Source: Candidatus Microgenomates bacterium (GTDB lineage Bacteria > Patescibacteriota > Microgenomatia > Daviesbacterales > UBA10151). From it: a stretch of DNA of 64,000 bases. Positions 1 through 64,000 of the stretch are shown piece by piece. The notes under the pieces are model-generated. The model was given only the letters and a program-made list of their open reading frames with translations, was not told where the DNA came from and did no database searches. Position 1 is the stretch's first letter, and every line of letters begins with the position of its first letter. A program made the position numbers and the translations under genes. The DNA lies in assembly GCA_016182045.1 (NCBI GenBank), contig JACOYE010000007.1:34121-98120 (forward strand), in the 5' to 3' direction.

Positions 1-72
1 ACAGAGCAGACAGTAAACTTAATCAGGCTAAAGGAAAAAGGAATCAAATAATTTTTGAAGAATATCCTTTAA

Positions 73-1149
73 CTATTTCAGAACATAAATAGCTTTTTTG
101 GTGCCGCCACTCTTTTTGACCAAACCTTTTTGTCTTAAGAATTTAAGCTCCCGCAACACGGTATCATCTGAATAATCCGGAAAAATCTTTCTAAAATCTT
201 TATTAGATAAACCTTTATGTCTGTGTATATACTCCATGATTATCATCTGACGCTCATTTAACATAACCTGTTCTCCCAACTTATCCTTGATTTTGGCATC
301 AACAGAAATTCTTTGCACTTTTTCCTTGACTCTGTTCAGTTCTATGGCCACGCCTTCAGTAAAATACTCCAACCAGGGAGTCAAATCACGCTCATGAGTA
401 TCCAAAACCAGCTGATTAGAAACAGCTTGCAAAGTTAAGTAATACTGCATGGGATTTTCATCAAAATATTCCTCAAATGAGAAAAATTTCCTAATATCAT
501 AGTTATCCAAAAACATCACCAAGGTGGCTACAGCTCTGGCCACTCTGCCGTTGCCGTCTGAAAAAGGATGAATTCGGGCTATTTCGTAGTGGATGATGCC
601 TGCTTTAATAATAGGATGAGTTGCTCTTGCCTCATCAGAGTTGATCCAATTAACCAAATCTTCTATCAAATACGGCACTTCTACTGCAGGTGGAGGTGTA
701 TAAGAAATTTGTCCAGTTTTGGTATTTTTGATAACCACCTGGCGGATTCTAAACTTGCCGGAGGATTCAGGAGGTAAAATTTGCTCAGTTGTAAGTTTGT
801 GAATTTCCAAAATGGTCTCAATGGTAAAATTATATGCTCCTGATGAACCAATTTGTATTGCAATCCCGTCTATAAATTTTAAGACATTTCTATAATTTAA
901 AATCTCCTGAATATCTCGATCACGAGCAATTACCTCCTCACCTTCCAAAACATCACGTACTTCTTCAGCATTTAAAGGATTACCTTCCAAATGAGTTCCA
1001 TGGTGAACAGTTCTCTCCATGGCCTCTTTTCTAAACTTGGCCTCCCATGCAGGCACTAAGGGAGCATTCATGATCACTTCTCTAGAAGCTTCCACAATCC
1101 CAATATCTCTTAAGATCCGGTTGGTGATGGAATATTTGGGAATAAACAT
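73..1149 (-). CDS. Fic/Doc family protein (AMPylase-type) with C-terminal winged-helix
   Basis: Fic core motif HPFSDGNGRVARA in translated ORF; 358 aa. Confidence 0.85.
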   Translation of the reverse strand: MFIPKYSITNRILRDIGIVEASREVIMNAPLVPAWEAKFRKEAMERTVHHGTHLEGNPLNAEEVRDVLEGEEVIARDRDIQEILNYRNVLKFIDGIAIQIGSSGAYNFTIETILEIHKLTTEQILPPESSGKFRIRQVVIKNTKTGQISYTPPPAVEVPYLIEDLVNWINSDEARATHPIIKAGIIHYEIARIHPFSDGNGRVARAVATLVMFLDNYDIRKFFSFEEYFDENPMQYYLTLQAVSNQLVLDTHERDLTPWLEYFTEGVAIELNRVKEKVQRISVDAKIKDKLGEQVMLNERQMIIMEYIHRHKGLSNKDFRKIFPDYSDDTVLRELKFLRQKGLVKKSGGTKKAIYVLK

Positions 1150-1167
1150 GTTTTTAGCTAACAGCTA

Positions 1168-1533
1168 TCAGCTAGCAGCTTTCAGCTTTTTAATAAGCCC
1201 TCCTATCATAGCACTTAATTCATCTACTTCTAGAAGAGCATTCTGTAAACTAGTCACAGAGGTCATTTTAAGACTAATTGCTATTTCTAGAGCAGCCAAT
1301 ACCTCATAAGCAGATCTCTGAGCCATCTTTAAAAATCTTATAAATTCTGCATCAGAACCTGCTCCTGATCCCTCGGCAATATTTAAAACAATACTTACAG
1401 TTGCTCTTCTTATTTGATCTACTAAACCAAATCGCTCAGTGTGGGGAAATTTTGAAGTTAATTCATATATAAAAGTTACAAACTTAATGGACCTTTGCCA
1501 AACAGTTAGTTTTCTAAATTTCTGAACATACAT
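1168..1533 (-). CDS. four-helix-bundle protein (23S rRNA intervening-sequence protein family)
   Basis: MYVQKFRKLTVWQ...LNIAEGSG pattern typical of TIGR02436-like proteins. Confidence 0.65.
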   Translation of the reverse strand: MYVQKFRKLTVWQRSIKFVTFIYELTSKFPHTERFGLVDQIRRATVSIVLNIAEGSGAGSDAEFIRFLKMAQRSAYEVLAALEIAISLKMTSVTSLQNALLEVDELSAMIGGLIKKLKAAS

Positions 1534-1669
1534 AGTCTGTCGACTGTAGACTGCAAGCTGTCAGCTATTTTAATTATTTCACATTTCCCGCAAAAAGGCT
1601 AATCTGATTTAAGAGGTTTATCTTGTAGATACCCAAGGCTAAAGCCTTTGAAACGAGTTTATATGCTTC

Positions 1670-2023
1670 CTATCCTGACAGGTTTGATGAAAGATATGAA
1701 TCTAGTTTATTCTTCTGGTCTTGAGATAAACTTGGAATAATTGCTTTTAGATAATCGGAAAAGACCGACTCGCTGGCGTTAGAGACTGCTTCTCCAAATT
1801 CCTTATCGCTCAAAAAATCGTTTAATATGTCTTTGGGATCTTTACCTACCTCTGATGCATCTTTTAATTCAGTCTGTTTTGCTTCTGGTAAAGTTTGAAT
1901 GTAGTTAATTAAAGCCTCTTTAGAACAAAGCTCTAAAAATTCCCTCGTGAACTTCTCTCTATCACCATCGTAATCGATAACATTTAATAAATCAGCAATA
2001 ATGATCTTAGGACTTTTATTCAT
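1670..2023 (-). CDS. hypothetical protein
   Basis: ORF 117 aa, acidic, no motif recognised. Confidence 0.4.
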   Translation of the reverse strand: MNKSPKIIIADLLNVIDYDGDREKFTREFLELCSKEALINYIQTLPEAKQTELKDASEVGKDPKDILNDFLSDKEFGEAVSNASESVFSDYLKAIIPSLSQDQKNKLDSYLSSNLSG

Positions 2024-2026
2024 AGC

Positions 2027-2425
2027 CTATTTTTTGTATGCTAAAATTGCTGCTCTTCCTGCACGGTAAGCTCCGTTCAGAAGAGCAGCTGCGATAGCAA
2101 CTTCGGCTCCTGCTGCTATGCCAGCTCCAACATTAATATTGATAACATTTTCCGATTTAGAGACAATCTCTGATACTGTATTTACTGCTACTAAACCAGC
2201 ACCTGTTCCAAGGAGTCCGCCTATTAAGGTAACTACCGGAGCCACCACTTTCCCCATTACAGTTTGCTCAACAGTTGATTGCCGACTCTGCCTGTCTTTT
2301 ACAAAGTTATCACTAACAGATGTAGGGGACTCTTCCGGAGTTGACGGTTGTACTTGTGGCTCTTCTCCTCCTGTTTCTGACATAAGTATAAGGAATAGAA
2401 TACTACATTTGTCGTAGATTGTCAA
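2027..2425 (-). CDS. hypothetical Gly/Ala-rich membrane protein
   Basis: ORF 132 aa, G/A-rich hydrophobic C-terminal half. Confidence 0.4.
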   Translation of the reverse strand: MTIYDKCSILFLILMSETGGEEPQVQPSTPEESPTSVSDNFVKDRQSRQSTVEQTVMGKVVAPVVTLIGGLLGTGAGLVAVNTVSEIVSKSENVININVGAGIAAGAEVAIAAALLNGAYRAGRAAILAYKK

Positions 2426-2473
2426 AGATAGTTTTACAATTTTTACAAGAGGCTACAAGATCTTAAATGTTAA

Positions 2474-2512
2474 TACCATTTTCTTGTACGATCGCACATC
2501 AAATTGTCAACT
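2474..2512. repeat. 37-bp repeat with 14-bp perfect palindrome TGTACGATCG(C/T)ACA, copy A
   Basis: ACCATTTTCTTGTACGATCGCACATCAAATTGTCAAC; near-identical copies at 3019 and 10471. Confidence 0.8.
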
Positions 2513-3016
2513 TCAGAAAGAAAGTTTTCCAGAAAGACGTTCAACCTCCATTACCATCACCCATTTATCTATTCCCACATCCTTTATATAGGAATCCAAT
2601 TTATCGAAGACGTCTTTTTTAGAAATCCAAACACTCTTCTGTAGATGTTTAAATCCCCACTTTTTTAAATTCCTTCTAAAAAGATTTCTGATAATTCTTC
2701 TCTGTTCCGGGATATCAAAAATGACAATTCGCCATTTTCCGTCCCATTTACTCTCATCAAATCCATCACTAATTAATCCTCTTCCCTCATCTGTCAACTT
2801 GATTACAATATCTTTTTTAAGTTTAACTTGCTCAATTAATCCACCTTCTCTTAATCTTTTAAGAGCTTGAGATAAAGAAGATTTTTTAAGTTCAGGAGCA
2901 CCATAGTGGTAACGATAGTGATGATAAGCGAAATCCTCCACTCTAACATACCCATCAATTGTTTTTTCCAAGATTAACAGTATTGCCCTAGTCAAACTAT
3001 TTTTGTAGACTTTCAT
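2513..3016 (-). CDS. PaaX-like transcriptional regulator domain protein
   Basis: WDGKWRIVIFDIPE...LQKSVW C-terminal PaaX-like pattern; 167 aa. Confidence 0.5.
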   Translation of the reverse strand: MKVYKNSLTRAILLILEKTIDGYVRVEDFAYHHYRYHYGAPELKKSSLSQALKRLREGGLIEQVKLKKDIVIKLTDEGRGLISDGFDESKWDGKWRIVIFDIPEQRRIIRNLFRRNLKKWGFKHLQKSVWISKKDVFDKLDSYIKDVGIDKWVMVMEVERLSGKLSF

Positions 3017-3018
3017 AC

Positions 3019-3057
3019 CAATTCATTGTACGATCGTACACCAAAATGTCAACTATA
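3019..3057. repeat. 37-bp palindrome-containing repeat, copy B
   Basis: ACCAATTCATTGTACGATCGTACACCAAAATGTCAAC, direct orientation relative to copy A. Confidence 0.8.
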
Positions 3058-3062
3058 AGGTC

Positions 3063-6000
3063 TTATTTATCTAAACCTAAATATTCATCCCAACTTTTGA
3101 TTTCTAAATCTTCCATTTTCTTAGAAACTAGGCTTGAAATTAACAGTTCTGCTGCTTGTAAGTTAGTCACTAAAGGTATACCTAAGTCTATACAATTTCT
3201 TCTGATAATATATCCATCAGTTTCTACTCTCTCAGATTTCGGCTCACTAATATTTATAGCCAGATCAATCTGACCTTTCTGTAAAAAGTCTAACACAGAA
3301 GGGTGTTTACCCTCAGATATTTTATACAGTCTGGTGTTGTTAACCTTCACATCTTTTAAGAATTTTGAGGTATGTTCTGTTGCATATATCTTAAAACCTA
3401 ATATTGCAAGCTGATTGGCAGACTCAAGTAAAGCTACTTTATTTATTTGCCCCCCAATTGACAAAAATACACTATTTTTAGGTATCTTAAATCCTGTGGC
3501 AAGCAAAGATTTAAGATAAGCTTCCCTTAGATCATCACCAAAACATGCCACTTCCCCAGTTGAGGACATCTCAACTCTAAGTCTTGGGTCAGCCCCTTTA
3601 ATTCTGTTAAAAGAAAACTGGGGAGCTTTCACTCCCACGTAATCTAAATCTATGGTCTTAAAATCACCAGTTATATTCTCTCCCAACATTACTCTTACTG
3701 CCATATCAACAAAATTATAACCTGTTACTTTTGACACAAACGGAAAGGAACGGGATGCACGAAGGTTTAACTCAATCACCAAAATCTTTAAATCTTTGGC
3801 TAAAAACTGAATATTAAATGGACCATTAATATTTAATTCGCGAAGTACTTTTTGGGTAGCATCCTTGATTTTTCTGACAGTTTTCAAATAGAGCTTTTGC
3901 GGAGGTAGGACAATGGTGGCATCACCAGAGTGGACTCCGGCATTTTCTATATGTTCCGTGATGGCATAAATGAGAAGCTGACCTTTTTTAGCGACTCCGT
4001 CAATTTCAATCTCTTTTGCGCCTTCTACAAACTTTGAGATTACCACTGGGTATTCTGAGGATACATTTGATGCTTGTTTCAGATATTTTTTTAGATCCGA
4101 TCCAGAATATGCTACATTCATGGCAGAACCTGACAAAACATAAGAGGGTCTTATTAAAACAGGATATCCTATTTTTTTGGCAAAAGTTAAAGCATCATCT
4201 ATTGTCTTTAAACTTTGCCATACAGGTTGTTCTATCCCCAACTTATCCAAAAGCTTGGAAAATTTGTTTCTATCTTCTGCCTTGTCAATACTTTCAGGTG
4301 AAGTACCTAATATCCGATATCTTGCTCTAAAACAATCCATGGCCAAATTATTTGAAACTTGGCCCCCAAAACCTAAAACCAGACTTGTATTTTGTTCCAT
4401 ATCATAGATATCACTTACTCGTTCAAATGTCAGTTCCTCAAAATACAACTTATCCGCAATATCATAATCTGTGGAGACTGTTTCCGGATTACAGTTAATC
4501 ATGATCGTCTGAAGACCCTTAGCCTTTAAAGTTTGAGCCGCAGTCACAGCACACCAGTCAAACTCCACAGATGATCCAATCCGATATGGCCCTGATCCTA
4601 AAACAATAGCTTTCTTACTATCCACTGTACCCTGTCCCCTGTCACCTATTTCAGATTCTTCTCCATGATATGTCAGATAAAGATAGTTAGTCTTGGCAGG
4701 AAACTCCCCTGCCAAAGTATCAATGTGTTTGACTTTGGGAACTATTCCATTCTTTTTTCTAAATTTTCTTAATTCCTCTTCAGTCATCTTGAATGTTTTA
4801 GCCAATAACTGATCTGAAAACCCCAATTTCTTAGCATCCATCACTAACTTGCTTGCCCCACGAAACTTTAGTGAAGTGGGGTTACTTGTTACTTGTCTCT
4901 TGTCACTTGGTAGATTTTTCTCAAAATCTACTATCTCTTTTATCTGATACAAAAACCAAGGATCAATTCCTGTTGCTTGATAGATACTATCTACAGATTC
5001 TCCTTTAACAAACCTTTGAGCAATGACAAAAAGCCGCTGGGTGGTGGGTAAAAGCTTGGTATCATCTATCCCATTTCCCAGTAACCCGTCTTGACCAGTC
5101 TCTAACATTCTGATTGCTTTTTGTAAACTTTCCGGAAAACTTCTACCAATTGCCATGACCTCCCCCACGCTTTTCATCTCAGAACCTATTTGCTCATAAG
5201 CTCCCACAAATTTTTGCAAGTCCCATCTGGGGATTTTAACCACAATATAGTCTAGGGAAGGTTCAAAAAAGGCAGAGGTAGATAAGGTGACACTATTTTT
5301 TAGATTTGGCAAACTATATCCTAAACCAATTTTGGCGGCAATATAGGCTAAGGGATAACCTGTGGCTTTGGAAGCTAAGGCTGATGAGCGAGAAAGTCTG
5401 GCATTAACCTCAATCACCCGGCAGTCGTTATTCTGGGGATTTAGGGCAAACTGGATATTACACTCCCCCACAATCCCCAAATGCTCAATAACTTTTAAAG
5501 ATAGCTTTCGCAAAAAATGATATTGATAATTGTTTAAGGTTTGAGATGGAGCAACCACAATACTTTCACCTGTATGTATACCAAGCGGATCCATATTTTC
5601 CATGTTACAAACAGTGATTTTGTTACCAGCTTTATCTCTGACCACTTCATATTCCACTTCTTTCCAATGTTTCAAATATTCCTCCACAGCAATTTGGGGG
5701 ACATGGGCTAATGCATTGGTAGCCATCCTGATCAATTCTTCTTTATTGTCAACCACCCCTGAACCCAAACCGCCCAGGGAAAAACCTGATCTAATTAGTA
5801 AGGGGTATCCTATTCTTTTTGAAATTTTTACAGATTCTTCGATAGTAGAAGCAAATCCCCCTTTCGGCACTTTAATATTAATCTTGGCAAGTTCTTTTGC
5901 AAAAAGCTCTCTGTCTTCTGTGATTTCGATTGATCTTACGGGGGTTCCTAAAACTTTTACACCATACTTCTTAAAGACTCCAGCTTTTTCGAGACTTAGC

Positions 6001-6278
6001 CCACAATTTAAGGCAGTTTGGCCCCCAAATGAAAGCATTACCCCATCCGGTTTCTCTTTTTCGATGATTTTTTCCACAAAATATGGGGTGACTGGCAAAA
6101 AGTAAATTTTCCCTGCCAATTCTTTTGAGGTCTGAATAGTGGCTATATTGGGATTTATTAAAACTGTCTCTAAGCCTTCTTCTTTCAAAGCTTTTAAGGC
6201 TTGAGATCCGGAATAGTCAAATTCCCCAGCCTCGCCTATTTTTAAAGCTCCTGAACCAAGAACTAAAACTTTTTTCAT
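3063..6278 (-). CDS. carB: carbamoyl-phosphate synthase large subunit
   Basis: 1071 aa, duplicated ATP-grasp halves, N-term MKKVLVLGSGALKIGEAGEFDYSGSQA. Confidence 0.95.
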   Translation of the reverse strand: MKKVLVLGSGALKIGEAGEFDYSGSQALKALKEEGLETVLINPNIATIQTSKELAGKIYFLPVTPYFVEKIIEKEKPDGVMLSFGGQTALNCGLSLEKAGVFKKYGVKVLGTPVRSIEITEDRELFAKELAKINIKVPKGGFASTIEESVKISKRIGYPLLIRSGFSLGGLGSGVVDNKEELIRMATNALAHVPQIAVEEYLKHWKEVEYEVVRDKAGNKITVCNMENMDPLGIHTGESIVVAPSQTLNNYQYHFLRKLSLKVIEHLGIVGECNIQFALNPQNNDCRVIEVNARLSRSSALASKATGYPLAYIAAKIGLGYSLPNLKNSVTLSTSAFFEPSLDYIVVKIPRWDLQKFVGAYEQIGSEMKSVGEVMAIGRSFPESLQKAIRMLETGQDGLLGNGIDDTKLLPTTQRLFVIAQRFVKGESVDSIYQATGIDPWFLYQIKEIVDFEKNLPSDKRQVTSNPTSLKFRGASKLVMDAKKLGFSDQLLAKTFKMTEEELRKFRKKNGIVPKVKHIDTLAGEFPAKTNYLYLTYHGEESEIGDRGQGTVDSKKAIVLGSGPYRIGSSVEFDWCAVTAAQTLKAKGLQTIMINCNPETVSTDYDIADKLYFEELTFERVSDIYDMEQNTSLVLGFGGQVSNNLAMDCFRARYRILGTSPESIDKAEDRNKFSKLLDKLGIEQPVWQSLKTIDDALTFAKKIGYPVLIRPSYVLSGSAMNVAYSGSDLKKYLKQASNVSSEYPVVISKFVEGAKEIEIDGVAKKGQLLIYAITEHIENAGVHSGDATIVLPPQKLYLKTVRKIKDATQKVLRELNINGPFNIQFLAKDLKILVIELNLRASRSFPFVSKVTGYNFVDMAVRVMLGENITGDFKTIDLDYVGVKAPQFSFNRIKGADPRLRVEMSSTGEVACFGDDLREAYLKSLLATGFKIPKNSVFLSIGGQINKVALLESANQLAILGFKIYATEHTSKFLKDVKVNNTRLYKISEGKHPSVLDFLQKGQIDLAINISEPKSERVETDGYIIRRNCIDLGIPLVTNLQAAELLISSLVSKKMEDLEIKSWDEYLGLDK

Positions 6279-6289
6279 AACCCTCCTTT

Positions 6290-6366
6290 GTCATTGCGAG
6301 GAGCGAAGCGACGTGGCAATCTTTACTAATCAAGATCCTTCGGTCACTTCGTTCCCTCAGGATGAC
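6290..6366. repeat. ~77-bp palindromic hairpin element (GTCATT...GATGAC) in carA-carB intergenic spacer
   Basis: gtcattgcgaggagcgaagcgacg...cggtcacttcgttccctcaggatgac inverted arms. Confidence 0.7.
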
Positions 6367-6400
6367 AAAATGCGTTTAGAAATTTTACGCATTTTGTCAA

Positions 6401-7468
6401 CTACAAATATGAGACAAATTCATCAAACAAATATCCTGCATCAACTGGACCTGGATTTGCTTCAGGATGAAACTGAACTGCCAAGAATGGCTTTTTTTTG
6501 TGTCTTATTCCTTCATTAGTGCCGTCATTTAAGTTGACAAACCACTCCACCCATTCTGATTCCAAAGATTTCATATCCACTGCAAAACCATGATTTTGAG
6601 AAGTGATTATGGCTTTTTTATTGGTCACATCTTGAACCGGCTGATTTTGACCTCGGTGGCCAAATTTTAATTTATAGGTGTTGCCTCCTACTGCCAAAGC
6701 CAATATTTGACTTCCTAAACAAATACCAAAAGTTGGAACGCCTTCCCTGAGTAGTTGTTCCACAACCTTAATGGTTTTTTTGGCCTGTTTTGGATCTCCC
6801 GGACCATTGGAAACTACCACTCCATCAAATTTAAGTTTTAAAGTTTTCGGATTGAAGTCCCAAGGCACACGAGTAACCCTAACATCTCTTTTTAAGAGTG
6901 AACGAACTATATTTTCTTTGGCTCCACAATCAATTAGCACAATATTTCTCTTTCCAGATCCATAGGTTTCTACCTCATCCACACTCACATATGGCAAAAC
7001 ATTCTCAGCATTGGGATCATACTGTCTGATAGCTGAAGACTGTTGACTGACGATTATCCTACCCAGCATCACCCCATGCTCCCTTAATTTGATAGTCAAA
7101 GCCCTAGTGTCTATCCCCTGTAGCGCTGGTATCCCTTCATCTTTTAACCACTCAGCCAAAGTTTTCTGGCTTTCAAAATGTGACGGGTGATCAATGTAAT
7201 TTTGAACAATTAATCCTTTAACTTGAATTTTTCCAGATTCCCAAAAATCTTTTTTTGGCACTCCATAATTTCCCACCAAAGGGTAAGTTAGAACCAAAAT
7301 CTGGCCAAAATATGATGGGTCTGTTAAAGATTCCGGATATCCCACCATGCCAGTATTAAAAACCACCTCTCCTGACCCCGATTCAATCGGGGCTGAGGTG
7401 GAATGTTGGAAGCCAAAGGACTCTCCGATAAATTCTGTCCCATCTGATAAAATCAGCTTGCCTGTCAT
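6401..7468 (-). CDS. carA: carbamoyl-phosphate synthase small subunit (glutamine amidotransferase)
   Basis: 355 aa, GICLGSQ amidotransferase Cys motif, CarA N-domain. Confidence 0.95.
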   Translation of the reverse strand: MTGKLILSDGTEFIGESFGFQHSTSAPIESGSGEVVFNTGMVGYPESLTDPSYFGQILVLTYPLVGNYGVPKKDFWESGKIQVKGLIVQNYIDHPSHFESQKTLAEWLKDEGIPALQGIDTRALTIKLREHGVMLGRIIVSQQSSAIRQYDPNAENVLPYVSVDEVETYGSGKRNIVLIDCGAKENIVRSLLKRDVRVTRVPWDFNPKTLKLKFDGVVVSNGPGDPKQAKKTIKVVEQLLREGVPTFGICLGSQILALAVGGNTYKLKFGHRGQNQPVQDVTNKKAIITSQNHGFAVDMKSLESEWVEWFVNLNDGTNEGIRHKKKPFLAVQFHPEANPGPVDAGYLFDEFVSYL

Positions 7469-8400
7469 GTCAGTCTACCTAGGATTAATCCTAATAATGC
7501 TTCTCTTACATATAACCCGTTTCGCGCCTGAGCAAAGTAAATCGCATTCGGATGTGTATCTAATTGTGGGGTAATTTCATTAACTCTGGGCAGTGGATGC
7601 ATAAGTTTTATTCCCCTATCCAAAAATTTTTTAAAAGTTGCATCTAAAATAAATTTATCCTTTACTTTTTTATACTCATTTAAATCCTGAAATCTTTCCT
7701 TTTGCACTCTGGTTTGATATAGAAAATCAGCTTGCAGATTATCAGGTAATTTATCAAACTGTTCATATTCCACCCCTCTTTGAACTAAGATTTTTAAAAA
7801 TTCCTCAGGCATAGCAAGAGTTGGATGGGCGATAAAGATTTGTTTAATTTTAAAAAGAGAAAGTGCCAAAGATAAAGCATGCACTGTTCTGCCATATTTT
7901 AAGTCCCCCATCAAAGCTACAGTTATCCCATCCAGTTTACCTGCTTCCTTAAGCATGGTATAAAGATCCAGCATGGTTTGAGTTGGATGCTGGTTGGGGC
8001 CATCTCCTGCATTAATCACTGGTATTAAAGCTATCTCTGCTGCCTCTTTGGCAGCCCCAGCTTTGGGGTGTCTAATGATTAAACAATCAGCATAAGAATC
8101 CATAATCCTGATGGTGTCTGAGAAACTTTCGCCTTTATGGATAGAGGTTGACTGAGGGTCATTAAAACCAATGATACCCATGCCTATTTTTTGAGCTGCT
8201 GATCTAAATGATTGCTCTGTACGGGTGGATTGTTCAAAAAATAGTAATCCTGCAATTTTACCTTGAGCAATAGTGTAGTTAGATCTGTCACTTTTTACAA
8301 ATTGAGGATCAAATTTTTTGGCAGTTTTTAAAATAAAAAGTAACTCCTCTTTGGAGAAATCATTTATATCTATAATATCTCGTCCCTTAAAATTTTGCAT
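7465..8400 (-). CDS. pyrB: aspartate carbamoyltransferase catalytic subunit
   Basis: 311 aa, STRT..SF and HPLPR motifs; 4-bp overlap with carA. Confidence 0.9.
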   Translation of the reverse strand: MQNFKGRDIIDINDFSKEELLFILKTAKKFDPQFVKSDRSNYTIAQGKIAGLLFFEQSTRTEQSFRSAAQKIGMGIIGFNDPQSTSIHKGESFSDTIRIMDSYADCLIIRHPKAGAAKEAAEIALIPVINAGDGPNQHPTQTMLDLYTMLKEAGKLDGITVALMGDLKYGRTVHALSLALSLFKIKQIFIAHPTLAMPEEFLKILVQRGVEYEQFDKLPDNLQADFLYQTRVQKERFQDLNEYKKVKDKFILDATFKKFLDRGIKLMHPLPRVNEITPQLDTHPNAIYFAQARNGLYVREALLGLILGRLT

Positions 8401-8408
8401 TTTTTTTC

Positions 8409-8433
8409 AAAAAAAATCCGCCCCTAGGCGGAT
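8409..8433 (-). terminator. Rho-independent terminator between pyrC and pyrB
   Basis: perfect palindrome ATCCGCCCCTAGGCGGAT followed on minus strand by T8. Confidence 0.7.
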
Positions 8434-8522
8434 AAAACTACCTTTTACAACTAACTTAAAAATGTATTTTTTAAGCATAAACCTTGGGATAGTTTAATGT
8501 TAAAAAAACCTTTTGTCAACCT

Positions 8523-9590
8523 TCAATTTGCGGGGAACATGATTTTTCCAAAAAGTCCGGAAATTTTTCCATTCTCAAAAACCACTTTTCCTCTTAAAGC
8601 TACCTTTTTAATTTTCCCTTTTACCTCTACTCCCTCAAATGGAGTCCAGCCGCATTTGGTGTATAAATTATTAGAATCGATGCGATATTTTTCTTCCATA
8701 TCAATTTCTACAAAGGTATCTTCCTGTTGAGGAATATTAAAAATTTTTCTGGGATTTGTATTTGTTAATTCAATTAATTTTTCTATTGTTAATCTGTCTT
8801 CTTTCACAGCTGTCAAAAGTAAAGGTAGGGCAGTTTCAAGTCCCGGTACCCCATGTGGGGGTTTTTCAGATTTCTTTTCTGCGATTGTATGTGGAGCATG
8901 ATCTTGAGCAATAATATCCATTGTGCCATCTGAAATTGCCTTCCATAAGGCATTCTGGTCTTGCTTCATACCAAGATCTGGTTTCATCTGACCGAATGGC
9001 CCTAATCTTTTGGTATCTGCATTTGTTAAAAAGAGATGGTGGCAAGTAACTTCACAAGTTATCGGTAAACCTTCTGTCTTAGCCTTTCTGATACGATTAA
9101 TGTCTTCTGCCAAAGCCACATGAGCCACATGTAGTCTGTTTCCGTTACGTTTAGCAAGCTTTATGGCCAGAGCCAATTTGTCTTTCTCTGCATGAACTAT
9201 TAAAACTCTCTGCTTTGGCCACCTTTCAAAAATGGTCTGCAGGGCATGCGGATCTTCTTGAAGTAATGTCCCTGTGGTATGATTCATATAAACTTTAAGT
9301 GCCATAACCTTAGTTTTAATTTGGTCAAAATATTTGGAAGATTCTAAAGTCCCTCCAAAATTAAATCCTACATCACAATAAATTCTACCATTAGCAAGTG
9401 AGATCTTTTTATCCACAGCCTCTGGAGTAATAGTGGGCTCAGGATTATTGGGCATATCTAAAATAGCTGTATATCCTCCAGCAATAGCAGCCTTAGTTCC
9501 AGTCTCAAAATCCTCTTTTTGGGTGGCTCCAGGTTCTCTAAGATGTGTATGTACGTCAATTAAGCCCGGTAAGCTAATTATTTTTGACAT
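8523..9590 (-). CDS. pyrC: dihydroorotase
   Basis: 355 aa, N-term GLIDVHTHLREPG metal-binding HxH motif. Confidence 0.85.
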   Translation of the reverse strand: MSKIISLPGLIDVHTHLREPGATQKEDFETGTKAAIAGGYTAILDMPNNPEPTITPEAVDKKISLANGRIYCDVGFNFGGTLESSKYFDQIKTKVMALKVYMNHTTGTLLQEDPHALQTIFERWPKQRVLIVHAEKDKLALAIKLAKRNGNRLHVAHVALAEDINRIRKAKTEGLPITCEVTCHHLFLTNADTKRLGPFGQMKPDLGMKQDQNALWKAISDGTMDIIAQDHAPHTIAEKKSEKPPHGVPGLETALPLLLTAVKEDRLTIEKLIELTNTNPRKIFNIPQQEDTFVEIDMEEKYRIDSNNLYTKCGWTPFEGVEVKGKIKKVALRGKVVFENGKISGLFGKIMFPAN

Positions 9591-9630
9591 TAGATCTATA
9601 TATTATACATTGTATGCTAATATAAATATT

Positions 9631-9900
9631 GTGGCCAAAAAAGGACTCAATAAGTTTATATTTCATAAAGAGCTTATACGACAACTTGTGACCCTTTCCA
9701 CCTCAGCTTTTGGTTTGGCAGCAGCTTTAGCCTGGAATGAAGCCATTCAAACTTTTGTCAAACAGTATATTGAAAGATATTTTCCAGAACAATCCGGAGT
9801 CATATCAAAATTTATTTATGCAATAATAATTACTGTTTTAGGAGTCTTTATTACATATCAGCTCTCCCGTTTAGCTTCCAGATGGGGAGTTAAAAAATGA
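9631..9900 (+). CDS. small membrane protein (start uncertain, possibly GTG)
   Basis: C-terminal part of ORF 9433..9900 lying outside pyrC; two predicted TM helices. Confidence 0.3.
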   Translation: MAKKGLNKFIFHKELIRQLVTLSTSAFGLAAALAWNEAIQTFVKQYIERYFPEQSGVISKFIYAIIITVLGVFITYQLSRLASRWGVKK

Positions 9901-10208
9901 TGATATTCCAATCAATAATTGGAGAGGTTGAGCTTACAAATGAAAGAAAATCCCACATAATCCTTAAGCACCCAGAATTAAAAACCCACATCAAAAAAAT
10001 TTCTCAAGTTTTATCTTCTCCAGATACCATTAGGCGAAGTAAACTAGATGAGGAATCATTGTTATTCTACAAGTATTTTGATACAATCAAGAAGGGTAAA
10101 TACATCAGTGTAACGGTCAAAAAGGGCAAGAGAAATTTCATTTTGACTGCTTATATTACTGATAAAATAAGAGCAGGGGAAATATATGAAAGCGAAAAAG
10201 AAGCTTAA
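9897..10208 (+). CDS. DUF4258-like small protein, putative toxin
   Basis: 103 aa; overlaps start of downstream DUF2283 gene; family assignment tentative. Confidence 0.4.
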   Translation: MMIFQSIIGEVELTNERKSHIILKHPELKTHIKKISQVLSSPDTIRRSKLDEESLLFYKYFDTIKKGKYISVTVKKGKRNFILTAYITDKIRAGEIYESEKEA

Positions 10209-10419
10209 TTTTTATTATGATAAAGGTGCGGATGTGCTTTATGTTTCTAATGGTAAACCATCTGCCAAAGATGAAACATTTGAAACAGAGGATGAGGTTG
10301 TAGTGAGAAAAAATCCCAAGACTGGAGAGGTTAAAGGCTTTACTATCTTACATTTCTTAAAGCGTGGAGCTAAAGGGCCAACCGTTACACTTCCTTTTCA
10401 GTTTTCTTTCCAGCAATGA
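10186..10419 (+). CDS. DUF2283 domain protein, putative antitoxin
   Basis: YYDKGADVLYVSNGKP motif characteristic of DUF2283. Confidence 0.6.
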   Translation: MKAKKKLNFYYDKGADVLYVSNGKPSAKDETFETEDEVVVRKNPKTGEVKGFTILHFLKRGAKGPTVTLPFQFSFQQ

Positions 10420-10470
10420 CCCAAAAAGGCTTAGCTCCAATATTAATAGTCTTAATCATTGCTGCCTTAA

Positions 10471-10509
10471 ATACCATTTCCTTGTACGATCGCACACCAA
10501 AATGGTATA
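10471..10509. repeat. 37-bp palindrome-containing repeat, copy C
   Basis: ACCATTTCCTTGTACGATCGCACACCAAAATGGTATAAA in convergent intergenic spacer. Confidence 0.8.
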
Positions 10510-10549
10510 AATTTTGGAAGCTACAAACGCAAGGTGTCACCTTGTGAGG

Positions 10550-11623
10550 CTAAGTAATCTTCCCATTCTCTACCCTTAAAATCCTGGCTGAATCTAAAAA
10601 GGATTTGGGGATATTTTCTAATTCCACTGTGGCTATTATGGTTTGCTGTTTTCCTACTATTTCCACCACATGAGCACGATGTTTACTATCCAGTTCTGAG
10701 AAAATATCATCCAGTAAAAGTATTGGCCTTTTACCCAAAATTTTGGCCATATATTCCAACTGAGAGAGTTTAAAAGCCAAAGTGGCTGTTCTTTGCTCAC
10801 CCCTAGAACCATAATGGGCCAAGTTTCTACCATCCAGCAAAATTGCGAAATCATCCCGATGAGGTCCAATTAATGTTTGAGCTGCAGCCACCTCCCTACC
10901 ATTTGTTTCCATAAGTTTCTCCATACTAACTATGCTTGGTTTATACTCAAATGTAAACTCCCCCAAAGGTTTTTCCAATCCATCAATGAACTCAAAAAAT
11001 ACTTGTCTCTTATCACTAATCACTTTTCCCTTATCCACCAACTCTTTTGTCCAGTAATCCAGTTCATCCACCCTACTTTTTCCTTCCCTGATTCTTTTTA
11101 AAACCCTATTTCTGGCTACTAAAAACTGTTCATATGCTGTCAGAGCTTTCTTATAATCACTATCCACCTGGGCCAAGGCCAAATCCAGATGCCATCTTCT
11201 TAAAGATGGCGGTCCTGTCACCATATTTATATCCGAGGGATAAAAAATTACCGCCGGCAAATTACCTATAAAATCCAAAACCCTTCTTGAGATACCATTA
11301 ACTAAAACCTTCTTTCTAAAATTAACTTCCCCACTTCTGTTAAGAATAACTAAAAGTTCTGTGTCTCCGCCAGCTGGCGGATCAGTTAAGAATGCTTCTG
11401 CTCTACAAAACTTCTCTCCCTCCTTAATTAACTCATCCTCATTCTCAACTCTTAATGATTTAGTAATTGATAAAAGGTAGATTGCCTCCAAAAGATTGGA
11501 TTTGCCGGCAGCATTATTACCAACTAAAATGGTGGGGCGTTGGTCAAAATCCAAAGACAGGTTAGGATAATTACGAAAGTTTGTTAAATTAAGGCTCTTC
11601 AGAAACATAACCAAAATTTTCAA
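10550..11623 (-). CDS. recF: DNA replication and repair protein RecF
   Basis: Walker A GNNAAGKSNLLEA, LLLDDIFSELD signature. Confidence 0.9.
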   Translation of the reverse strand: MKILVMFLKSLNLTNFRNYPNLSLDFDQRPTILVGNNAAGKSNLLEAIYLLSITKSLRVENEDELIKEGEKFCRAEAFLTDPPAGGDTELLVILNRSGEVNFRKKVLVNGISRRVLDFIGNLPAVIFYPSDINMVTGPPSLRRWHLDLALAQVDSDYKKALTAYEQFLVARNRVLKRIREGKSRVDELDYWTKELVDKGKVISDKRQVFFEFIDGLEKPLGEFTFEYKPSIVSMEKLMETNGREVAAAQTLIGPHRDDFAILLDGRNLAHYGSRGEQRTATLAFKLSQLEYMAKILGKRPILLLDDIFSELDSKHRAHVVEIVGKQQTIIATVELENIPKSFLDSARILRVENGKIT

Positions 11624-11720
11624 TTACCAATAACCAATTTTCAATGAATTTACAATGTTTAAATGTTTGAAAATTTTAAAATTGGAATTTGATTGTAAAT
11701 TGAAAATTGTAAATTGTAAA

Positions 11721-13094
11721 TTACTTCCCTTCCCAGTGTCCCAACCCCAAAAATTCTCTGACATGGTACGGCAATTGTTCTTCCCTAAAAAATAGGCTTG
11801 GTTTAAGTCCAAATAACCCAATCAACATGATGATCGCCCCCAGTGCCATCAAAATCGGTGTGGTACCAAAAATATCTGCCAGCAGTCCCGCAAGAAGAAT
11901 CGGTAAAAGAGACAGTCCCGACATGGCTACTCCAAGAGTGGCAAAAACTTTGCCTCTGTCTTGCTGGGGAGTATTTTCCTGTAAGACTGTTTGAGATGGA
12001 ACCAAGATTGATACCATCACTATCCCCAACAAAAATGACACTACAACCAATACGGCAGATAGAGGGGGTTGATAAAAAAATGGTAATGGTTTGGGGCGAG
12101 GAAGATGCTGAATAGCTGGAACGATAATCGGGGCAATCCCCACCAAGAAAAACAGTAATCCCCCAAAAAGAATTGATCTTGCCACAACTATTCTTTTGAT
12201 TAATCTTTGACCGATTCTACCTAAAACTAATCCACCGATGACTATTCCTAAACCTAAAGGTATCACTAAAACGTATGAGGCATCTGTGGCAGTAATTTGT
12301 AAAGTTTTCTCAAAAAATGAGGGCATTAAAACTGCCAAAACCCCAATCAAAAGCTGAACCAAAGCCAAGATTACTACCGAGGTTAGTACCGACAACTTAC
12401 CTCGTATCAAGTGAATGGTCTCCAAAATTTCAAATAACCCTACCTCCTTTATGGTTGACAGATGTCTTTTTCTGATGGCCCAAATTAATTTTTTCCCCTG
12501 CATATCTGGTGCTGTCACAATGGAGGGAAAAATCAAGGAAAGTAAGAAGGCAAGGGATACAAGTGTCCCACCTAATCCAAAAACAAAATTAATGCCTAAA
12601 TGATTTATCAAAGGCCCTGCCAAAGCAAAACCTACCAAAAAACAGGAGAAAACTGTGCTGGAAAATATCGCATTGGCTGTTATTAGTTGATCCTTTTTGA
12701 CAATAATTGGAACTGCTGAGGCTTCAGCTGGAGTATAAAATTGCCCCAAAGCATTAACGAAAAAGGCAACAACAAGAATTGCCGGATAACTTTCTTTAAA
12801 AAATATCAGACTAAAGAAAGCCAAACTTAGCAAAAAATCAATCATCATGATAATTTTTTTTCGATCAGTGATATCAACTAAAACTCCTGAAAAAAGACCC
12901 AAAAGTAAGGCAGGAAGGTAGATGGCAAAAATAAGGGCTGAAACAGCGACTGATGAACCTGTTAATTGAAATACCCAGATAATTAAAGCAAAGTTTAATA
13001 AGTTATAGGAAAGCTGAACCAAAATTTGATTAATCCAAAGGTTTAAAAACCCCCGGTTTTTTATTACCGAGGTAAAACTGACTCTTGCGGTCAT
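11721..13094 (-). CDS. MFS transporter
   Basis: 457 aa, ~12 predicted TM segments. Confidence 0.7.
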   Translation of the reverse strand: MTARVSFTSVIKNRGFLNLWINQILVQLSYNLLNFALIIWVFQLTGSSVAVSALIFAIYLPALLLGLFSGVLVDITDRKKIIMMIDFLLSLAFFSLIFFKESYPAILVVAFFVNALGQFYTPAEASAVPIIVKKDQLITANAIFSSTVFSCFLVGFALAGPLINHLGINFVFGLGGTLVSLAFLLSLIFPSIVTAPDMQGKKLIWAIRKRHLSTIKEVGLFEILETIHLIRGKLSVLTSVVILALVQLLIGVLAVLMPSFFEKTLQITATDASYVLVIPLGLGIVIGGLVLGRIGQRLIKRIVVARSILFGGLLFFLVGIAPIIVPAIQHLPRPKPLPFFYQPPLSAVLVVVSFLLGIVMVSILVPSQTVLQENTPQQDRGKVFATLGVAMSGLSLLPILLAGLLADIFGTTPILMALGAIIMLIGLFGLKPSLFFREEQLPYHVREFLGLGHWEGK

Positions 13095-13099
13095 AACTG

Positions 13100-14032
13100 T
13101 CAGCTATTATACCCTTTTTGACAATTAGGGCAAAGGTATGTGCCTCGACCTCCTAATTGAATCTTCTTAATTTTCGTGCCACAAATTTTGCATGGATGTT
13201 TATCACGTCCATAGACATAAGCATAATCTAGAAAATAACCTTTATGGCCTTCAGCATCTACAAAATGAGCTCTGGTGGAACCTCCATATTTAATCCCATC
13301 TTTTAAAGATTTAATAATCCCTTTGTAAAGTTTTTTAAATTGTTCATCATTCAAATCTCTTACTCTTACTCGTGGGTCTAAACCTGCACTAAAACAAGCC
13401 TCATTAGAGTAAATATTCCCCACTCCAGAGACTACTGTTTGATCCATAGTAGCCACTTTTACAGGCATGGATTTATGTCTTAATAGGTTTTGTTTAAGAA
13501 TTTGCCAAGTAAATCCTCTTTCTAATGGCTCTGGTCCCAGATTTTTCAATGAACTGTCCACTGTAACCTGTCCCCTGTCCACTGCTTTAACCCATCCGAA
13601 CTTTCTTTGGTCATTAAAATACAAATGCGAACCATCTGAAAAACTGAATATAATCCTAGTATGCGCATTTGGCATTTTCCCCACCATATCTGGAGTAGGA
13701 TGCCCACCTACTAACCTTTGACCATCCTCATAAATTAATTGTCCAGTCATTTTTAAATGGAATAGTAGGGTAACAAAATTGTCATTCCCGCGTAGGCGGG
13801 AATCCAATTCCGAACGAGACTTTTTTAATTGGATCCCTGCATTCGCAGGGACGACGTCCACACCTAAATACTTAGCTTTTCTCCATATATTGAGTACTTT
13901 TTTACCCTCCACCAAATTTGGATTTCCAATGAAAGATTTAGCAGAATTTATTTGGATTTTGGTAATTTTTAACCCAACAATTTTCTTTTGTAACCCCAGT
14001 TTAATTGTTTCAACTTCAGGTAACTCCGGCAC
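13100..14032 (-). CDS. mutM: formamidopyrimidine-DNA glycosylase with in-frame palindromic-element insertion
   Basis: MPELPEVE N-terminus, C-terminal zinc finger CKICG...CPNCQ; ~30-aa insert between RKAKYL and LLFHLKMTG. Confidence 0.85.
   Translation of the reverse strand: MPELPEVETIKLGLQKKIVGLKITKIQINSAKSFIGNPNLVEGKKVLNIWRKAKYLGVDVVPANAGIQLKKSRSELDSRLRGNDNFVTLLFHLKMTGQLIYEDGQRLVGGHPTPDMVGKMPNAHTRIIFSFSDGSHLYFNDQRKFGWVKAVDRGQVTVDSSLKNLGPEPLERGFTWQILKQNLLRHKSMPVKVATMDQTVVSGVGNIYSNEACFSAGLDPRVRVRDLNDEQFKKLYKGIIKSLKDGIKYGGSTRAHFVDAEGHKGYFLDYAYVYGRDKHPCKICGTKIKKIQLGGRGTYLCPNCQKGYNS
13781..13855. repeat. ~75-bp palindromic element (family GTCATTCCCGC...GCGGGAATGAC), in-frame within mutM
   Basis: gtcattcccgcgtaggcgggaatccaatt...aattggatccctgcattcgcagggacgac; encodes VVPANAGIQLKKSRSELDSRLRGNDN. 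Confidence 0.8.
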
Positions 14033-14128
14033 TTGAAATCACTGAATCACAGAATTGTCCACTGAAAACACAGAAACTTTCAGTGTTTCTGTGAACTTCT
14101 CAGTGCTCTCTGTGATTGCAAGCCTCCT

Positions 14129-14506
14129 TTATACAATTACTCTTTTTATTTCTAATTTGCTTTTTCCAAAATTTAAAATCAGTCCTAGCTGTAACTTAGC
14201 AGCCTTTAGATAACCTACTAATTGTTTAGCATGTAAATCCATTATCTCTCGGACTGCTTTTAACTCTACCACTATCTTCTTATATACTCGAAAATCCATT
14301 ACCTCATATCCAATATCTTTACCTTCATAAATTACCCTAAAAGTTTCTTCTCTGGTAAACGGAATGCTCCTTCTTCTGAATTCTTCTGCTAGTGCTCGTT
14401 GATAAATCTTTTCAGGATAACCAGGACCGAGCTTTTTATGCACTTCAATAGCAGAACCAATTATTTTATCTGTTAAATCGCTATCTGGATAATATCCCTG
14501 AACCAC
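14129..14506 (-). CDS. GxxExxY family protein (PD-(D/E)XK-like)
   Basis: IGSAIEVHKKLGPGYPEKIY pattern. Confidence 0.65.
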   Translation of the reverse strand: MVQGYYPDSDLTDKIIGSAIEVHKKLGPGYPEKIYQRALAEEFRRRSIPFTREETFRVIYEGKDIGYEVMDFRVYKKIVVELKAVREIMDLHAKQLVGYLKAAKLQLGLILNFGKSKLEIKRVIV

Positions 14507-14549
14507 TCTTACTGTTATACACTAAACACAGAAAGCAGCACAATACCTG

Positions 14550-15134
14550 TTAAAAGTGCAGTTTCTTCCCCAGTTTGAATTTAATAAGTAAAACAAATAT
14601 AGAACAAATAGAAAATATATATATAGGAAATGCAATATTAGCAAAATTATAATCTTTGAGCGTAAGAATAGTTATTATTGCAGCTATTCCAGCAAATAAA
14701 AAAGCCTGATAATTTTCAGTCTCAGGAAATTTATAAGATTTTATTAAAGTAGGAACTGCTGCTAATCCGTCAGCCAAAATGGCAAATAAAATTGCTATAT
14801 TCCCTATTTGTGTAATAGCCCAAAGCATAAGAGCCAGTAAAGATAATACCCCACAACCCAAATCAAAGTTTGTTATTTTCCACTCGGACTTTTTGTTTAA
14901 AAAGGAAGCACCAAAAATAACCAAAGGACTAAGACCAACTGTCAGAGTCATCAGAGAAGAAAGACCTACCCCCTGGGTAATTTGAGCAGCAAAAGCAATG
15001 ATTGGTGCCAATCCCCACAAAAACCAGGTAACTTTATTTGGTTTCGTCTTACCTTTTAACGTATCTATCAAATAACTTAAACTACCAAATAAATTCAGTG
15101 CAACTGCTAAAAATACAAACTTTTCATCTATCAT
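14550..15134 (-). CDS. hypothetical membrane protein
   Basis: 194 aa, multiple TM helices. Confidence 0.4.
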   Translation of the reverse strand: MIDEKFVFLAVALNLFGSLSYLIDTLKGKTKPNKVTWFLWGLAPIIAFAAQITQGVGLSSLMTLTVGLSPLVIFGASFLNKKSEWKITNFDLGCGVLSLLALMLWAITQIGNIAILFAILADGLAAVPTLIKSYKFPETENYQAFLFAGIAAIITILTLKDYNFANIAFPIYIFSICSIFVLLIKFKLGKKLHF

Positions 15135-15137
15135 AAT

Positions 15138-15950
15138 TTAGATTACCTTAACAAGTTTTCCACTATTTAGGATACTTTTTAGGATAAAGGCAAAAAAGAG
15201 GACCGAAGCGGTAAAGTAGAAAATATTTAAAATAAAGGCTAGCCAGAAAGATTGAATATCAAATTGCCCCCCTTTTATGATCTGTCTCATCCCTTCAAAT
15301 ACATGAGAAATTGGAATAAAGTAGGCAATCTTTTGAAAAACTTCCGGTAAAATATTGATGGGATAAAATACCGCTGCAAAAGGCTGCAGTAAAAAAGGCA
15401 TGATCCAGGTTAGCGGCCCGATTGAATGGCCGTATCTTAATACCAGTGAGATATTAAAAATGCCAAAAGAGGTGGCGAAAATAAACAAATTCAGAGCAAA
15501 AAGGGACAGTCCCAAGCCTAAAGAAGTAATCTGAAAGTTATAAAAAATTGCAGCCATAATCCACATAGACAAAAAAGTAATGGTAATTTTTATTAAACTG
15601 ACTAAAATAAGTCCGCTGATATATTCCAAGAAGGTAATGGGAGTGGATAAAACATTAATTAGATTTCTGTCCCAAATATCAAACATAAAATTGACCCCGA
15701 TATCAGTTGAGACTTTCTCAAAAATCACCCAAAGCATGATCCCACCCAGTAAAAAAGCTGCCAAAGTTGGGGTATTAAGTCCTTGAATATATGATGATAA
15801 AAATCCCCAAAGCACTATCATTAAAACCGGTGAGATTAACACATCAAAAAACCGCTCCAGCTGGTGAATGGCTGTGAAATAATGTCTTATTACTATGGCA
15901 AAAACCCGGTTAAAATTCATCTTGATGTCTTGATAAGTGTATAAACACAT
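15138..15950 (-). CDS. ABC-2 type transporter permease
   Basis: 270 aa, 6 TM; overlaps upstream ABC ATPase gene. Confidence 0.6.
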   Translation of the reverse strand: MCLYTYQDIKMNFNRVFAIVIRHYFTAIHQLERFFDVLISPVLMIVLWGFLSSYIQGLNTPTLAAFLLGGIMLWVIFEKVSTDIGVNFMFDIWDRNLINVLSTPITFLEYISGLILVSLIKITITFLSMWIMAAIFYNFQITSLGLGLSLFALNLFIFATSFGIFNISLVLRYGHSIGPLTWIMPFLLQPFAAVFYPINILPEVFQKIAYFIPISHVFEGMRQIIKGGQFDIQSFWLAFILNIFYFTASVLFFAFILKSILNSGKLVKVI

Positions 15951-16665
15951 CTCTTAAATTAGGTTCATCTGCTCCCCCCTTTAACACTTTCTGTGTTAGC
16001 TCCAAAGGTGAACCCTGGGCAATAATCTTTCCATGATTTAAAAAAATCACATTTGAGGCAACCTCCTCTATTTCCCACATATTGTGGGAGGTATAAAGTA
16101 TGGTAATCTTTTCCTCCTTCTGAATTTGTTTTATCATGGTAATCCCTTTATCCACAATATCCGGATCCATGGAAGCCATGGGTTCATCAAGTAGCAGTAG
16201 TTTTGGATTATTAAGGAATGCTTTACACAAATTCCCCCTGGCTCTTTGACCAAAAGAAAGCTCCCTGATATGTTTATTCTTTAAGTGAGATATTTCAAAA
16301 ATCTCCAGTAGCTCATCAATTCTTTTGTTAATATTTTTTAACTCATAAATCTTTCCGAAAACTACTAAACACTCCCAAAGTTTTAAGTTCCAAGGCAGTG
16401 AGAATTCTGCTGAAGCATAACTTACCTGCTTTAAAATCTCACTTCTTGCCTTTTTAATATCTTTGCCGAAAATCTTAATTTGTCCAAAATCAGGATCAAT
16501 CAAACCTAATAAACAATAAATAGTGGTGGATTTTCCGGCTCCATTTGGGCCTAAAAATCCCAAAATCTGACTTTCTTCCAAAGAAAAAGAGATATCATCA
16601 ATTGCTACAAATCCGCCAAAGGACTTCCTTAAATTTTTAACCTCTAAAATAATATTTTTACTCAT
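15910..16665 (-). CDS. ABC transporter ATP-binding protein
   Basis: Walker A GPNGAGKST, LSFGQ signature, LLLDEP Walker B. Confidence 0.9.
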   Translation of the reverse strand: MSKNIILEVKNLRKSFGGFVAIDDISFSLEESQILGFLGPNGAGKSTTIYCLLGLIDPDFGQIKIFGKDIKKARSEILKQVSYASAEFSLPWNLKLWECLVVFGKIYELKNINKRIDELLEIFEISHLKNKHIRELSFGQRARGNLCKAFLNNPKLLLLDEPMASMDPDIVDKGITMIKQIQKEEKITILYTSHNMWEIEEVASNVIFLNHGKIIAQGSPLELTQKVLKGGADEPNLRDVFIHLSRHQDEF

Positions 16666-16677
16666 ATCTTCCTTCTG

Positions 16678-16757
16678 TGATCCCGACGAATGTCGGGATC
16701 CAATTAAAAACCTACCTCAAATGGTTAATTGGATTCCCGCCTATGCGGGAATGACGA
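16678..16757. repeat. palindromic element (same family as 13781 and 29044), intergenic copy
   Basis: gatcccgacgaatgtcgggatccaatt...aattggattcccgcctatgcgggaatgac. Confidence 0.8.
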
Positions 16758-16810
16758 TGTTATTTATTGTAGATCAATTGAAGCTGAATTCCAATCAGGA
16801 GAGTTCATAT

Positions 16811-17770
16811 TTACTGTCTTTTCATTGTCTTTACACTAAATTTACCAAACTTTACTTCTGAACCTTTTCCTTTAAATCTATAATCATTAATTCCAATTCT
16901 AAACTTTTGAGCTTGGTTGAAGCTGTCCTCTAAATTAATAGCTAACGGTTTAAATAAAATATCTTTATATTCTACCCATCTATAATTTACTTCTCCTTCA
17001 GGCAAATAATTCATTTTAAATACCAAATATATAAACCCTGCTTTATAAGTCGCTTCTAGCGTTACAGTTATCTGTTTATCAAGAGTTACGTTCGCATCAC
17101 CCAACTTTCTTCTAGTAACTTCTGCCCACTTCTCCTTTCTTCCTGAATCATTTTTTTCTACCTTCCATGTTAATCTATCACCATCACCTATTAGAATTCT
17201 AAAAACTTCCTCAAATTCTAAAAAAATTCCAATTGATTGATTCTTCCTAGGAATTGCTGAAAAGGTAGCAATCCAAGGTAATGAACAGTCAAATTGATAT
17301 CTTTTTGCTGCCTGAAAAGTATCTGATTCAGGAGCAGCTACAACCGAAAGGTCATGCGGATCTGGATAAACGAACTTCTCTTTCCCTTCAACATCATTAA
17401 ACTCCAGTATTATCTCAACTGGAATACCTTCACATGGACGAGCTACAATACCTTTCACTCTTTCTTCATCAAGGGGAGTTTGTGAAGCCATAGAACTTGG
17501 AGAAATTTCGGGCTCATTTATAGGCAAAGGCGTTTGATTGCTTATTCCCATGCTTACCAAACTCTTTACACTATTTACCCCATCAATGAGATCTCCTGCT
17601 TTAATAAAAAAGATGATTAAACAGGCTATAAGTATTATTAGGAAAACAAAAATGAATGCTACTTTCCTTCCAGTCTTTCTTTCAATCCATGTAGAAATTG
17701 TCCTAGGAAAATTACCAATAAAATCCCATGACTTTGACCACACATCATCATGTTGTTGTTTAATGCTCAT
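16811..17770 (-). CDS. hypothetical membrane-anchored protein
   Basis: 319 aa, one N-terminal TM then soluble domain. Confidence 0.4.
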   Translation of the reverse strand: MSIKQQHDDVWSKSWDFIGNFPRTISTWIERKTGRKVAFIFVFLIILIACLIIFFIKAGDLIDGVNSVKSLVSMGISNQTPLPINEPEISPSSMASQTPLDEERVKGIVARPCEGIPVEIILEFNDVEGKEKFVYPDPHDLSVVAAPESDTFQAAKRYQFDCSLPWIATFSAIPRKNQSIGIFLEFEEVFRILIGDGDRLTWKVEKNDSGRKEKWAEVTRRKLGDANVTLDKQITVTLEATYKAGFIYLVFKMNYLPEGEVNYRWVEYKDILFKPLAINLEDSFNQAQKFRIGINDYRFKGKGSEVKFGKFSVKTMKRQ

Positions 17771-17772
17771 AC

Positions 17773-17800
17773 AAAAAAAGCAAGCCGTACGGCTTGCTTT
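17773..17800 (-). terminator. Rho-independent terminator downstream of DUF3467 gene
   Basis: perfect palindrome AGCAAGCCGTACGGCTTGCT followed on minus strand by T7. Confidence 0.7.
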
Positions 17801-17904
17801 TACAAGACCGCTGCCCTTATACCCTGCACAGAGGCAGGATCGGTCATATTTCCATATTAGGCACCTTTAATAGAGAAAAGCAAGTTAACAGGCGAAAAGC
17901 TTCT

Positions 17905-18189
17905 TTAACTTACAATTTTCTTTTTAGATGGACTAAATGTAACTTGCTTTTGGTTAAGCTCATCTTTCTCAAGCAACTCTTTAAGAGCAGCAATAAGCAC
18001 CTTAGCATGTTCCTTACTCATACCTAGGCGCGAAACAACAGTCTGCTGATTAGTAGTACCTACCCTTTGGGCAAAGTCCAAAACTACACCATATTGATTA
18101 ATTGTAAGAAAAGTTGAATCGGAATATAGTATTGTTACATTATTGGGTAAATTGACTTGAATTCCCTGACCGCTTCTATCACTTTCCAT
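17905..18189 (-). CDS. DUF3467 domain protein
   Basis: IQVNLPNNV...FLTINQYGVVLDF...EHAKVLIAALKELL matches DUF3467 pattern. Confidence 0.55.
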   Translation of the reverse strand: MESDRSGQGIQVNLPNNVTILYSDSTFLTINQYGVVLDFAQRVGTTNQQTVVSRLGMSKEHAKVLIAALKELLEKDELNQKQVTFSPSKKKIVS

Positions 18190-18446
18190 TGAATGTCACC
18201 ACCTCCTTTCCTATTTACACTGGATGAACTTTCACTTTTATTTCTTATTTGAATCAATTCTTGAAATTCTCTGTCATTCATATCCAAAACGCCTTGTATT
18301 TTTTGTAAGATAACGAGCGTGGGGATCCTGCTCCCCTTTTCAAATTTGCTTACGAGAGAATAAGATATCCCTGCTTCTTTACCTACTTGTCTCACGGTCA
18401 TACCCAATGATTCTCTTTTATGTTTTAAAAGACTTCCTAAACTCAT
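18135..18446 (-). CDS. XRE-family helix-turn-helix transcriptional regulator
   Basis: LGMTVRQVGKEAGISYSLVSKFEKG HTH; start moved to internal Met of ORF 18135..18515. Confidence 0.7.
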   Translation of the reverse strand: MSLGSLLKHKRESLGMTVRQVGKEAGISYSLVSKFEKGSRIPTLVILQKIQGVLDMNDREFQELIQIRNKSESSSSVNRKGGGDIQWKVIEAVREFKSIYPIM

Positions 18447-18528
18447 CTCAATAACTTTGTACCATATTTGTGTACATACTGTCAACAGGGAATAAAATAC
18501 CCCTTTCACGATCATTATTTGCTAATTA

Positions 18529-19521
18529 TCAGGAGAGTTTGCCTGAGCGGGCCAAAGATGCAGCTTTGCATCTTTTATAAAACTCTTCTTGAGCAGCTTT
18601 AATATTTTCTGCTTTCCCTGCCCAAATCTTCATGGGAGCATTTTGTAATCCTCTGGAATAGGAAAAAGTCAATGGCCAGGGGCCGCCTATTTTGTTAATC
18701 TCTAAAAGATTAGCAACAGCAGATTCATCGGATTGTCCACCTGATAAAAATGCAATTCCACCAACCTCTGGCGGAACAGATTGCTTTAAAGCATCCACGC
18801 TCATTTGTGCAACCTTTTTAGAATCAGCCTGAGTAGGACAATCTTTTCCGGACAAAACCATGCTGGGTTTTAAAACCATCCCTTCTAAAGCTACCTTATG
18901 AGCTTTTATCCTTTCAAAAACCATTTTTAAAGTTCTAACTTGAGCTTCAAAACACTGCTCTATGGTGTGATCCCCATCCAATAAAACTTCCGGTTCCACC
19001 ACCGGCACTATATCCTGTTCCTGACATAAAGCTGCATAGCGGGCCAAAACCTCGCTGTTTGCCTCAATGCAGGTATCTGTGGGAATCCCTTCTCCTATTT
19101 GAATAGTGGCCCTGAATTTGGCAAATTTGGCCCCCATCCCTTTATACTCTGTCAATCTGTCTCTTAGTCCATCCAGACCTTCTGCCACCTTTTCATTGGG
19201 AAAGTTTGCTAAATCATGCACCCCCTTATCCACTTTTATCCCCGGGATAATTCCTTTGCTTTCCAAGTATTGGCAGACAGATTTTCCATCAATAGATTGT
19301 CTGATTGTCTCATCAAATAAAATTATTCCCGATAAAAATTCTTCAACTCCAGGGGTAGTAAAAAGCATCTGTCTGTAGGCAAGTATTGACTCCGCTGTAC
19401 ATTCAATCCCTAAAGCATCAAATCTTTTTGTAATGGTTTTAGTTGACTCATCTGCAGCCAAAAGCCCTTTGGGGGGGACCATCATTGCTTGAGCTGTCTG
19501 TTTAAGTGTAGTTATATCCAT
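18529..19521 (-). CDS. fructose-bisphosphate aldolase, class I
   Basis: LLAADES motif and Schiff-base region LEGMVLKPSMV. Confidence 0.85.
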   Translation of the reverse strand: MDITTLKQTAQAMMVPPKGLLAADESTKTITKRFDALGIECTAESILAYRQMLFTTPGVEEFLSGIILFDETIRQSIDGKSVCQYLESKGIIPGIKVDKGVHDLANFPNEKVAEGLDGLRDRLTEYKGMGAKFAKFRATIQIGEGIPTDTCIEANSEVLARYAALCQEQDIVPVVEPEVLLDGDHTIEQCFEAQVRTLKMVFERIKAHKVALEGMVLKPSMVLSGKDCPTQADSKKVAQMSVDALKQSVPPEVGGIAFLSGGQSDESAVANLLEINKIGGPWPLTFSYSRGLQNAPMKIWAGKAENIKAAQEEFYKRCKAASLARSGKLS

Positions 19522-20513
19522 CAGTGATGAACCCGTTTCTCTATCTTCACACCATCATTATCAACTGTCAAGGTTGTTACTTCACTTCCCCCTTCACCCT
19601 TTACCCTTACACCATCCAAATCAAACCACTTATCATCTCCTGTGATAGAAGAGACAGACACCAAACAATTCTCCAATTTACCAGTCACCAAATCATCAAC
19701 ACTCCATATTTTGGTATACCTTTTTTGAATTTGAGCATCTCCTGACCAACCCCTTGCTTCACAAAACCCTCCTATTGCTTTTGCTGCCACCGCTGCTAAA
19801 ATCCCTTCCTCAAATCCCCCACTGCCTATAATAAGATATACACCCTTTTTGTGGGTTGTAGGATCCATGAAAGATAAAATAGATGGCAAAAAATCTCCGG
19901 CTTTAATTAAAATTAAATTCACTCCAAATTTCTCACAAGCATTAATGTAGTGTGCATTTCTATCCCTGTCCATTACTACTACATTAATCTGGTGAGATTG
20001 AATCTTAAATGTGTCCACAACTTCAGCCAAATTTTCCTCAGGAGTTTTACTCATAGACAACTTTCCTTTAAGTTGGGGCGGGCCAAATAATTTATCCATA
20101 TAATCTGTATCATCAGGTGTTCTCATCAAACCTTTATGGGAAGAAACAGCTACAACAGATACAGCTCCGGGAGTGTTTAACTTAGCAGCTTTTGATCCTT
20201 CCACTACATCATTAACCATGTCCAGTTTTTTACTTCCTGATCCAAATGTACCCATCAAGGTAGGTAAAGCTTCACCATATTGGTGAACATGTTTTCTGCC
20301 CTCAGAACCCACTATTTCCAGGGTGAATGGGATATCAGTCAGAGAGGCTGCCATAGCATCTACACCAGCCTGATCTATTAATTTTTCTCTTTTAATAGAT
20401 TCTTCTTCAGTTAAAAGATCATCTGCAGTAAATCCTTGCTGCTGAATTAATCTCCAAACAGATAAAGCAGTCAACTCTGTGGCGCGGGTAATATGGTGTT
20501 TAACAGAATCCAT
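19521..20513 (-). CDS. glpX: fructose-1,6-bisphosphatase class II
   Basis: C-terminal LIKAGD...IIGSGGFEEGILAAVAAKAIGGFCEAR matches GlpX family. Confidence 0.75.
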   Translation of the reverse strand: MDSVKHHITRATELTALSVWRLIQQQGFTADDLLTEEESIKREKLIDQAGVDAMAASLTDIPFTLEIVGSEGRKHVHQYGEALPTLMGTFGSGSKKLDMVNDVVEGSKAAKLNTPGAVSVVAVSSHKGLMRTPDDTDYMDKLFGPPQLKGKLSMSKTPEENLAEVVDTFKIQSHQINVVVMDRDRNAHYINACEKFGVNLILIKAGDFLPSILSFMDPTTHKKGVYLIIGSGGFEEGILAAVAAKAIGGFCEARGWSGDAQIQKRYTKIWSVDDLVTGKLENCLVSVSSITGDDKWFDLDGVRVKGEGGSEVTTLTVDNDGVKIEKRVHH

Positions 20514-20528
20514 GAAGCGAAAATTACA

Positions 20529-21674
20529 CTACCCTACTGGTAAATTTTTGTCAACTAACTCCAAGATCTCTTTTTTAAATCTTTCTTTAGAAAAATTTTG
20601 GGCATTTTTTCGCAAAATTTCTGGATCAAATTTAGATGGATCAAATTTCTGTAAAGCATCCATTAAACTTTCCACAGTCACCATTCCTGAACCACCATAT
20701 AGAATGCCGGTCCTACCATCCACCACTGTTTCCAAAAATCCACCAGCTTTTGGGGCAATCACCAGGGTACCAGCGGCCATTGATTCCACAGGCACAATGC
20801 CAAAGTCTTCATCTTCTGAAGCCACAACGGTAGCTATAGCACCCGAATACAGCTTTGGTAATTCCTCATCACTTACCTGTCCTAAGAGTTCTATATGATT
20901 AAATTTGATATTTGATATTTGATGTTTGATATTGCTAAACTCTGGTCCTGCTCCCACCACTTTAAGTGGCAATCCCAACTTCCCACAGGCCTCAACTATC
21001 ACGCCTATCCCCTTTCCCCTAACTAATCTTCCTACTGAAAGATAGTAACCATCCTTTTTAGTCTTGAGATTTCTCTCCGCCTGACGGCGGATCGGAATGA
21101 CAGGGAGATTAACTGGAGGATAAATTACCACAGAATCTCTTCTATAAAACTTTTTAATTCTTGCCTGCACTTCTTTGGAATTTGCCACCAAAATATCGGG
21201 CCGCTGTGATGTTTCAAAATCATAAACTCGCAAAATTTGATTAGCTATTTCTCCTAAAATTTTGGTAATAGGATTTTTCTTATAACTAAAGGAGGTGGTG
21301 TAACCATATAAATATCTGGGAGGAGTATGTATATAGCTTATATGCAAGCTTTCAGGCTTGGTAATGACAGCTTTGGCAAAATAAATGCTACACGATGAGA
21401 TAACTAAGTCATATTCAGAAAGATCAAAACTTTCAAAGATTAAAGGAGCAAAAATTCTGAATGGGGAGATAAGTTTTGAAGCCAGTGGAATCTTTTGTAG
21501 CCAAGATGTTCTAATATCCCATTGTTTGATTCTTTCTGCATTGGGACCCAACTGATCGGGGTTGTAATAGGCAGTATACAAAGGAGCATTAGGAAAAATC
21601 TCATGGAGCACTTCTAATACACGTTCTGCCCCACCATATTCCCTTAAATAATCATGGACTAAAGCTACTCTCAC
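20529..21674 (-). CDS. glycosyltransferase family 4, carrying in-frame heptamer tandem repeat
   Basis: EDEDFGIVPVESMAAG GT4 motif; ISNIKHQISNIKFNHI encoded by repeat. Confidence 0.8.
   Translation of the reverse strand: MRVALVHDYLREYGGAERVLEVLHEIFPNAPLYTAYYNPDQLGPNAERIKQWDIRTSWLQKIPLASKLISPFRIFAPLIFESFDLSEYDLVISSCSIYFAKAVITKPESLHISYIHTPPRYLYGYTTSFSYKKNPITKILGEIANQILRVYDFETSQRPDILVANSKEVQARIKKFYRRDSVVIYPPVNLPVIPIRRQAERNLKTKKDGYYLSVGRLVRGKGIGVIVEACGKLGLPLKVVGAGPEFSNIKHQISNIKFNHIELLGQVSDEELPKLYSGAIATVVASEDEDFGIVPVESMAAGTLVIAPKAGGFLETVVDGRTGILYGGSGMVTVESLMDALQKFDPSKFDPEILRKNAQNFSKERFKKEILELVDKNLPVG
20893..20925. repeat. tandem heptanucleotide repeat (ATTTGAT)n inside glycosyltransferase gene
   Basis: atttgatatttgatatttgatgtttgatatt. 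Confidence 0.8.
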
Positions 21675-21692
21675 TAGCCCATTGTAGCAGAA

Positions 21693-21896
21693 TTAATCAC
21701 TCTTTTTCCCCATTTGTTTTTGAAGCATCTCCAGAGCGTTTTTCTTGGCATCCTCCTCAGTCATACCTTGAGATTCAGCCGCAGCTTTAAAGGTCTTATT
21801 GGTAATGGATTTGCCGTTTGGATCAACTCCGGCATTTCCTTGTCCCATATCATCATCCGGCATACCACAACCACAGTTATAACACATCGCTGTCAC
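21693..21896 (-). CDS. small Cys-rich hypothetical protein
   Basis: 67 aa, N-terminal CYNCGCGMPDDDMG cluster. Confidence 0.35.
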   Translation of the reverse strand: MTAMCYNCGCGMPDDDMGQGNAGVDPNGKSITNKTFKAAAESQGMTEEDAKKNALEMLQKQMGKKSD

Positions 21897-21919
21897 CTCC
21901 TTACTTTAATATAACAGAT

Positions 21920-22900
21920 TTAGGGGGATAAAAGATCTATTATTCTTGCAAGAAGCGATTGGGTCTCTTCCAACAAGATCCCTGTTTCTGCTGAGACATA
22001 TCCTGTTAGATTGGTACTGACCGGGATAAAACCTAACAACTTAAGGTGTTTTTTGGCTGGGATTTTATAGACTATCTGATCATTTCTTTCTTCCAGACTA
22101 ATTTCACTTTCCAGAATAGTCAACTCAGCTGACTCAGTTGCCTCTGGTTCTTCAGTAGGTGAGGCAGAAGGAGAAGCAGAAGCTGTTCCTTCAGGTGTGG
22201 GTGAGGCTGAAGGGCTACTCTCAGGAGTGGCAGAAGGTGTAGCATCCTGGAAAAACTTAGGCCCCAAGCCTTTTTTAAGATGAGCTCTTAACATATTCTG
22301 CACAGCATGGGCAGGCAAAACTGTTAATACTCTCTCTACTCCACCCTTAGTCATGATCAACTGATTGGTGGAAAGATCAATTCTTAAGGGAAATTTGGAA
22401 ATAGCTCTCAGTTCCTGCACCAGTTCAGGTTCTTCTGCAGATTCCGTGGCCTCATCTTCTACTTCATCTTCTTCGACTTCATCCTCTTCCTCTATTTCAG
22501 TTTTAATGATAAACTCATTCCCTTTTTGCTCAAATCTGGTTTTGGTATTACCTTGATAAACATCTATTCTTGTTCTATCTTCCCTAATTTCAGTCTTGAT
22601 CCGCTCGTCGGAAGTCCTGACTTCATGCCTGATTCTGTTCTCCTGAGAGCTACCCCTATTGGAATTATCATCCCTTTTCTCTTCTCTGTCTTTAGAAGAT
22701 CCTGATTTACCTGAATTTTCTGAATCACCTTTGGAAATTAAAATACCTGCCACCGCTCCTTCATCATACCTGACGCTAGTCTGGACATTACCCACTACCA
22801 CCAACCCCACAGCCACTAAGACAACTATGATAATGGGGATATGAACAATTCCCTTCTGACCCATAACTTTATGATAGTGATATAAAATGAATTTTGTCAA
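21920..22900 (-). CDS. hypothetical secreted protein with acidic (E/D) and PT/S-rich repeats
   Basis: N-terminal TM/signal, EEEDEVEEDEVEDE and SPSASPTPEG low-complexity. Confidence 0.4.
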   Translation of the reverse strand: MTKFILYHYHKVMGQKGIVHIPIIIVVLVAVGLVVVGNVQTSVRYDEGAVAGILISKGDSENSGKSGSSKDREEKRDDNSNRGSSQENRIRHEVRTSDERIKTEIREDRTRIDVYQGNTKTRFEQKGNEFIIKTEIEEEDEVEEDEVEDEATESAEEPELVQELRAISKFPLRIDLSTNQLIMTKGGVERVLTVLPAHAVQNMLRAHLKKGLGPKFFQDATPSATPESSPSASPTPEGTASASPSASPTEEPEATESAELTILESEISLEERNDQIVYKIPAKKHLKLLGFIPVSTNLTGYVSAETGILLEETQSLLARIIDLLSP

Positions 22901-23956
22901 CTAGAGGAAATTGAGAGTCTTATATAAAAAACCATATAATTTAAAAAGCTCCTTAATGTTTTGCCAGCTCAAGGGTCTCTTTGGTTGAACATGTTCGAAA
23001 AGATTGGTTAGGATAAATGCTCCAATTTGTTGTTTTGGCAAGGCCTGAGATAATTTGACAGATTCAACATAAGGCACATAATTATCTGACATATCATGCA
23101 GGATAAATAATTTGCCTTTAAAATCTGGTAAATGCTTTTGGGGATTATATCTTTGCAAAGCCTCTTTTTCTATTGATGGTAGATTGCTAAAAATATCTTT
23201 TATTTTGTTTTCATCATCAATCTCAAATATTTGCGAAGCCTGAGTGGCATGTTTTACTTCCAATAGTGTCTTGGTATGATTTCTGGCATCATCTGCCACC
23301 TTCCACTCTATCCTCTTACCATCCCTCTGATAAGTTTTGGTAGTCAAAGATAGAAGATAATCAAAAATATTAAACTGTCCCCCAAAAAAGACCAGAGCAT
23401 GTACTTTATCAGAAATTTCAGGCTGTGATGCAGCTACCAAAGCTGTGGATGAACCTACAGAAAATCCCACAAACGTTATTCTTTCAGAATCCGTTTGTGG
23501 TAAACCGGCAACATACTTAAAGCTTTCTAAAAAAGTCTCAGGTTCTTCAGGGAGAGATTGTCCTTTATCTAAAACCTCAAGACGTGGCCATAAAACCACA
23601 TAGCCTAATCTGGCCATAGTCTCACCAAAATGCCAAATGAGTGGTTTGTCATCTTCAGAAGTTTTAACTCCCATGGCCAGGATTACTGCTGGTTGGGGTT
23701 GTTGGGGCTTTTGGGGAATATACAGATCAGCCACCACCTTACCTCCGCCAGCTGGCGGATCAAATTCCACCCACTCATGTTGCGGGGACTGAGTGATAAG
23801 CCCTAATGGTTTAACAGGAATCTGAGGGAACTCCTCTGTAATAAAAAGAATGATTTTAAGATGAGTTAAGAGTTGTTTTTGAAAAATTACCACCAAAGCA
23901 AGTATTACCAAAAAAATAATAAGCAGTTTTTTCCTATTAGTTAAACTTTTCGCCAT
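22901..23956 (-). CDS. alpha/beta hydrolase (dienelactone-hydrolase-like), membrane anchored
   Basis: GFSVGSS nucleophile elbow. Confidence 0.55.
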   Translation of the reverse strand: MAKSLTNRKKLLIIFLVILALVVIFQKQLLTHLKIILFITEEFPQIPVKPLGLITQSPQHEWVEFDPPAGGGKVVADLYIPQKPQQPQPAVILAMGVKTSEDDKPLIWHFGETMARLGYVVLWPRLEVLDKGQSLPEEPETFLESFKYVAGLPQTDSERITFVGFSVGSSTALVAASQPEISDKVHALVFFGGQFNIFDYLLSLTTKTYQRDGKRIEWKVADDARNHTKTLLEVKHATQASQIFEIDDENKIKDIFSNLPSIEKEALQRYNPQKHLPDFKGKLFILHDMSDNYVPYVESVKLSQALPKQQIGAFILTNLFEHVQPKRPLSWQNIKELFKLYGFLYKTLNFL

Positions 23957-24486
23957 CTTTTAAAGTAAAGATAAATTAGACCATAAATCACAGTTCCCAA
24001 AAGCCCCACCATTAAATCATTAACAGTATCAAAAAGCCCCCGGACATTATGAGTTCCCAAAAACACATCCGTATAATATTCCTGAGCTTCCAAAAGCATA
24101 TGGATGATGTTGGCAAGACCCACTCCACCCCAAAAGCTCATGCTAAAAGCTCCCAAAAATACTGAAGCTATGGCTGCTGTACCGTGAAAGTGAGGAATTA
24201 AATCAAAATAAAAATATGGATCATATAAATTAAAGGAGTTTCCTGCCATATCAAGCCAGAAAATGGAAAGGTAAAGATTATCCATCCAAAAGGGGTAATG
24301 TTTCCACTTCTTGCGGATAAAATAATAAAATGGAAAAAGCAAACTTAAGGAAATTACAATAACTATATTTCTGATGGGAATGGCTTTACCGGCAAATCTT
24401 GGATCATCCGGAAAAAGCAAGACCTCACCTAAAAAATAAAAGATAGAAAGCCTGATAAGAATATTTAAAATCAATCCCCAATTCAT
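23941..24486 (-). CDS. hypothetical membrane protein
   Basis: 181 aa, multi-TM. Confidence 0.4.
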   Translation of the reverse strand: MNWGLILNILIRLSIFYFLGEVLLFPDDPRFAGKAIPIRNIVIVISLSLLFPFYYFIRKKWKHYPFWMDNLYLSIFWLDMAGNSFNLYDPYFYFDLIPHFHGTAAIASVFLGAFSMSFWGGVGLANIIHMLLEAQEYYTDVFLGTHNVRGLFDTVNDLMVGLLGTVIYGLIYLYFKRWRKV

Positions 24487-24498
24487 GAATTAAGTATA

Positions 24499-24720
24499 CT
24501 ACTTCACTGCTTTGATGAAATCTTCTAAAGAAATACTGGCCTTTTTAATCTGAGATCTTAGTAGAAACGGAGCTACTTCTTTATGAAGTGGAATAGATAA
24601 GGAAGGAGAATTTGGTTTCTGTAAGATAGCATGGTCACCAGAGGTATGGACATGTTGGTAGCCAAATTTCAAAAATGCTTTAACAGCTTTTCTGCCGGAA
24701 ATATTAGTTAATTTAGGCAT
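24499..24720 (-). CDS. hicA: HicA family toxin
   Basis: 73 aa, KAVKAFLKFGYQHVHTSGDHAIL HicA pattern. Confidence 0.8.
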   Translation of the reverse strand: MPKLTNISGRKAVKAFLKFGYQHVHTSGDHAILQKPNSPSLSIPLHKEVAPFLLRSQIKKASISLEDFIKAVK

Positions 24721-24955
24721 TTAATACCGGGATTGGGGTATCAACAGACCTTCTGGTAAATTCAGCATTCTTGTCTTTGTTTATGTTTATAGCCTCCATA
24801 TAAGCCTTAATAGCTTTTTCAGCATTTTCTAAAGCCTCTTTCTTAGTCTTGCCTTGAGACATACAACCATATAAATTCACTACATCAGCCACATAGCCTT
24901 TGTAGGCTTTATCATAGGTTAATTTGATAATGTAATCTAATTTCTTTTGTATCAT
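24713..24955 (-). CDS. hicB: HicB family antitoxin
   Basis: 80 aa, overlaps hicA, UPF0150-like. Confidence 0.7.
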   Translation of the reverse strand: MIQKKLDYIIKLTYDKAYKGYVADVVNLYGCMSQGKTKKEALENAEKAIKAYMEAININKDKNAEFTRRSVDTPIPVLNA

Positions 24956-25000
24956 ACAAAAATTTTATCATTACCTGGTTAAAAATGCTATACTTTATTA

Positions 25001-25612
25001 ATGAATCAAAGAGGTCAAACACAGGTTTTAATTTTAGCTGGAATAGTTATACTAGTTGCAATAGCTGGTGGGATATTTTGGCTGGGTAGAGAAACCCTTC
25101 CTCGTCAAGACTCGTCAGGGCAAGCTGTACCTGAGTCCCAAGCTCCAGTGACCACTCCCCAACCATCTCCTACAGATGAAACTGCCAACCCCGATTCAAT
25201 CGGGGCCAACTGGAAAACATATACAAATAATGAATTTAGCTTCGTTATTAAACATCCTTCAGTTTTAGTGATGGAAGAAAAGGATCAATCAAATATTTCT
25301 TTAGTGGATAAATCGAAAGACCTAGCAGCAGAGGGTGCAAGTCCAATCTACCCTTCTATTTTTATCAATATTGAGAGTAGTAGTTTAGCAGTTGATGAAT
25401 TTATAAAAAGTGAGTCTTTAATTGTGGGAGAAAAAAAGTTATTTGGTCAAAATGAATTTACTACAGCATATAGTGAAATAGGAGGTAGGCCACATGCTTA
25501 CTTCATAAAAAAAGATCCAACAATAATTTCTATTACTGATCAACTGGGCCATTTTGATACAGAACAATACCAATTTAACCAAATCCTTTCCACCTTTAAA
25601 TTCATTGATTAA
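25001..25612 (+). CDS. hypothetical secreted protein
   Basis: N-terminal TM then P/S/T-rich linker. Confidence 0.4.
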   Translation: MNQRGQTQVLILAGIVILVAIAGGIFWLGRETLPRQDSSGQAVPESQAPVTTPQPSPTDETANPDSIGANWKTYTNNEFSFVIKHPSVLVMEEKDQSNISLVDKSKDLAAEGASPIYPSIFINIESSSLAVDEFIKSESLIVGEKKLFGQNEFTTAYSEIGGRPHAYFIKKDPTIISITDQLGHFDTEQYQFNQILSTFKFID

Positions 25613-25676
25613 GTTTTCCAAGTACCAAATTACAAGTATTCCAAATAATAATCAATCACCAAATTCTAATTGGTAC

Positions 25677-26519
25677 TTATATACTCTTTGCGACTTCTAT
25701 TAACTGTTCAAATGTCAGTCTGGTGAGTTTTGCGTCCGGGGCAGAAGAGGATCCACATAACACCATATGATGGGACTGATGCAAAAACCAGTCAGCCTGA
25801 GGATCCAATTCCTTGACTTTGTCATAAATAGGACTCAAATCCAGAGTTTGGGAGGGGGTAAAGTATTGCACCCCATGATATTTTGGACTTACTAATATAA
25901 ACAGATCCCCACCCATTCTTTTGCAAAAAGGTCTATCAATGGTATTTGATTTTACAGCCACTGTTTTTCCAAACCCGGTTTCAAATTCCACTCTCCCCTG
26001 CCAGTCTAATAAAGATTGCTGTTTCCTTTTTAAAACTGCTAAAATCCTGTTTAAAATCCGATCTCCCAGCTCAAGACAGCTTTTGGAGCTTTCTTTGGAA
26101 CTGTCTTTACATCTGATAAAGGCCGGCACAGAAAACTCATCATAAGCCTCAATGGAAATAGTACCCATGTCAATTTTTTTATTCCAATCAACCATTTCTT
26201 CCAAAGCTTTGACAGATATTTCATCTTTTGGCAGCAACTTTTCTTTCTTCAAATAATCAAAAACCAAAGACCCTGCACAGGTTGCCAAACCCTCTTTATG
26301 CTCATCAAACTTTCCTCCCCCAGTGCCCACAAATACCCGTTCTTCACTCTCCTGATCAGCCATTTCATGATTGGCTGAGATAAAATCTATCTTTGCATCT
26401 TTGTATTTAGGGTCAAATTTTTTAAGTAACCAGATGGCAAAAATATCATCTAAATGTGGGTTAATGTGTGTAACCAATGTCTTTGTCGTATGGTTTACCA
26501 TAGGCAATAAGTATACCAT
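25677..26519 (-). CDS. MYG1/UPF0160-like metal-dependent hydrolase
   Basis: N-terminal H..D and GTGGGKFDEHK motif. Confidence 0.45.
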   Translation of the reverse strand: MVYLLPMVNHTTKTLVTHINPHLDDIFAIWLLKKFDPKYKDAKIDFISANHEMADQESEERVFVGTGGGKFDEHKEGLATCAGSLVFDYLKKEKLLPKDEISVKALEEMVDWNKKIDMGTISIEAYDEFSVPAFIRCKDSSKESSKSCLELGDRILNRILAVLKRKQQSLLDWQGRVEFETGFGKTVAVKSNTIDRPFCKRMGGDLFILVSPKYHGVQYFTPSQTLDLSPIYDKVKELDPQADWFLHQSHHMVLCGSSSAPDAKLTRLTFEQLIEVAKSI

Positions 26520-26617
26520 CGGTAGCTTGAATCCACAAATTTATTCCAAACATTGGACGATCGTTTAAGTTATGGCATGTTGGGTTTGGTTTGGGTGGGG
26601 TATGATAAGATGGTATC

Positions 26618-27559
26618 ATGACCGTTGTAAAAAAACTGATCTTTGCCCCCCTTTTTATTATTTCTTTTGCCATTCTAATCTGGCAATTGCCCAGTTTTCT
26701 CAACTCCTATGACTTACTCTTATCATTTTCACTAAATACCCTCTTACAGCTTCTCACCTTATCTTCTCTGATTTTATTAACAGCCATGTTATTTGTTCTT
26801 TTTGCCTCCTTGGCCTTTGACTGGAAATTTGTCATACCGGTGGGACTGATAACATCTCCCATCCCCATGCTTTTCCTACCACCAGATTTGGCTATTATTT
26901 TGGGAGTGGCAATGCTTGCCTCCCTACTGATTATTTATGTCTCATTGGAAAATACCCTAAATTCCTATGTTAATTTTGAACCAAGCGCCCTTTTTGGACC
27001 CTCCATCAGGCATTTATCTACCTTATTAATATTAATTCTCTGCCTTATCTACTTTTTATCAGTTAACCAGAAGGTCCAAAAAGAAGGTTTTCAGATCCCC
27101 GATGCCTTAATAGATGAGGCCTTAAAATTTGTCCCCCAGAAGGAGCTGCAGACTCCCCAAACCCAGCAAACTTCCACCACCGAAGCCTCCATTACACCAG
27201 AGCAACTGGAGCTTCTTAAGAAGAATCCAGATCTTTTAAGACAATACGGATTGGATCCTAAGATTTTAGATACCATTAACCTACCCCAATCTACTCAGGA
27301 AAATACCCAACCACAACCAGTTTTAAATGAAACCATTAAACAAGCGGTTAAAGATCAACTACAAACCATCATTGATCCCTATATAAACTTTATTCCGGCA
27401 GTCTTGGCCGTATTACTATTTTTTGTACTAATATCTATTACTTCCTTTTTAACCATTTTTATCTATCCACTGCTTTGGATATTATTTAAAATTCTGGAAA
27501 GAACAGGATTTATCAAGTTCACAACTGAAATGAGGTCGGTTAAAAAAATGGTATTTTAA
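26618..27559 (+). CDS. hypothetical membrane protein with T/Q-rich segment
   Basis: 313 aa, multiple TM helices. Confidence 0.45.
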   Translation: MTVVKKLIFAPLFIISFAILIWQLPSFLNSYDLLLSFSLNTLLQLLTLSSLILLTAMLFVLFASLAFDWKFVIPVGLITSPIPMLFLPPDLAIILGVAMLASLLIIYVSLENTLNSYVNFEPSALFGPSIRHLSTLLILILCLIYFLSVNQKVQKEGFQIPDALIDEALKFVPQKELQTPQTQQTSTTEASITPEQLELLKKNPDLLRQYGLDPKILDTINLPQSTQENTQPQPVLNETIKQAVKDQLQTIIDPYINFIPAVLAVLLFFVLISITSFLTIFIYPLLWILFKILERTGFIKFTTEMRSVKKMVF

Positions 27560-27936
27560 ATCAATTTTAAACCTTTTATTCCTTTAAAATCTTTTTTATT
27601 TAAGGTAAAAATAGAGGCTTTATTTAAAATAGCTGTGGCAGCAATAGCTGCATCTGGAAATCCTAATGATCGACCTAAATCTCTGATTATCTTTCCTGCC
27701 AATTGAGCTATCTCATAAGTATAAGGTAAAATCTCCATTCCGCTAATAAGCTCTAAGAATAATTGTTCTTTGGTAAGTTCTCTGCTACTTTTTCCTGAGT
27801 ATAATTCTTGAATTGTGAGTATTGAAATTGCTAATGTCTTCTGAGGATATAATTTGATAAATTCTGCCAATGGTGAGTTAGTCTGTTCTGGTCTTCTTAA
27901 GAAGTCAATTAATATACTCGTATCTAAAATTACCAT
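27556..27936 (-). CDS. vapC: PIN-domain toxin VapC
   Basis: MVILDTSILIDF N-terminus. Confidence 0.8.
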   Translation of the reverse strand: MVILDTSILIDFLRRPEQTNSPLAEFIKLYPQKTLAISILTIQELYSGKSSRELTKEQLFLELISGMEILPYTYEIAQLAGKIIRDLGRSLGFPDAAIAATAILNKASIFTLNKKDFKGIKGLKLI

Positions 27937-28193
27937 GCTTTTCTCATCTTTTTAGCAGCTGCAATCTCTAATTTTCTCCTTTTTTGATAATCCTCCCAAT
28001 CCGTACCGCCAGCCCAGGCACCTCTGGTTTCTTCTAAAATTTCAAGCAATGTTTTCTTTTTTTCTAATTTTAAAGTGGCACCATTTTTTGATTTTTTAAC
28101 CTCCAGTTTTTGTCCAGGTTTAAACCCCAGCTTTTTAGGCAGGGTTACTACAGTAGAAGAACCGAGTTGAAAGACAGAAACAATATTACTCAT
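27930..28193 (-). CDS. vapB: AbrB/MazE-type antitoxin VapB
   Basis: swapped-hairpin VSVFQLGSSTVVTLPKKLG. Confidence 0.7.
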   Translation of the reverse strand: MSNIVSVFQLGSSTVVTLPKKLGFKPGQKLEVKKSKNGATLKLEKKKTLLEILEETRGAWAGGTDWEDYQKRRKLEIAAAKKMRKAW

Positions 28194-28275
28194 ATATATA
28201 ATTTTCTCATTTCATATATATGATGTCAAGTGATTAGCTTGATTTCTCCCCAATTGGGGCCGACTTTTAGATCAA

Positions 28276-28506
28276 CTATTGCCAGTTAAAAACAGGCACT
28301 TCAAGGGTATTGAGAGGATTTTTGGCTTTATTTTTAACTAAATCATCAAGTTTTTTAGAAACTTCAGCTGAATAATATCTTTCTCCACACTGAATACAAA
28401 TCTCTACAGGAACATCTTGGATCACAAAAAGCTTGTTGCCCCACCTGAAGTCAACATCCACATTTTTTATTTCAGTTTTACCTTGACAAAAATAGCATTT
28501 AAACAC
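28276..28506 (-). CDS. YgiT-type zinc-finger protein (putative antitoxin)
   Basis: CxxC...CxxCGERYY pattern. Confidence 0.6.
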   Translation of the reverse strand: MFKCYFCQGKTEIKNVDVDFRWGNKLFVIQDVPVEICIQCGERYYSAEVSKKLDDLVKNKAKNPLNTLEVPVFNWQ

Positions 28507-28807
28507 GGCTTTTTATCTCCTTTGCTCTTGTTTTCCAATTTATCCAAGTTGGCTTCTTTGGTCTATAATTGGTGACAATTAATAACCTTTTATTTCTAAA
28601 TCCACAGACCACATGCAATTTTTTGCTTCCTACTAGACAACTTCCACCTCTTAGATCTTCCGGATACTTTTCAATTATAGCACCTTTTAAAAGTGTTTTC
28701 TCTATCTCATCAGTTGTAGTTTGTTCTTCTTGTCTTTCCTTGTGAGTATGCTCAGAAAGGTCATATTCCCCGGCTCTAACTTTCTTTCTAATAGTTTTAA
28801 TATCCAT
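28499..28807 (-). CDS. DUF4258 domain protein (putative toxin)
   Basis: EKYPEDLRGGSCLVGSKKLHVVCGF pattern. Confidence 0.6.
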   Translation of the reverse strand: MDIKTIRKKVRAGEYDLSEHTHKERQEEQTTTDEIEKTLLKGAIIEKYPEDLRGGSCLVGSKKLHVVCGFRNKRLLIVTNYRPKKPTWINWKTRAKEIKSRV

Positions 28808-28856
28808 CTACCTTAGTTTAGCATGAACAAAATATTTCCGATTGGAAACTTTTTGT

Positions 28857-31115
28857 CTAAATTTTAAGTGGTTTCATTTCTCCCCAATTGGGGCCTACTT
28901 TTAAATCCACCACCACAGGACCAGATAATTTTAAGGCTTTTTCCATTTTATCTTTAACCATTTTAGCCGCTTCTTTTACCATCCTTGGGTCGCATTCAAA
29001 TAGCAGCTCATCATGAACCTGGAGAATCATTTGGCAAGAATCTGTCATCCCGTACTTGATACGGGATCCATGTGATTTATTTGTATAGATTCCCGCTTTC
29101 GCGGGAATGACGTTGGAAATCTCCACCATGGCTTTTTTGATCATGTCAGCTGCGCTGCCTTGGACCGGATGATTTATGGCAGCTCTTTCTCCTGCAGACC
29201 GAATCATTCTATTATCAGCCTTAAGCTCCGGAATATAACGTCTTCTACCCCATAAAGTTTCCACATATCCTTTTTCATACCCGAAAGCAAGAGTCTCCTG
29301 CATCCATTCCCTAACCAGAGGAAATTGCTCAAAATACTCCATAATATATTGCTGGGCTATTCCGTATTCCACTCCCAGCTGACGAGACAGCGCATGCGGC
29401 CCTTGACCATAAAGGGTGGCAAAATTCATGGTTTTGCCCACCATCCTTTGCTGCTTTGTCACTTTATCTTGAGGCACCTTAAATATTTTTGAGGCAGTCA
29501 AAGCATGAATATCCAAACCTTCTTCAAAAGCCCGTTTTAAACCCGGATCTTTGGAAAGATGAGCCATGATCCTAAGTTCTATCTGAGAATAGTCTGCACC
29601 CAGTAAAACCTTCCCTTTGGGAGAGATAAAAGCCTTTCTGATTTCCCCACCTATTTCCCCTTTTATGGGGATATTTTGAAGATTGGGATTTTGGGAACTG
29701 ATCCTACCAGTGGCAGCGCCTTCCACATTAAAAGTGGAGTGGATTCGTCCATCAGATCCTACTGATTTAGGCAAAGCATCAATATATGTTGAAACCAGCT
29801 TGAATGATTGGCGGTACTCTAAAAGCAACGGTACAACTGGATGAGCTGCAGATAATTCATGAAGTGTTGCCTCATCTGTTGATCTACCTGTTTTGGTTTT
29901 TCTGACAACCGGTAATTTTAATTCATCAAATAACACTTCTGATAGTTGCTTTGGGCTGTTTAGATTAAACTGATGTCCTACTATTGAGTAAATCTCATTC
30001 TCAATCTTTATTAATTTAGCTTTTAGATCTTTCCCAAGTCTATTTAAAAACTTAAGATCTATTAATATTCCCACCTCTGACATTTTCTGAAGAACAGGGA
30101 TAACCTGAGCATCCAGATCTGATGTTGTTTTTGATTGTCGGAATGACTCAGAAGGACTCGGAGTACCAGACAAATCAGATTTCCGGTTTGTCTGACTATC
30201 AGATTTACTGACACGCTGGTTATCTGAGTTTTCCGAGTGTTCTGAAACACCAGGAATTCTTCCCATCAAGCTCTTAAACTCCAACTCCTCAAATAATCCC
30301 ACCACTTTATCCTTATCAAAATCTTGTACCTGACACTTTTTCAGATCCAGCTTAATGGGAGCTTTAGTATCCAAGGTGGCCAGTTTTTTGCTCATCACAG
30401 CAGATTCAGCTCCCTCAGACAAAAGGGTCTGCATTCTCTCTGGTAAAGTTTTCAAGTTTTGAGGCTGATAGATGTTTTCTATTTCACCAAACTGGTGAAT
30501 CAGCTTGGTGGCTGTCACGTCCCCTATCCCAGCTACCCCTGGAATATTATCCGAGGCATCACCTGCCAAGGCTTTATAATCCACCAAAAGTTTTGGCTCA
30601 AATCCGTAACGGAGAACAAATTCTTCCTTCCCATAAAGCCCCACATCGGCAAGGGTTTTTTTGGGCATAAAAACTTTTACTTTTCCATTAATTAGCTGCA
30701 TGATATCCCGATCTCCTGTCACCACGATTAATTCCATACCATGATCCAGTTTTTGAGCTTGCAAAGCCAGTGTGCCGATTAAATCATCCGCCTCATATCC
30801 AGCCAGAGAAAATTCCGGGATATTAAATGCCTCTACCGTCTGATGGACTCTTTTGTATTGGTTATCCAAAGCCTGATCCATTTCAGCTCTGGTGGCTTTA
30901 TACTGAGTATAAGTCTGATGCCTAAAGGTGGGTCCCCTTTCGTCCCAACAAACAGCCAGATAATCGGGCTTAAGTTCAGAAATAACCTTCAGAACCATCG
31001 AGGAAAAACCATAGACAGCATTCACTAACTCCCCTTTGGAGGTGGTAAAAGGAGGGGTGGCATGATAGGCACGGTGAAGCAAAGCATTCCCATCTACAAG
31101 TACCAGTCGCTTCAT
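28857..31115 (-). CDS. polA: DNA polymerase I lacking 3'-5' exonuclease domain, with in-frame palindromic-element insertion
   Basis: 752 aa; 5' nuclease N-domain, S-rich low-complexity linker, polymerase motifs incl. QVHDELLFE. Confidence 0.9.
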   Translation of the reverse strand: MKRLVLVDGNALLHRAYHATPPFTTSKGELVNAVYGFSSMVLKVISELKPDYLAVCWDERGPTFRHQTYTQYKATRAEMDQALDNQYKRVHQTVEAFNIPEFSLAGYEADDLIGTLALQAQKLDHGMELIVVTGDRDIMQLINGKVKVFMPKKTLADVGLYGKEEFVLRYGFEPKLLVDYKALAGDASDNIPGVAGIGDVTATKLIHQFGEIENIYQPQNLKTLPERMQTLLSEGAESAVMSKKLATLDTKAPIKLDLKKCQVQDFDKDKVVGLFEELEFKSLMGRIPGVSEHSENSDNQRVSKSDSQTNRKSDLSGTPSPSESFRQSKTTSDLDAQVIPVLQKMSEVGILIDLKFLNRLGKDLKAKLIKIENEIYSIVGHQFNLNSPKQLSEVLFDELKLPVVRKTKTGRSTDEATLHELSAAHPVVPLLLEYRQSFKLVSTYIDALPKSVGSDGRIHSTFNVEGAATGRISSQNPNLQNIPIKGEIGGEIRKAFISPKGKVLLGADYSQIELRIMAHLSKDPGLKRAFEEGLDIHALTASKIFKVPQDKVTKQQRMVGKTMNFATLYGQGPHALSRQLGVEYGIAQQYIMEYFEQFPLVREWMQETLAFGYEKGYVETLWGRRRYIPELKADNRMIRSAGERAAINHPVQGSAADMIKKAMVEISNVIPAKAGIYTNKSHGSRIKYGMTDSCQMILQVHDELLFECDPRMVKEAAKMVKDKMEKALKLSGPVVVDLKVGPNWGEMKPLKI
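29044..29110. repeat. palindromic element (GTCATCCCG...GCGGGAATGAC) in-frame inside polA
   Basis: gtcatcccgtacttgatacgggatcc...gattcccgctttcgcgggaatgac; encodes VIPAKAGIYTNKSHGSRIKYGMTD between conserved Pol motifs. Confidence 0.8.
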
Positions 31116-31131
31116 GCCTCAAATTGTAGCA

Positions 31132-31581
31132 TTATTTAGTTTCTATTTCTCTTAGGAATTGGTCCGGAGTGACAATGGGTATGTCTTTGAATGCCTTAAG
31201 AGGCAAAAGGTGCTTTCTATCTCCTGTGATAACATAATCCACTTTACCTGCTAATCCAGCTTCTAGAATTTTATTATCTGGTAAATATTTAATTAACCTA
31301 ACCTTAAGCTTAGGAACAACAATTTTACTAATAGAAGTGACACTTCTTAATAGTTTTTTTGCCACATATTCCGGCTGTTTAAATTTGGTAGTCAAAACAC
31401 AATATATTTCTTCCGAAATAGCAGGCGTTAAAATAATTCGTATATCTCCTCTGGAGGCTGTAAAAAGAATTTGTTCTGGTTTACCATCAAAAAGTAAAGC
31501 TGAAACGACTACATTACTGTCTAATACAACTTTAGTCACCGTGGATATACTCGTATAAATCGTCTTCTGTCTTAAAGCCAA
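31132..31581 (-). CDS. PIN-family toxin
   Basis: VVLDSNVVVSALLF PIN N-terminus. Confidence 0.7.
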   Translation of the reverse strand: MALRQKTIYTSISTVTKVVLDSNVVVSALLFDGKPEQILFTASRGDIRIILTPAISEEIYCVLTTKFKQPEYVAKKLLRSVTSISKIVVPKLKVRLIKYLPDNKILEAGLAGKVDYVITGDRKHLLPLKAFKDIPIVTPDQFLREIETK

Positions 31582-31774
31582 ACTTCTTTCTGATCTTTTC
31601 TCCTTCTTTTCTAAGTTCAGCCCAATCCCTTCTGAATTTCCATTGACGATACCAACCTAAAGCTTCCCTCACCAGCTCGGTTTTACTTTTTCTCTCCAGT
31701 TTGGCCCACTGATTGAGTTGAGCTAGGACGTCTTGAGGTAAAGATATGGAAACAACAGCTGTATTTCTGGCCAT
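31532..31774 (-). CDS. ribbon-helix-helix (CopG-like) antitoxin
   Basis: VVSISLPQDVLAQLNQWAKLERKSKTELVREAL. Confidence 0.65.
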   Translation of the reverse strand: MARNTAVVSISLPQDVLAQLNQWAKLERKSKTELVREALGWYRQWKFRRDWAELRKEGEKIRKKFGFKTEDDLYEYIHGD

Positions 31775-31862
31775 AGTATTACCAGTATTACACTAATAAT
31801 CTATTTCGTCAAGTGGCATGATAATAAGGCGTTACCATCAACTAAAACTAGACGTTTCATGC

Positions 31863-32288
31863 TTACATTGTAACATGAAATAAATCAGATAAAAGTTTCA
31901 CAAATGGCAAATTGATTCTTTCCACCAATCTGGCATCTGCGGTAATTAAACTACACTGTTTCTCTTGTGCCAAAACTACATATGAGGCATCGTAAACTGA
32001 AATATGATAATTGCTTGCAAACTCAATCGCCTTTTCTGCTCTGGTAAAAGTAACATTCTCTAATTGGATGGCAGCTTTCTCTAGTTTCTTTAGATTTGCC
32101 TTGATATTTTTTAAAGTAATTTTAGTCTTTGTTACCCAGGCATTGGTCAACTCATAAATTAATAACTGGGGAGCTGAAATTAAAGACTTGTTCAGTCTAT
32201 GATCTTGAAGTATTTGCAAGGCCTCCTCAAAATTTGATTCATCTTCTGCAAACCATTTAAAAACTACAGAGGCGTCAATGACTACCAT
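31863..32288 (-). CDS. vapC: PIN-domain toxin VapC
   Basis: MVVIDASVVFKWF N-terminus. Confidence 0.8.
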   Translation of the reverse strand: MVVIDASVVFKWFAEDESNFEEALQILQDHRLNKSLISAPQLLIYELTNAWVTKTKITLKNIKANLKKLEKAAIQLENVTFTRAEKAIEFASNYHISVYDASYVVLAQEKQCSLITADARLVERINLPFVKLLSDLFHVTM

Positions 32289-32551
32289 TTGGCATTATCC
32301 CTCATATTTCTAATGATCTTCACTCCGTCAACGCCTTTTAAATATTTGGCATTTTCTCTGGCTAACTTTCTTATATCCTGCATGAATTTTTCTACATCGG
32401 CTTTAGAATGACCATTTTTTTTGGTACCAACTTTTTCCCTGATTACAGCAGACAGGCTTTTACGTCTTTTAGCAGCCTCTTCTTTAAGACGAAAGTAGTC
32501 TTCTTCAGATAATCTGATGTTGGTGGTAATGTAATTACTCATATAATACAA
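32282..32551 (-). CDS. ribbon-helix-helix antitoxin
   Basis: NIRLSEEDYFRLKEEAAKRRKSLSAVIRE. Confidence 0.6.
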   Translation of the reverse strand: MYYMSNYITTNIRLSEEDYFRLKEEAAKRRKSLSAVIREKVGTKKNGHSKADVEKFMQDIRKLARENAKYLKGVDGVKIIRNMRDNAKW

Positions 32552-32639
32552 TTATACCATTGTATTAATATCTGTCAAATTAGTATGAGTCACTATTTTC
32601 TGATTTGTAATTTGTAAGCTAATATCCTATAATAATATT

Positions 32640-33362
32640 ATGGAAAGAAAGGATGTGCCAATCCATCTAGTATTTCGGCGTAATACTACAGAAGGCTTGG
32701 CAAATTTAAACCTAATAGAAAGAATTGCTAGAGAAAGTCTGGAGTCAAATTCTACTGGCTCTGTAGGAATATTTATAGAGACTGCAAATATTACCACTAT
32801 AGAAGCTGATTTCTTTCAAAGCCAAATTCAAAAAGGTATCCCTCCGTCTGATTCACTTATATCAACAGTTGTCAGAAGGTACCCTAAATTACTTCATTGG
32901 ATGCTCTTTGGGATGTACAAATTGGACTACTTATTATATCCAGTTATATCCAGATTATATCCAGATAATTTCAGGTGGAAAGAACTCAAATTACTTGATA
33001 CTCTCTCTCAAGACTACCCAAAACGGGTTCATACAATATTGGAACATGGCACAAAAGAGGAAGTTAGAATGAATTGGTTCGCAGGATTGCTCCAAAAAGA
33101 TATACTTTTTCATCCAGATCGCTTTGACCCAGATAACCCGAATCTTTATCCAGCTGCTTCTAGTTTGGTGGACGATATTAGGAGAAAAAGACAAGATAGA
33201 ATAGCTGAAGTGATTCAAAAAACAATCTTTGAGACAAATATTGTCTGCTTGGTGGGTCATCTGTTTATAACAAACCAGAGAGTCGGTATTTCTCTTGAAA
33301 GCACAGGTTTCTCAGTAAACAGATATTTTCCTGAGCAATCAGACAGTCAATATTCAACCTGA
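32640..33362 (+). CDS. hypothetical protein
   Basis: 240 aa, no motif. Confidence 0.4.
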   Translation: MERKDVPIHLVFRRNTTEGLANLNLIERIARESLESNSTGSVGIFIETANITTIEADFFQSQIQKGIPPSDSLISTVVRRYPKLLHWMLFGMYKLDYLLYPVISRLYPDNFRWKELKLLDTLSQDYPKRVHTILEHGTKEEVRMNWFAGLLQKDILFHPDRFDPDNPNLYPAASSLVDDIRRKRQDRIAEVIQKTIFETNIVCLVGHLFITNQRVGISLESTGFSVNRYFPEQSDSQYST

Positions 33363-33410
33363 GATAAAGATTTGTAATACATATCTAGTATTATCTGATA
33401 CACTATCTCC

Positions 33411-34238
33411 ATGAGTGGGAAATACTTTACCAGTTTTGACGGGGCTAAAATCTATTATCATAAAACTGAGAAAGATAAAGATCGATGGTTAATATTTTTG
33501 CATGGCTTTGGAGGGGATTTGACAGCTTGGCAAAAGGAAAGAGCATATTTTACAAAACTTGGGATTTCCACTATTGCCATGGACCTAAGAGGACATGGCT
33601 TGTCAGAGCGAAGTAATAAAAAAGAATTCTATAACTTGGAAAATTTTGCCAGGGATGTAAAAGCTTTAATTGAGAAAGAGAGCATCAAAAATGCAGTGAT
33701 GATTGGTCATTGTTTTGGTGGGATGGTTACCATCTATTTCCAAGCACAATATCCTAATTATACTCACGGTCTGGTTTTGGTTGATACCAGTTTCAAGCCG
33801 CCATTTATTGGTGATAATAGAGTGGCCCAAGTCCTAGTGGATCATATCATTAGCCTGATGTTAAAAGTTGTGCCGAATATAAAAGTTGAAGGACATATAG
33901 ATTTTAATAAATTTATAGGCACATCTGATTTAGATTTTAAAAGAATATTATCTGATATTTTGCATACCTCTTTACAAAGCTATCTAGTGCTTAGTAAAAA
34001 TTTAGTTAATCTTGATGCAAAAGAGCTTCTTGATAAAATCTCTGTACCTACACTGGTGGTGGAGGGTAAAAATGATACTATTTTTCCACCTGAGGTAGCC
34101 AAATACCTACATTCCAGAATTAAAAATTCTGAGCTGGATTTAATTGAAGGAGCAAATCATATTCTGGTTTTAAATAATCCTAAAGATTTAGAAAAATCAA
34201 TATCAAATTTCTTGACAAAAATTAATTTTATCCCTTAA
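33411..34238 (+). CDS. alpha/beta hydrolase with Cys in nucleophile elbow (GHCFGG)
   Basis: LIFLHGFGG oxyanion region; GHCFGG in place of GxSxG. Confidence 0.65.
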   Translation: MSGKYFTSFDGAKIYYHKTEKDKDRWLIFLHGFGGDLTAWQKERAYFTKLGISTIAMDLRGHGLSERSNKKEFYNLENFARDVKALIEKESIKNAVMIGHCFGGMVTIYFQAQYPNYTHGLVLVDTSFKPPFIGDNRVAQVLVDHIISLMLKVVPNIKVEGHIDFNKFIGTSDLDFKRILSDILHTSLQSYLVLSKNLVNLDAKELLDKISVPTLVVEGKNDTIFPPEVAKYLHSRIKNSELDLIEGANHILVLNNPKDLEKSISNFLTKINFIP

Positions 34239-35379
34239 AAAATCTTGAAGCTACACGGGCAGTTGTTCCTGCCCTATCAGTCACAAGCCCTACATGACCT
34301 GCATGCTTTGAGGAAAGTAAGGTTCGGACTAGTATTGATTTCGGAGTTAATTGTTTTGCAAGATAACCTTGTCTAGCCTTATATCTGGCTATTTTTTCTT
34401 GGGTGATTTTATATTTTCTTAGATAATCCTCAATGAAAGCTTGTTTGCTTTCATAAAATATATCCCTTACCTCTTCTGGCATTTTTTCCCATTTGTGGGA
34501 ACTTACAATATATTCTATTATCTCATCATCACTTTGTTGTCTGGGCATATACTTTGCCAAATCAGATTCAGGAAAAATTTTGTTGGGATTTGATACCACA
34601 TCTTTTTCTGAGGTGATAAATAAAATAGGAACTTCTATTTTGGCAAAAGCAGGATTTACATCTGACATCCCCCAAAAAGGATCTGCCATCCTATCAAATT
34701 CTCCCTTAACAATATAGTAGCCGAGTTCTTTAGTAAGAGAAGTTAAAAATTGCAGTTGAATATACTCAACTTGGGGTCCTTTTGGATCTTTCTCTTTGGG
34801 AGTAACTTGGAAAGTATCTCTAATAAAGTTTCTGGCCACATCTCCCGCATCTTCTTTATAAACCCCTTTAGGATTTATCAATACTATGCCATTAACTTTT
34901 ATTTCTGGATTATTTGCTTTCAAGCTAACTGCTAAATTTGCTGCTCTGATGGCACCTTCTGAATCACCGGCAATAGTCACTTCCTTTATCCCCTGACTGA
35001 TTAAAAACTGCCTTATTGCATCTGCCTGCTTTTCATATAAGCTATTTGGATCTTCGCCTATTGCTCTGGCTGTGACATCAAAAGTTATCCAGCCAAATTT
35101 ATTGGCCAGTTGTCTTGGAAATAGCCTTGTCGCTTCATATGGTTCCCAGGGATAACCAGGTAGATAAAAAACTGCCTTATCAGCATTATTCCCCCCGGCC
35201 TCAGGTATTAATTTTACATAAGAAACTTCTACGTCTCCTGTTGTAAAAGTCTCAATTTGCTTGCCTCCAAAATTCTCCTTGGCTCTTTCTGCCCCAGCAT
35301 AAGTAATTACTCCTGCCACAATTCCTACTCCCATAGCCTTTAAAAATTTTCTTCTAGTGAATCTCGGTGCTTCAACCAT
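34228..35379 (-). CDS. predicted Tat-secreted alpha/beta hydrolase-like protein
   Basis: twin-arginine N-terminus TRRKFLKAMGVGIVAG...A; GDSEG elbow. Confidence 0.5.
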   Translation of the reverse strand: MVEAPRFTRRKFLKAMGVGIVAGVITYAGAERAKENFGGKQIETFTTGDVEVSYVKLIPEAGGNNADKAVFYLPGYPWEPYEATRLFPRQLANKFGWITFDVTARAIGEDPNSLYEKQADAIRQFLISQGIKEVTIAGDSEGAIRAANLAVSLKANNPEIKVNGIVLINPKGVYKEDAGDVARNFIRDTFQVTPKEKDPKGPQVEYIQLQFLTSLTKELGYYIVKGEFDRMADPFWGMSDVNPAFAKIEVPILFITSEKDVVSNPNKIFPESDLAKYMPRQQSDDEIIEYIVSSHKWEKMPEEVRDIFYESKQAFIEDYLRKYKITQEKIARYKARQGYLAKQLTPKSILVRTLLSSKHAGHVGLVTDRAGTTARVASRFFKG

Positions 35380-35428
35380 ATCCTCTATTGTGTAACAATA
35401 TCCTATATTATATCATATACGGCCGGAT

Positions 35429-36154
35429 TTATCTTGGATTATCCAAGTGGACATTTTTCTTTTTTAGAATAAAGGCTTCCGAAAAACTTCTAAAATAATC
35501 ATATAATCCTACCACCAATCCATCCTTGAACCTTCTTCCGGAAAAGATCACCGGTTTATTTATAAACCTAATCTTACCCAATCTGGCCACTCTAAATGAT
35601 AAATCCGTATCCTCTTGAGCCTGCATACTAGGATCAAAACCTCCTGATTTTTCATAAACAGACTTTAAGATGCCAAAACTAAAACCTGATAGCCAATAGT
35701 AGCCAAAAATCAATCTATAAAAAACCATCAACTTGGGCTGGATAAAATTGAAGACAGCATTAGTCAAAGCTGAGCAGTCAACTATCTTGCAGGAGGTTGT
35801 TACTGCCACCACCTGCCCACCTATTCCATTGACCAATATTTCTACCCAGTCCGGATAAAAAATTGTATCGCTATCTGCGGAAAGGATAATCTCCCCCCTG
35901 GCTTCCTTAAATCCTCTGGCTCTGGCTGCTCCCCTGCCCTGTTTTTTCTCATGTATTATTCTAAGATTGATTCCATCTTTAAACTTGAGGGCACGCTCTT
36001 GAGTCTTATCAGTGGAGTTGTTATCAACCAAAATCACCTCATAATTAATCTTTGTTCTCTGTTCAGACTTCAAAAGAGAAAAAAGACAATTCTCTATATA
36101 TTTTTCCTCATTAAAAGCAGGTATGACTACTGAGACTGTCGGGTCCTTACTCAT
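35429..36154 (-). CDS. glycosyltransferase family 2
   Basis: VSVVIPAFNEEKYIENCL, DxD-type motif. Confidence 0.8.
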   Translation of the reverse strand: MSKDPTVSVVIPAFNEEKYIENCLFSLLKSEQRTKINYEVILVDNNSTDKTQERALKFKDGINLRIIHEKKQGRGAARARGFKEARGEIILSADSDTIFYPDWVEILVNGIGGQVVAVTTSCKIVDCSALTNAVFNFIQPKLMVFYRLIFGYYWLSGFSFGILKSVYEKSGGFDPSMQAQEDTDLSFRVARLGKIRFINKPVIFSGRRFKDGLVVGLYDYFRSFSEAFILKKKNVHLDNPR

Positions 36155-36630
36155 TTACTTTTACTTGACTTAAGGTATGCAAAAACCAATATTACATATA
36201 TAAAAGCCAGCAGTGCTTCAAATAAAAGATACTGGTTATAGAAGGGAATCCAAACAGATAGGGAAGACAAAGACCAAAAACTCAGGGTAAAGTTTTGGCT
36301 GGAGGTTAAATATATCAGCAGGAATCCGTGCATTAAAGCCCAAATGCTGGAGGCAAAAAGTAAATTTGTATATTTTTTTAGATCTTTTTGAGCTGTAAAT
36401 ATCAGTACGGCCGCCAGAAAAACAAATGAGGCATATATGGTATCCAAAAGAGTGGCATAGGATAAAGCCGAGTTAGGCCAAATACCTGCCACCGACAATA
36501 ATCTGATATTAAATAAGTGGATTGCTCCGTCAAAAATTAAATAGCATCCCAAAATATTTAAAAAATACCGTAATATTTTTTCAATATTCTGACCCATCAG
36601 TATCATTTTAACAGACTTTTGACAAAGCAA
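36151..36630 (-). CDS. hypothetical membrane protein
   Basis: 159 aa, 4 TM. Confidence 0.4.
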   Translation of the reverse strand: MLCQKSVKMILMGQNIEKILRYFLNILGCYLIFDGAIHLFNIRLLSVAGIWPNSALSYATLLDTIYASFVFLAAVLIFTAQKDLKKYTNLLFASSIWALMHGFLLIYLTSSQNFTLSFWSLSSLSVWIPFYNQYLLFEALLAFIYVILVFAYLKSSKSK

Positions 36631-37401
36631 GGGCAGATCTTATATATTCTATGCATGTACGCCAAAAAGCTTACAATTGCTTCACTCATCATCACTTATA
36701 ATCGTACCAGTGAAGCCAAGGCCCAGATGGATATAATTCGGGAGCTTTGGCAACCTCTGTTTGATACTTTAGATATCTACCATGAATTTAATGGGGAAGC
36801 AGATTGGTATCCCAAAAAATATAGAGAAGATTTCTTACACAGACACAAATTTATGCCTCATTTCTTAGGAGCAGGCCATATGTTTAATATGGGAATGAAA
36901 CATATTTTTCAATCAGGCAAAAAATATGACTATATTATTGCTTCATCTTCCGATGCCTGGTTTTATGATCCGAAAAAATTAAAAAAAATAATTTTGACAA
37001 TTGCTAAAAAGAAATATCATCTAGCAACATCTCTTTTGGGAGTGATGGCTTTGGGAACTGAATTTTTTATCATCTCTTCTGATTTGGCAAAAAAGGTTTT
37101 CCCTATCAAATTTAACCATATAGTTGGTAAACATAAACTCTTAAGATGGACTCATACCAAAATCGCTATTTTTGAGAGTATATTCACATTCAAAATCATG
37201 AAGGTGTTAAAAAATCCCAACAGGATCTATTTAATACCGGGTAGAAGGACTGTTTGGCCTACCAATAGATTCCATTCACCAAATTTTTATGCCTCGCATC
37301 ATGACAGCAGACAGCGCAAAAAAGATCTTTTGCCAAAAATGCGTCTTAGTTTGGGACCAAGAATTGCAAATATGCCCAGCCTGAATAAGTTTCTATCTTA
37401 A
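36619..37401 (+). CDS. hypothetical protein
   Basis: 260 aa. Confidence 0.4.
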   Translation: MTKQGQILYILCMYAKKLTIASLIITYNRTSEAKAQMDIIRELWQPLFDTLDIYHEFNGEADWYPKKYREDFLHRHKFMPHFLGAGHMFNMGMKHIFQSGKKYDYIIASSSDAWFYDPKKLKKIILTIAKKKYHLATSLLGVMALGTEFFIISSDLAKKVFPIKFNHIVGKHKLLRWTHTKIAIFESIFTFKIMKVLKNPNRIYLIPGRRTVWPTNRFHSPNFYASHHDSRQRKKDLLPKMRLSLGPRIANMPSLNKFLS

Positions 37402-38064
37402 GGTGGCAGCACAATTTTGAGCCCGTTCCTTTAAAACCACCTTCTCCACATCATTTAAAGCTGACTCAGATGCCTGCCTGGTTAATAAATTACAAGTTAA
37501 AATTTGATTCAGATAAATTTTTTCAGCAACATAATATGAGGAAGGTTTGATGGTTTCTTTTATACCTTTGTTAATCTTGACAAAAAGTATCACATTCTCC
37601 GAAGAGACTCTGTTGATGGTCAATCTGATGGCCATTTTGGCTCTTTTGTCATCTGTTTGATCATAAATACTCTCCAGGGTTCTGATATGCTGGGTTATGC
37701 TATCGGTGATTTGTCTCATTGTTGATGGGTCGTTTATATTGACCAAACTATTCAACTTATTTAAATGCGCCCAATATTTTTCCAATGTTTGAGGTATTAA
37801 ATCTCCCCTTTTGTTTTTAAAAAGAGCATTAACTTCTCTGATCCGTCTGGTTGAGAACTCTAAATATCTTAATACCTTAATATTGTTGTTGGGGGAAGAT
37901 TTTAATTCCAAAATCTCCCTGATGGTTTTTAGAAAATAAAAAGGGTGAGCGGGATGAATTTGAGAATAACCAATATCATCTGATTGTGCTAAAGCCAACC
38001 CACAAGAACTAAGGAGAATTCCCATCAGTAAAAAAGCTGTCACCAAAATAACACAAATGCGCAT
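37393..38064 (-). CDS. hypothetical secreted protein
   Basis: N-terminal signal peptide. Confidence 0.4.
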   Translation of the reverse strand: MRICVILVTAFLLMGILLSSCGLALAQSDDIGYSQIHPAHPFYFLKTIREILELKSSPNNNIKVLRYLEFSTRRIREVNALFKNKRGDLIPQTLEKYWAHLNKLNSLVNINDPSTMRQITDSITQHIRTLESIYDQTDDKRAKMAIRLTINRVSSENVILFVKINKGIKETIKPSSYYVAEKIYLNQILTCNLLTRQASESALNDVEKVVLKERAQNCAATLR

Positions 38065-38075
38065 GTAAGTAAAAG

Positions 38076-39944
38076 TTAACTTAATACTTTTTTCTTCCCC
38101 ACCAGTTTTTCAAATTCATCTGATTCCAGGGTTTCTTTTTCCAGTAAAGTATTGGCAACTTTGTCCAATTTGATTTTATTTTTCAAAAGAATTTGCTGGG
38201 ATTGTTTATAAGAACTGTCAATAATCTTTTTTACCTCAGTATCAATTTTGGCTTGCATAGCCTGAGACACCCCCCCACCTTCATCTGTCATCCTGGACCA
38301 CAGTCCAAACATCGGTCTGGGTTTAATATTAATAGGCCCCAAATCAGACATGCCATATTCTGTGACCATATCTCTGGCAATTGTAGATGCCACTTCCAAA
38401 TCATTGGCAGCCCCTGTTGAGATATCCTTAAATACCATCTCCTCGGCAGCTCTACCACCCAAGGCAGTAGTGATTTGCTCAACTAATCTGGACTTAGTCT
38501 CATTGGATCTGTCCTCAGTTGGCGGAAACATGGTGTGTCCTCCAGACAATCCTCTTGCCACAATTGAGATTCGATGAACCGGGTCTACATTTGATAAATT
38601 ATGACCCACTATGGCATGCCCTGCCTCATGATAGGCAGCCAGTTTTCTGTCTTTTTCTGTCTGCATTCTCTTTCTTTGTGGCCCAAGTTTGACTTTGGTG
38701 GCTGCCTCTTCCAAAACAATATGATCAATGGCTTTTTTACCTTCCCTGGCTGCTAAAATAGCTGCCTCATTTAACATATTGGCTAAATCTGCACCGGAAA
38801 ACCCCACAGTTCTTCTGGCCAGCTTTTCCACATCAACATCATCAGTAAATGGTTTACCCTTCATATGAAGTTTGATGATGGCTTTTCTCTCTTCCAAATC
38901 AGGCATATTTAAAATCACTCTTCTGTCAAAACGGCCGGGACGAATCAAGGCCGGATCCAATAAATCTGGGCGGTTGGACGCTCCCAAAACAATCACATGA
39001 TCATTGGGTGTAAATCCATCCATCTCCACCAAAATCTGATTTAAGGTCTGTTCTCTTTCATCATGACCTCCTGTAAACCCCATTCCTCTCATCCTGCCAA
39101 TTGATTCAATCTCATCAATAAAAATAATGCCCGGGGCATTTTTCTTGGCTTGGGCAAACATGTCTCTAACCCGAGCTGCTCCCACTCCCACCAGCATTTC
39201 CATAAATTCAGATCCGGCAATGGAGAAAAATGGCACATTAGCTTCTCCGGCTACGGCGCGTGAAATCAGGGTTTTGCCACATCCAGGTGGACCCACCAAA
39301 AGTACTCCTTTGGGGATTTTTGCTCCCATCTCTTTATATTTTTGCGGACTTTTTAAAAAATCCACCACTTCCTCGAGCTCTTTTTTGGCCTCATCTGCCC
39401 CAGCCACATCAGAAAATTTAATCTGTGGCTGATCTTTGGTAAAAAGCCTGGCACGAGATTGAGCAAAAGAAAAAATGCCCTGTGCCCCTTCTCTGGCGTT
39501 TCTAAAAAGCAAAAACATTAAACCCACTAAGATTATGACTGGCAAAATAGCAGAAATAAGCCCAATCCAAGCTTGTTGAATGGAAGTATCTTTAACTTCA
39601 ATAGTGATGAGTTTAGGATCAACACCAGAGGCCTCAAGAATTTTGTATAAAGATTCTCCTGCCTCTTTGTGAGAAGTAAGCTTTTGATCAGAATTTTTAA
39701 CATCTGCGGTAAGTTTATCTCCTTCCAAAAGAATCTTTTGGATTTTCCCCTCTTTTACATCAGTTATAATTTGAGAAATAGGTACTTCATTACCAGTTTG
39801 TGGAGGTCCAGAGACTTGGTAAAAAAAGATTAAGGCTGCTAAGGCAATTAAAATATAAACTGCCAATCCCTTTAGAATAGATAGCATTCTTTTGTCTAAT
39901 TTCAATTTTTTTCTTCCATTGGCCATAATGAAAAATTTTAGCAC
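38076..39944 (-). CDS. ftsH: ATP-dependent zinc metalloprotease FtsH
   Basis: Walker A GPPGCGKT, SRH region, HEAGH zinc motif. Confidence 0.95.
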   Translation of the reverse strand: MLKFFIMANGRKKLKLDKRMLSILKGLAVYILIALAALIFFYQVSGPPQTGNEVPISQIITDVKEGKIQKILLEGDKLTADVKNSDQKLTSHKEAGESLYKILEASGVDPKLITIEVKDTSIQQAWIGLISAILPVIILVGLMFLLFRNAREGAQGIFSFAQSRARLFTKDQPQIKFSDVAGADEAKKELEEVVDFLKSPQKYKEMGAKIPKGVLLVGPPGCGKTLISRAVAGEANVPFFSIAGSEFMEMLVGVGAARVRDMFAQAKKNAPGIIFIDEIESIGRMRGMGFTGGHDEREQTLNQILVEMDGFTPNDHVIVLGASNRPDLLDPALIRPGRFDRRVILNMPDLEERKAIIKLHMKGKPFTDDVDVEKLARRTVGFSGADLANMLNEAAILAAREGKKAIDHIVLEEAATKVKLGPQRKRMQTEKDRKLAAYHEAGHAIVGHNLSNVDPVHRISIVARGLSGGHTMFPPTEDRSNETKSRLVEQITTALGGRAAEEMVFKDISTGAANDLEVASTIARDMVTEYGMSDLGPINIKPRPMFGLWSRMTDEGGGVSQAMQAKIDTEVKKIIDSSYKQSQQILLKNKIKLDKVANTLLEKETLESDEFEKLVGKKKVLS

Positions 39945-39967
39945 AAATAGGTTGGGAATGCTAGAAT

Positions 39968-40291
39968 CTAGCGGATTTTCGTGCCTGGAGGAACTTTTTT
40001 GGGAACTGTCAAAAAGATCGGACCATCAGTTGTGTCTGCCGCTAGCATCATACCTTGGGATTCTAACCCCATCATCTTTCTAGATTCTAAATTAGCAACC
40101 ACTACCACTTGTTTACCTATAAAATCTTCAGGCTTATACCACTGTTTCACTCCAGCAAGAATCTGCCTAGGTTCTTCTTCACCTAGATCTACCTTCAACT
40201 CTATTAGTTTTTCACTTCCCTCCACCTCTTCTGCCTTCAAAACAGTCCCCACTTTTAGTTCTACTTTTGCAAAATCATCAAAATTTATCAT
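39968..40291 (-). CDS. tRNA-binding domain protein (CsaA/Trbp111-like)
   Basis: FAKVELKVGTVLKAE...QVVVVANL OB-fold pattern. Confidence 0.75.
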   Translation of the reverse strand: MINFDDFAKVELKVGTVLKAEEVEGSEKLIELKVDLGEEEPRQILAGVKQWYKPEDFIGKQVVVVANLESRKMMGLESQGMMLAADTTDGPIFLTVPKKVPPGTKIR

Positions 40292-41694
40292 GGTCTATTT
40301 GAATAATGTGCTCTTAGTTTAGAATAAGCAAGAAAAAGTTTAGAGTAAGGGATTGTTTTTCCAGTTTGTTCAGATACTTGTCTTATTGTATCGTGTATTG
40401 TTTTATTTTGTGCCATTAGCTCCAAAAACAATAATAACGATACACCATCAATATATTGAGGCAGACCTCTCAAATTATCACTTGAACTTTCAAGATCTCT
40501 TTTAAATCTTTGGTAAATATCAATTCTTTCTCTCAATTTTGCTTCGTAACCTTTTCTCACATCAGAATAACCTGCTAGTGTATCTGCAATCAGTCCCATG
40601 TAGACCTTGTTTACTTTAAATCCTGAAGCCAACATTCGATCTTGTGCACCATGGGCCATGGTCTCCAATATTCTTCTTTCTCGAACCGAAGCCCTTTTGG
40701 TTGTAGTTTCACCAGAAGACATAACTTCCTCCCCGATGCGCACTCTATATGCTCTATACGGTCCAATCAAAAATCGGGACACTTTGTTAACCGTATAAGG
40801 TCCCATCTTATCAAGCTGGGATCTGCTGATTCCTTCCTGCTCTAAAGCTTCCATAAATTCCTGCCAGCCTAAGCCATCTTCCTTAAGTTCTATAAAAACC
40901 TCATTAACCAATCCATTGTACAAATTTTTGCTTATACCGAGCTCTTCGAAAATTGCGTGTCTTGAATAACCCAAGTTTAAAAGATATAAAACACTCTCTG
41001 TCAATTGTGCTTTTCTATTAACCCAATGATTATTGTCAATCTCATCCAATGTTTGCTTCGCCTTCAAAGCCCTTTCTCTTAATCTACCCGGCTGTAAATA
41101 ATCAACTCTCTGGCTTGCTTTATCAAAAATCTTATTCACATTATAAACGTTTAGAGGAGGATCTACTTCAAGCTCCTGGCTAACCACCTTAGCAACTTTC
41201 TCTGTTTGCTCACCAGTTAAAAGTAATTCTAGAACTCTTTTCTCGATGCCATGCTTAGCTGTCTCCATGTAATGTCTAGCTCTTTGGGCACGCTCTGCTA
41301 TTTTTTGAATTCTCCTTGCTTCATAATCAGTCCCCTGACCTTTAGCAAAAGGTAAATTAATGGCTGTTTCCTGCGCAACTAATTTCACTGTTGCCTCTGT
41401 AAGTATATTTAACCCTCCAGAAGACAAACCCAGCTGTCTTGCTTCTGCAAAAGTGACTCTTGGAGGTGTTCTATGAACCATCTGATCAACAAGATCTATA
41501 AGTGTTACTTTTTTCCTCTCCTCTAAGGCTTCCTGATCATACTTCCTTTTTACAACAATAGCTAATGGGATAGAATACTTAACAATCACTTCAGGGAATT
41601 GCCTCCTCACTTCTTCCCATACTTGAGGCGGAATTACTTCAACACGGGCAAATCTGTTATCGATCCTAGGAGTACTACCTTCCCGTTCGGCCAT
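40288..41694 (-). CDS. hypothetical protein, 468 aa, no recognisable domain
   Basis: long ORF; 4-bp overlap with downstream gene. Confidence 0.45.
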   Translation of the reverse strand: MAEREGSTPRIDNRFARVEVIPPQVWEEVRRQFPEVIVKYSIPLAIVVKRKYDQEALEERKKVTLIDLVDQMVHRTPPRVTFAEARQLGLSSGGLNILTEATVKLVAQETAINLPFAKGQGTDYEARRIQKIAERAQRARHYMETAKHGIEKRVLELLLTGEQTEKVAKVVSQELEVDPPLNVYNVNKIFDKASQRVDYLQPGRLRERALKAKQTLDEIDNNHWVNRKAQLTESVLYLLNLGYSRHAIFEELGISKNLYNGLVNEVFIELKEDGLGWQEFMEALEQEGISRSQLDKMGPYTVNKVSRFLIGPYRAYRVRIGEEVMSSGETTTKRASVRERRILETMAHGAQDRMLASGFKVNKVYMGLIADTLAGYSDVRKGYEAKLRERIDIYQRFKRDLESSSDNLRGLPQYIDGVSLLLFLELMAQNKTIHDTIRQVSEQTGKTIPYSKLFLAYSKLRAHYSNRP

Positions 41695-41714
41695 ATTCTA
41701 AAAATAATCCATTT

Positions 41715-42077
41715 TCATGGCTTTTTTAACTTCTTCCAAAATTTTTTAGGCTTTTTCACTTGATGTAGTATTGCCTGGGATGAAGTTTCTGATTGTTTAG
41801 ATTTCCTTAACAGTAATTTTAGTTTTTCCATAATCCACATTCTGACCAAAGTTGATGGACCAATTCCCATTTCACTGCCTAATTTAGTCAGCTGAGTCAG
41901 GGTTTTGCCATCCATTCTCACTCCTAAAATATGCTCCAAGGGTTTTGCAAATTCAAGCTTAACTTCCTTCCAGGTTCCATAATCCAGCGGGCTATGTGTA
42001 TCCCAAAAATCAGCCTCCTCTTCATAGGATTTAAACTTTGGTATTTTCTTACCTTTTAAAGTTATCTTTTTATCCAT
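41715..42077 (-). CDS. brnA: BrnA-like antitoxin
   Basis: FKSYEEEADFWDTH...IGPSTLVRMWIMEKL. Confidence 0.6.
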   Translation of the reverse strand: MDKKITLKGKKIPKFKSYEEEADFWDTHSPLDYGTWKEVKLEFAKPLEHILGVRMDGKTLTQLTKLGSEMGIGPSTLVRMWIMEKLKLLLRKSKQSETSSQAILHQVKKPKKFWKKLKKP

Positions 42078-42334
42078 TTTCTAAAATTTCTTTTTTCTCT
42101 ATCATCCATCTCCCTAGCAGAAACAGGATAATAATCATAAAATCCTCTAACACCTACTATGACTAGTAAGTAACGACCGCCTTCAGTTCGTCCCCAGACT
42201 GCCATCTTAGTCTTCCCGCTTTTTATAGCAAAGTGCTTGGAAGAACAAACCTCCTCTACTTCATCTTGACTGACTCCATGCTTTCCAACATGCTCTATAT
42301 TCCACTCATCCCATATTAAATTTCTGATTTTCAT
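42062..42334 (-). CDS. brnT: BrnT-like (DUF497) toxin
   Basis: WDEWNIEHVGKHGVSQDEVEEV pattern. Confidence 0.65.
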   Translation of the reverse strand: MKIRNLIWDEWNIEHVGKHGVSQDEVEEVCSSKHFAIKSGKTKMAVWGRTEGGRYLLVIVGVRGFYDYYPVSAREMDDREKRNFRKWIKR

Positions 42335-42357
42335 TGTATAACATTGTTAAACAAAAA

Positions 42358-43422
42358 TCAATCCATAAAATAATCCAACTTCATAGCCTTTTTAACTTCT
42401 TCTAATGTTTTTTGGGCTTCTGATCGGGCTTTTTCAGTACCTTCTTTGAGGATCCGTTCGACAAGCTCAGGATCTCGCTCGAATCGAGCTCGACTTTTTC
42501 TTATTGGATCCAGGAAATTATTTAAAACTTTAACCAGAAACTTTTTTACCTCAATATCCCCCACCTGGCCTTTTGTATAGCGAGATTTGAGATTTGAGAT
42601 TTGAGATTTGAGATTTTCAGGACCAAAGGCATCTAAATAGATAAAAACGGGGTTGCCTTCAACTCTACCTGGATCAGTAGCATGTATTCTTTTAGGATCT
42701 GTATACATATTCATCACCTTTTTCTCCACTTCTCCAGCAGTATCTGAAAGATTAATCACATTCCCAGCAGACTTACTCATTTTGGCTTTGCCATCTGTTC
42801 CAGGTAAAATGCCTAAATCTTCTGGTACCAAAGCTTCCGGTACTGGAAAAACCTGACCAGACACCTCCGAGGTGGGCTTTGACTCCTCGGAGGTGGATTG
42901 AGAAGATTTACCATAAACTCTATTAAATTCCCTGGCAATTTCTCTGGTAATCTCGATATGCGAAACTTGATCCTTACCCACCGGTACTAAGTGGCTTCTC
43001 ACCATTAAAATATCTGCTGCCTGAAGCACCGGGTAACCTAAAAGCCCATAGGAGGGAATGGTGATATGTGCATCTCTCATCACATCTTTTAAGGTGGGCA
43101 TCCGTTCAAGTCTGGGGACGGTGGTTAAATTGCCAAAAATGATGGCCAGTTCTGCCACTTCAGCTATTTGAGATTGAACATAAATGGTGGCTTTCTCAGG
43201 ATCAATTCCGACGGAAAGATAATCCAATACCATCTGGTAAATATTTTCCTTAAGCTCTTGGGTATCTTTAAGCTCAGGTTTAGTAGTTAAGGTATGCAAA
43301 TCCGCAACAATAAAAAAGCACTCATATTCATCTTGCAACCTGACCCTATTTTTCAAAGACCCCACATAATGGCCTAAATGTAATTTTCCAGTTGGTCTGT
43401 CCCCTGTTAATATTCTTTTCAT
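42358..43422 (-). CDS. trpS: tryptophan--tRNA ligase with in-frame heptamer-repeat insertion
   Basis: GDRPTGKLHLGHYVG and KMSKS motifs; NLKSQISNLKSQISNLKS repeat. Confidence 0.9.
   Translation of the reverse strand: MKRILTGDRPTGKLHLGHYVGSLKNRVRLQDEYECFFIVADLHTLTTKPELKDTQELKENIYQMVLDYLSVGIDPEKATIYVQSQIAEVAELAIIFGNLTTVPRLERMPTLKDVMRDAHITIPSYGLLGYPVLQAADILMVRSHLVPVGKDQVSHIEITREIAREFNRVYGKSSQSTSEESKPTSEVSGQVFPVPEALVPEDLGILPGTDGKAKMSKSAGNVINLSDTAGEVEKKVMNMYTDPKRIHATDPGRVEGNPVFIYLDAFGPENLKSQISNLKSRYTKGQVGDIEVKKFLVKVLNNFLDPIRKSRARFERDPELVERILKEGTEKARSEAQKTLEEVKKAMKLDYFMD
42583..42617. repeat. tandem heptanucleotide repeat (GATTTGA)n inside trpS
   Basis: gatttgagatttgagatttgagatttga... Confidence 0.8.
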
Positions 43423-43676
43423 AAGTTTTTACTTTTATCAGTATCCTTTTTTAATTTCTCAATAATCCACATCCTTGCTAAAGTGGTGGGACCAATACCC
43501 AGATGATCTGCTTTCTGCCGCAGCTTTTGAATATCGTCAGATTCAAACCTAATGGTTAATGTATCAGTTTTATTTGCACGGTGTAAACCAACTTTTATAT
43601 CCTTACCGAAAACATCTATGGCATCATGTTTATCCCAAAAATCAGCCTCCTCTTCTAAGGTTTTAAACGGCTTCAT
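43419..43676 (-). CDS. brnA: BrnA-like antitoxin (second copy)
   Basis: LEEEADFWDKHD...IGPTTLARMWIIEKL, paralogous to 41715..42077. Confidence 0.6.
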   Translation of the reverse strand: MKPFKTLEEEADFWDKHDAIDVFGKDIKVGLHRANKTDTLTIRFESDDIQKLRQKADHLGIGPTTLARMWIIEKLKKDTDKSKNL

Positions 43677-43705
43677 TGGTTTGATAGATCCCTTTTTAAC
43701 AAATC

Positions 43706-44002
43706 TTATCTTAATTTTTCGCCTCCCTTAAAATTTTCCATATATAATAATTGTTCTTTTTTCTTGGTGTACCTTGCAGTCACAAGTCCGTATCTATTTT
43801 TCCCACTTCTTGGTCCAACTACCACAGTAATTAACCTGCCTTTATTCGTTTTTCCCACTAACAAACTTTTATCAGATCTCCCCTTTAAAATTAAATAATC
43901 CCCAGCTATAACCTCAAAAACTTCATCTATTGTTATGCTGTGCCTAGCTATATGCTCTGGTCTATCTTCCTCAATAATCAGCTCATCAACAGTAACATCC
44001 AT
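43706..44002 (-). CDS. brnT: BrnT-like (DUF497) toxin (second copy)
   Basis: EEDRPEHIARHSITIDEVFEV...RLITVV pattern. Confidence 0.55.
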   Translation of the reverse strand: MDVTVDELIIEEDRPEHIARHSITIDEVFEVIAGDYLILKGRSDKSLLVGKTNKGRLITVVVGPRSGKNRYGLVTARYTKKKEQLLYMENFKGGEKLR

Positions 44003-44065
44003 ATTGTACTACATTGTCTTACAAATATCAAGGGTTAAAATTCGTTTCGTAATTTTGATTATACT

Positions 44066-44389
44066 TTAAAATAATCCCTGATGTTTTAAAGAAATCCTTT
44101 CTCTACCCCTTCTTTCCTTTTCCAAGTTAAATAGTATCTCTGCTTGACGTACACTATATCTTGATCCATCAAAGATTGGTTCGCCTTCTTCTATCGCTGG
44201 AAGTAGAATAGGCTTTCCATAAAATTTATGTAACTCCATTCCCTCTGGGACTTCTGGAATATATGTTCCAGGAACAAACCGAGGTGCCGGCATTTTAGGC
44301 CGCGTTCTCCCTCTCTCCTGTCTTTCAAGCTTACGTTGTTCATGAATTTGCTGATTACGTTCAGATTTTTGAAATTCCATATTTATCAC
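44066..44389 (-). CDS. hypothetical protein
   Basis: 107 aa, basic. Confidence 0.35.
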   Translation of the reverse strand: MINMEFQKSERNQQIHEQRKLERQERGRTRPKMPAPRFVPGTYIPEVPEGMELHKFYGKPILLPAIEEGEPIFDGSRYSVRQAEILFNLEKERRGRERISLKHQGLF

Positions 44390-44691
44390 CTCCTCCTCAT
44401 TTTTTCTCTAATTAAAATCTCTGTTCCCATATTTTCTTCAAGCCTAATCGAAGCAAAAGCTTCAATTCTTCTTAGTAATCCGACATTGTGTTTTTCTAAA
44501 ATCCTCTTTACTCTACCTACTTCCCTAGAACTTAAAGATTCAGGATAAACAATACTGCCACTTCCTTTTCTGATTCTTTCCATCCCATCCATAATCGCTC
44601 TCACTACCCCACTAACTAAACTCTCATCCTCAAAAGGAAGATTATTACTTTCTCTTTTTGCTAATTCCTGTTGATATCTTTCTTTACTCAT
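44386..44691 (-). CDS. hypothetical protein
   Basis: 101 aa; ATGA overlap with downstream gene. Confidence 0.35.
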   Translation of the reverse strand: MSKERYQQELAKRESNNLPFEDESLVSGVVRAIMDGMERIRKGSGSIVYPESLSSREVGRVKRILEKHNVGLLRRIEAFASIRLEENMGTEILIREKMRRR

Positions 44692-44850
44692 AAGTTACAT
44701 CCTTTAAAATCTTTTAAGAAAATGCCTATGAGTAATTTATGAAGATCTAGAAGTTGTTTATAGCCAAACTAGCCCCTGTCCCGCCTCGGCGGAACCAGAG
44801 GTTCCTTTATTTATATTATTTCTATCTAGTCTTTCCATATTTTCCTTTAT

Positions 44851-45105
44851 TTAAACTACTTTAAACCTTCCTAGCTGTAACTCTTTTGATCCACGGGTTA
44901 CTGTGGCAATACCTACTTTTAATTCTTCAGCAATTTTGTGCTGAGGTATTCCAGCTTTCAATCTTTTTACTATCTGAAGCCTGGTAGGTATTTCTTGAAG
45001 TTCCTTTGGAGTTAAAATCCCCAAAAGAAAATCTTCCATCTCTTCCCTATTTTTAATGCTTAGTAACAAATCAATTAGTTCGTTTAATTGCTTATTCCTA
45101 ATCAT
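44851..45105 (-). CDS. TrpR-like YerC/YecD family DNA-binding protein
   Basis: IAEELKVGIATVTRGSKEL C-terminal HTH. Confidence 0.65.
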   Translation of the reverse strand: MIRNKQLNELIDLLLSIKNREEMEDFLLGILTPKELQEIPTRLQIVKRLKAGIPQHKIAEELKVGIATVTRGSKELQLGRFKVV

Positions 45106-45742
45106 TACGTATACTATTATACTAGTATGCTAGTAATTTGTCAAGTGTCGAATTTACCATTAAAAAATCCGCTTTCGCGGATCATGTCGCGGATCATGTC
45201 GTTGACCTCCTCCCCAGTTCCAACCATCTGGATCAAAGGATTTTCTCTACTCTAGGACTTGTCAACCTTACCTTTCTTCTCTACTTTTCCGAAGATTATC
45301 AAAAAAATTCCAAAAGCCATTATAATCAGTAATCCCGTCATCAAACCGATAAAGCGGTCATTAAAATCAATCATTTCTCCCCCTTATTTTGAAGTATAGC
45401 ACCAATCACCAGGATGATCAATCCGCTCAGTAACAAAGGAATATAACGTGTTAGTAGAATAGGTTCTCGAAGCTGAAATGTTTCAGGTAAGAAGAACGCT
45501 CCAGATGATCCTAAAATTACCCCCCTCAGCTATTGTTTTGAAAGCAGATGCGAAAAATAACCATTGACCTTTAGATAATTTTAGACTAGCTATCATATAC
45601 CGGCCTCTCCTCTCCTGCAACTTCCTTTCACTACTTCTAGTCTAACACAAATTCTTTCTCCCCAAAGAGGCTCACAACCATCAAAAAAGCCCCTGCTTAA
45701 ATAAGGGCTTAAGTCCCCCCAACCATACCAGGTCAAAGCTTT

Positions 45743-47113
45743 TTAATTAATATAATTATCAGAAAACCATCGCAATGCAGCTTGGAGGTTTTTCGTTTCT
45801 TTCGTGCCTAATCTCAAGGCATATTGAAAAGATGCCTCTCTTTTAGCCTCAGCAAGATCTATATCATAAATTTCAACAGGCCATAAGTACTCTGCTATAT
45901 TACCCACCACTTTTAGCTTATAAAGATCATAAGCAGGACCATTATGTATTCCTGACTCTGGATCAAATTCCCCCACTTCATACTGGGAAGCTATGTAATC
46001 CTCAAGTGCGAATATCATTACTTCTAAAGGACTCTCTAACCCTTCTACAGAGATTAATCTTCTTCTAAATTGCACTCTATCTGATCTGCCATGACTGGTC
46101 TTAACAGAATCTTTTTTCTTAATTTCACCATTACCAGTAAATTCACTAAATAAATTTTCCACTTCTTGGGTAACTTTATCTCGTAGTGGGCGTCCTCCCT
46201 CCATAATCACTAGTCTAAAGCCAACATGATCTTCAACATGATGTAGGGTTTCTATAACACCACCATTAGTTTCAGAGCCATTAAGTCCGGCTCCATTGGC
46301 CAACCAAGATCTCTCCTTTGCCTTAATAACTGCTGATGGAAGATCCTTTTCTCTTGGATCATACAATACTAGTACATCCCCTCCCTGTTCATCCTTAAGT
46401 CCTAATTTTCTAACAGGAAAATCTAAGGACTTCACCCATAAATCATCTCTAAATTTCGGATCAGGATACTTAGAACTTAATCCAACTAATCTGTTCGTAC
46501 CTGGTTCATGATATGAGAAAGTATGATATTTTTTGGGATCTCCACTTTTACCTGTAAATAACCGTCTCTCTAAAAAAGTATTAATTCCTGCTAGAACTTC
46601 TCTGGCCTGACCATTTTCATCTCTAGACATCAATTCAGCACAAAGCAAAGCTAAACCTAATTGACTACCTTGCTCATACCTATACTGCTGACCTATTAGT
46701 CCTGAAGGCATAGTCAGTACTCTCAAGGCATCTGAAGGTTTTCCCCGGGCCCATGCAATATTATTTGTTAAGGTTGCTTGTCTTTCTTGATCAGCAAAGA
46801 GTATGCCATGGGCGTAATTCACCGTATCGGTTGCTCGTCTCACTGCTGTTTTCCAAAATCTCTCTCTTTCATCCTGATTATCTTTGATGCCGAACATAGC
46901 TCCAACTTTATCGTATTGTGCCCTATCTACTCCTAAACAGAGTTCTTCAGAAATATCCTCGCCCCTTTTCCATGCCTGTCTAAATTTATCATAAGTTTCC
47001 TCACCAAAAAAGCTTTTTACTTCCCTCACCATTAACTTTCCACCCCTAATACCTTGTTTAAACATATCAAACACTAATCCTGGTCTTCCTTCAGCTAATT
47101 CTGTAATTGCCAT
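45743..47113 (-). CDS. hypothetical protein, 456 aa, unknown function, preceded by attenuator leader
   Basis: AAGGAGA RBS 8 nt upstream of ATG; no recognisable domain. Confidence 0.55.
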   Translation of the reverse strand: MAITELAEGRPGLVFDMFKQGIRGGKLMVREVKSFFGEETYDKFRQAWKRGEDISEELCLGVDRAQYDKVGAMFGIKDNQDERERFWKTAVRRATDTVNYAHGILFADQERQATLTNNIAWARGKPSDALRVLTMPSGLIGQQYRYEQGSQLGLALLCAELMSRDENGQAREVLAGINTFLERRLFTGKSGDPKKYHTFSYHEPGTNRLVGLSSKYPDPKFRDDLWVKSLDFPVRKLGLKDEQGGDVLVLYDPREKDLPSAVIKAKERSWLANGAGLNGSETNGGVIETLHHVEDHVGFRLVIMEGGRPLRDKVTQEVENLFSEFTGNGEIKKKDSVKTSHGRSDRVQFRRRLISVEGLESPLEVMIFALEDYIASQYEVGEFDPESGIHNGPAYDLYKLKVVGNIAEYLWPVEIYDIDLAEAKREASFQYALRLGTKETKNLQAALRWFSDNYIN

Positions 47114-47133
47114 AATTTTCTCCTTTCTAAACT

Positions 47134-47300
47134 AAAAACCGCTCCTTTTTTTGGGAGCGGTTCATTTAGGTTTTTATTCCCCTTTATTTGGGAATTACCC
47201 TTAGAACCGCTGCCCTGTAATAAGGGAGCGTTTCATAAAATTAAACATTCTGACCATATACATAATTTTCATATTCATAAATTTTCTAAAAAAGAAAAGA
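47134..47300 (-). promoter_or_regulatory. putative ribosome-mediated transcription attenuator (leader ORF + alternative hairpins + terminator)
   Basis: segments AACGCTCCC / GGGCAGCGGTT / AACCGCTCCC / GGAGCGGTTTTT allow 1:2 + 3:4(terminator) or 2:3 pairing. Confidence 0.55.
47201..47278 (-). CDS. leader peptide MNMKIMYMVRMFNFMKRSLITGQRF (6 in-frame AUG codons)
   Basis: all six ATG in one frame; stop codon lies inside hairpin segment 2. Confidence 0.4.
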   Translation of the reverse strand: MNMKIMYMVRMFNFMKRSLITGQRF

Positions 47301-47325
47301 ATCCTTCTGACAGGATTCTGCTCTT
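47296..47325 (-). terminator. Rho-independent terminator after citryl-CoA lyase-like gene
   Basis: AGAATCCT-tctgac-AGGATTCT stem followed on minus strand by TTTCTTTTTT. Confidence 0.55.
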
Positions 47326-47419
47326 ATTTTTAGAATAAACACAAATGAGCATTTTGTCAAGATCTATTTTACTATAAGTTAAGCAAAAAGTCAACCACAA
47401 TCAGTTTACATGATTGTGG

Positions 47420-48211
47420 TCAAGTTTTCTTAAGAGATCTTGGAGGAGCACCATCATATTCAATCTCCTCATCAGCAATTCTTCTGAATGGCTTTTCTCT
47501 GACCCATTCCTCAAAAATATGGGCCACCAGCCCTACCACCCTGCCTATTATGAAAAATCCTTTACCTAACCTATAATCAAAACCCATATCAGAAATAACC
47601 GCTGCTATTGCCCCATCCACATTAATGGGGATCTTTTTACCCTTTTTCTCCTGTAGCACACCCTCTACATTTTGAGCCAGTTCACAATGTTCCCCATAAA
47701 AACCTAACTTTTTGGCTTTTTCAAAAATCTGGGTAGCTCTGGGATCTTCATCTTTATAGACTTTATGCCCGAAACCAGGGATTCTATCACCTGAACCCAA
47801 AACTTTTTCCACCAGCTTTTCTGCAGTTAATCCCATCTGAAGTAACCTGGCACACTCTTCAATTGCTCCTCCATGGGCATCCCCTATTCCCAAAACTCCG
47901 GCAGCCACTGCTGCTTGCATGGGATTACCAGCTGAGGCTGAATTCCTGGCATTAGTCACAGATGGTGGACCTAAACCATTATCTATTGTGGAAATAAGGA
48001 TAGCATCCAGCATAGCTCTTTCTTTATCAGAGGGAAGTTCACTTTTTAATTCCAGCCAGATAGCATCTGTAAAATTAACTTTATCTATCAATTCTGTGAC
48101 TTTATAACCATGAATATGAGCCTCCCCATCAATTATCCCTGAAATAGCTGTTTTCCACTTTTTATCCATATTTGAATAAGTTCTCCAAGTTACAAGATAC
48201 AAGTTTTCCAA
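47420..48211 (-). CDS. citryl-CoA lyase-like protein (citrate-synthase-fold, ACL C-terminal domain homolog)
   Basis: citrate synthase signature GFGHKVYK.EDPR. Confidence 0.7.
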   Translation of the reverse strand: MENLYLVTWRTYSNMDKKWKTAISGIIDGEAHIHGYKVTELIDKVNFTDAIWLELKSELPSDKERAMLDAILISTIDNGLGPPSVTNARNSASAGNPMQAAVAAGVLGIGDAHGGAIEECARLLQMGLTAEKLVEKVLGSGDRIPGFGHKVYKDEDPRATQIFEKAKKLGFYGEHCELAQNVEGVLQEKKGKKIPINVDGAIAAVISDMGFDYRLGKGFFIIGRVVGLVAHIFEEWVREKPFRRIADEEIEYDGAPPRSLKKT

Positions 48212-48275
48212 AAAATAATCAAATTCAAAAGTTTAAATTCTAAAATTTGGGTTTTTGAATTTGTTTGTAACTTGT

Positions 48276-49172
48276 TTACTTGGACACTTGATTGTTTAAT
48301 AAACCAGGTATTTCATCTGGAGTTTTGGCTATTTTGACACCGGCTTCCTCAAACGCCTTAATTTTTGATTTATAACTGCCTTTCTCTCCATAAATTATTG
48401 CTCCTGCATGGCCTAATTTTGTACCCTGAGGTAAAGTTTCTGCAAATAAACCAGATATAAAGGCAACTACTGGTTTTGTGAAACCACCAGATTTGATCAG
48501 TTCTGCAGCTTCTTCCTCATATGTTCCACCTATTTCCCCAAATAACACCACAGCCTCAGTTTGAGGGTCTTTTTCAAATTCTTCCATCAAATCTGCAAAA
48601 GTTGAGCCCACCAATATATCTCCACCAATACCCACCACAGTTGATTGCCCAATTCCATTTTTGGTAAGAATCCATGAAACTTCCGAGGCCATTCCTCCTG
48701 ATTTTGAGATTACACCTACTGATCCTTTGGAAAAAACTCCTCTGGGATCATCTCCTCCAATTGAACCAACCTTTCCTATTCCTGGTGAGATTATCCCAAT
48801 TGATGAAGGACCGACAATTCTGACAGTCTGTTTGGCTAAAGCTATTGCCTTGGCAGTATCTTGGATGGGAATATGTTCTGTTAAAACATTTATAAGAGGA
48901 ATTTTGGCCTTAATTGCTTCCTCTATTGCCCCAAATGCAGCAAAGTTAGGCACAGCGACAAATGAAGTATTTATCCCTGGATGATTCTCTAAAGCCTCAG
49001 CTATTGTATTATAAACCGGCACTCCATGAACTTCCTGACCGCCTTTACCAGGAGTTACTCCAGCCAAAACGCGAGTGCCATAATTTTTCATCTGCAAGGC
49101 CACTTTGGACCCTTCTTTACCGGTGATACCTTGAACTAAAACTTTGGTTTGTTGGGTTATTAGAATAGCCAT
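48276..49172 (-). CDS. succinyl-CoA synthetase alpha-like subunit (CcsB/AclA N-domain-like)
   Basis: CoA-binding VLVQGITGKEG; phosphohistidine loop GHAGAII. Confidence 0.85.
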   Translation of the reverse strand: MAILITQQTKVLVQGITGKEGSKVALQMKNYGTRVLAGVTPGKGGQEVHGVPVYNTIAEALENHPGINTSFVAVPNFAAFGAIEEAIKAKIPLINVLTEHIPIQDTAKAIALAKQTVRIVGPSSIGIISPGIGKVGSIGGDDPRGVFSKGSVGVISKSGGMASEVSWILTKNGIGQSTVVGIGGDILVGSTFADLMEEFEKDPQTEAVVLFGEIGGTYEEEAAELIKSGGFTKPVVAFISGLFAETLPQGTKLGHAGAIIYGEKGSYKSKIKAFEEAGVKIAKTPDEIPGLLNNQVSK

Positions 49173-49334
49173 TAAATTTCTCCTTTAAAAGCAGCGCAGT
49201 CATGAGCATAAAAGCAATTAGAAAGTTTTGTGTGTAGATACCCGTCACAAAACTTTCCCATAGCGAGACTAGAGATATATCTCAATGTTTCAGTATCCAC
49301 TAGTCGAGCGGTGCTTTTTGCCATGACAAGCTGA

Positions 49335-50549
49335 TTATTTTCCATAAGCCAGATCTACCATAATCTTTGCTGTACTTGTCATCGGTGTCTCCCTCCCATA
49401 TATATGAAAATCAAAACCCTCTTTCTTACCCACTTCTTTTAACATCTCAAAAGCTTCTTTATCCCTTGGTCCACCACGCCGGATCACAATTGGGTATATA
49501 GGCTTAGGCTTGATCTCTCGCAACCCTTCCACAAAGCCCATTAAAGTTTCATAAATATCAGTAAAATTGGCTGTTCCGCCCACAAACCAACAGCCTTTTA
49601 ACCCAGGTTTTGATAAAACTATCTTGGTTAGTTTTTTTAATTTCTCACGCGGAGGATTACCTGAGTGCTCAGTATAATTGGCAGGTCTTCCACCATATGC
49701 CAAAAGCGCATCCATATTGACAATAGACCCTCCACCTCCGGCTGCAATAACTGCAATATCTCCATCTAAATCCCAATAAACAGAACCTGCTGTACCTCTG
49801 TGATCCCCTTCATCAATTTTGCGGGCCTCAATTTCAGCCTCAGTTGGAGGCCTGCCAAAAAGATTTCTTTCCGGGAATTTTACCTCACGTCTAAAATCAG
49901 CATCATCATCCAAAATCACTTTGGCATCTAAGGCATATACTTTTGCATCACTTCGACTCGAAGACTCGCTCAGTGAATATTGGCTGAGCGAAGTCGAAGC
50001 CTTACCTATAACTAATGGATTTATTTCCGCTAACTCACAATCATATTTAGTAAATACTTGCCATAATTTATTAGCCACATCCACTAGCTCTTTTGGAAAA
50101 TCCTGTGGAGTTTCAAATCCTTTTAAAATATCAACAGGATAACTTTGTGCCCTCTTTTCCTCTACCCCAGTTCCTCCCTCCCCAAAAGTCATGATGGGGC
50201 CACGGGTTGAAGTATCATAGGAAAATGATAAATAATACTCTTTTTCATATTCCACTATCTCCTCTACCAAAACCTTTTCCACCTTTTCCCCATTAATCGT
50301 TTTTCCAAATAATTCTTTTAGGCTGGTGCTTACTGCCTGTTGACTGTCCACTTTTATGATTCCACCAGATTGCGCTCTTTTGCCAGATAAAGTTTGTGCT
50401 TTTAAAACCACCCCATCTGTCATTCTGACCCTGAGCGCAGTCGAAGGGGAAGAATCTAATTCCTCATGAGCTGTGATAAACTGTGACTCTGGCACATTTA
50501 TCCCACAATTTTTAAAAAGAATTTTGCCTTCAAATTCATAAAGAAGCAT
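49335..50549 (-). CDS. succinyl-CoA synthetase beta-like ATP-grasp subunit (CcsA/AclB-like) with two in-frame hairpin-element insertions
   Basis: ATP-grasp N-domain; low-complexity inserts SLSQYSLSESSSRSDAKV and SSPSTALRVRMTDG. Confidence 0.8.
   Translation of the reverse strand: MLLYEFEGKILFKNCGINVPESQFITAHEELDSSPSTALRVRMTDGVVLKAQTLSGKRAQSGGIIKVDSQQAVSTSLKELFGKTINGEKVEKVLVEEIVEYEKEYYLSFSYDTSTRGPIMTFGEGGTGVEEKRAQSYPVDILKGFETPQDFPKELVDVANKLWQVFTKYDCELAEINPLVIGKASTSLSQYSLSESSSRSDAKVYALDAKVILDDDADFRREVKFPERNLFGRPPTEAEIEARKIDEGDHRGTAGSVYWDLDGDIAVIAAGGGGSIVNMDALLAYGGRPANYTEHSGNPPREKLKKLTKIVLSKPGLKGCWFVGGTANFTDIYETLMGFVEGLREIKPKPIYPIVIRRGGPRDKEAFEMLKEVGKKEGFDFHIYGRETPMTSTAKIMVDLAYGK
49949..50001. 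repeat. hairpin element (CTGAGCGAAGTCGAAG family) inside SCS-beta-like gene
   Basis: cacttcgactcgaagactcgctcag...ctgagcgaagtcgaag inverted arms. Confidence 0.7.
50419..50456. repeat. hairpin element (GTCATTCTGACCCTGAGCGCAGTCGAAGG) inside SCS-beta-like gene
   Basis: shares CCTGAGCG(A/C)AGTCGAAGG core with 51417 copy. Confidence 0.7.
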
Positions 50550-50550
50550 A

Positions 50551-51864
50551 TTACTTTAATTTATCTCTAAAATGATCATAACTGGTTAAAGCAGGAGTAT
50601 GTTCAGTTACTTCTAATTCTTGTTTTACAAGTACTTTTTTATTTTCTTTTACATCTCCATATAAAACCACCCCTGGCCCAACCAAAGAGTTAGATCCCAC
50701 CCTTGCCCCAGGCATGGTGGAGGCATTTACCCCAACTCTTGATCCCTTTCCAGCTATCAACCCCAGCTTATGTCTTCCAGAGTCCACCTTTTCCTCCTCA
50801 CCCACCCTAATTGTATGGTCATCCAGCCTTAAATTTGCCAATACTGCCCCGGATCCCATTCCAAAATCTCCCTCTATTACACTATCCCCAACATAATTAG
50901 TATGGAACCAGGAATTTACTCCAATATATGATCTGGTGATATCTGAGTTAAATCCAGTCACACATCCCTCTTCTAAGTCAGATTCCCTTACCATTGTGTT
51001 GTTACCCACAATACAATTTTTTCCAATGTAAACCGGACCCTTAATAACTGCTCCTTCAAAAACTCTTACTCCTTCCTCAATCACCACTGGACCTGTAATA
51101 ATTGCCTTATCAGACACATTTGCTCCCGGGGAAATTTGTTGTTCAATCTTACATAAAAGGTGAGTTGTAATATCTAAAATCTGCCATGGGTATTTTAAGG
51201 GAATCCAATTGCCTTGATATTTTGAAAACCTTACATCCAATCCGTCAGCAATCATCTTATCCAAAGCTATCTCATATAGATCATCTTTATCGCTTTTTGC
51301 ATTCTGCAGATATTCCACCAGTTTTTTACCATCTTTAAAGTAATCAACCACAAGTTTTACCAAATCAGATGGCTCATTCCCTTCCCCTGGTTTTTCCACT
51401 ATACCCTGTACCCTACCTGTCCTGAGCGAAGTCGAAGGATTCCCTGTACCCTTTTTTATATACCCTCCTGGAAAATATTTCTCTACCTTTAATCCAGCTA
51501 CCACCACATCTGCTCCTCCCTGGGATACTTGTACATAGATTGATCCATCCACCACATCTTCAGCATTAACTACCAAAACTTCACCCTCTAAATATTCCTT
51601 GGCGGAAAGTAGGGCATCTGCCATACCTTTGGGTTGTTTTTGTACAACAACTTGGAACTTAAGATTTAAAGCTTGAGCAATTTTAGTCACCTCAGCTTTG
51701 CTTTGTGGAGTGGAAACAATCACAAATTCGCCATTCACATTCTCCTTAATTTTTTTGAGATTGTGATACAAAAGTGGCTTTCCCAAAAAAGGGATCAGAC
51801 ATTTATCGGTATTTATCGGCCACATTCTTTTGCCTTCCCCACCAGCTAAAACAATTATTTTCAT
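50551..51864 (-). CDS. sugar-1-phosphate nucleotidyltransferase with C-terminal hexapeptide-repeat domain (GlmU-like)
   Basis: N-terminal LAGGEGKRM nucleotidyltransferase motif, C-terminal LbH repeats; insert NPSTSLRTGRVQG. Confidence 0.8.
   Translation of the reverse strand: MKIIVLAGGEGKRMWPINTDKCLIPFLGKPLLYHNLKKIKENVNGEFVIVSTPQSKAEVTKIAQALNLKFQVVVQKQPKGMADALLSAKEYLEGEVLVVNAEDVVDGSIYVQVSQGGADVVVAGLKVEKYFPGGYIKKGTGNPSTSLRTGRVQGIVEKPGEGNEPSDLVKLVVDYFKDGKKLVEYLQNAKSDKDDLYEIALDKMIADGLDVRFSKYQGNWIPLKYPWQILDITTHLLCKIEQQISPGANVSDKAIITGPVVIEEGVRVFEGAVIKGPVYIGKNCIVGNNTMVRESDLEEGCVTGFNSDITRSYIGVNSWFHTNYVGDSVIEGDFGMGSGAVLANLRLDDHTIRVGEEEKVDSGRHKLGLIAGKGSRVGVNASTMPGARVGSNSLVGPGVVLYGDVKENKKVLVKQELEVTEHTPALTSYDHFRDKLK
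51417..51445. repeat. hairpin element copy inside GlmU-like gene
   Basis: cctgtcctgagcgaagtcgaaggattccc. Confidence 0.7.
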
Positions 51865-51873
51865 ATGATATAT

Positions 51874-51903
51874 CCTTCGAAGTCGAAATTTCGACCGAGA
51901 AGT
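51874..51903. repeat. palindromic CGAAGTCGAAATTTCGAC element in intergenic spacer
   Basis: ccttcgaagtcgaaatttcgaccgagaag. Confidence 0.55.
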
Positions 51904-51964
51904 TACCTTAAAAACTATTATAGTTTATCAGGACTGTTCTCGCTAATCGCTCGAACAATAATAA

Positions 51965-52037
51965 GTACCAGGGGTGGGGATCGAACCCACAACCGCCACG
52001 TTATGAATGTGGTGCTCCGCCATTGAGCTACCCTGGC
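51965..52037 (-). tRNA. tRNA with CAT anticodon (elongator Met or lysidine-type Ile)
   Basis: cloverleaf readable: acceptor GCCAGGG, D arm GCTC/GAGC, anticodon loop TTCATAA, T arm GTGGG-TTCGATC-CCCAC. Confidence 0.75.
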
Positions 52038-52069
52038 TTGAGATAAAAATTGTACCAAAAAGGAGTTAA

Positions 52070-53437
52070 TTAAACAAAAAAGAAGTAGATTGTGGTAACT
52101 GCTGCCAGCCCCATAATCAGTGCAATCATCCATCCTAAAATAGTGGTGATTGGACCATTTGTCTTATCCCCCATCACTTTTTTGCTGCCACTAAGTAAAA
52201 TAATCAAAACCAAAATTACAGGTGCAATTAAACCATTAAATAAAGCTGTATAAATAAGTACTTTAATGGTATCTAAGTTTAAAAAATTGATAGATAAACC
52301 AATCAAAGTGGAAATAATAATCACCCCATAAAAGGCGTTTGCCTCCTTAAGTTTTCTGTAAAGTCCATATTTCCAGCCAAAACTTTCTGAGATTGCATAA
52401 GAGGCAGAACCTGCTAAAACCGGTATTGCCAAAAGTCCTGTTCCAATAATGCCTGCCGTAAATAAAAGATATGTAAACTCACCGGCTATTGGCCTTAGGG
52501 CCTCTGCAGCATCAGCTGCTGTTTGTATATTTGTTACTCCATTGGCATATAAAGTGGCAGCTGAGGCTGCGATAATAAAAAACATCACCAAATTGGAAAG
52601 AAACATACCTGACCAAACATCCATTCTCATATCTTTGATATCCTTATCTGTAGTACCTTTTCTTAAAGCTATAGTGGTTTTCCCTTGCATAATTTCCTCT
52701 TCAATCTCTTGTGAAGTTTGCCAGAAGAAAAGGTAGGGAGAGATGGTGGTGCCTAAAACTGCTGTTACTAAAAATATCCACTCTTTAGACACATCAAATA
52801 CAGGAGTAATCGTATGGGTAAGAAGTTTCTCAAAATCTAAATTGGTACTTAGAGCAGAGAAAACATATGCCAAAAGAATCAAAGCCAGCCATTTTAAGTA
52901 CTTAGCATATCTGTCATAGGTGGTGAATATCTGCAAAGCCAAGGAGAAAATGGCAAAGCCTAAAATTAATGTATCAAAGCTAAGGTGGGGCGAAATAAGC
53001 TGAGTGGCTTTAGCCATAGCTCCTAAATCTGCACCAATATTTAAAGAATTGGCAGCAAAAAGTAAGCCTGCGCAAATATAAAGTACCCATTTGGGATAAT
53101 AGGCTCTAATGTTTGCAGCCAAGCCCTTACCTGTCACCAACCCTATTCTTGCACACATCTCTTGCACTACTGCCATCAAGGGAAAGGTAAATGGTGCCAG
53201 CCAAAGAAATTGAAAACCATATTGGGCACCTGCTTGAGAGTAAGTGGCAATGCCTGAGGGGTCATCATCGGCAGCACCTGTTGTTAAACCAGGGCCTAAA
53301 GTATGCCAATATTCCCTGGCTCTTTTCATATCTTTATGATTCGTAACGTCTTTTACAAGTTGTTTCGAGGTATCTAACGTCCTGCCTAAAGCCACAGCTG
53401 GAGCCTCAGCAACTTGCTTTAAGAATTTTTCATCCAT
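52070..53437 (-). CDS. mntH: Nramp-family divalent metal (Mn2+/Fe2+) transporter
   Basis: GPG..DDDPSGIATYSQAGAQYGF...LW consensus. Confidence 0.85.
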   Translation of the reverse strand: MDEKFLKQVAEAPAVALGRTLDTSKQLVKDVTNHKDMKRAREYWHTLGPGLTTGAADDDPSGIATYSQAGAQYGFQFLWLAPFTFPLMAVVQEMCARIGLVTGKGLAANIRAYYPKWVLYICAGLLFAANSLNIGADLGAMAKATQLISPHLSFDTLILGFAIFSLALQIFTTYDRYAKYLKWLALILLAYVFSALSTNLDFEKLLTHTITPVFDVSKEWIFLVTAVLGTTISPYLFFWQTSQEIEEEIMQGKTTIALRKGTTDKDIKDMRMDVWSGMFLSNLVMFFIIAASAATLYANGVTNIQTAADAAEALRPIAGEFTYLLFTAGIIGTGLLAIPVLAGSASYAISESFGWKYGLYRKLKEANAFYGVIIISTLIGLSINFLNLDTIKVLIYTALFNGLIAPVILVLIILLSGSKKVMGDKTNGPITTILGWMIALIMGLAAVTTIYFFFV

Positions 53438-53478
53438 AACTTAAGGGTAGAATAAACAAACAGATGCGTCAACCCCGA

Positions 53479-53733
53479 TTAAATCGGGGTTAATTTTAAT
53501 CCTAAAATTCTGATTTTTTGTTCTCTGCTCCAGCCTTTTATTTGTCTTTCTCTTTTTAAAGCTTCTGATTGATTTGGTAATTTCTCAGAATAAATCATCT
53601 TAAGAGGTTGATGGGATCTGGTGTAATGCCCGCCTTTGCCATTTTTATGATCAGAAAATCTTTTTTCTAAATTATTAGAAACCCCAGTATAAAGACTGCC
53701 ATCTTTACATAAAAGTACATAAACAAACCACAT
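53479..53733 (-). CDS. GIY-YIG nuclease family protein
   Basis: FVYVLLCKDGSLYTGVSNNLEKRFSDH pattern. Confidence 0.8.
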   Translation of the reverse strand: MWFVYVLLCKDGSLYTGVSNNLEKRFSDHKNGKGGHYTRSHQPLKMIYSEKLPNQSEALKRERQIKGWSREQKIRILGLKLTPI

Positions 53734-53760
53734 AATGTATATTTTATGCTACAATATGCA

Positions 53761-53832
53761 CGCGGGGAAGTGTAACGGCTGCACACAAGGCTCATAATCT
53801 TGAGGCAGTGGGTTCGACTCCCGCCCCCGCAA
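53761..53832 (+). tRNA. initiator-type tRNA-Met (CAT)
   Basis: 5' CGCGGGG and 3' CCCCCGCAA acceptor identical to E. coli tRNA-fMet (C1xA72 mismatch), anticodon loop CTCATAA. Confidence 0.8.
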
Positions 53833-53882
53833 CACTTCGACTCCACTTCGGTAAACTCAGTGTCGCTCAGTGCAGGCACAAA

Positions 53883-54242
53883 TTATCTAAAAAACAACCT
53901 CCACCAGCCTAGCCAATTGGGAAGCCTAATTTGGGCAGATTCAGAAGTGCCCAGAACCTCTTTTAGCTTTTCTTCAGGAATAATCACCACTGTCTCGCCT
54001 GCTTTGGCCAAACCCAGCTTATTTCTGGCTTGCTCTTCAATAAACTCCTCTGATTGTATCTGGGAAAGTTTCTCCTTTAGCTGCCTGTTTTGAGCCTGAA
54101 GCTGAGCTAAATTGTCTGCCTCTTGAGAAAGCCTCTCGGAAGATTTGAGGGCATCTGAGATTTGATTGATCAGATTATAGCCAATTAAAAACATTATCAA
54201 AATGGCAATTCCCAAACTGATCCTTTTAATCATACTTGACAA
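53883..54242 (-). CDS. ftsB: septum formation initiator FtsB/DivIC-like protein
   Basis: N-terminal TM followed by coiled coil. Confidence 0.6.
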   Translation of the reverse strand: MSSMIKRISLGIAILIMFLIGYNLINQISDALKSSERLSQEADNLAQLQAQNRQLKEKLSQIQSEEFIEEQARNKLGLAKAGETVVIIPEEKLKEVLGTSESAQIRLPNWLGWWRLFFR

Positions 54243-55135
54243 AATTATCCTATAAACTTAAAATATGTGCCATGGCATCTCTAAAAGACGCTCATCAGCA
54301 ATTTATAGATCATCTTAAGAGTAAATCCCGTGCTTCAGCTACTATTTTAGCTTATGGTAAAGATACAGAGCAACTGGTGCAATATCTTAATACTTTAGGC
54401 AAAACTGAGACAGCTGATGTGAAGTTGGAGGATCTCCAGGCCTTTATGGCCAATTTGGCCAAAGAAAATTATACCCCCAAATCAATTTCCAGAAAAACCA
54501 ATTCCACCAAAACTTTCTTTAAATTCTTAAAATCAACTGGAGCAATTTCTGATGATCCTGCATCTGCTCTTGAACATCCCAAATTTGAGAATAAACCACC
54601 CAGGATTTTGACTAAGCTGGAATACAGGGCCTTAAGAGATGCAGCCAGATTAGATATCAGAATTTATGCCATCATCGAACTTCTGCTGCAAACAGGCATT
54701 AGAATTGGTGAACTGGCTAAAGTTAGGGTGGAGGATGTCGATGTTGGAAATTTAACACTTCATGTTCCCCCTTTTGAAGGAGCCAATGAAAGAATTATCC
54801 CTTTAAATAAACCAGCTGCAGAGGCTGTGGAAAATTATCTTAAAATCAGGCCTAAAACCCCTTCTCATGCCCTGTTTGTAACCAAAACAGGCAGGCCCCT
54901 GCTTATTAGAAATATTAGAACAGCCATAGATAGATATTTTAGAATTGCGGGTATTAAAGGGGCCAAGGTCAATGATTTACGCCACACCTGGGTGGCTCAC
55001 CAGCTCCAATCAGGAGTACCATTAACCATGATTTCCAAGTTAGCAGGTCACAAGAGACTTTCCACCACAGAAAGATATCTGCAATTTATTACTGGCCAAA
55101 ATGCCGAAGGAAAAGTTAAGCTGGAAGAGCTCTAA
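54236..55135 (+). CDS. tyrosine site-specific recombinase (XerC/XerD or integrase)
   Basis: C-terminal R...HxxR...Y catalytic region LRHTWVAHQL...GHKRLSTTERYL. Confidence 0.85.
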   Translation: MTKLSYKLKICAMASLKDAHQQFIDHLKSKSRASATILAYGKDTEQLVQYLNTLGKTETADVKLEDLQAFMANLAKENYTPKSISRKTNSTKTFFKFLKSTGAISDDPASALEHPKFENKPPRILTKLEYRALRDAARLDIRIYAIIELLLQTGIRIGELAKVRVEDVDVGNLTLHVPPFEGANERIIPLNKPAAEAVENYLKIRPKTPSHALFVTKTGRPLLIRNIRTAIDRYFRIAGIKGAKVNDLRHTWVAHQLQSGVPLTMISKLAGHKRLSTTERYLQFITGQNAEGKVKLEEL

Positions 55136-55158
55136 ATGTGGGCGGACCAGGATTCGGG

Positions 55159-55183
55159 TAGGCCCGGAAGGAATCGAACCTCC
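55159..55183 (-). other. orphan tRNA 3'-end-like fragment (T arm + acceptor 3' strand), possible att remnant
   Basis: GGAGGTTCGATTCCTTC-CGGGCCT-A on minus strand; no matching 5' half found. Confidence 0.3.
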
Positions 55184-55275
55184 ATCAGGTTTGTATAATT
55201 AAAGCTTTCCTTTTGACTTCGTCAAAACGTAAGACACCCGCTATACTAGTGGGCATGCTTGGATGAGTATTTAAT

Positions 55276-55554
55276 TCATTTCCTTTTGTAAACTTTTCTA
55301 TGACCACCTATGCCTAAAAACCTAACTGTGGTTTTACCCAACCACTCATATACAATCCTTATATCATCGGTTATTGAAAAAGCCCACTTACCTTTCATTC
55401 TGCCAGTTAAAGGATGATTATCCAAACGGGTATCTTGAGAATTTTTCCGAAACCAGCGGATTCTTTTATCAATTTCTGCTTTTAATGCCGAATCTTCATA
55501 ATGTATCTCATCCAGCAGCTGATTGAATTTGCCAGTCCGTTCGATCTTTACCAT
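55276..55554 (-). CDS. relE: RelE/StbE-family toxin
   Basis: 92 aa, DIRIVYEW...GHRKVY C-terminus. Confidence 0.7.
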   Translation of the reverse strand: MVKIERTGKFNQLLDEIHYEDSALKAEIDKRIRWFRKNSQDTRLDNHPLTGRMKGKWAFSITDDIRIVYEWLGKTTVRFLGIGGHRKVYKRK

Positions 55555-55846
55555 GTTCCTTTTGTTTTCTCTTCTCTATTCTTTTATGAAGTTTTTTGAA
55601 ATACTTGTCAATATCTTCTTCGGTTTTCCATACGGGAGATTTTTTTATAGGTTCATCCGCTGCTTCTAAAACCTGGTCTTCAAACCATCCTGGAAAACCA
55701 TTCTCTGTAATTTTATCTGCATCATAAAAAACCCTACGCAAACCGGCTCTCATTACTTCACTGATAGAGCTATATTTTCCTTCAGCTACTAGTTTTTTTG
55801 CGGTTTTGTACAATTGTTCTGGTAAAGAAATATTAACTGTTGTCAT
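55508..55846 (-). CDS. ribbon-helix-helix (ParD-like) antitoxin
   Basis: NISLPEQLYKTAKKLVAEGKYSSISEVMRAGLRRV. Confidence 0.6.
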   Translation of the reverse strand: MTTVNISLPEQLYKTAKKLVAEGKYSSISEVMRAGLRRVFYDADKITENGFPGWFEDQVLEAADEPIKKSPVWKTEEDIDKYFKKLHKRIEKRKQKEHGKDRTDWQIQSAAG

Positions 55847-55899
55847 ATAACAAAAATTGTATGATATTCATACATAAATGTCAATTAGCAAAATGCCGG

Positions 55900-55972
55900 T
55901 GGGCGGACCAGGACTTGAACCTGGAACCAATTCTGTATAAGAGAACCGCTCTACCAATTGAGCTATCCGCCC
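55900..55972 (-). tRNA. tRNA-Ile with TAT (UAU) anticodon
   Basis: acceptor GGGCGGA/TCCGCCC, D arm GCTC-AATTGGTA-GAGC, anticodon loop CTTATAC, T arm CCAGG-TTCAAGT-CCTGG. Confidence 0.65.
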
Positions 55973-55987
55973 GTGGAGAGAATTATA

Positions 55988-58330
55988 CTACAGCCTGGCC
56001 CTCTGGACAATCTCAGCTTCCACCTGAGCCGCATCACGGCCAAACTTCAGCCTGGACAGCTCCCTGATCGCCTGACCGATTTGAGGATTGAGCATGGTTC
56101 TCCATTTCTTCATATCTTTGGTGGTATCCAAAGAAAACGGTACCACCGGTTCACCATTAACAATGGTTTTGATGTAGGCGTGAGGAGACTCAATATTGAC
56201 CAGATCATTTTCAGTGAAAGTGGGAGAAAATTCATGCTGCAGGTAATTGGCATCAGTTACCCCAACCCTAAAAGCTATCACTGTACCCACGTTGCCAAAA
56301 ACCGCATTTTTCAAATCCTCCCCAATTTGTCCAATAAACTGATTGGCCACAATCAAGTTTAGTCTGTATTTTCTGGCCTCGGACAAAATATCGGCAAAGG
56401 TGTCGGTGGCAAAATTTTGGAACTCATCCACATAAAGGTAAAAATCTTTCCTCGCCTCCATGGGCATATCAGCCCGGGACATGGCAGCAGCCAAAATCTT
56501 GGGTACTAAAATAAGCCCCAAAAAGTTGGAGTTTTCCTCCCCTATCCTTCCTTTGGACACATTCATGATTAAGATTTTACCCTCATCCATCACCTGTCTG
56601 AGATTAAATGAAGATTGAGTCTGACCAATGATATTTCTCATCATCTTATTGGTGACAAAGCGGCCGAATTTGGACACTGTATAATCCAACACCTCTGATT
56701 TGTGAAAGTCAGAGGTCTGGGCAATCTGATCTGTCCAATAACGTCTCACCACCGGGTCTGTTACCGACGGCAACAGTTCTCTGACAAAGGCGGGGTCCTG
56801 CAGAACCCTCATCACCTCCACAAAGGTGGAACCGGGTTTACTCATCACAGTTAACATGGCATTTCTCACTCCATGCTCAAATCTGGGTCCGATAATACCG
56901 GTTTTATTGGGATCAAACAGCTTATACATCAGACCTATGATTGAGGAGACCACAAAATGTTTCTGTTCCTCGGTATAGGCCTCAAGCATGTTTAAACCAA
57001 AAGGCCTGGTCACATCTGAAGGATCAAAATAGATCACCTCTTCTGCCCTTTCAGGAGGAATCAGCTGAAGCATCTCCTCAGCCGCATCACCGTGAGGATC
57101 AATAAAACATAAACCCTTGCCAGACATAATATCTTGGATCATTAAAGATTTTAAGAACTCAGTTTTACCAGTGCCGGTTCTGCCAATCACATACATGTGT
57201 CTTCTTCTGTCATCCTCCGATAAATAAACAGGCCGGGTAATGCCTCTAAAAACAGACCTGCCTAAATAAAGTCCGGAAACCGGGATCTTCTCAGGAGCAG
57301 GAGCTCTTTTGGCGCTCATCCAGGAAATATAGGGGGTTTCCACTGATTTGGACGGGAAATGATAAATGGAGGCCAACTCATCCGGTGTTAAAACAGAAAC
57401 TTTGGTATACATGGGCAGATAACGGTAAATGAAATCAGTCATAAAACCTTTTTCTGAGTAGACCTTGGCCCCGGATAATCCATTATATGGACCTGAGAAT
57501 TGTTCAAAAGCAGCTTTGATATTAGTTAGATGAGCCTTAGCCCCTTCCGGGGAAGTTGACGAGGTGACAATTCTTATGGCTGTATAAAAACCCGGCTTGG
57601 ATATTTTTCCTTCCGCTGCCTCCAGTTGTTTGGCATCGGGTGGAGGTTTTGGTTCCTCGGCTTTGCCAGGATCCTTTTCTTTTTTTAGCCATTTTTTGCC
57701 CAAATCTTTCCATTTATCATCTGAGGGAGAAATAACAAGCTGTACTGCCGCTCCCTCCCCCGGTTGCATCTTGGCCAGGGCGGAAGTAAGAGCGGAGAGT
57801 GGATCTGTGGGTAAATCCTTAAAAGTTTTAAAGAGGAAGTAATCTGCATTCTTAAGCTTTAAGGCAGAATAGGCAGTGTGTCCCTTTTCGGAAAAGATAT
57901 TATATTCAGACACTTCCTTAATCTCCGCATCCGAATAGGCCCCATGAATTTGTTTTTCCACCAGATCCTGGTGAGTCTTATGGCAAGATATATAAAAGTT
58001 AATTGATTCATGCAAAGCCACAATTTCAAAAGACAGCTTTGATTGTGATTGAAAAGCTGACAACATCCCGCCGGATTTTCTTAAAGAGGCAAAGGTGGAA
58101 AAAAGCTGCTCTGTGGCATCAATTTTAACCTCATTTCCCCTGGCAACCTTTATTTGTAAAAGGACAAACTGTAACGATTCTTTCTCTCTGTCTTTATACT
58201 TAATCCAACCCACAAAAAATTTTCTAAAATAAAAAATTATACCCACCAAAACCATCAGCGCCGATAAAGCGCCGATGACCAAAATTACTAAACCAACAAA
58301 ATCTATTCCCCCAGTTTGCGTGACTTCCAT
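55988..58330 (-). CDS. membrane-anchored TraD/VirD4-like coupling ATPase (FtsK/HerA superfamily)
   Basis: N-terminal TM; Walker A VIGRTGTGKT, Walker B YLYVDEFQNF. Confidence 0.6.
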   Translation of the reverse strand: MEVTQTGGIDFVGLVILVIGALSALMVLVGIIFYFRKFFVGWIKYKDREKESLQFVLLQIKVARGNEVKIDATEQLFSTFASLRKSGGMLSAFQSQSKLSFEIVALHESINFYISCHKTHQDLVEKQIHGAYSDAEIKEVSEYNIFSEKGHTAYSALKLKNADYFLFKTFKDLPTDPLSALTSALAKMQPGEGAAVQLVISPSDDKWKDLGKKWLKKEKDPGKAEEPKPPPDAKQLEAAEGKISKPGFYTAIRIVTSSTSPEGAKAHLTNIKAAFEQFSGPYNGLSGAKVYSEKGFMTDFIYRYLPMYTKVSVLTPDELASIYHFPSKSVETPYISWMSAKRAPAPEKIPVSGLYLGRSVFRGITRPVYLSEDDRRRHMYVIGRTGTGKTEFLKSLMIQDIMSGKGLCFIDPHGDAAEEMLQLIPPERAEEVIYFDPSDVTRPFGLNMLEAYTEEQKHFVVSSIIGLMYKLFDPNKTGIIGPRFEHGVRNAMLTVMSKPGSTFVEVMRVLQDPAFVRELLPSVTDPVVRRYWTDQIAQTSDFHKSEVLDYTVSKFGRFVTNKMMRNIIGQTQSSFNLRQVMDEGKILIMNVSKGRIGEENSNFLGLILVPKILAAAMSRADMPMEARKDFYLYVDEFQNFATDTFADILSEARKYRLNLIVANQFIGQIGEDLKNAVFGNVGTVIAFRVGVTDANYLQHEFSPTFTENDLVNIESPHAYIKTIVNGEPVVPFSLDTTKDMKKWRTMLNPQIGQAIRELSRLKFGRDAAQVEAEIVQRARL

Positions 58331-58334
58331 AATT

Positions 58335-58715
58335 TTAGGCTGCTTTTTTCAACTTTAATCTGTTCACAGCTCTACCTATTACTAACCTCAATGGATTTGA
58401 GCTTTTACCTTGACCCGCTCTATGCATTGCTTCAGTGCTACCACCCAATTCCTCTCCAATTGATCTGATTACATCCCCCACTGAAATTTCCGAACCGGCC
58501 GGCTTAAGTCCCAGGCTTTCCATTTCAGGAGTGATTGTTAAAACTTTACCGCCTTTAACCGCCTCTGTACTAGTAGGATGACCAGCTTCAGTTAAATGAT
58601 GAGCTACATTTTGAGCAGCCTGATCATGAATTTCCTCCTCAGAGGTTGGCTCAGTAATTCCTGATTCTTTAATAGCAGATCCTCTAACCTGCTCTTTTTC
58701 TTGGGCAGCATCCAT
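58335..58715 (-). CDS. hypothetical protein
   Basis: 126 aa, 4-bp spacing from upstream ATPase gene. Confidence 0.35.
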   Translation of the reverse strand: MDAAQEKEQVRGSAIKESGITEPTSEEEIHDQAAQNVAHHLTEAGHPTSTEAVKGGKVLTITPEMESLGLKPAGSEISVGDVIRSIGEELGGSTEAMHRAGQGKSSNPLRLVIGRAVNRLKLKKAA

Positions 58716-58750
58716 GAATGTATTATCTCACAAGAGCGTTTGGATGACTA

Positions 58751-59119
58751 CTAATACCAGATGACCTTGCCTATTATTTGTTCCTTGTTAATCGATCCAA
58801 ATTTTCTGCTATCTAGGCTATCTGTTTTATTATCTCCTCGGACATAAATTGTACGATCGTCCAAACTATGGATACGTTTAACTACCTCTTTGCCGTCAAC
58901 CTTAATCACCACAATATCACCCGCTTTTAAACCGACCAGTTTCCACCAATTAAGCACTAATACATCCTGATCTGGTTTTAATGTGGGCAGCATACTATTT
59001 CCGGAAACAGTAAATCTAAGAATGGGAAACAATTTCACCTTCAGTTGGGTAACCTGACGGAATCCTGGCTGGTTCCATGCCTTTTGTTTTCCAGAAAATC
59101 TCGGCAATTTCCTGGACAT
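58751..59119 (-). CDS. sodX: nickel-SOD maturation peptidase (signal peptidase I-like S26), true start probably internal
   Basis: S26 serine motif GNSMLPTL; directly downstream of sodN. Confidence 0.65.
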   Translation of the reverse strand: MSRKLPRFSGKQKAWNQPGFRQVTQLKVKLFPILRFTVSGNSMLPTLKPDQDVLVLNWWKLVGLKAGDIVVIKVDGKEVVKRIHSLDDRTIYVRGDNKTDSLDSRKFGSINKEQIIGKVIWY

Positions 59120-59516
59120 TTTTTAGAAGTTCCTGAGCTGCTTCCAAATTTACTTCCTGTCTGACTTTTCCAGTCAGTTTAAGTGTTTTCCAAACTAAAT
59201 CATGCAAATTTGGGTAATCTTTTAAATGCTCTTCCTTAAAATAATCTGCCCATAAAGTAACTACCTCATGCTCCACTTTCTGTGCATGTTCCTCTTTAAC
59301 TTTTATACATCTTGTAACCTTATGTGGATCATCTTTTGCTTCATTTATTAAATTAACCATCCTTAAAATAGTATGAGCAGCCATCTGCATCTCATGTGGA
59401 TCATATATCCCACAAGGAATATCACAATGGGCAAAAATAGGTTTTGTAGGAAGAATTTTGATGAGTCTATCAATCAACATCAAGTTTATATTATACCCAC
59501 TACTATAAAAATTCAA
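59016..59516 (-). CDS. sodN: nickel-containing superoxide dismutase precursor
   Basis: Ni-hook HCDIPCGIYDP after propeptide, LWADYF and IFWKTK conserved blocks. Confidence 0.85.
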   Translation of the reverse strand: MNFYSSGYNINLMLIDRLIKILPTKPIFAHCDIPCGIYDPHEMQMAAHTILRMVNLINEAKDDPHKVTRCIKVKEEHAQKVEHEVVTLWADYFKEEHLKDYPNLHDLVWKTLKLTGKVRQEVNLEAAQELLKNVQEIAEIFWKTKGMEPARIPSGYPTEGEIVSHS

Positions 59517-59563
59517 TCAGGAAAAAGTAAGTCCTATTTAAGATCTTTAAGTTAGAAGGGGGC

Positions 59564-59854
59564 TTGAAAAATATTATTGGCCTAGGTGCCCTTTATATTG
59601 TCGGCCTTTTAGCTGCCCCGTATATGCAGCCTGTAAATGTGAATATTCGAGAGCAATTACCTGGAGTAGCGATTGGTATACTGATTATGACATTCTTCAA
59701 AATACCAAATTGGTATTCAAGATTTTCTGAATTCGAATTGCCAGATAAAGCGATTAATGCTATTTTAGATTCAGAAGAAAAATCTTTTAAACAAAAATAT
59801 CCCCATGAACCATTTCTGCCAAAGTTAGTAGAAAATATACTAAGAATTAGATAA
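59564..59854 (+). CDS. hypothetical small membrane protein
   Basis: 96 aa, 2 TM. Confidence 0.35.
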   Translation: MKNIIGLGALYIVGLLAAPYMQPVNVNIREQLPGVAIGILIMTFFKIPNWYSRFSEFELPDKAINAILDSEEKSFKQKYPHEPFLPKLVENILRIR

Positions 59855-59917
59855 ATTTTCCAAATACTCTTCTGCTCGCCTCGCTTGTGCTTGGCGGAGC
59901 AGGCATCAAAGGTGGCT

Positions 59918-60313
59918 TTATACTGCTTCTATTGGATAAAATTTAATATCTGACATTGGATAATCCTTTTTATTTCTTGTTACTAACTGGCATTTTTCTA
60001 AAATAGCAGTTGACGCAATTAAAGTATCTACTACAGGAAGTAAAATTCCTTTTGTTTTTTTATATTCCTGTCTATATTGGCCAGCTAATTCTACGGTTTT
60101 CTTGTTTAAATTCAATACTTTTACAAGGTCGTACAACTGAGGCAAAAGCTGTTCTGCCTGCTCGCTTGTCCAGCCGGACCTTAACTCTGTTACAGAAAGA
60201 GTTGAGATTACAAGGGTGCCTTGAATCAAAAGTTTATCCAAACAATCAACCGCATACTCCTTTTTCTTAAAAAAATCCATCAAAATATCGCTATCAAGAA
60301 GATATTTTGTCAT
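59918..60313 (-). CDS. vapC: PIN-domain toxin VapC
   Basis: YLLDSDILMDFF N-terminus. Confidence 0.8.
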   Translation of the reverse strand: MTKYLLDSDILMDFFKKKEYAVDCLDKLLIQGTLVISTLSVTELRSGWTSEQAEQLLPQLYDLVKVLNLNKKTVELAGQYRQEYKKTKGILLPVVDTLIASTAILEKCQLVTRNKKDYPMSDIKFYPIEAV

Positions 60314-60567
60314 ATTCCCAGCCGCTTAAATCTTTTTTCATCAAGCCGCCTGCTCTTTCTAACCCAAGCCACAGAATCTTTAATATCAGAAAATGCCGGA
60401 GGACCTGCTAAAATTTCTTCAAAAGCTTTTCTGGCACGAATAGATCTGGCTTTTTCTTCTGCAGCTTCAGCCAAAAACCTACTTACACCTCTTTTAGGAG
60501 CTAGCTTTTTAATCATTCTGTAAGTTTCTTCGGGAAGCGAGATATTAACTCTAGTAATCATACACAA
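60310..60567 (-). CDS. ribbon-helix-helix antitoxin
   Basis: ITRVNISLPEETYRMIKKLA. Confidence 0.6.
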   Translation of the reverse strand: MCMITRVNISLPEETYRMIKKLAPKRGVSRFLAEAAEEKARSIRARKAFEEILAGPPAFSDIKDSVAWVRKSRRLDEKRFKRLGI

Positions 60568-60655
60568 TTATTATACACAATATAGGTGTGTAATACAAGT
60601 CTCAAGACTTCAAGTTTTCTAAATACTCTTCTGCATCAAAGGCTGCTTTGGAGTT

Positions 60656-61081
60656 TCAATAATCTTTAAGATCTTTTATCCATTTACTTTGTGCTTTTTT
60701 GATTAATTTCTCATCTGCTGTATACAAGGGAACCTCAAGATATTCAGCCAAAACGATATAACTGGCATCATATGAAGAAATATCCAACTCAAGAGCCTTC
60801 TCTAAAGTGGTTTTTAATAAATCTTTTGATGAATAAACTTTAAAATCTAAATTTAAGAATCCTTCATATGCCTCTATAGACTTCTTGGGATTAATTCTCC
60901 GCCCTTTGGTAGCAGATTTTAGTAAATTATTAATTTCGTAAAAGATAAAGACGGGAACTGCTACTCCTAAAGTTTTGCTTATAAATTCTTCTTTTATTCT
61001 GCTTGCAGCTGGATGATCTTTTTCATCAGGAAGTAACCATTTAGCAACAACCGATGCATCAATAACAATAGATTTAATCAC
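60656..61081 (-). CDS. vapC: PIN-domain toxin VapC
   Basis: SIVIDASVVAKWLL N-terminus. Confidence 0.8.
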   Translation of the reverse strand: MIKSIVIDASVVAKWLLPDEKDHPAASRIKEEFISKTLGVAVPVFIFYEINNLLKSATKGRRINPKKSIEAYEGFLNLDFKVYSSKDLLKTTLEKALELDISSYDASYIVLAEYLEVPLYTADEKLIKKAQSKWIKDLKDY

Positions 61082-61365
61082 TTAAAATTCTTTAATAACT
61101 TATTGGTACGCTCTTCAAGCTCCCTTTTATTTTCTTCCACCAATCTTTTGGTATTAATCTTTGCACCATGTAAGCTTTTCCTGAAATTATCTATTTTAGC
61201 CATGGCTTCCCGTTGTATATCCAGGTCTGAGATATGACCAAATCCCAATGACAAAGCTTCATTGATCACATCCTGCAAAGATACACCCCGTTGAAAAGCC
61301 AATAATCTGGATTGATCAAATAAATCTTTCCTAATTCTTACAGTAGTTCTAATTGTTGTTTGCAT
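61078..61365 (-). CDS. antitoxin (RHH/VapB-like)
   Basis: TTVRIRKDLFDQSRLLAFQRGVSLQDVINEAL. Confidence 0.55.
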   Translation of the reverse strand: MQTTIRTTVRIRKDLFDQSRLLAFQRGVSLQDVINEALSLGFGHISDLDIQREAMAKIDNFRKSLHGAKINTKRLVEENKRELEERTNKLLKNFK

Positions 61366-61389
61366 ATTGACTATAATAGCTTCTTGTCA

Positions 61390-62322
61390 TCAAGATGTCA
61401 AATTTCCCAAATATTCCTCTGCATCCATGGTGGCTTTACAGCCCATCCCTGCTGCTGTAACAGCTTGTCTGTAATGAAAATCTGCCACATCTCCTGCCAC
61501 AAACACTCCTTCTACCTCAGTATGGGTTTCATTTACAACCTTCACATACCCTTTCTCATCTAATGGCAATTGTCCCTTTAAAAAGTCAGTATTGGGTTTA
61601 TGGCCTATGGCAATGAATACTCCATCCACATCCATAGTGTTAATCTTCCCAGTTTGAGTATTTTTTATTCTCACTCCTGTCACTTTATCTTGTCCTAAAA
61701 CTTCATCTACCACGCAGTTAAAGATAAATTTCACATTGGGTTTGGATTTTACCAACTCTATTAGTGCAGATTGGGCCCTAAGTTGATCTCTCCTGTGAAT
61801 AACAGTGACACTCTTACATAACCTGGAAAGAAACTGTGCCTCCCTCATGGCAGTATCCCCTCCCCCAACCACAATTACATTTTTATCTTTAAAAAAGAAT
61901 CCATCACAAACAGCACAGGCAGATACTCCCCGACCACGTAAGCGTTGTTCAGACTCCAAGCCTAACCACATAGCTGAGGCTCCTGTTGCCAGAATCAAGG
62001 TTATAGTTTGTAGGTTGTAGGTTTCAGTTTGAATCACAAAAGGGCGTTTTTTTAAATCTACAGATAAAACATCTTCATTAATAAATCTGGTATTAAATCT
62101 TTCAGCTTGCTTTCGCATCTTGTCCATAAGATCTGGACCTTGGATTCCTTCAGGAAAACCGGGAAAATCATCAACATCTGTTGTCAAAATCAGCTGCCCA
62201 CCCGCTTCTCTACCTGCTACTACCAAAGGATTTAAATTTCCTCTAGCAGCATAAATGGCTGCAGTTAAGCCTGCAGGACCTGAACCAATGATGATTAGTT
62301 TCTCAACTTGGGAATTTGTCAT
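61390..62322 (-). CDS. trxB: thioredoxin-disulfide reductase
   Basis: FAD GSGPAG, redox-active CAVCDG. Confidence 0.9.
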   Translation of the reverse strand: MTNSQVEKLIIIGSGPAGLTAAIYAARGNLNPLVVAGREAGGQLILTTDVDDFPGFPEGIQGPDLMDKMRKQAERFNTRFINEDVLSVDLKKRPFVIQTETYNLQTITLILATGASAMWLGLESEQRLRGRGVSACAVCDGFFFKDKNVIVVGGGDTAMREAQFLSRLCKSVTVIHRRDQLRAQSALIELVKSKPNVKFIFNCVVDEVLGQDKVTGVRIKNTQTGKINTMDVDGVFIAIGHKPNTDFLKGQLPLDEKGYVKVVNETHTEVEGVFVAGDVADFHYRQAVTAAGMGCKATMDAEEYLGNLTS

Positions 62323-62442
62323 ACATTGTATTTTAACAAGAAAGTAGCGAAGTCAGTAGCTACCAAAAAATGTGGTGCAGCTTTAAGCGCACTGGAGACG
62401 CGAGCGTTTTTTTGTGCACTGACGAGCTATACCATCTACATC

Positions 62443-62697
62443 CTACCTTCCAGTTGATGAAGATGTTGAGGTTTTTTGTCTTACCGAACCAGTAGCTTCT
62501 TTTCCTCCCGGGGTAGCAGATGGACTGGCTATCTGAGTGGGAGTACTTATTGGTGTAGGTGTAACTTCCTGAACTTGTTCCACTTGAGGTGAAACAGGAC
62601 CTTGATAGCGACTCCTTAACCACACCAAATACCCTGCTATCACAACTAGCACCAAAATAATTACCACTATGGTAACGTTTCTGTTCAAAAGATTCAC
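62443..62697 (-). CDS. small membrane-anchored P/T/S-rich protein (alternative overlapping frame 62360..62812 not excluded)
   Basis: 84 aa, N-terminal TM. Confidence 0.3.
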   Translation of the reverse strand: MNLLNRNVTIVVIILVLVVIAGYLVWLRSRYQGPVSPQVEQVQEVTPTPISTPTQIASPSATPGGKEATGSVRQKTSTSSSTGR

Positions 62698-62715
62698 CTC
62701 CCCCGGGCAAGACCT

Positions 62716-63366
62716 TTATGTTATAACTTTTTTGGTGGGTAAAATCAATCCCGATGCAAAAAACCCCATTGCCATCCCCAACAAACTCCCTCCCAAAACA
62801 TCGGATAACCAATGTTCACCCAAAGACACTCTCGTTAACCCCATCAAAAATATCAAACCCAAAATCCCCAACAATATGGTGTATTTAAGAAGGAGATTTA
62901 TTCTGGAAAAAAAGAATGATAAAAAAACAACGGTTGCTATAAAAACAATTCTGGTCATATGTCCTGATGGATAAGAAAATTCTGTGGTGATATAAAATGA
63001 TGGTAGATGGGTAGCCAGAGTGGTTCTATGAAAAAATAGCGGCGGTCCCGGATGATAAAGAATAAGCTTGCCAAAAACCTCCGCAGCCGATGCCGGAATA
63101 ATTATCAGCCACCCCACCACAGCCAACCACCTCAGCCGAATTAGCGCTAAAGCCACCATGATTAGACAAAAACCCACTGTCACCTCCACACTACCCAGTA
63201 AACTAAGCAGGGAAAAATTATCATCAAATTTTTTGGGAATGTGATCTTGTACCTTAACAGTTGTATCAAAATCTATTCTTTGCCAATTTTCTTTGGCAAC
63301 TGTATATGAAAAGTGGGTGAATAAAACAATAAAAAATGCGGACAGTAGAAATAATTTAAGCTTCAC
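62716..63366 (-). CDS. PAP2-family membrane phosphatase
   Basis: PSGH and SR-type ...GEHWLSDV motifs. Confidence 0.6.
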   Translation of the reverse strand: MKLKLFLLSAFFIVLFTHFSYTVAKENWQRIDFDTTVKVQDHIPKKFDDNFSLLSLLGSVEVTVGFCLIMVALALIRLRWLAVVGWLIIIPASAAEVFGKLILYHPGPPLFFHRTTLATHLPSFYITTEFSYPSGHMTRIVFIATVVFLSFFFSRINLLLKYTILLGILGLIFLMGLTRVSLGEHWLSDVLGGSLLGMAMGFFASGLILPTKKVIT

Positions 63367-63372
63367 AAAGAA

Positions 63373-63822
63373 TTATTCTACAGTAACCGTGCCAGTTAGT
63401 GAAGGATTGAGATGATCATGATATTTATAAGTACCAGCTTTGGGAAAGCTTAAAGATTTCTTCTCTCCTGATTTTAGAAGTCCTACAGTATTGAGAGGGG
63501 GATAAACTTGGTGAGTTGGATGAACTGCCGACTGTACTTGATGATCTTGAGTATCTTCATTTACCCATGTTACAGACTCACCTTTGGAAATTGTAATATT
63601 TTGAGGAGAAAAACCTGAAGCGGAAATTTTAACAACATTTTTTTCAACCTCTGGAGTAGAGGATGCTGTTTCGGTAGCAGAAGGAGTTTCTGGTTGTATA
63701 ACTTGTGGAGTAGGACTTGGGGCTGGGTATAAACCTCCACCTTTTTGAGATTGAATAAAATACCAGCCAGCAAGTATTACTAGAACTACAGCTACCAAAC
63801 CAATGGTTGTATTTCTTGACAT
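63373..63822 (-). CDS. membrane-anchored cupredoxin-like domain protein lacking the copper-ligand Cys
   Basis: plastocyanin-like C-terminus YKYHDHLNPSLTGTVTV, no Cys present. Confidence 0.4.
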   Translation of the reverse strand: MSRNTTIGLVAVVLVILAGWYFIQSQKGGGLYPAPSPTPQVIQPETPSATETASSTPEVEKNVVKISASGFSPQNITISKGESVTWVNEDTQDHQVQSAVHPTHQVYPPLNTVGLLKSGEKKSLSFPKAGTYKYHDHLNPSLTGTVTVE

Positions 63823-63825
63823 GTT

Positions 63826-64000
63826 AAATATTACTATACCTTGCTAAAATTCTCTGTGTCAAGTTACCAATTAAAAGTGAAGATACAAACGGGTCAAATT
63901 GGAAAAATCTGCCAATAATAAGATAGCCTACTGATACAACCAAGCCATAAACCAATCCAAGTTTGACTGTTGCAGGAGATGTTTTAGGTTCAATAAGCAT
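63826..64000 (-). CDS. partial CDS running off window end (membrane protein fragment)
   Basis: open frame ...LIEPKTSPATVKLGLVYGLVVSVGYLIIGRFFQFDP... ending TAA at ~63826. Confidence 0.3.

Follow-up and report, generated by a model that had tools for sequence, protein, structure and literature searches.

How the isoleucine codon AUA is read is the question raised by a tRNA gene in the window, the whole 64-kb stretch of DNA analysed here. The initial annotation had placed a tRNA-Ile with the anticodon UAU at 55900-55972 and had proposed an alternative strategy of AUA decoding, as in a few reduced genomes. In bacteria, AUA reading through lysidine and TilS is regarded as near-universal and essential, and a conserved, syntenic tRNA-Ile(UAU) in a major CPR lineage would make the exception the rule in a sizeable part of bacterial diversity. 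The window is a bacterial chromosome segment of ~38% GC with genes for PolA, FtsH, CarB, TrpRS, Ni-superoxide dismutase, and several toxin-antitoxin pairs.

The tRNA-Ile(UAU) gene, its locus, and its conservation

The gene and its immediate surroundings comprise the following features.

55900..55972, minus strand: tRNA-Ile(UAU), 73 nt (ARAGORN, Rfam, sequence, fold, family covariation, Ile-type 3-70 and 4-69 pairs)
55982..56010, minus strand: candidate sigma-70-like promoter, TTGTCC, 17 nt, TATAAT, 10/12 (consensus scan; pattern match only)
55988..58330, minus strand: VirD4/TraD-like ATPase (DUF8128/DUF87, 780 aa), the synteny anchor (Pfam/NCBIfam, orthologues, synteny)
54236..55135, plus strand: XerC/XerD-type tyrosine recombinase (Pfam/NCBIfam; same place in the related loci L001 and L003)

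ARAGORN called a tRNA-Ile(tat) at 55898-55972 on the minus strand, and Rfam RF00005 matched 55900-55972 with 72.4 bits (E 6.8e-14; gathering score 29). The two programs agree on the tRNA, and the anticodon returned by ARAGORN is the one reported in the initial annotation, which had left out the strand. The gene sequence on the minus strand is GGGCGGAUAGCUCAAUUGGUAGAGCGGUUCUCUUAUACAGAAUUGGUUCCAGGUUCAAGUCCUGGUCCGCCCA, and divided into arms the tRNA reads GGGCGGA UA GCUC AAUUGGUA GAGC G GUUCU CUUAUAC AGAAU UGGUU CCAGG UUCAAGU CCUGG UCCGCCC A. Its anticodon loop, CUUAUAC (C32 U33 U34 A35 U36 A37 C38), is the loop CTTATAC with U33, UAU, and A37 described before, read here from the minus-strand sequence. 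The discriminator base is A73, and CCA is not encoded. The acceptor strand GGGCGGA, the variable loop UGGUU, and the T-arm CCAGG/CCUGG define what we call a B-type backbone. The single-sequence fold was a cloverleaf with a minimum free energy of -28.3 kcal/mol (z = -3.4). This cloverleaf is continuous over 73 nt, with no intron 3' of the anticodon, and is not of the eukaryotic type. The stop codon of the VirD4-like gene lies 16 nt before the tRNA gene, and the candidate promoter ends ~10 nt upstream of the tRNA 5' end, within the 3' end of the VirD4-like gene.

Related long contigs have in common the gene order TrxB, NiSOD, S24/S26 peptidase, VirD4-like protein, tRNA, Xer-type recombinase, DivIC/FtsB, and two tRNA(CAU). 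Because this order is conserved across related contigs, the "integrase" and "conjugation" genes, namely those for the recombinase and the VirD4-like ATPase, are on synteny conserved chromosomal neighbours and not marks of a mobile element. Orthologues of the VirD4-like protein are 73-83% identical, and nearly all of the named ones belong to Candidatus Daviesbacteria. This places the window genome among the Daviesbacteria, within the Microgenomates of the CPR/Patescibacteria. In the window, nickel superoxide dismutase (sodN) and the S24/S26-type maturation peptidase are encoded at 58751-59516 (minus strand) beside thioredoxin reductase, and this oxidative-stress cluster is kept across Daviesbacteria. 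Type II toxin-antitoxin modules are dense on the minus strand at 55276-55846, 59918-60567, 60656-61365, and 31132-31581, and include YafQ/RelE with RHH and several PIN/VapC toxins with antitoxins. The YafQ/RHH pair at 55276-55846 sits between the tRNA-Ile(UAU) and Xer recombinase genes in the window and is absent from that place in L001-L003. Elsewhere in the window, three genes at 47420-50549 (minus strand) encode a citryl-CoA lyase-like protein (263 aa), a succinyl-CoA-synthetase-alpha-like protein (298 aa), and an ATP-grasp protein with an ATP-citrate-lyase citrate-binding domain (404 aa). The trio resembles an ATP-citrate-lyase/citryl-CoA synthetase-lyase module, which is unexpected for a CPR genome.

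To define the distribution of the gene, 80 VirD4-anchored loci from GTDB species representatives and three earlier loci, 83 in total, were scanned with ARAGORN. Ile(tat) was present ~0.02-3.3 kb downstream of the VirD4-like anchor in 66 of the 83 loci. By title, the 66 are Daviesbacteria, Woesebacteria, or "Patescibacteria group", joined by many MAGs that bear no title and whose anchor identity assigns them to the same groups; the chromosome-level records CP066688.1 and CP066693.1 are among the 66. The absences were mainly due to prematurely ending contigs; the others fell in a Roizmanbacteria-like group, which carries Ala or Leu tRNAs at the same slot in place of Ile(tat), and in CPR3/WWE3-like outgroups, which have Ile(GAU) nearby or no tRNA. 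The tRNA-Ile(UAU) gene is conserved and not a one-off, and within Microgenomates (CPR) the Daviesbacteria/Woesebacteria part very probably inherited it from its ancestor. The initial annotation, with its "as in a few reduced genomes", undersells a trait that belongs to a large CPR lineage and not to the window genome alone.

Among 57 distinct Ile(UAU) sequences, C32 U33 U34 A35 U36 A37 and A73 were invariant in all 57; at position 38, the Daviesbacteria sequences had C or U, and those of Woesebacteria-like genomes had A. In an alignment of 40 distinct sequences, cloverleaf pairing was retained in 840/840 stem cells, compensatory changes on both sides had occurred in 20 of the 21 stem pairs, and the covariation score was 0.87, compared with 0.23 for shuffles and ~0.1 for slid controls. 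Because pairing was complete and changes were compensatory across these 40 sequences, the gene is judged to encode a functional tRNA under strong purifying selection.

These data bear on two readings that would deprive the gene of its significance. A decayed tRNA or a mis-called anticodon, for which the rarity of this anticodon in bacteria is the sole point, has a negligible probability: two independent predictors agree, the cloverleaf is perfect, and the 57 distinct homologues, in which the stems are fully compensated and the anticodon loop does not vary, rule out an artefact or pseudogene, in particular by their covariation. Delivery of the gene as cargo of an integrative/conjugative element or prophage is very improbable as well. 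The tyrosine recombinase, the TraD/VirD4-like ATPase, and the YafQ/RHH pair beside it might suggest such an origin, as might the GC content of 44% at 56-58 kb compared with ~38% nearby; however, the recombinase is of the Xer type, the identity of the VirD4-like protein across species is that of a core gene, and the YafQ/RHH pair is the only element near the tRNA specific to the window genome. Chromosomal synteny from TrxB to DivIC is kept around the tRNA across Daviesbacteria and Woesebacteria, and two pattern scans of 2.9 million viral contigs with the tRNA-Ile(UAU) backbone gave 0 matches. The cargo reading was rejected on the basis of this lineage-wide synteny and the result of the viral scans.

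A metagenome scan with the acceptor stem of the window tRNA and position 34 left free gave 44 matches with T, 32 with G, and 5 with C. All matches with the full backbone of the window tRNA had T34. The G34 and C34 matches had other backbones, and those inspected lay in unrelated contexts, namely a CPR rRNA-operon tRNA-Ile(GAU), high-GC bacteria, a 23-tRNA array, and a phage contig. A tRNA(CAU) in L089 that resembles Ile(UAU) in its D-arm was considered as a C34 relative and was rejected, as it lies on a phage-like contig (phrog_2319). The array, in metagenome contig Ga0315298_1002720 (L112; 43% GC), comprises 23 tRNA genes in ~8 kb (4397-12085) and is probably a large phage or a tRNA island.

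Within Daviesbacteria, two Ile(UAU) backbones occur at the same slot, one with an AGGCCCG acceptor strand and a 4-nt variable loop, and the other with GGGCGGA, GCGCGGA, or GGAGCNG and a 5-nt loop. They are interleaved among species with 77-83% anchor identity and never co-occur, which points either to ancestral paralogues that were lost differentially or to recombination in which one replaced the other. Orientation flips and insertions were seen at the slot downstream of the VirD4-like gene in loci L001-L077, marking it as a local hotspot of tRNA gene turnover.

Identity of the tRNAs for AUR codons and the meaning of AUA

Two further tRNA genes, both with the anticodon CAU, lie in the window 2-4 kb from the tRNA-Ile(UAU) gene.

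53761..53833, plus strand: initiator tRNA-fMet(CAU) with a C1.A72 mismatch and a G-C-rich anticodon stem (ARAGORN, Rfam, family comparison)
51965..52037, minus strand: elongator tRNA-Met(CAU) with C3-G70, A4-U69, G5-C68, and an A31.C39 mismatch (ARAGORN, criteria of PMC1635315)

According to Silva et al. (2006, PMC1635315), C3-G70 marks tRNA-Met and tRNA-fMet, G3 or A3 with C70 or U70 indicates tRNA-Ile, and C4-G69 and C5-G68 are frequent in tRNA-Ile2. A35, U36, A37, A73, a 3-70 pair other than C-G, and a frequent C4-G69 were taken as the criteria of Ile identity. The window tRNA-Ile(UAU) carries G3-C70, C4-G69, and A73 and by these criteria classes as a bacterial tRNA-Ile. An Ile-type 3-70 pair (G-C, A-U, or U-A) was found in 56 of the 57 UAU tRNAs, C4-G69 in 42, and C5-G68 in 37. 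This acceptor stem (G3-C70, C4-G69, and often C5-G68) resembles that of bacterial tRNA-Ile2, which fits the view that the UAU tRNA is a converted Ile2.

Among the non-initiator CAU tRNAs of the related loci (34 distinct sequences), all 34 had C3-G70, 33 had A4-U69, and none had C5-G68. By the same pairs, the tRNA(CAU) at 51965..52037 classes as Met-type and not as Ile2-type. The conserved cluster consists of Ile(UAU), fMet, and Met, three readers of AUR codons, and a third CAU family that would represent a lysidine-type tRNA-Ile2(CAU) was not seen in it, either in the window or in the related loci. Since every non-initiator CAU tRNA of the cluster has C3-G70 and the rest are initiators, the cluster is without a lysidine-type tRNA-Ile2.

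In most members of the elongator tRNA-Met(CAU) family, positions 31 and 39, at the foot of the anticodon stem, form a non-Watson-Crick pair (A.C in the window; C.A, A.A, or U.G elsewhere), and many members also have U32. This odd pair could help to separate decoding by tRNA-Met from that by tRNA-Ile(UAU). Two peculiarities were also observed among the initiator tRNAs. In one Daviesbacteria subgroup, the D-stem is GUGU/GCAC with U11-A24, in contrast to the A11-U24 reported to be 100% conserved in bacterial tRNA-fMet, and in Woesebacteria, U1-A72 takes the place of C1.A72.

The codon read by such a tRNA is in frequent use. In 56 long ORFs of the window, AUA occurred at 21.5 per 1000 codons, or 27% of the Ile codons, and its frequency was ~18 per 1000 across the lineage versus ~7 per 1000 in the higher-GC outgroup loci. 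In CarB, 22 of the 26 AUA codons aligned with I, L, or V of the E. coli protein and only one with M. Among 80 VirD4-like orthologues, all 14 strictly conserved Ile columns mixed AUA with AUU/AUC (116 AUA), and conserved Met columns contained AUA in 1 of 319 codons. Judged by these alignments, AUA means Ile in the Daviesbacteria/Woesebacteria lineage, where it interchanges with AUU/AUC and not with AUG; the count of AUA usage that the initial annotation had proposed thus gave a frequent codon that behaves as Ile. The CarB gene itself, at 3063-6278 (minus strand), specifies the full-length large subunit of carbamoyl-phosphate synthetase, with 41% identity to the E. coli protein; CPR bacteria, to which this genome belongs, are usually said to have no nucleotide and amino-acid biosynthesis.

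TilS and the reading of AUA

In the window and 163 loci, ORFs of all six frames were searched for TilS by its PP-loop motif SGGxDS and by phmmer with E. coli TilS. Neither search yielded a tilS, either in the 64-kb window, which is ~6% of the genome, or in 1.85 Mb of related DNA, mostly one syntenic region that covers ~150-600 protein families versus ~800-1100 genes per genome. The only PP-loop matches were MnmA-like genes in two WWE3-like outgroup loci (L081, 7126-8250, and L082, 9911-11030), where this MnmA-like tRNA 2-thiouridylase is encoded a few kb upstream of tRNA-Ile(GAU); PP-loop enzymes of any kind were not seen in the Daviesbacteria or Woesebacteria loci examined. IleRS matches beside tRNA-Ile(GAU) in metagenome loci were rejected as Microgenomates IleRS, as they lie on non-CPR contigs of 60-68% GC.

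In many bacteria, tilS stands in the arrangement tilS-hpt-ftsH. In the 12 loci that reach ftsH, tilS was not upstream of it. Two ORFs sized like a tRNA-binding protein and TrpRS precede ftsH in 10 of these 12 Microgenomates loci, with direct annotation in the window and L003 only; in L003, trpS is immediately before ftsH. In the window, the corresponding stretch at 39968-43422 (minus strand) reads trpS, a CopG-like antitoxin, a 468-aa helical/HTH-like ORF, a Trbp111/CsaA-like stand-alone tRNA-binding protein (107 aa), and ftsH. The 468-aa ORF was considered as a modification enzyme and was rejected, since Pfam, NCBIfam, and PDB gave nothing for it but weak hints of an HTH and since it adjoins the CopG antitoxin; no ORF of this size precedes ftsH in the other ftsH-bearing Microgenomates loci. 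Some Microgenomates have archaeal-type TrpRS/TyrRS (Mukai et al. 2017, PMC5370408); the window TrpRS scores as the bacterial trpS family.

Taken together, the gene very probably encodes a functional, chromosomal, minor tRNA-Ile(UAU) that is charged by IleRS and reads AUA by a U34-A pair. IleRS, assumed in this lineage to accept UAU, would charge the tRNA, its U34 would pair with the A of the frequent AUA codon, and AUG would be left to the elongator and initiator tRNA-Met(CAU). The tRNA may have arisen when C34 of a lysidine-type tRNA-Ile2(CAU) became U34. It is also somewhat more probable than the opposite that tRNA-Ile(UAU) is the sole decoder of AUA, TilS and tRNA-Ile2(CAU) having been lost as in Mycoplasma mobile. 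Sole decoding would require an IleRS that accepts UAU and a means to stop U34 from misreading AUG; such misreading might be limited by ribosome discrimination, by competition from tRNA-Met, or by some modification of U34, as discussed for M. mobile. Of the alternative strategy put forward in the initial annotation, the reading of AUA as Ile by this tRNA is well supported by the identity pairs, the codon data, and the conservation, and the replacement of TilS and lysidine is supported only indirectly, by a cluster with no Ile2-type CAU tRNA and by a window, an ftsH slot, and 1.85 Mb with no tilS. CPR bacteria have no tadA and no tRNA-Arg(ACG) and use separate tRNAs instead (PMC8629427), so the loss of a second wobble-modification system is plausible. 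For the whole Daviesbacteria/Woesebacteria branch of Microgenomates, we put the chances evenly for and against its having abandoned TilS and lysidine and reading AUA solely by tRNA-Ile(UAU).

The main competitor of sole decoding is a redundant system, in which TilS and tRNA-Ile2(CAU) are encoded elsewhere in the genome and the UAU tRNA is a supplementary AUA reader under heavy AUA usage. We regard this as the less probable arrangement, though a substantial possibility: double systems of TilS and tRNA-Ile(UAU) exist, for example in Lactobacillus casei/plantarum and Cyanothece (PMC3575796), TilS is nearly universal in bacteria, and the tilS search covered a minority of the gene repertoire. Redundancy agrees poorly with the retention of the UAU tRNA under strong purifying selection across a class-level lineage with genomes of only 0.8-1.1 Mb, with an Ile2-like acceptor signature on the UAU tRNA itself, as if it were a converted Ile2 gene, and with an AUR cluster devoid of Ile2-type CAU tRNAs and an ftsH slot devoid of tilS. 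A different proposal retains the same tRNA and has its U34 modified post-transcriptionally by some enzyme that restricts pairing to A, so that fidelity would not lie with the ribosome, as it does in M. mobile; this we consider rather unlikely. It would have a parallel in eukaryotes, which modify the UAU anticodon to pseudouridine-A-pseudouridine, and E. coli ribosomes let an unmodified UAU anticodon read AUG. The tight constraint on C32 and position 38 of Ile(UAU) would also agree with it, and Taniguchi et al. (PMC3575796) considered that the UAU anticodon of M. suis might be modified. However, U34 is unmodified in M. mobile, the one bacterium examined (PMC3575796), CPR bacteria tend to lose wobble-modification enzymes (PMC8629427), and no candidate modification enzyme is linked to the tRNA-Ile(UAU) locus, the 468-aa ORF having no enzyme signature.

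Significance and relation to known AUA-decoding systems

Nearly all bacteria have TilS, and in some species tRNA-Ile(UAU) accompanies it (PMC3575796). In 2013, nine tilS-less species were known, including M. mobile, M. haemofelis, M. suis, and Bifidobacterium and Neorickettsia species (PMC3575796), and in 2014, tRNADB-CE held the TAT anticodon in 19 species. A 2026 preprint still calls tRNA-Ile(UAU) "rare cases" (bioRxiv 10.64898/2026.02.03.703510). Our literature search found no paper linking CPR, Patescibacteria, or Microgenomates with tilS, lysidine, or the UAU anticodon. The tRNA-Ile(UAU) of Microgenomates is thus an apparently unreported, new, and very large addition to the known AUA decoding of the Mycoplasma mobile type. 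In metagenomes, 371 tDNA-Ile(TAT) sequences were left unassigned by Taniguchi et al. (2013, PMC3575796), and the present distribution suggests Microgenomates as the source of many of them.

The conserved Ile(UAU) fits the tendency of CPR bacteria to replace wobble modifications by extra tRNA genes, and it offers many natural sequences in which the handling of the UAU anticodon by IleRS and the ribosome can be studied. In M. mobile, IleRS is adapted to UAU by Arg865 (Arg/Lys in place of E. coli Trp905); the other known adaptation is a eukaryote-type IleRS2 (PMC3575796). Were TilS abandoned throughout the branch, this would be by far the largest TilS-free bacterial clade, with hundreds to thousands of uncultivated species, and it would imply a lineage-wide adaptation of IleRS and the decoding centre, or some U34 modification, that keeps AUG from being read as Ile. 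In these organisms, tilS would serve poorly as a universal marker or drug target, and annotation pipelines should not count on a tRNA-Ile2(CAU).

Among known systems, the tRNA-Ile2(UAU) of Mycoplasma mobile (PMC3575796) is similar in its TAT anticodon with A37, in a small AT-rich genome with frequent AUA, in a tRNA that seems derived from Ile2, and in that no Ile2(CAU) or tilS was seen in the DNA examined (the window and 1.85 Mb). Unlike the isolated species of the M. mobile type, the Microgenomates trait is conserved across a large CPR lineage of Daviesbacteria, Woesebacteria, and relatives. Lactobacillus casei/plantarum, Cyanothece PCC 7424, and Ferrimonas balearica, which have tilS and Ile(UAU) (PMC3575796), likewise carry a genomic tRNA-Ile(TAT); these are scattered species whose clades are otherwise devoid of it, whereas the Microgenomates gene is syntenic and lineage-wide and belongs to a cluster without Ile2-type CAU tRNA. 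In tilS-suppressor strains of Bacillus subtilis, in which tRNA-Ile1(GAU) was changed to UAU (Fabret 2011; Kohrer 2014, PMC3919564), the UAU anticodon also serves AUA, and no lysidine is present. Those strains recruited their major tRNA-Ile in the laboratory, whereas the Microgenomates tRNA has a backbone of its own that occurs in metagenomes only with T34. Finally, the eukaryotic cytoplasmic tRNA-Ile(UAU) has the same anticodon for the same codon, with an intron and a pseudouridine-A-pseudouridine anticodon, whereas the Microgenomates gene is intronless and encodes a typical bacterial tRNA of 73 nt.
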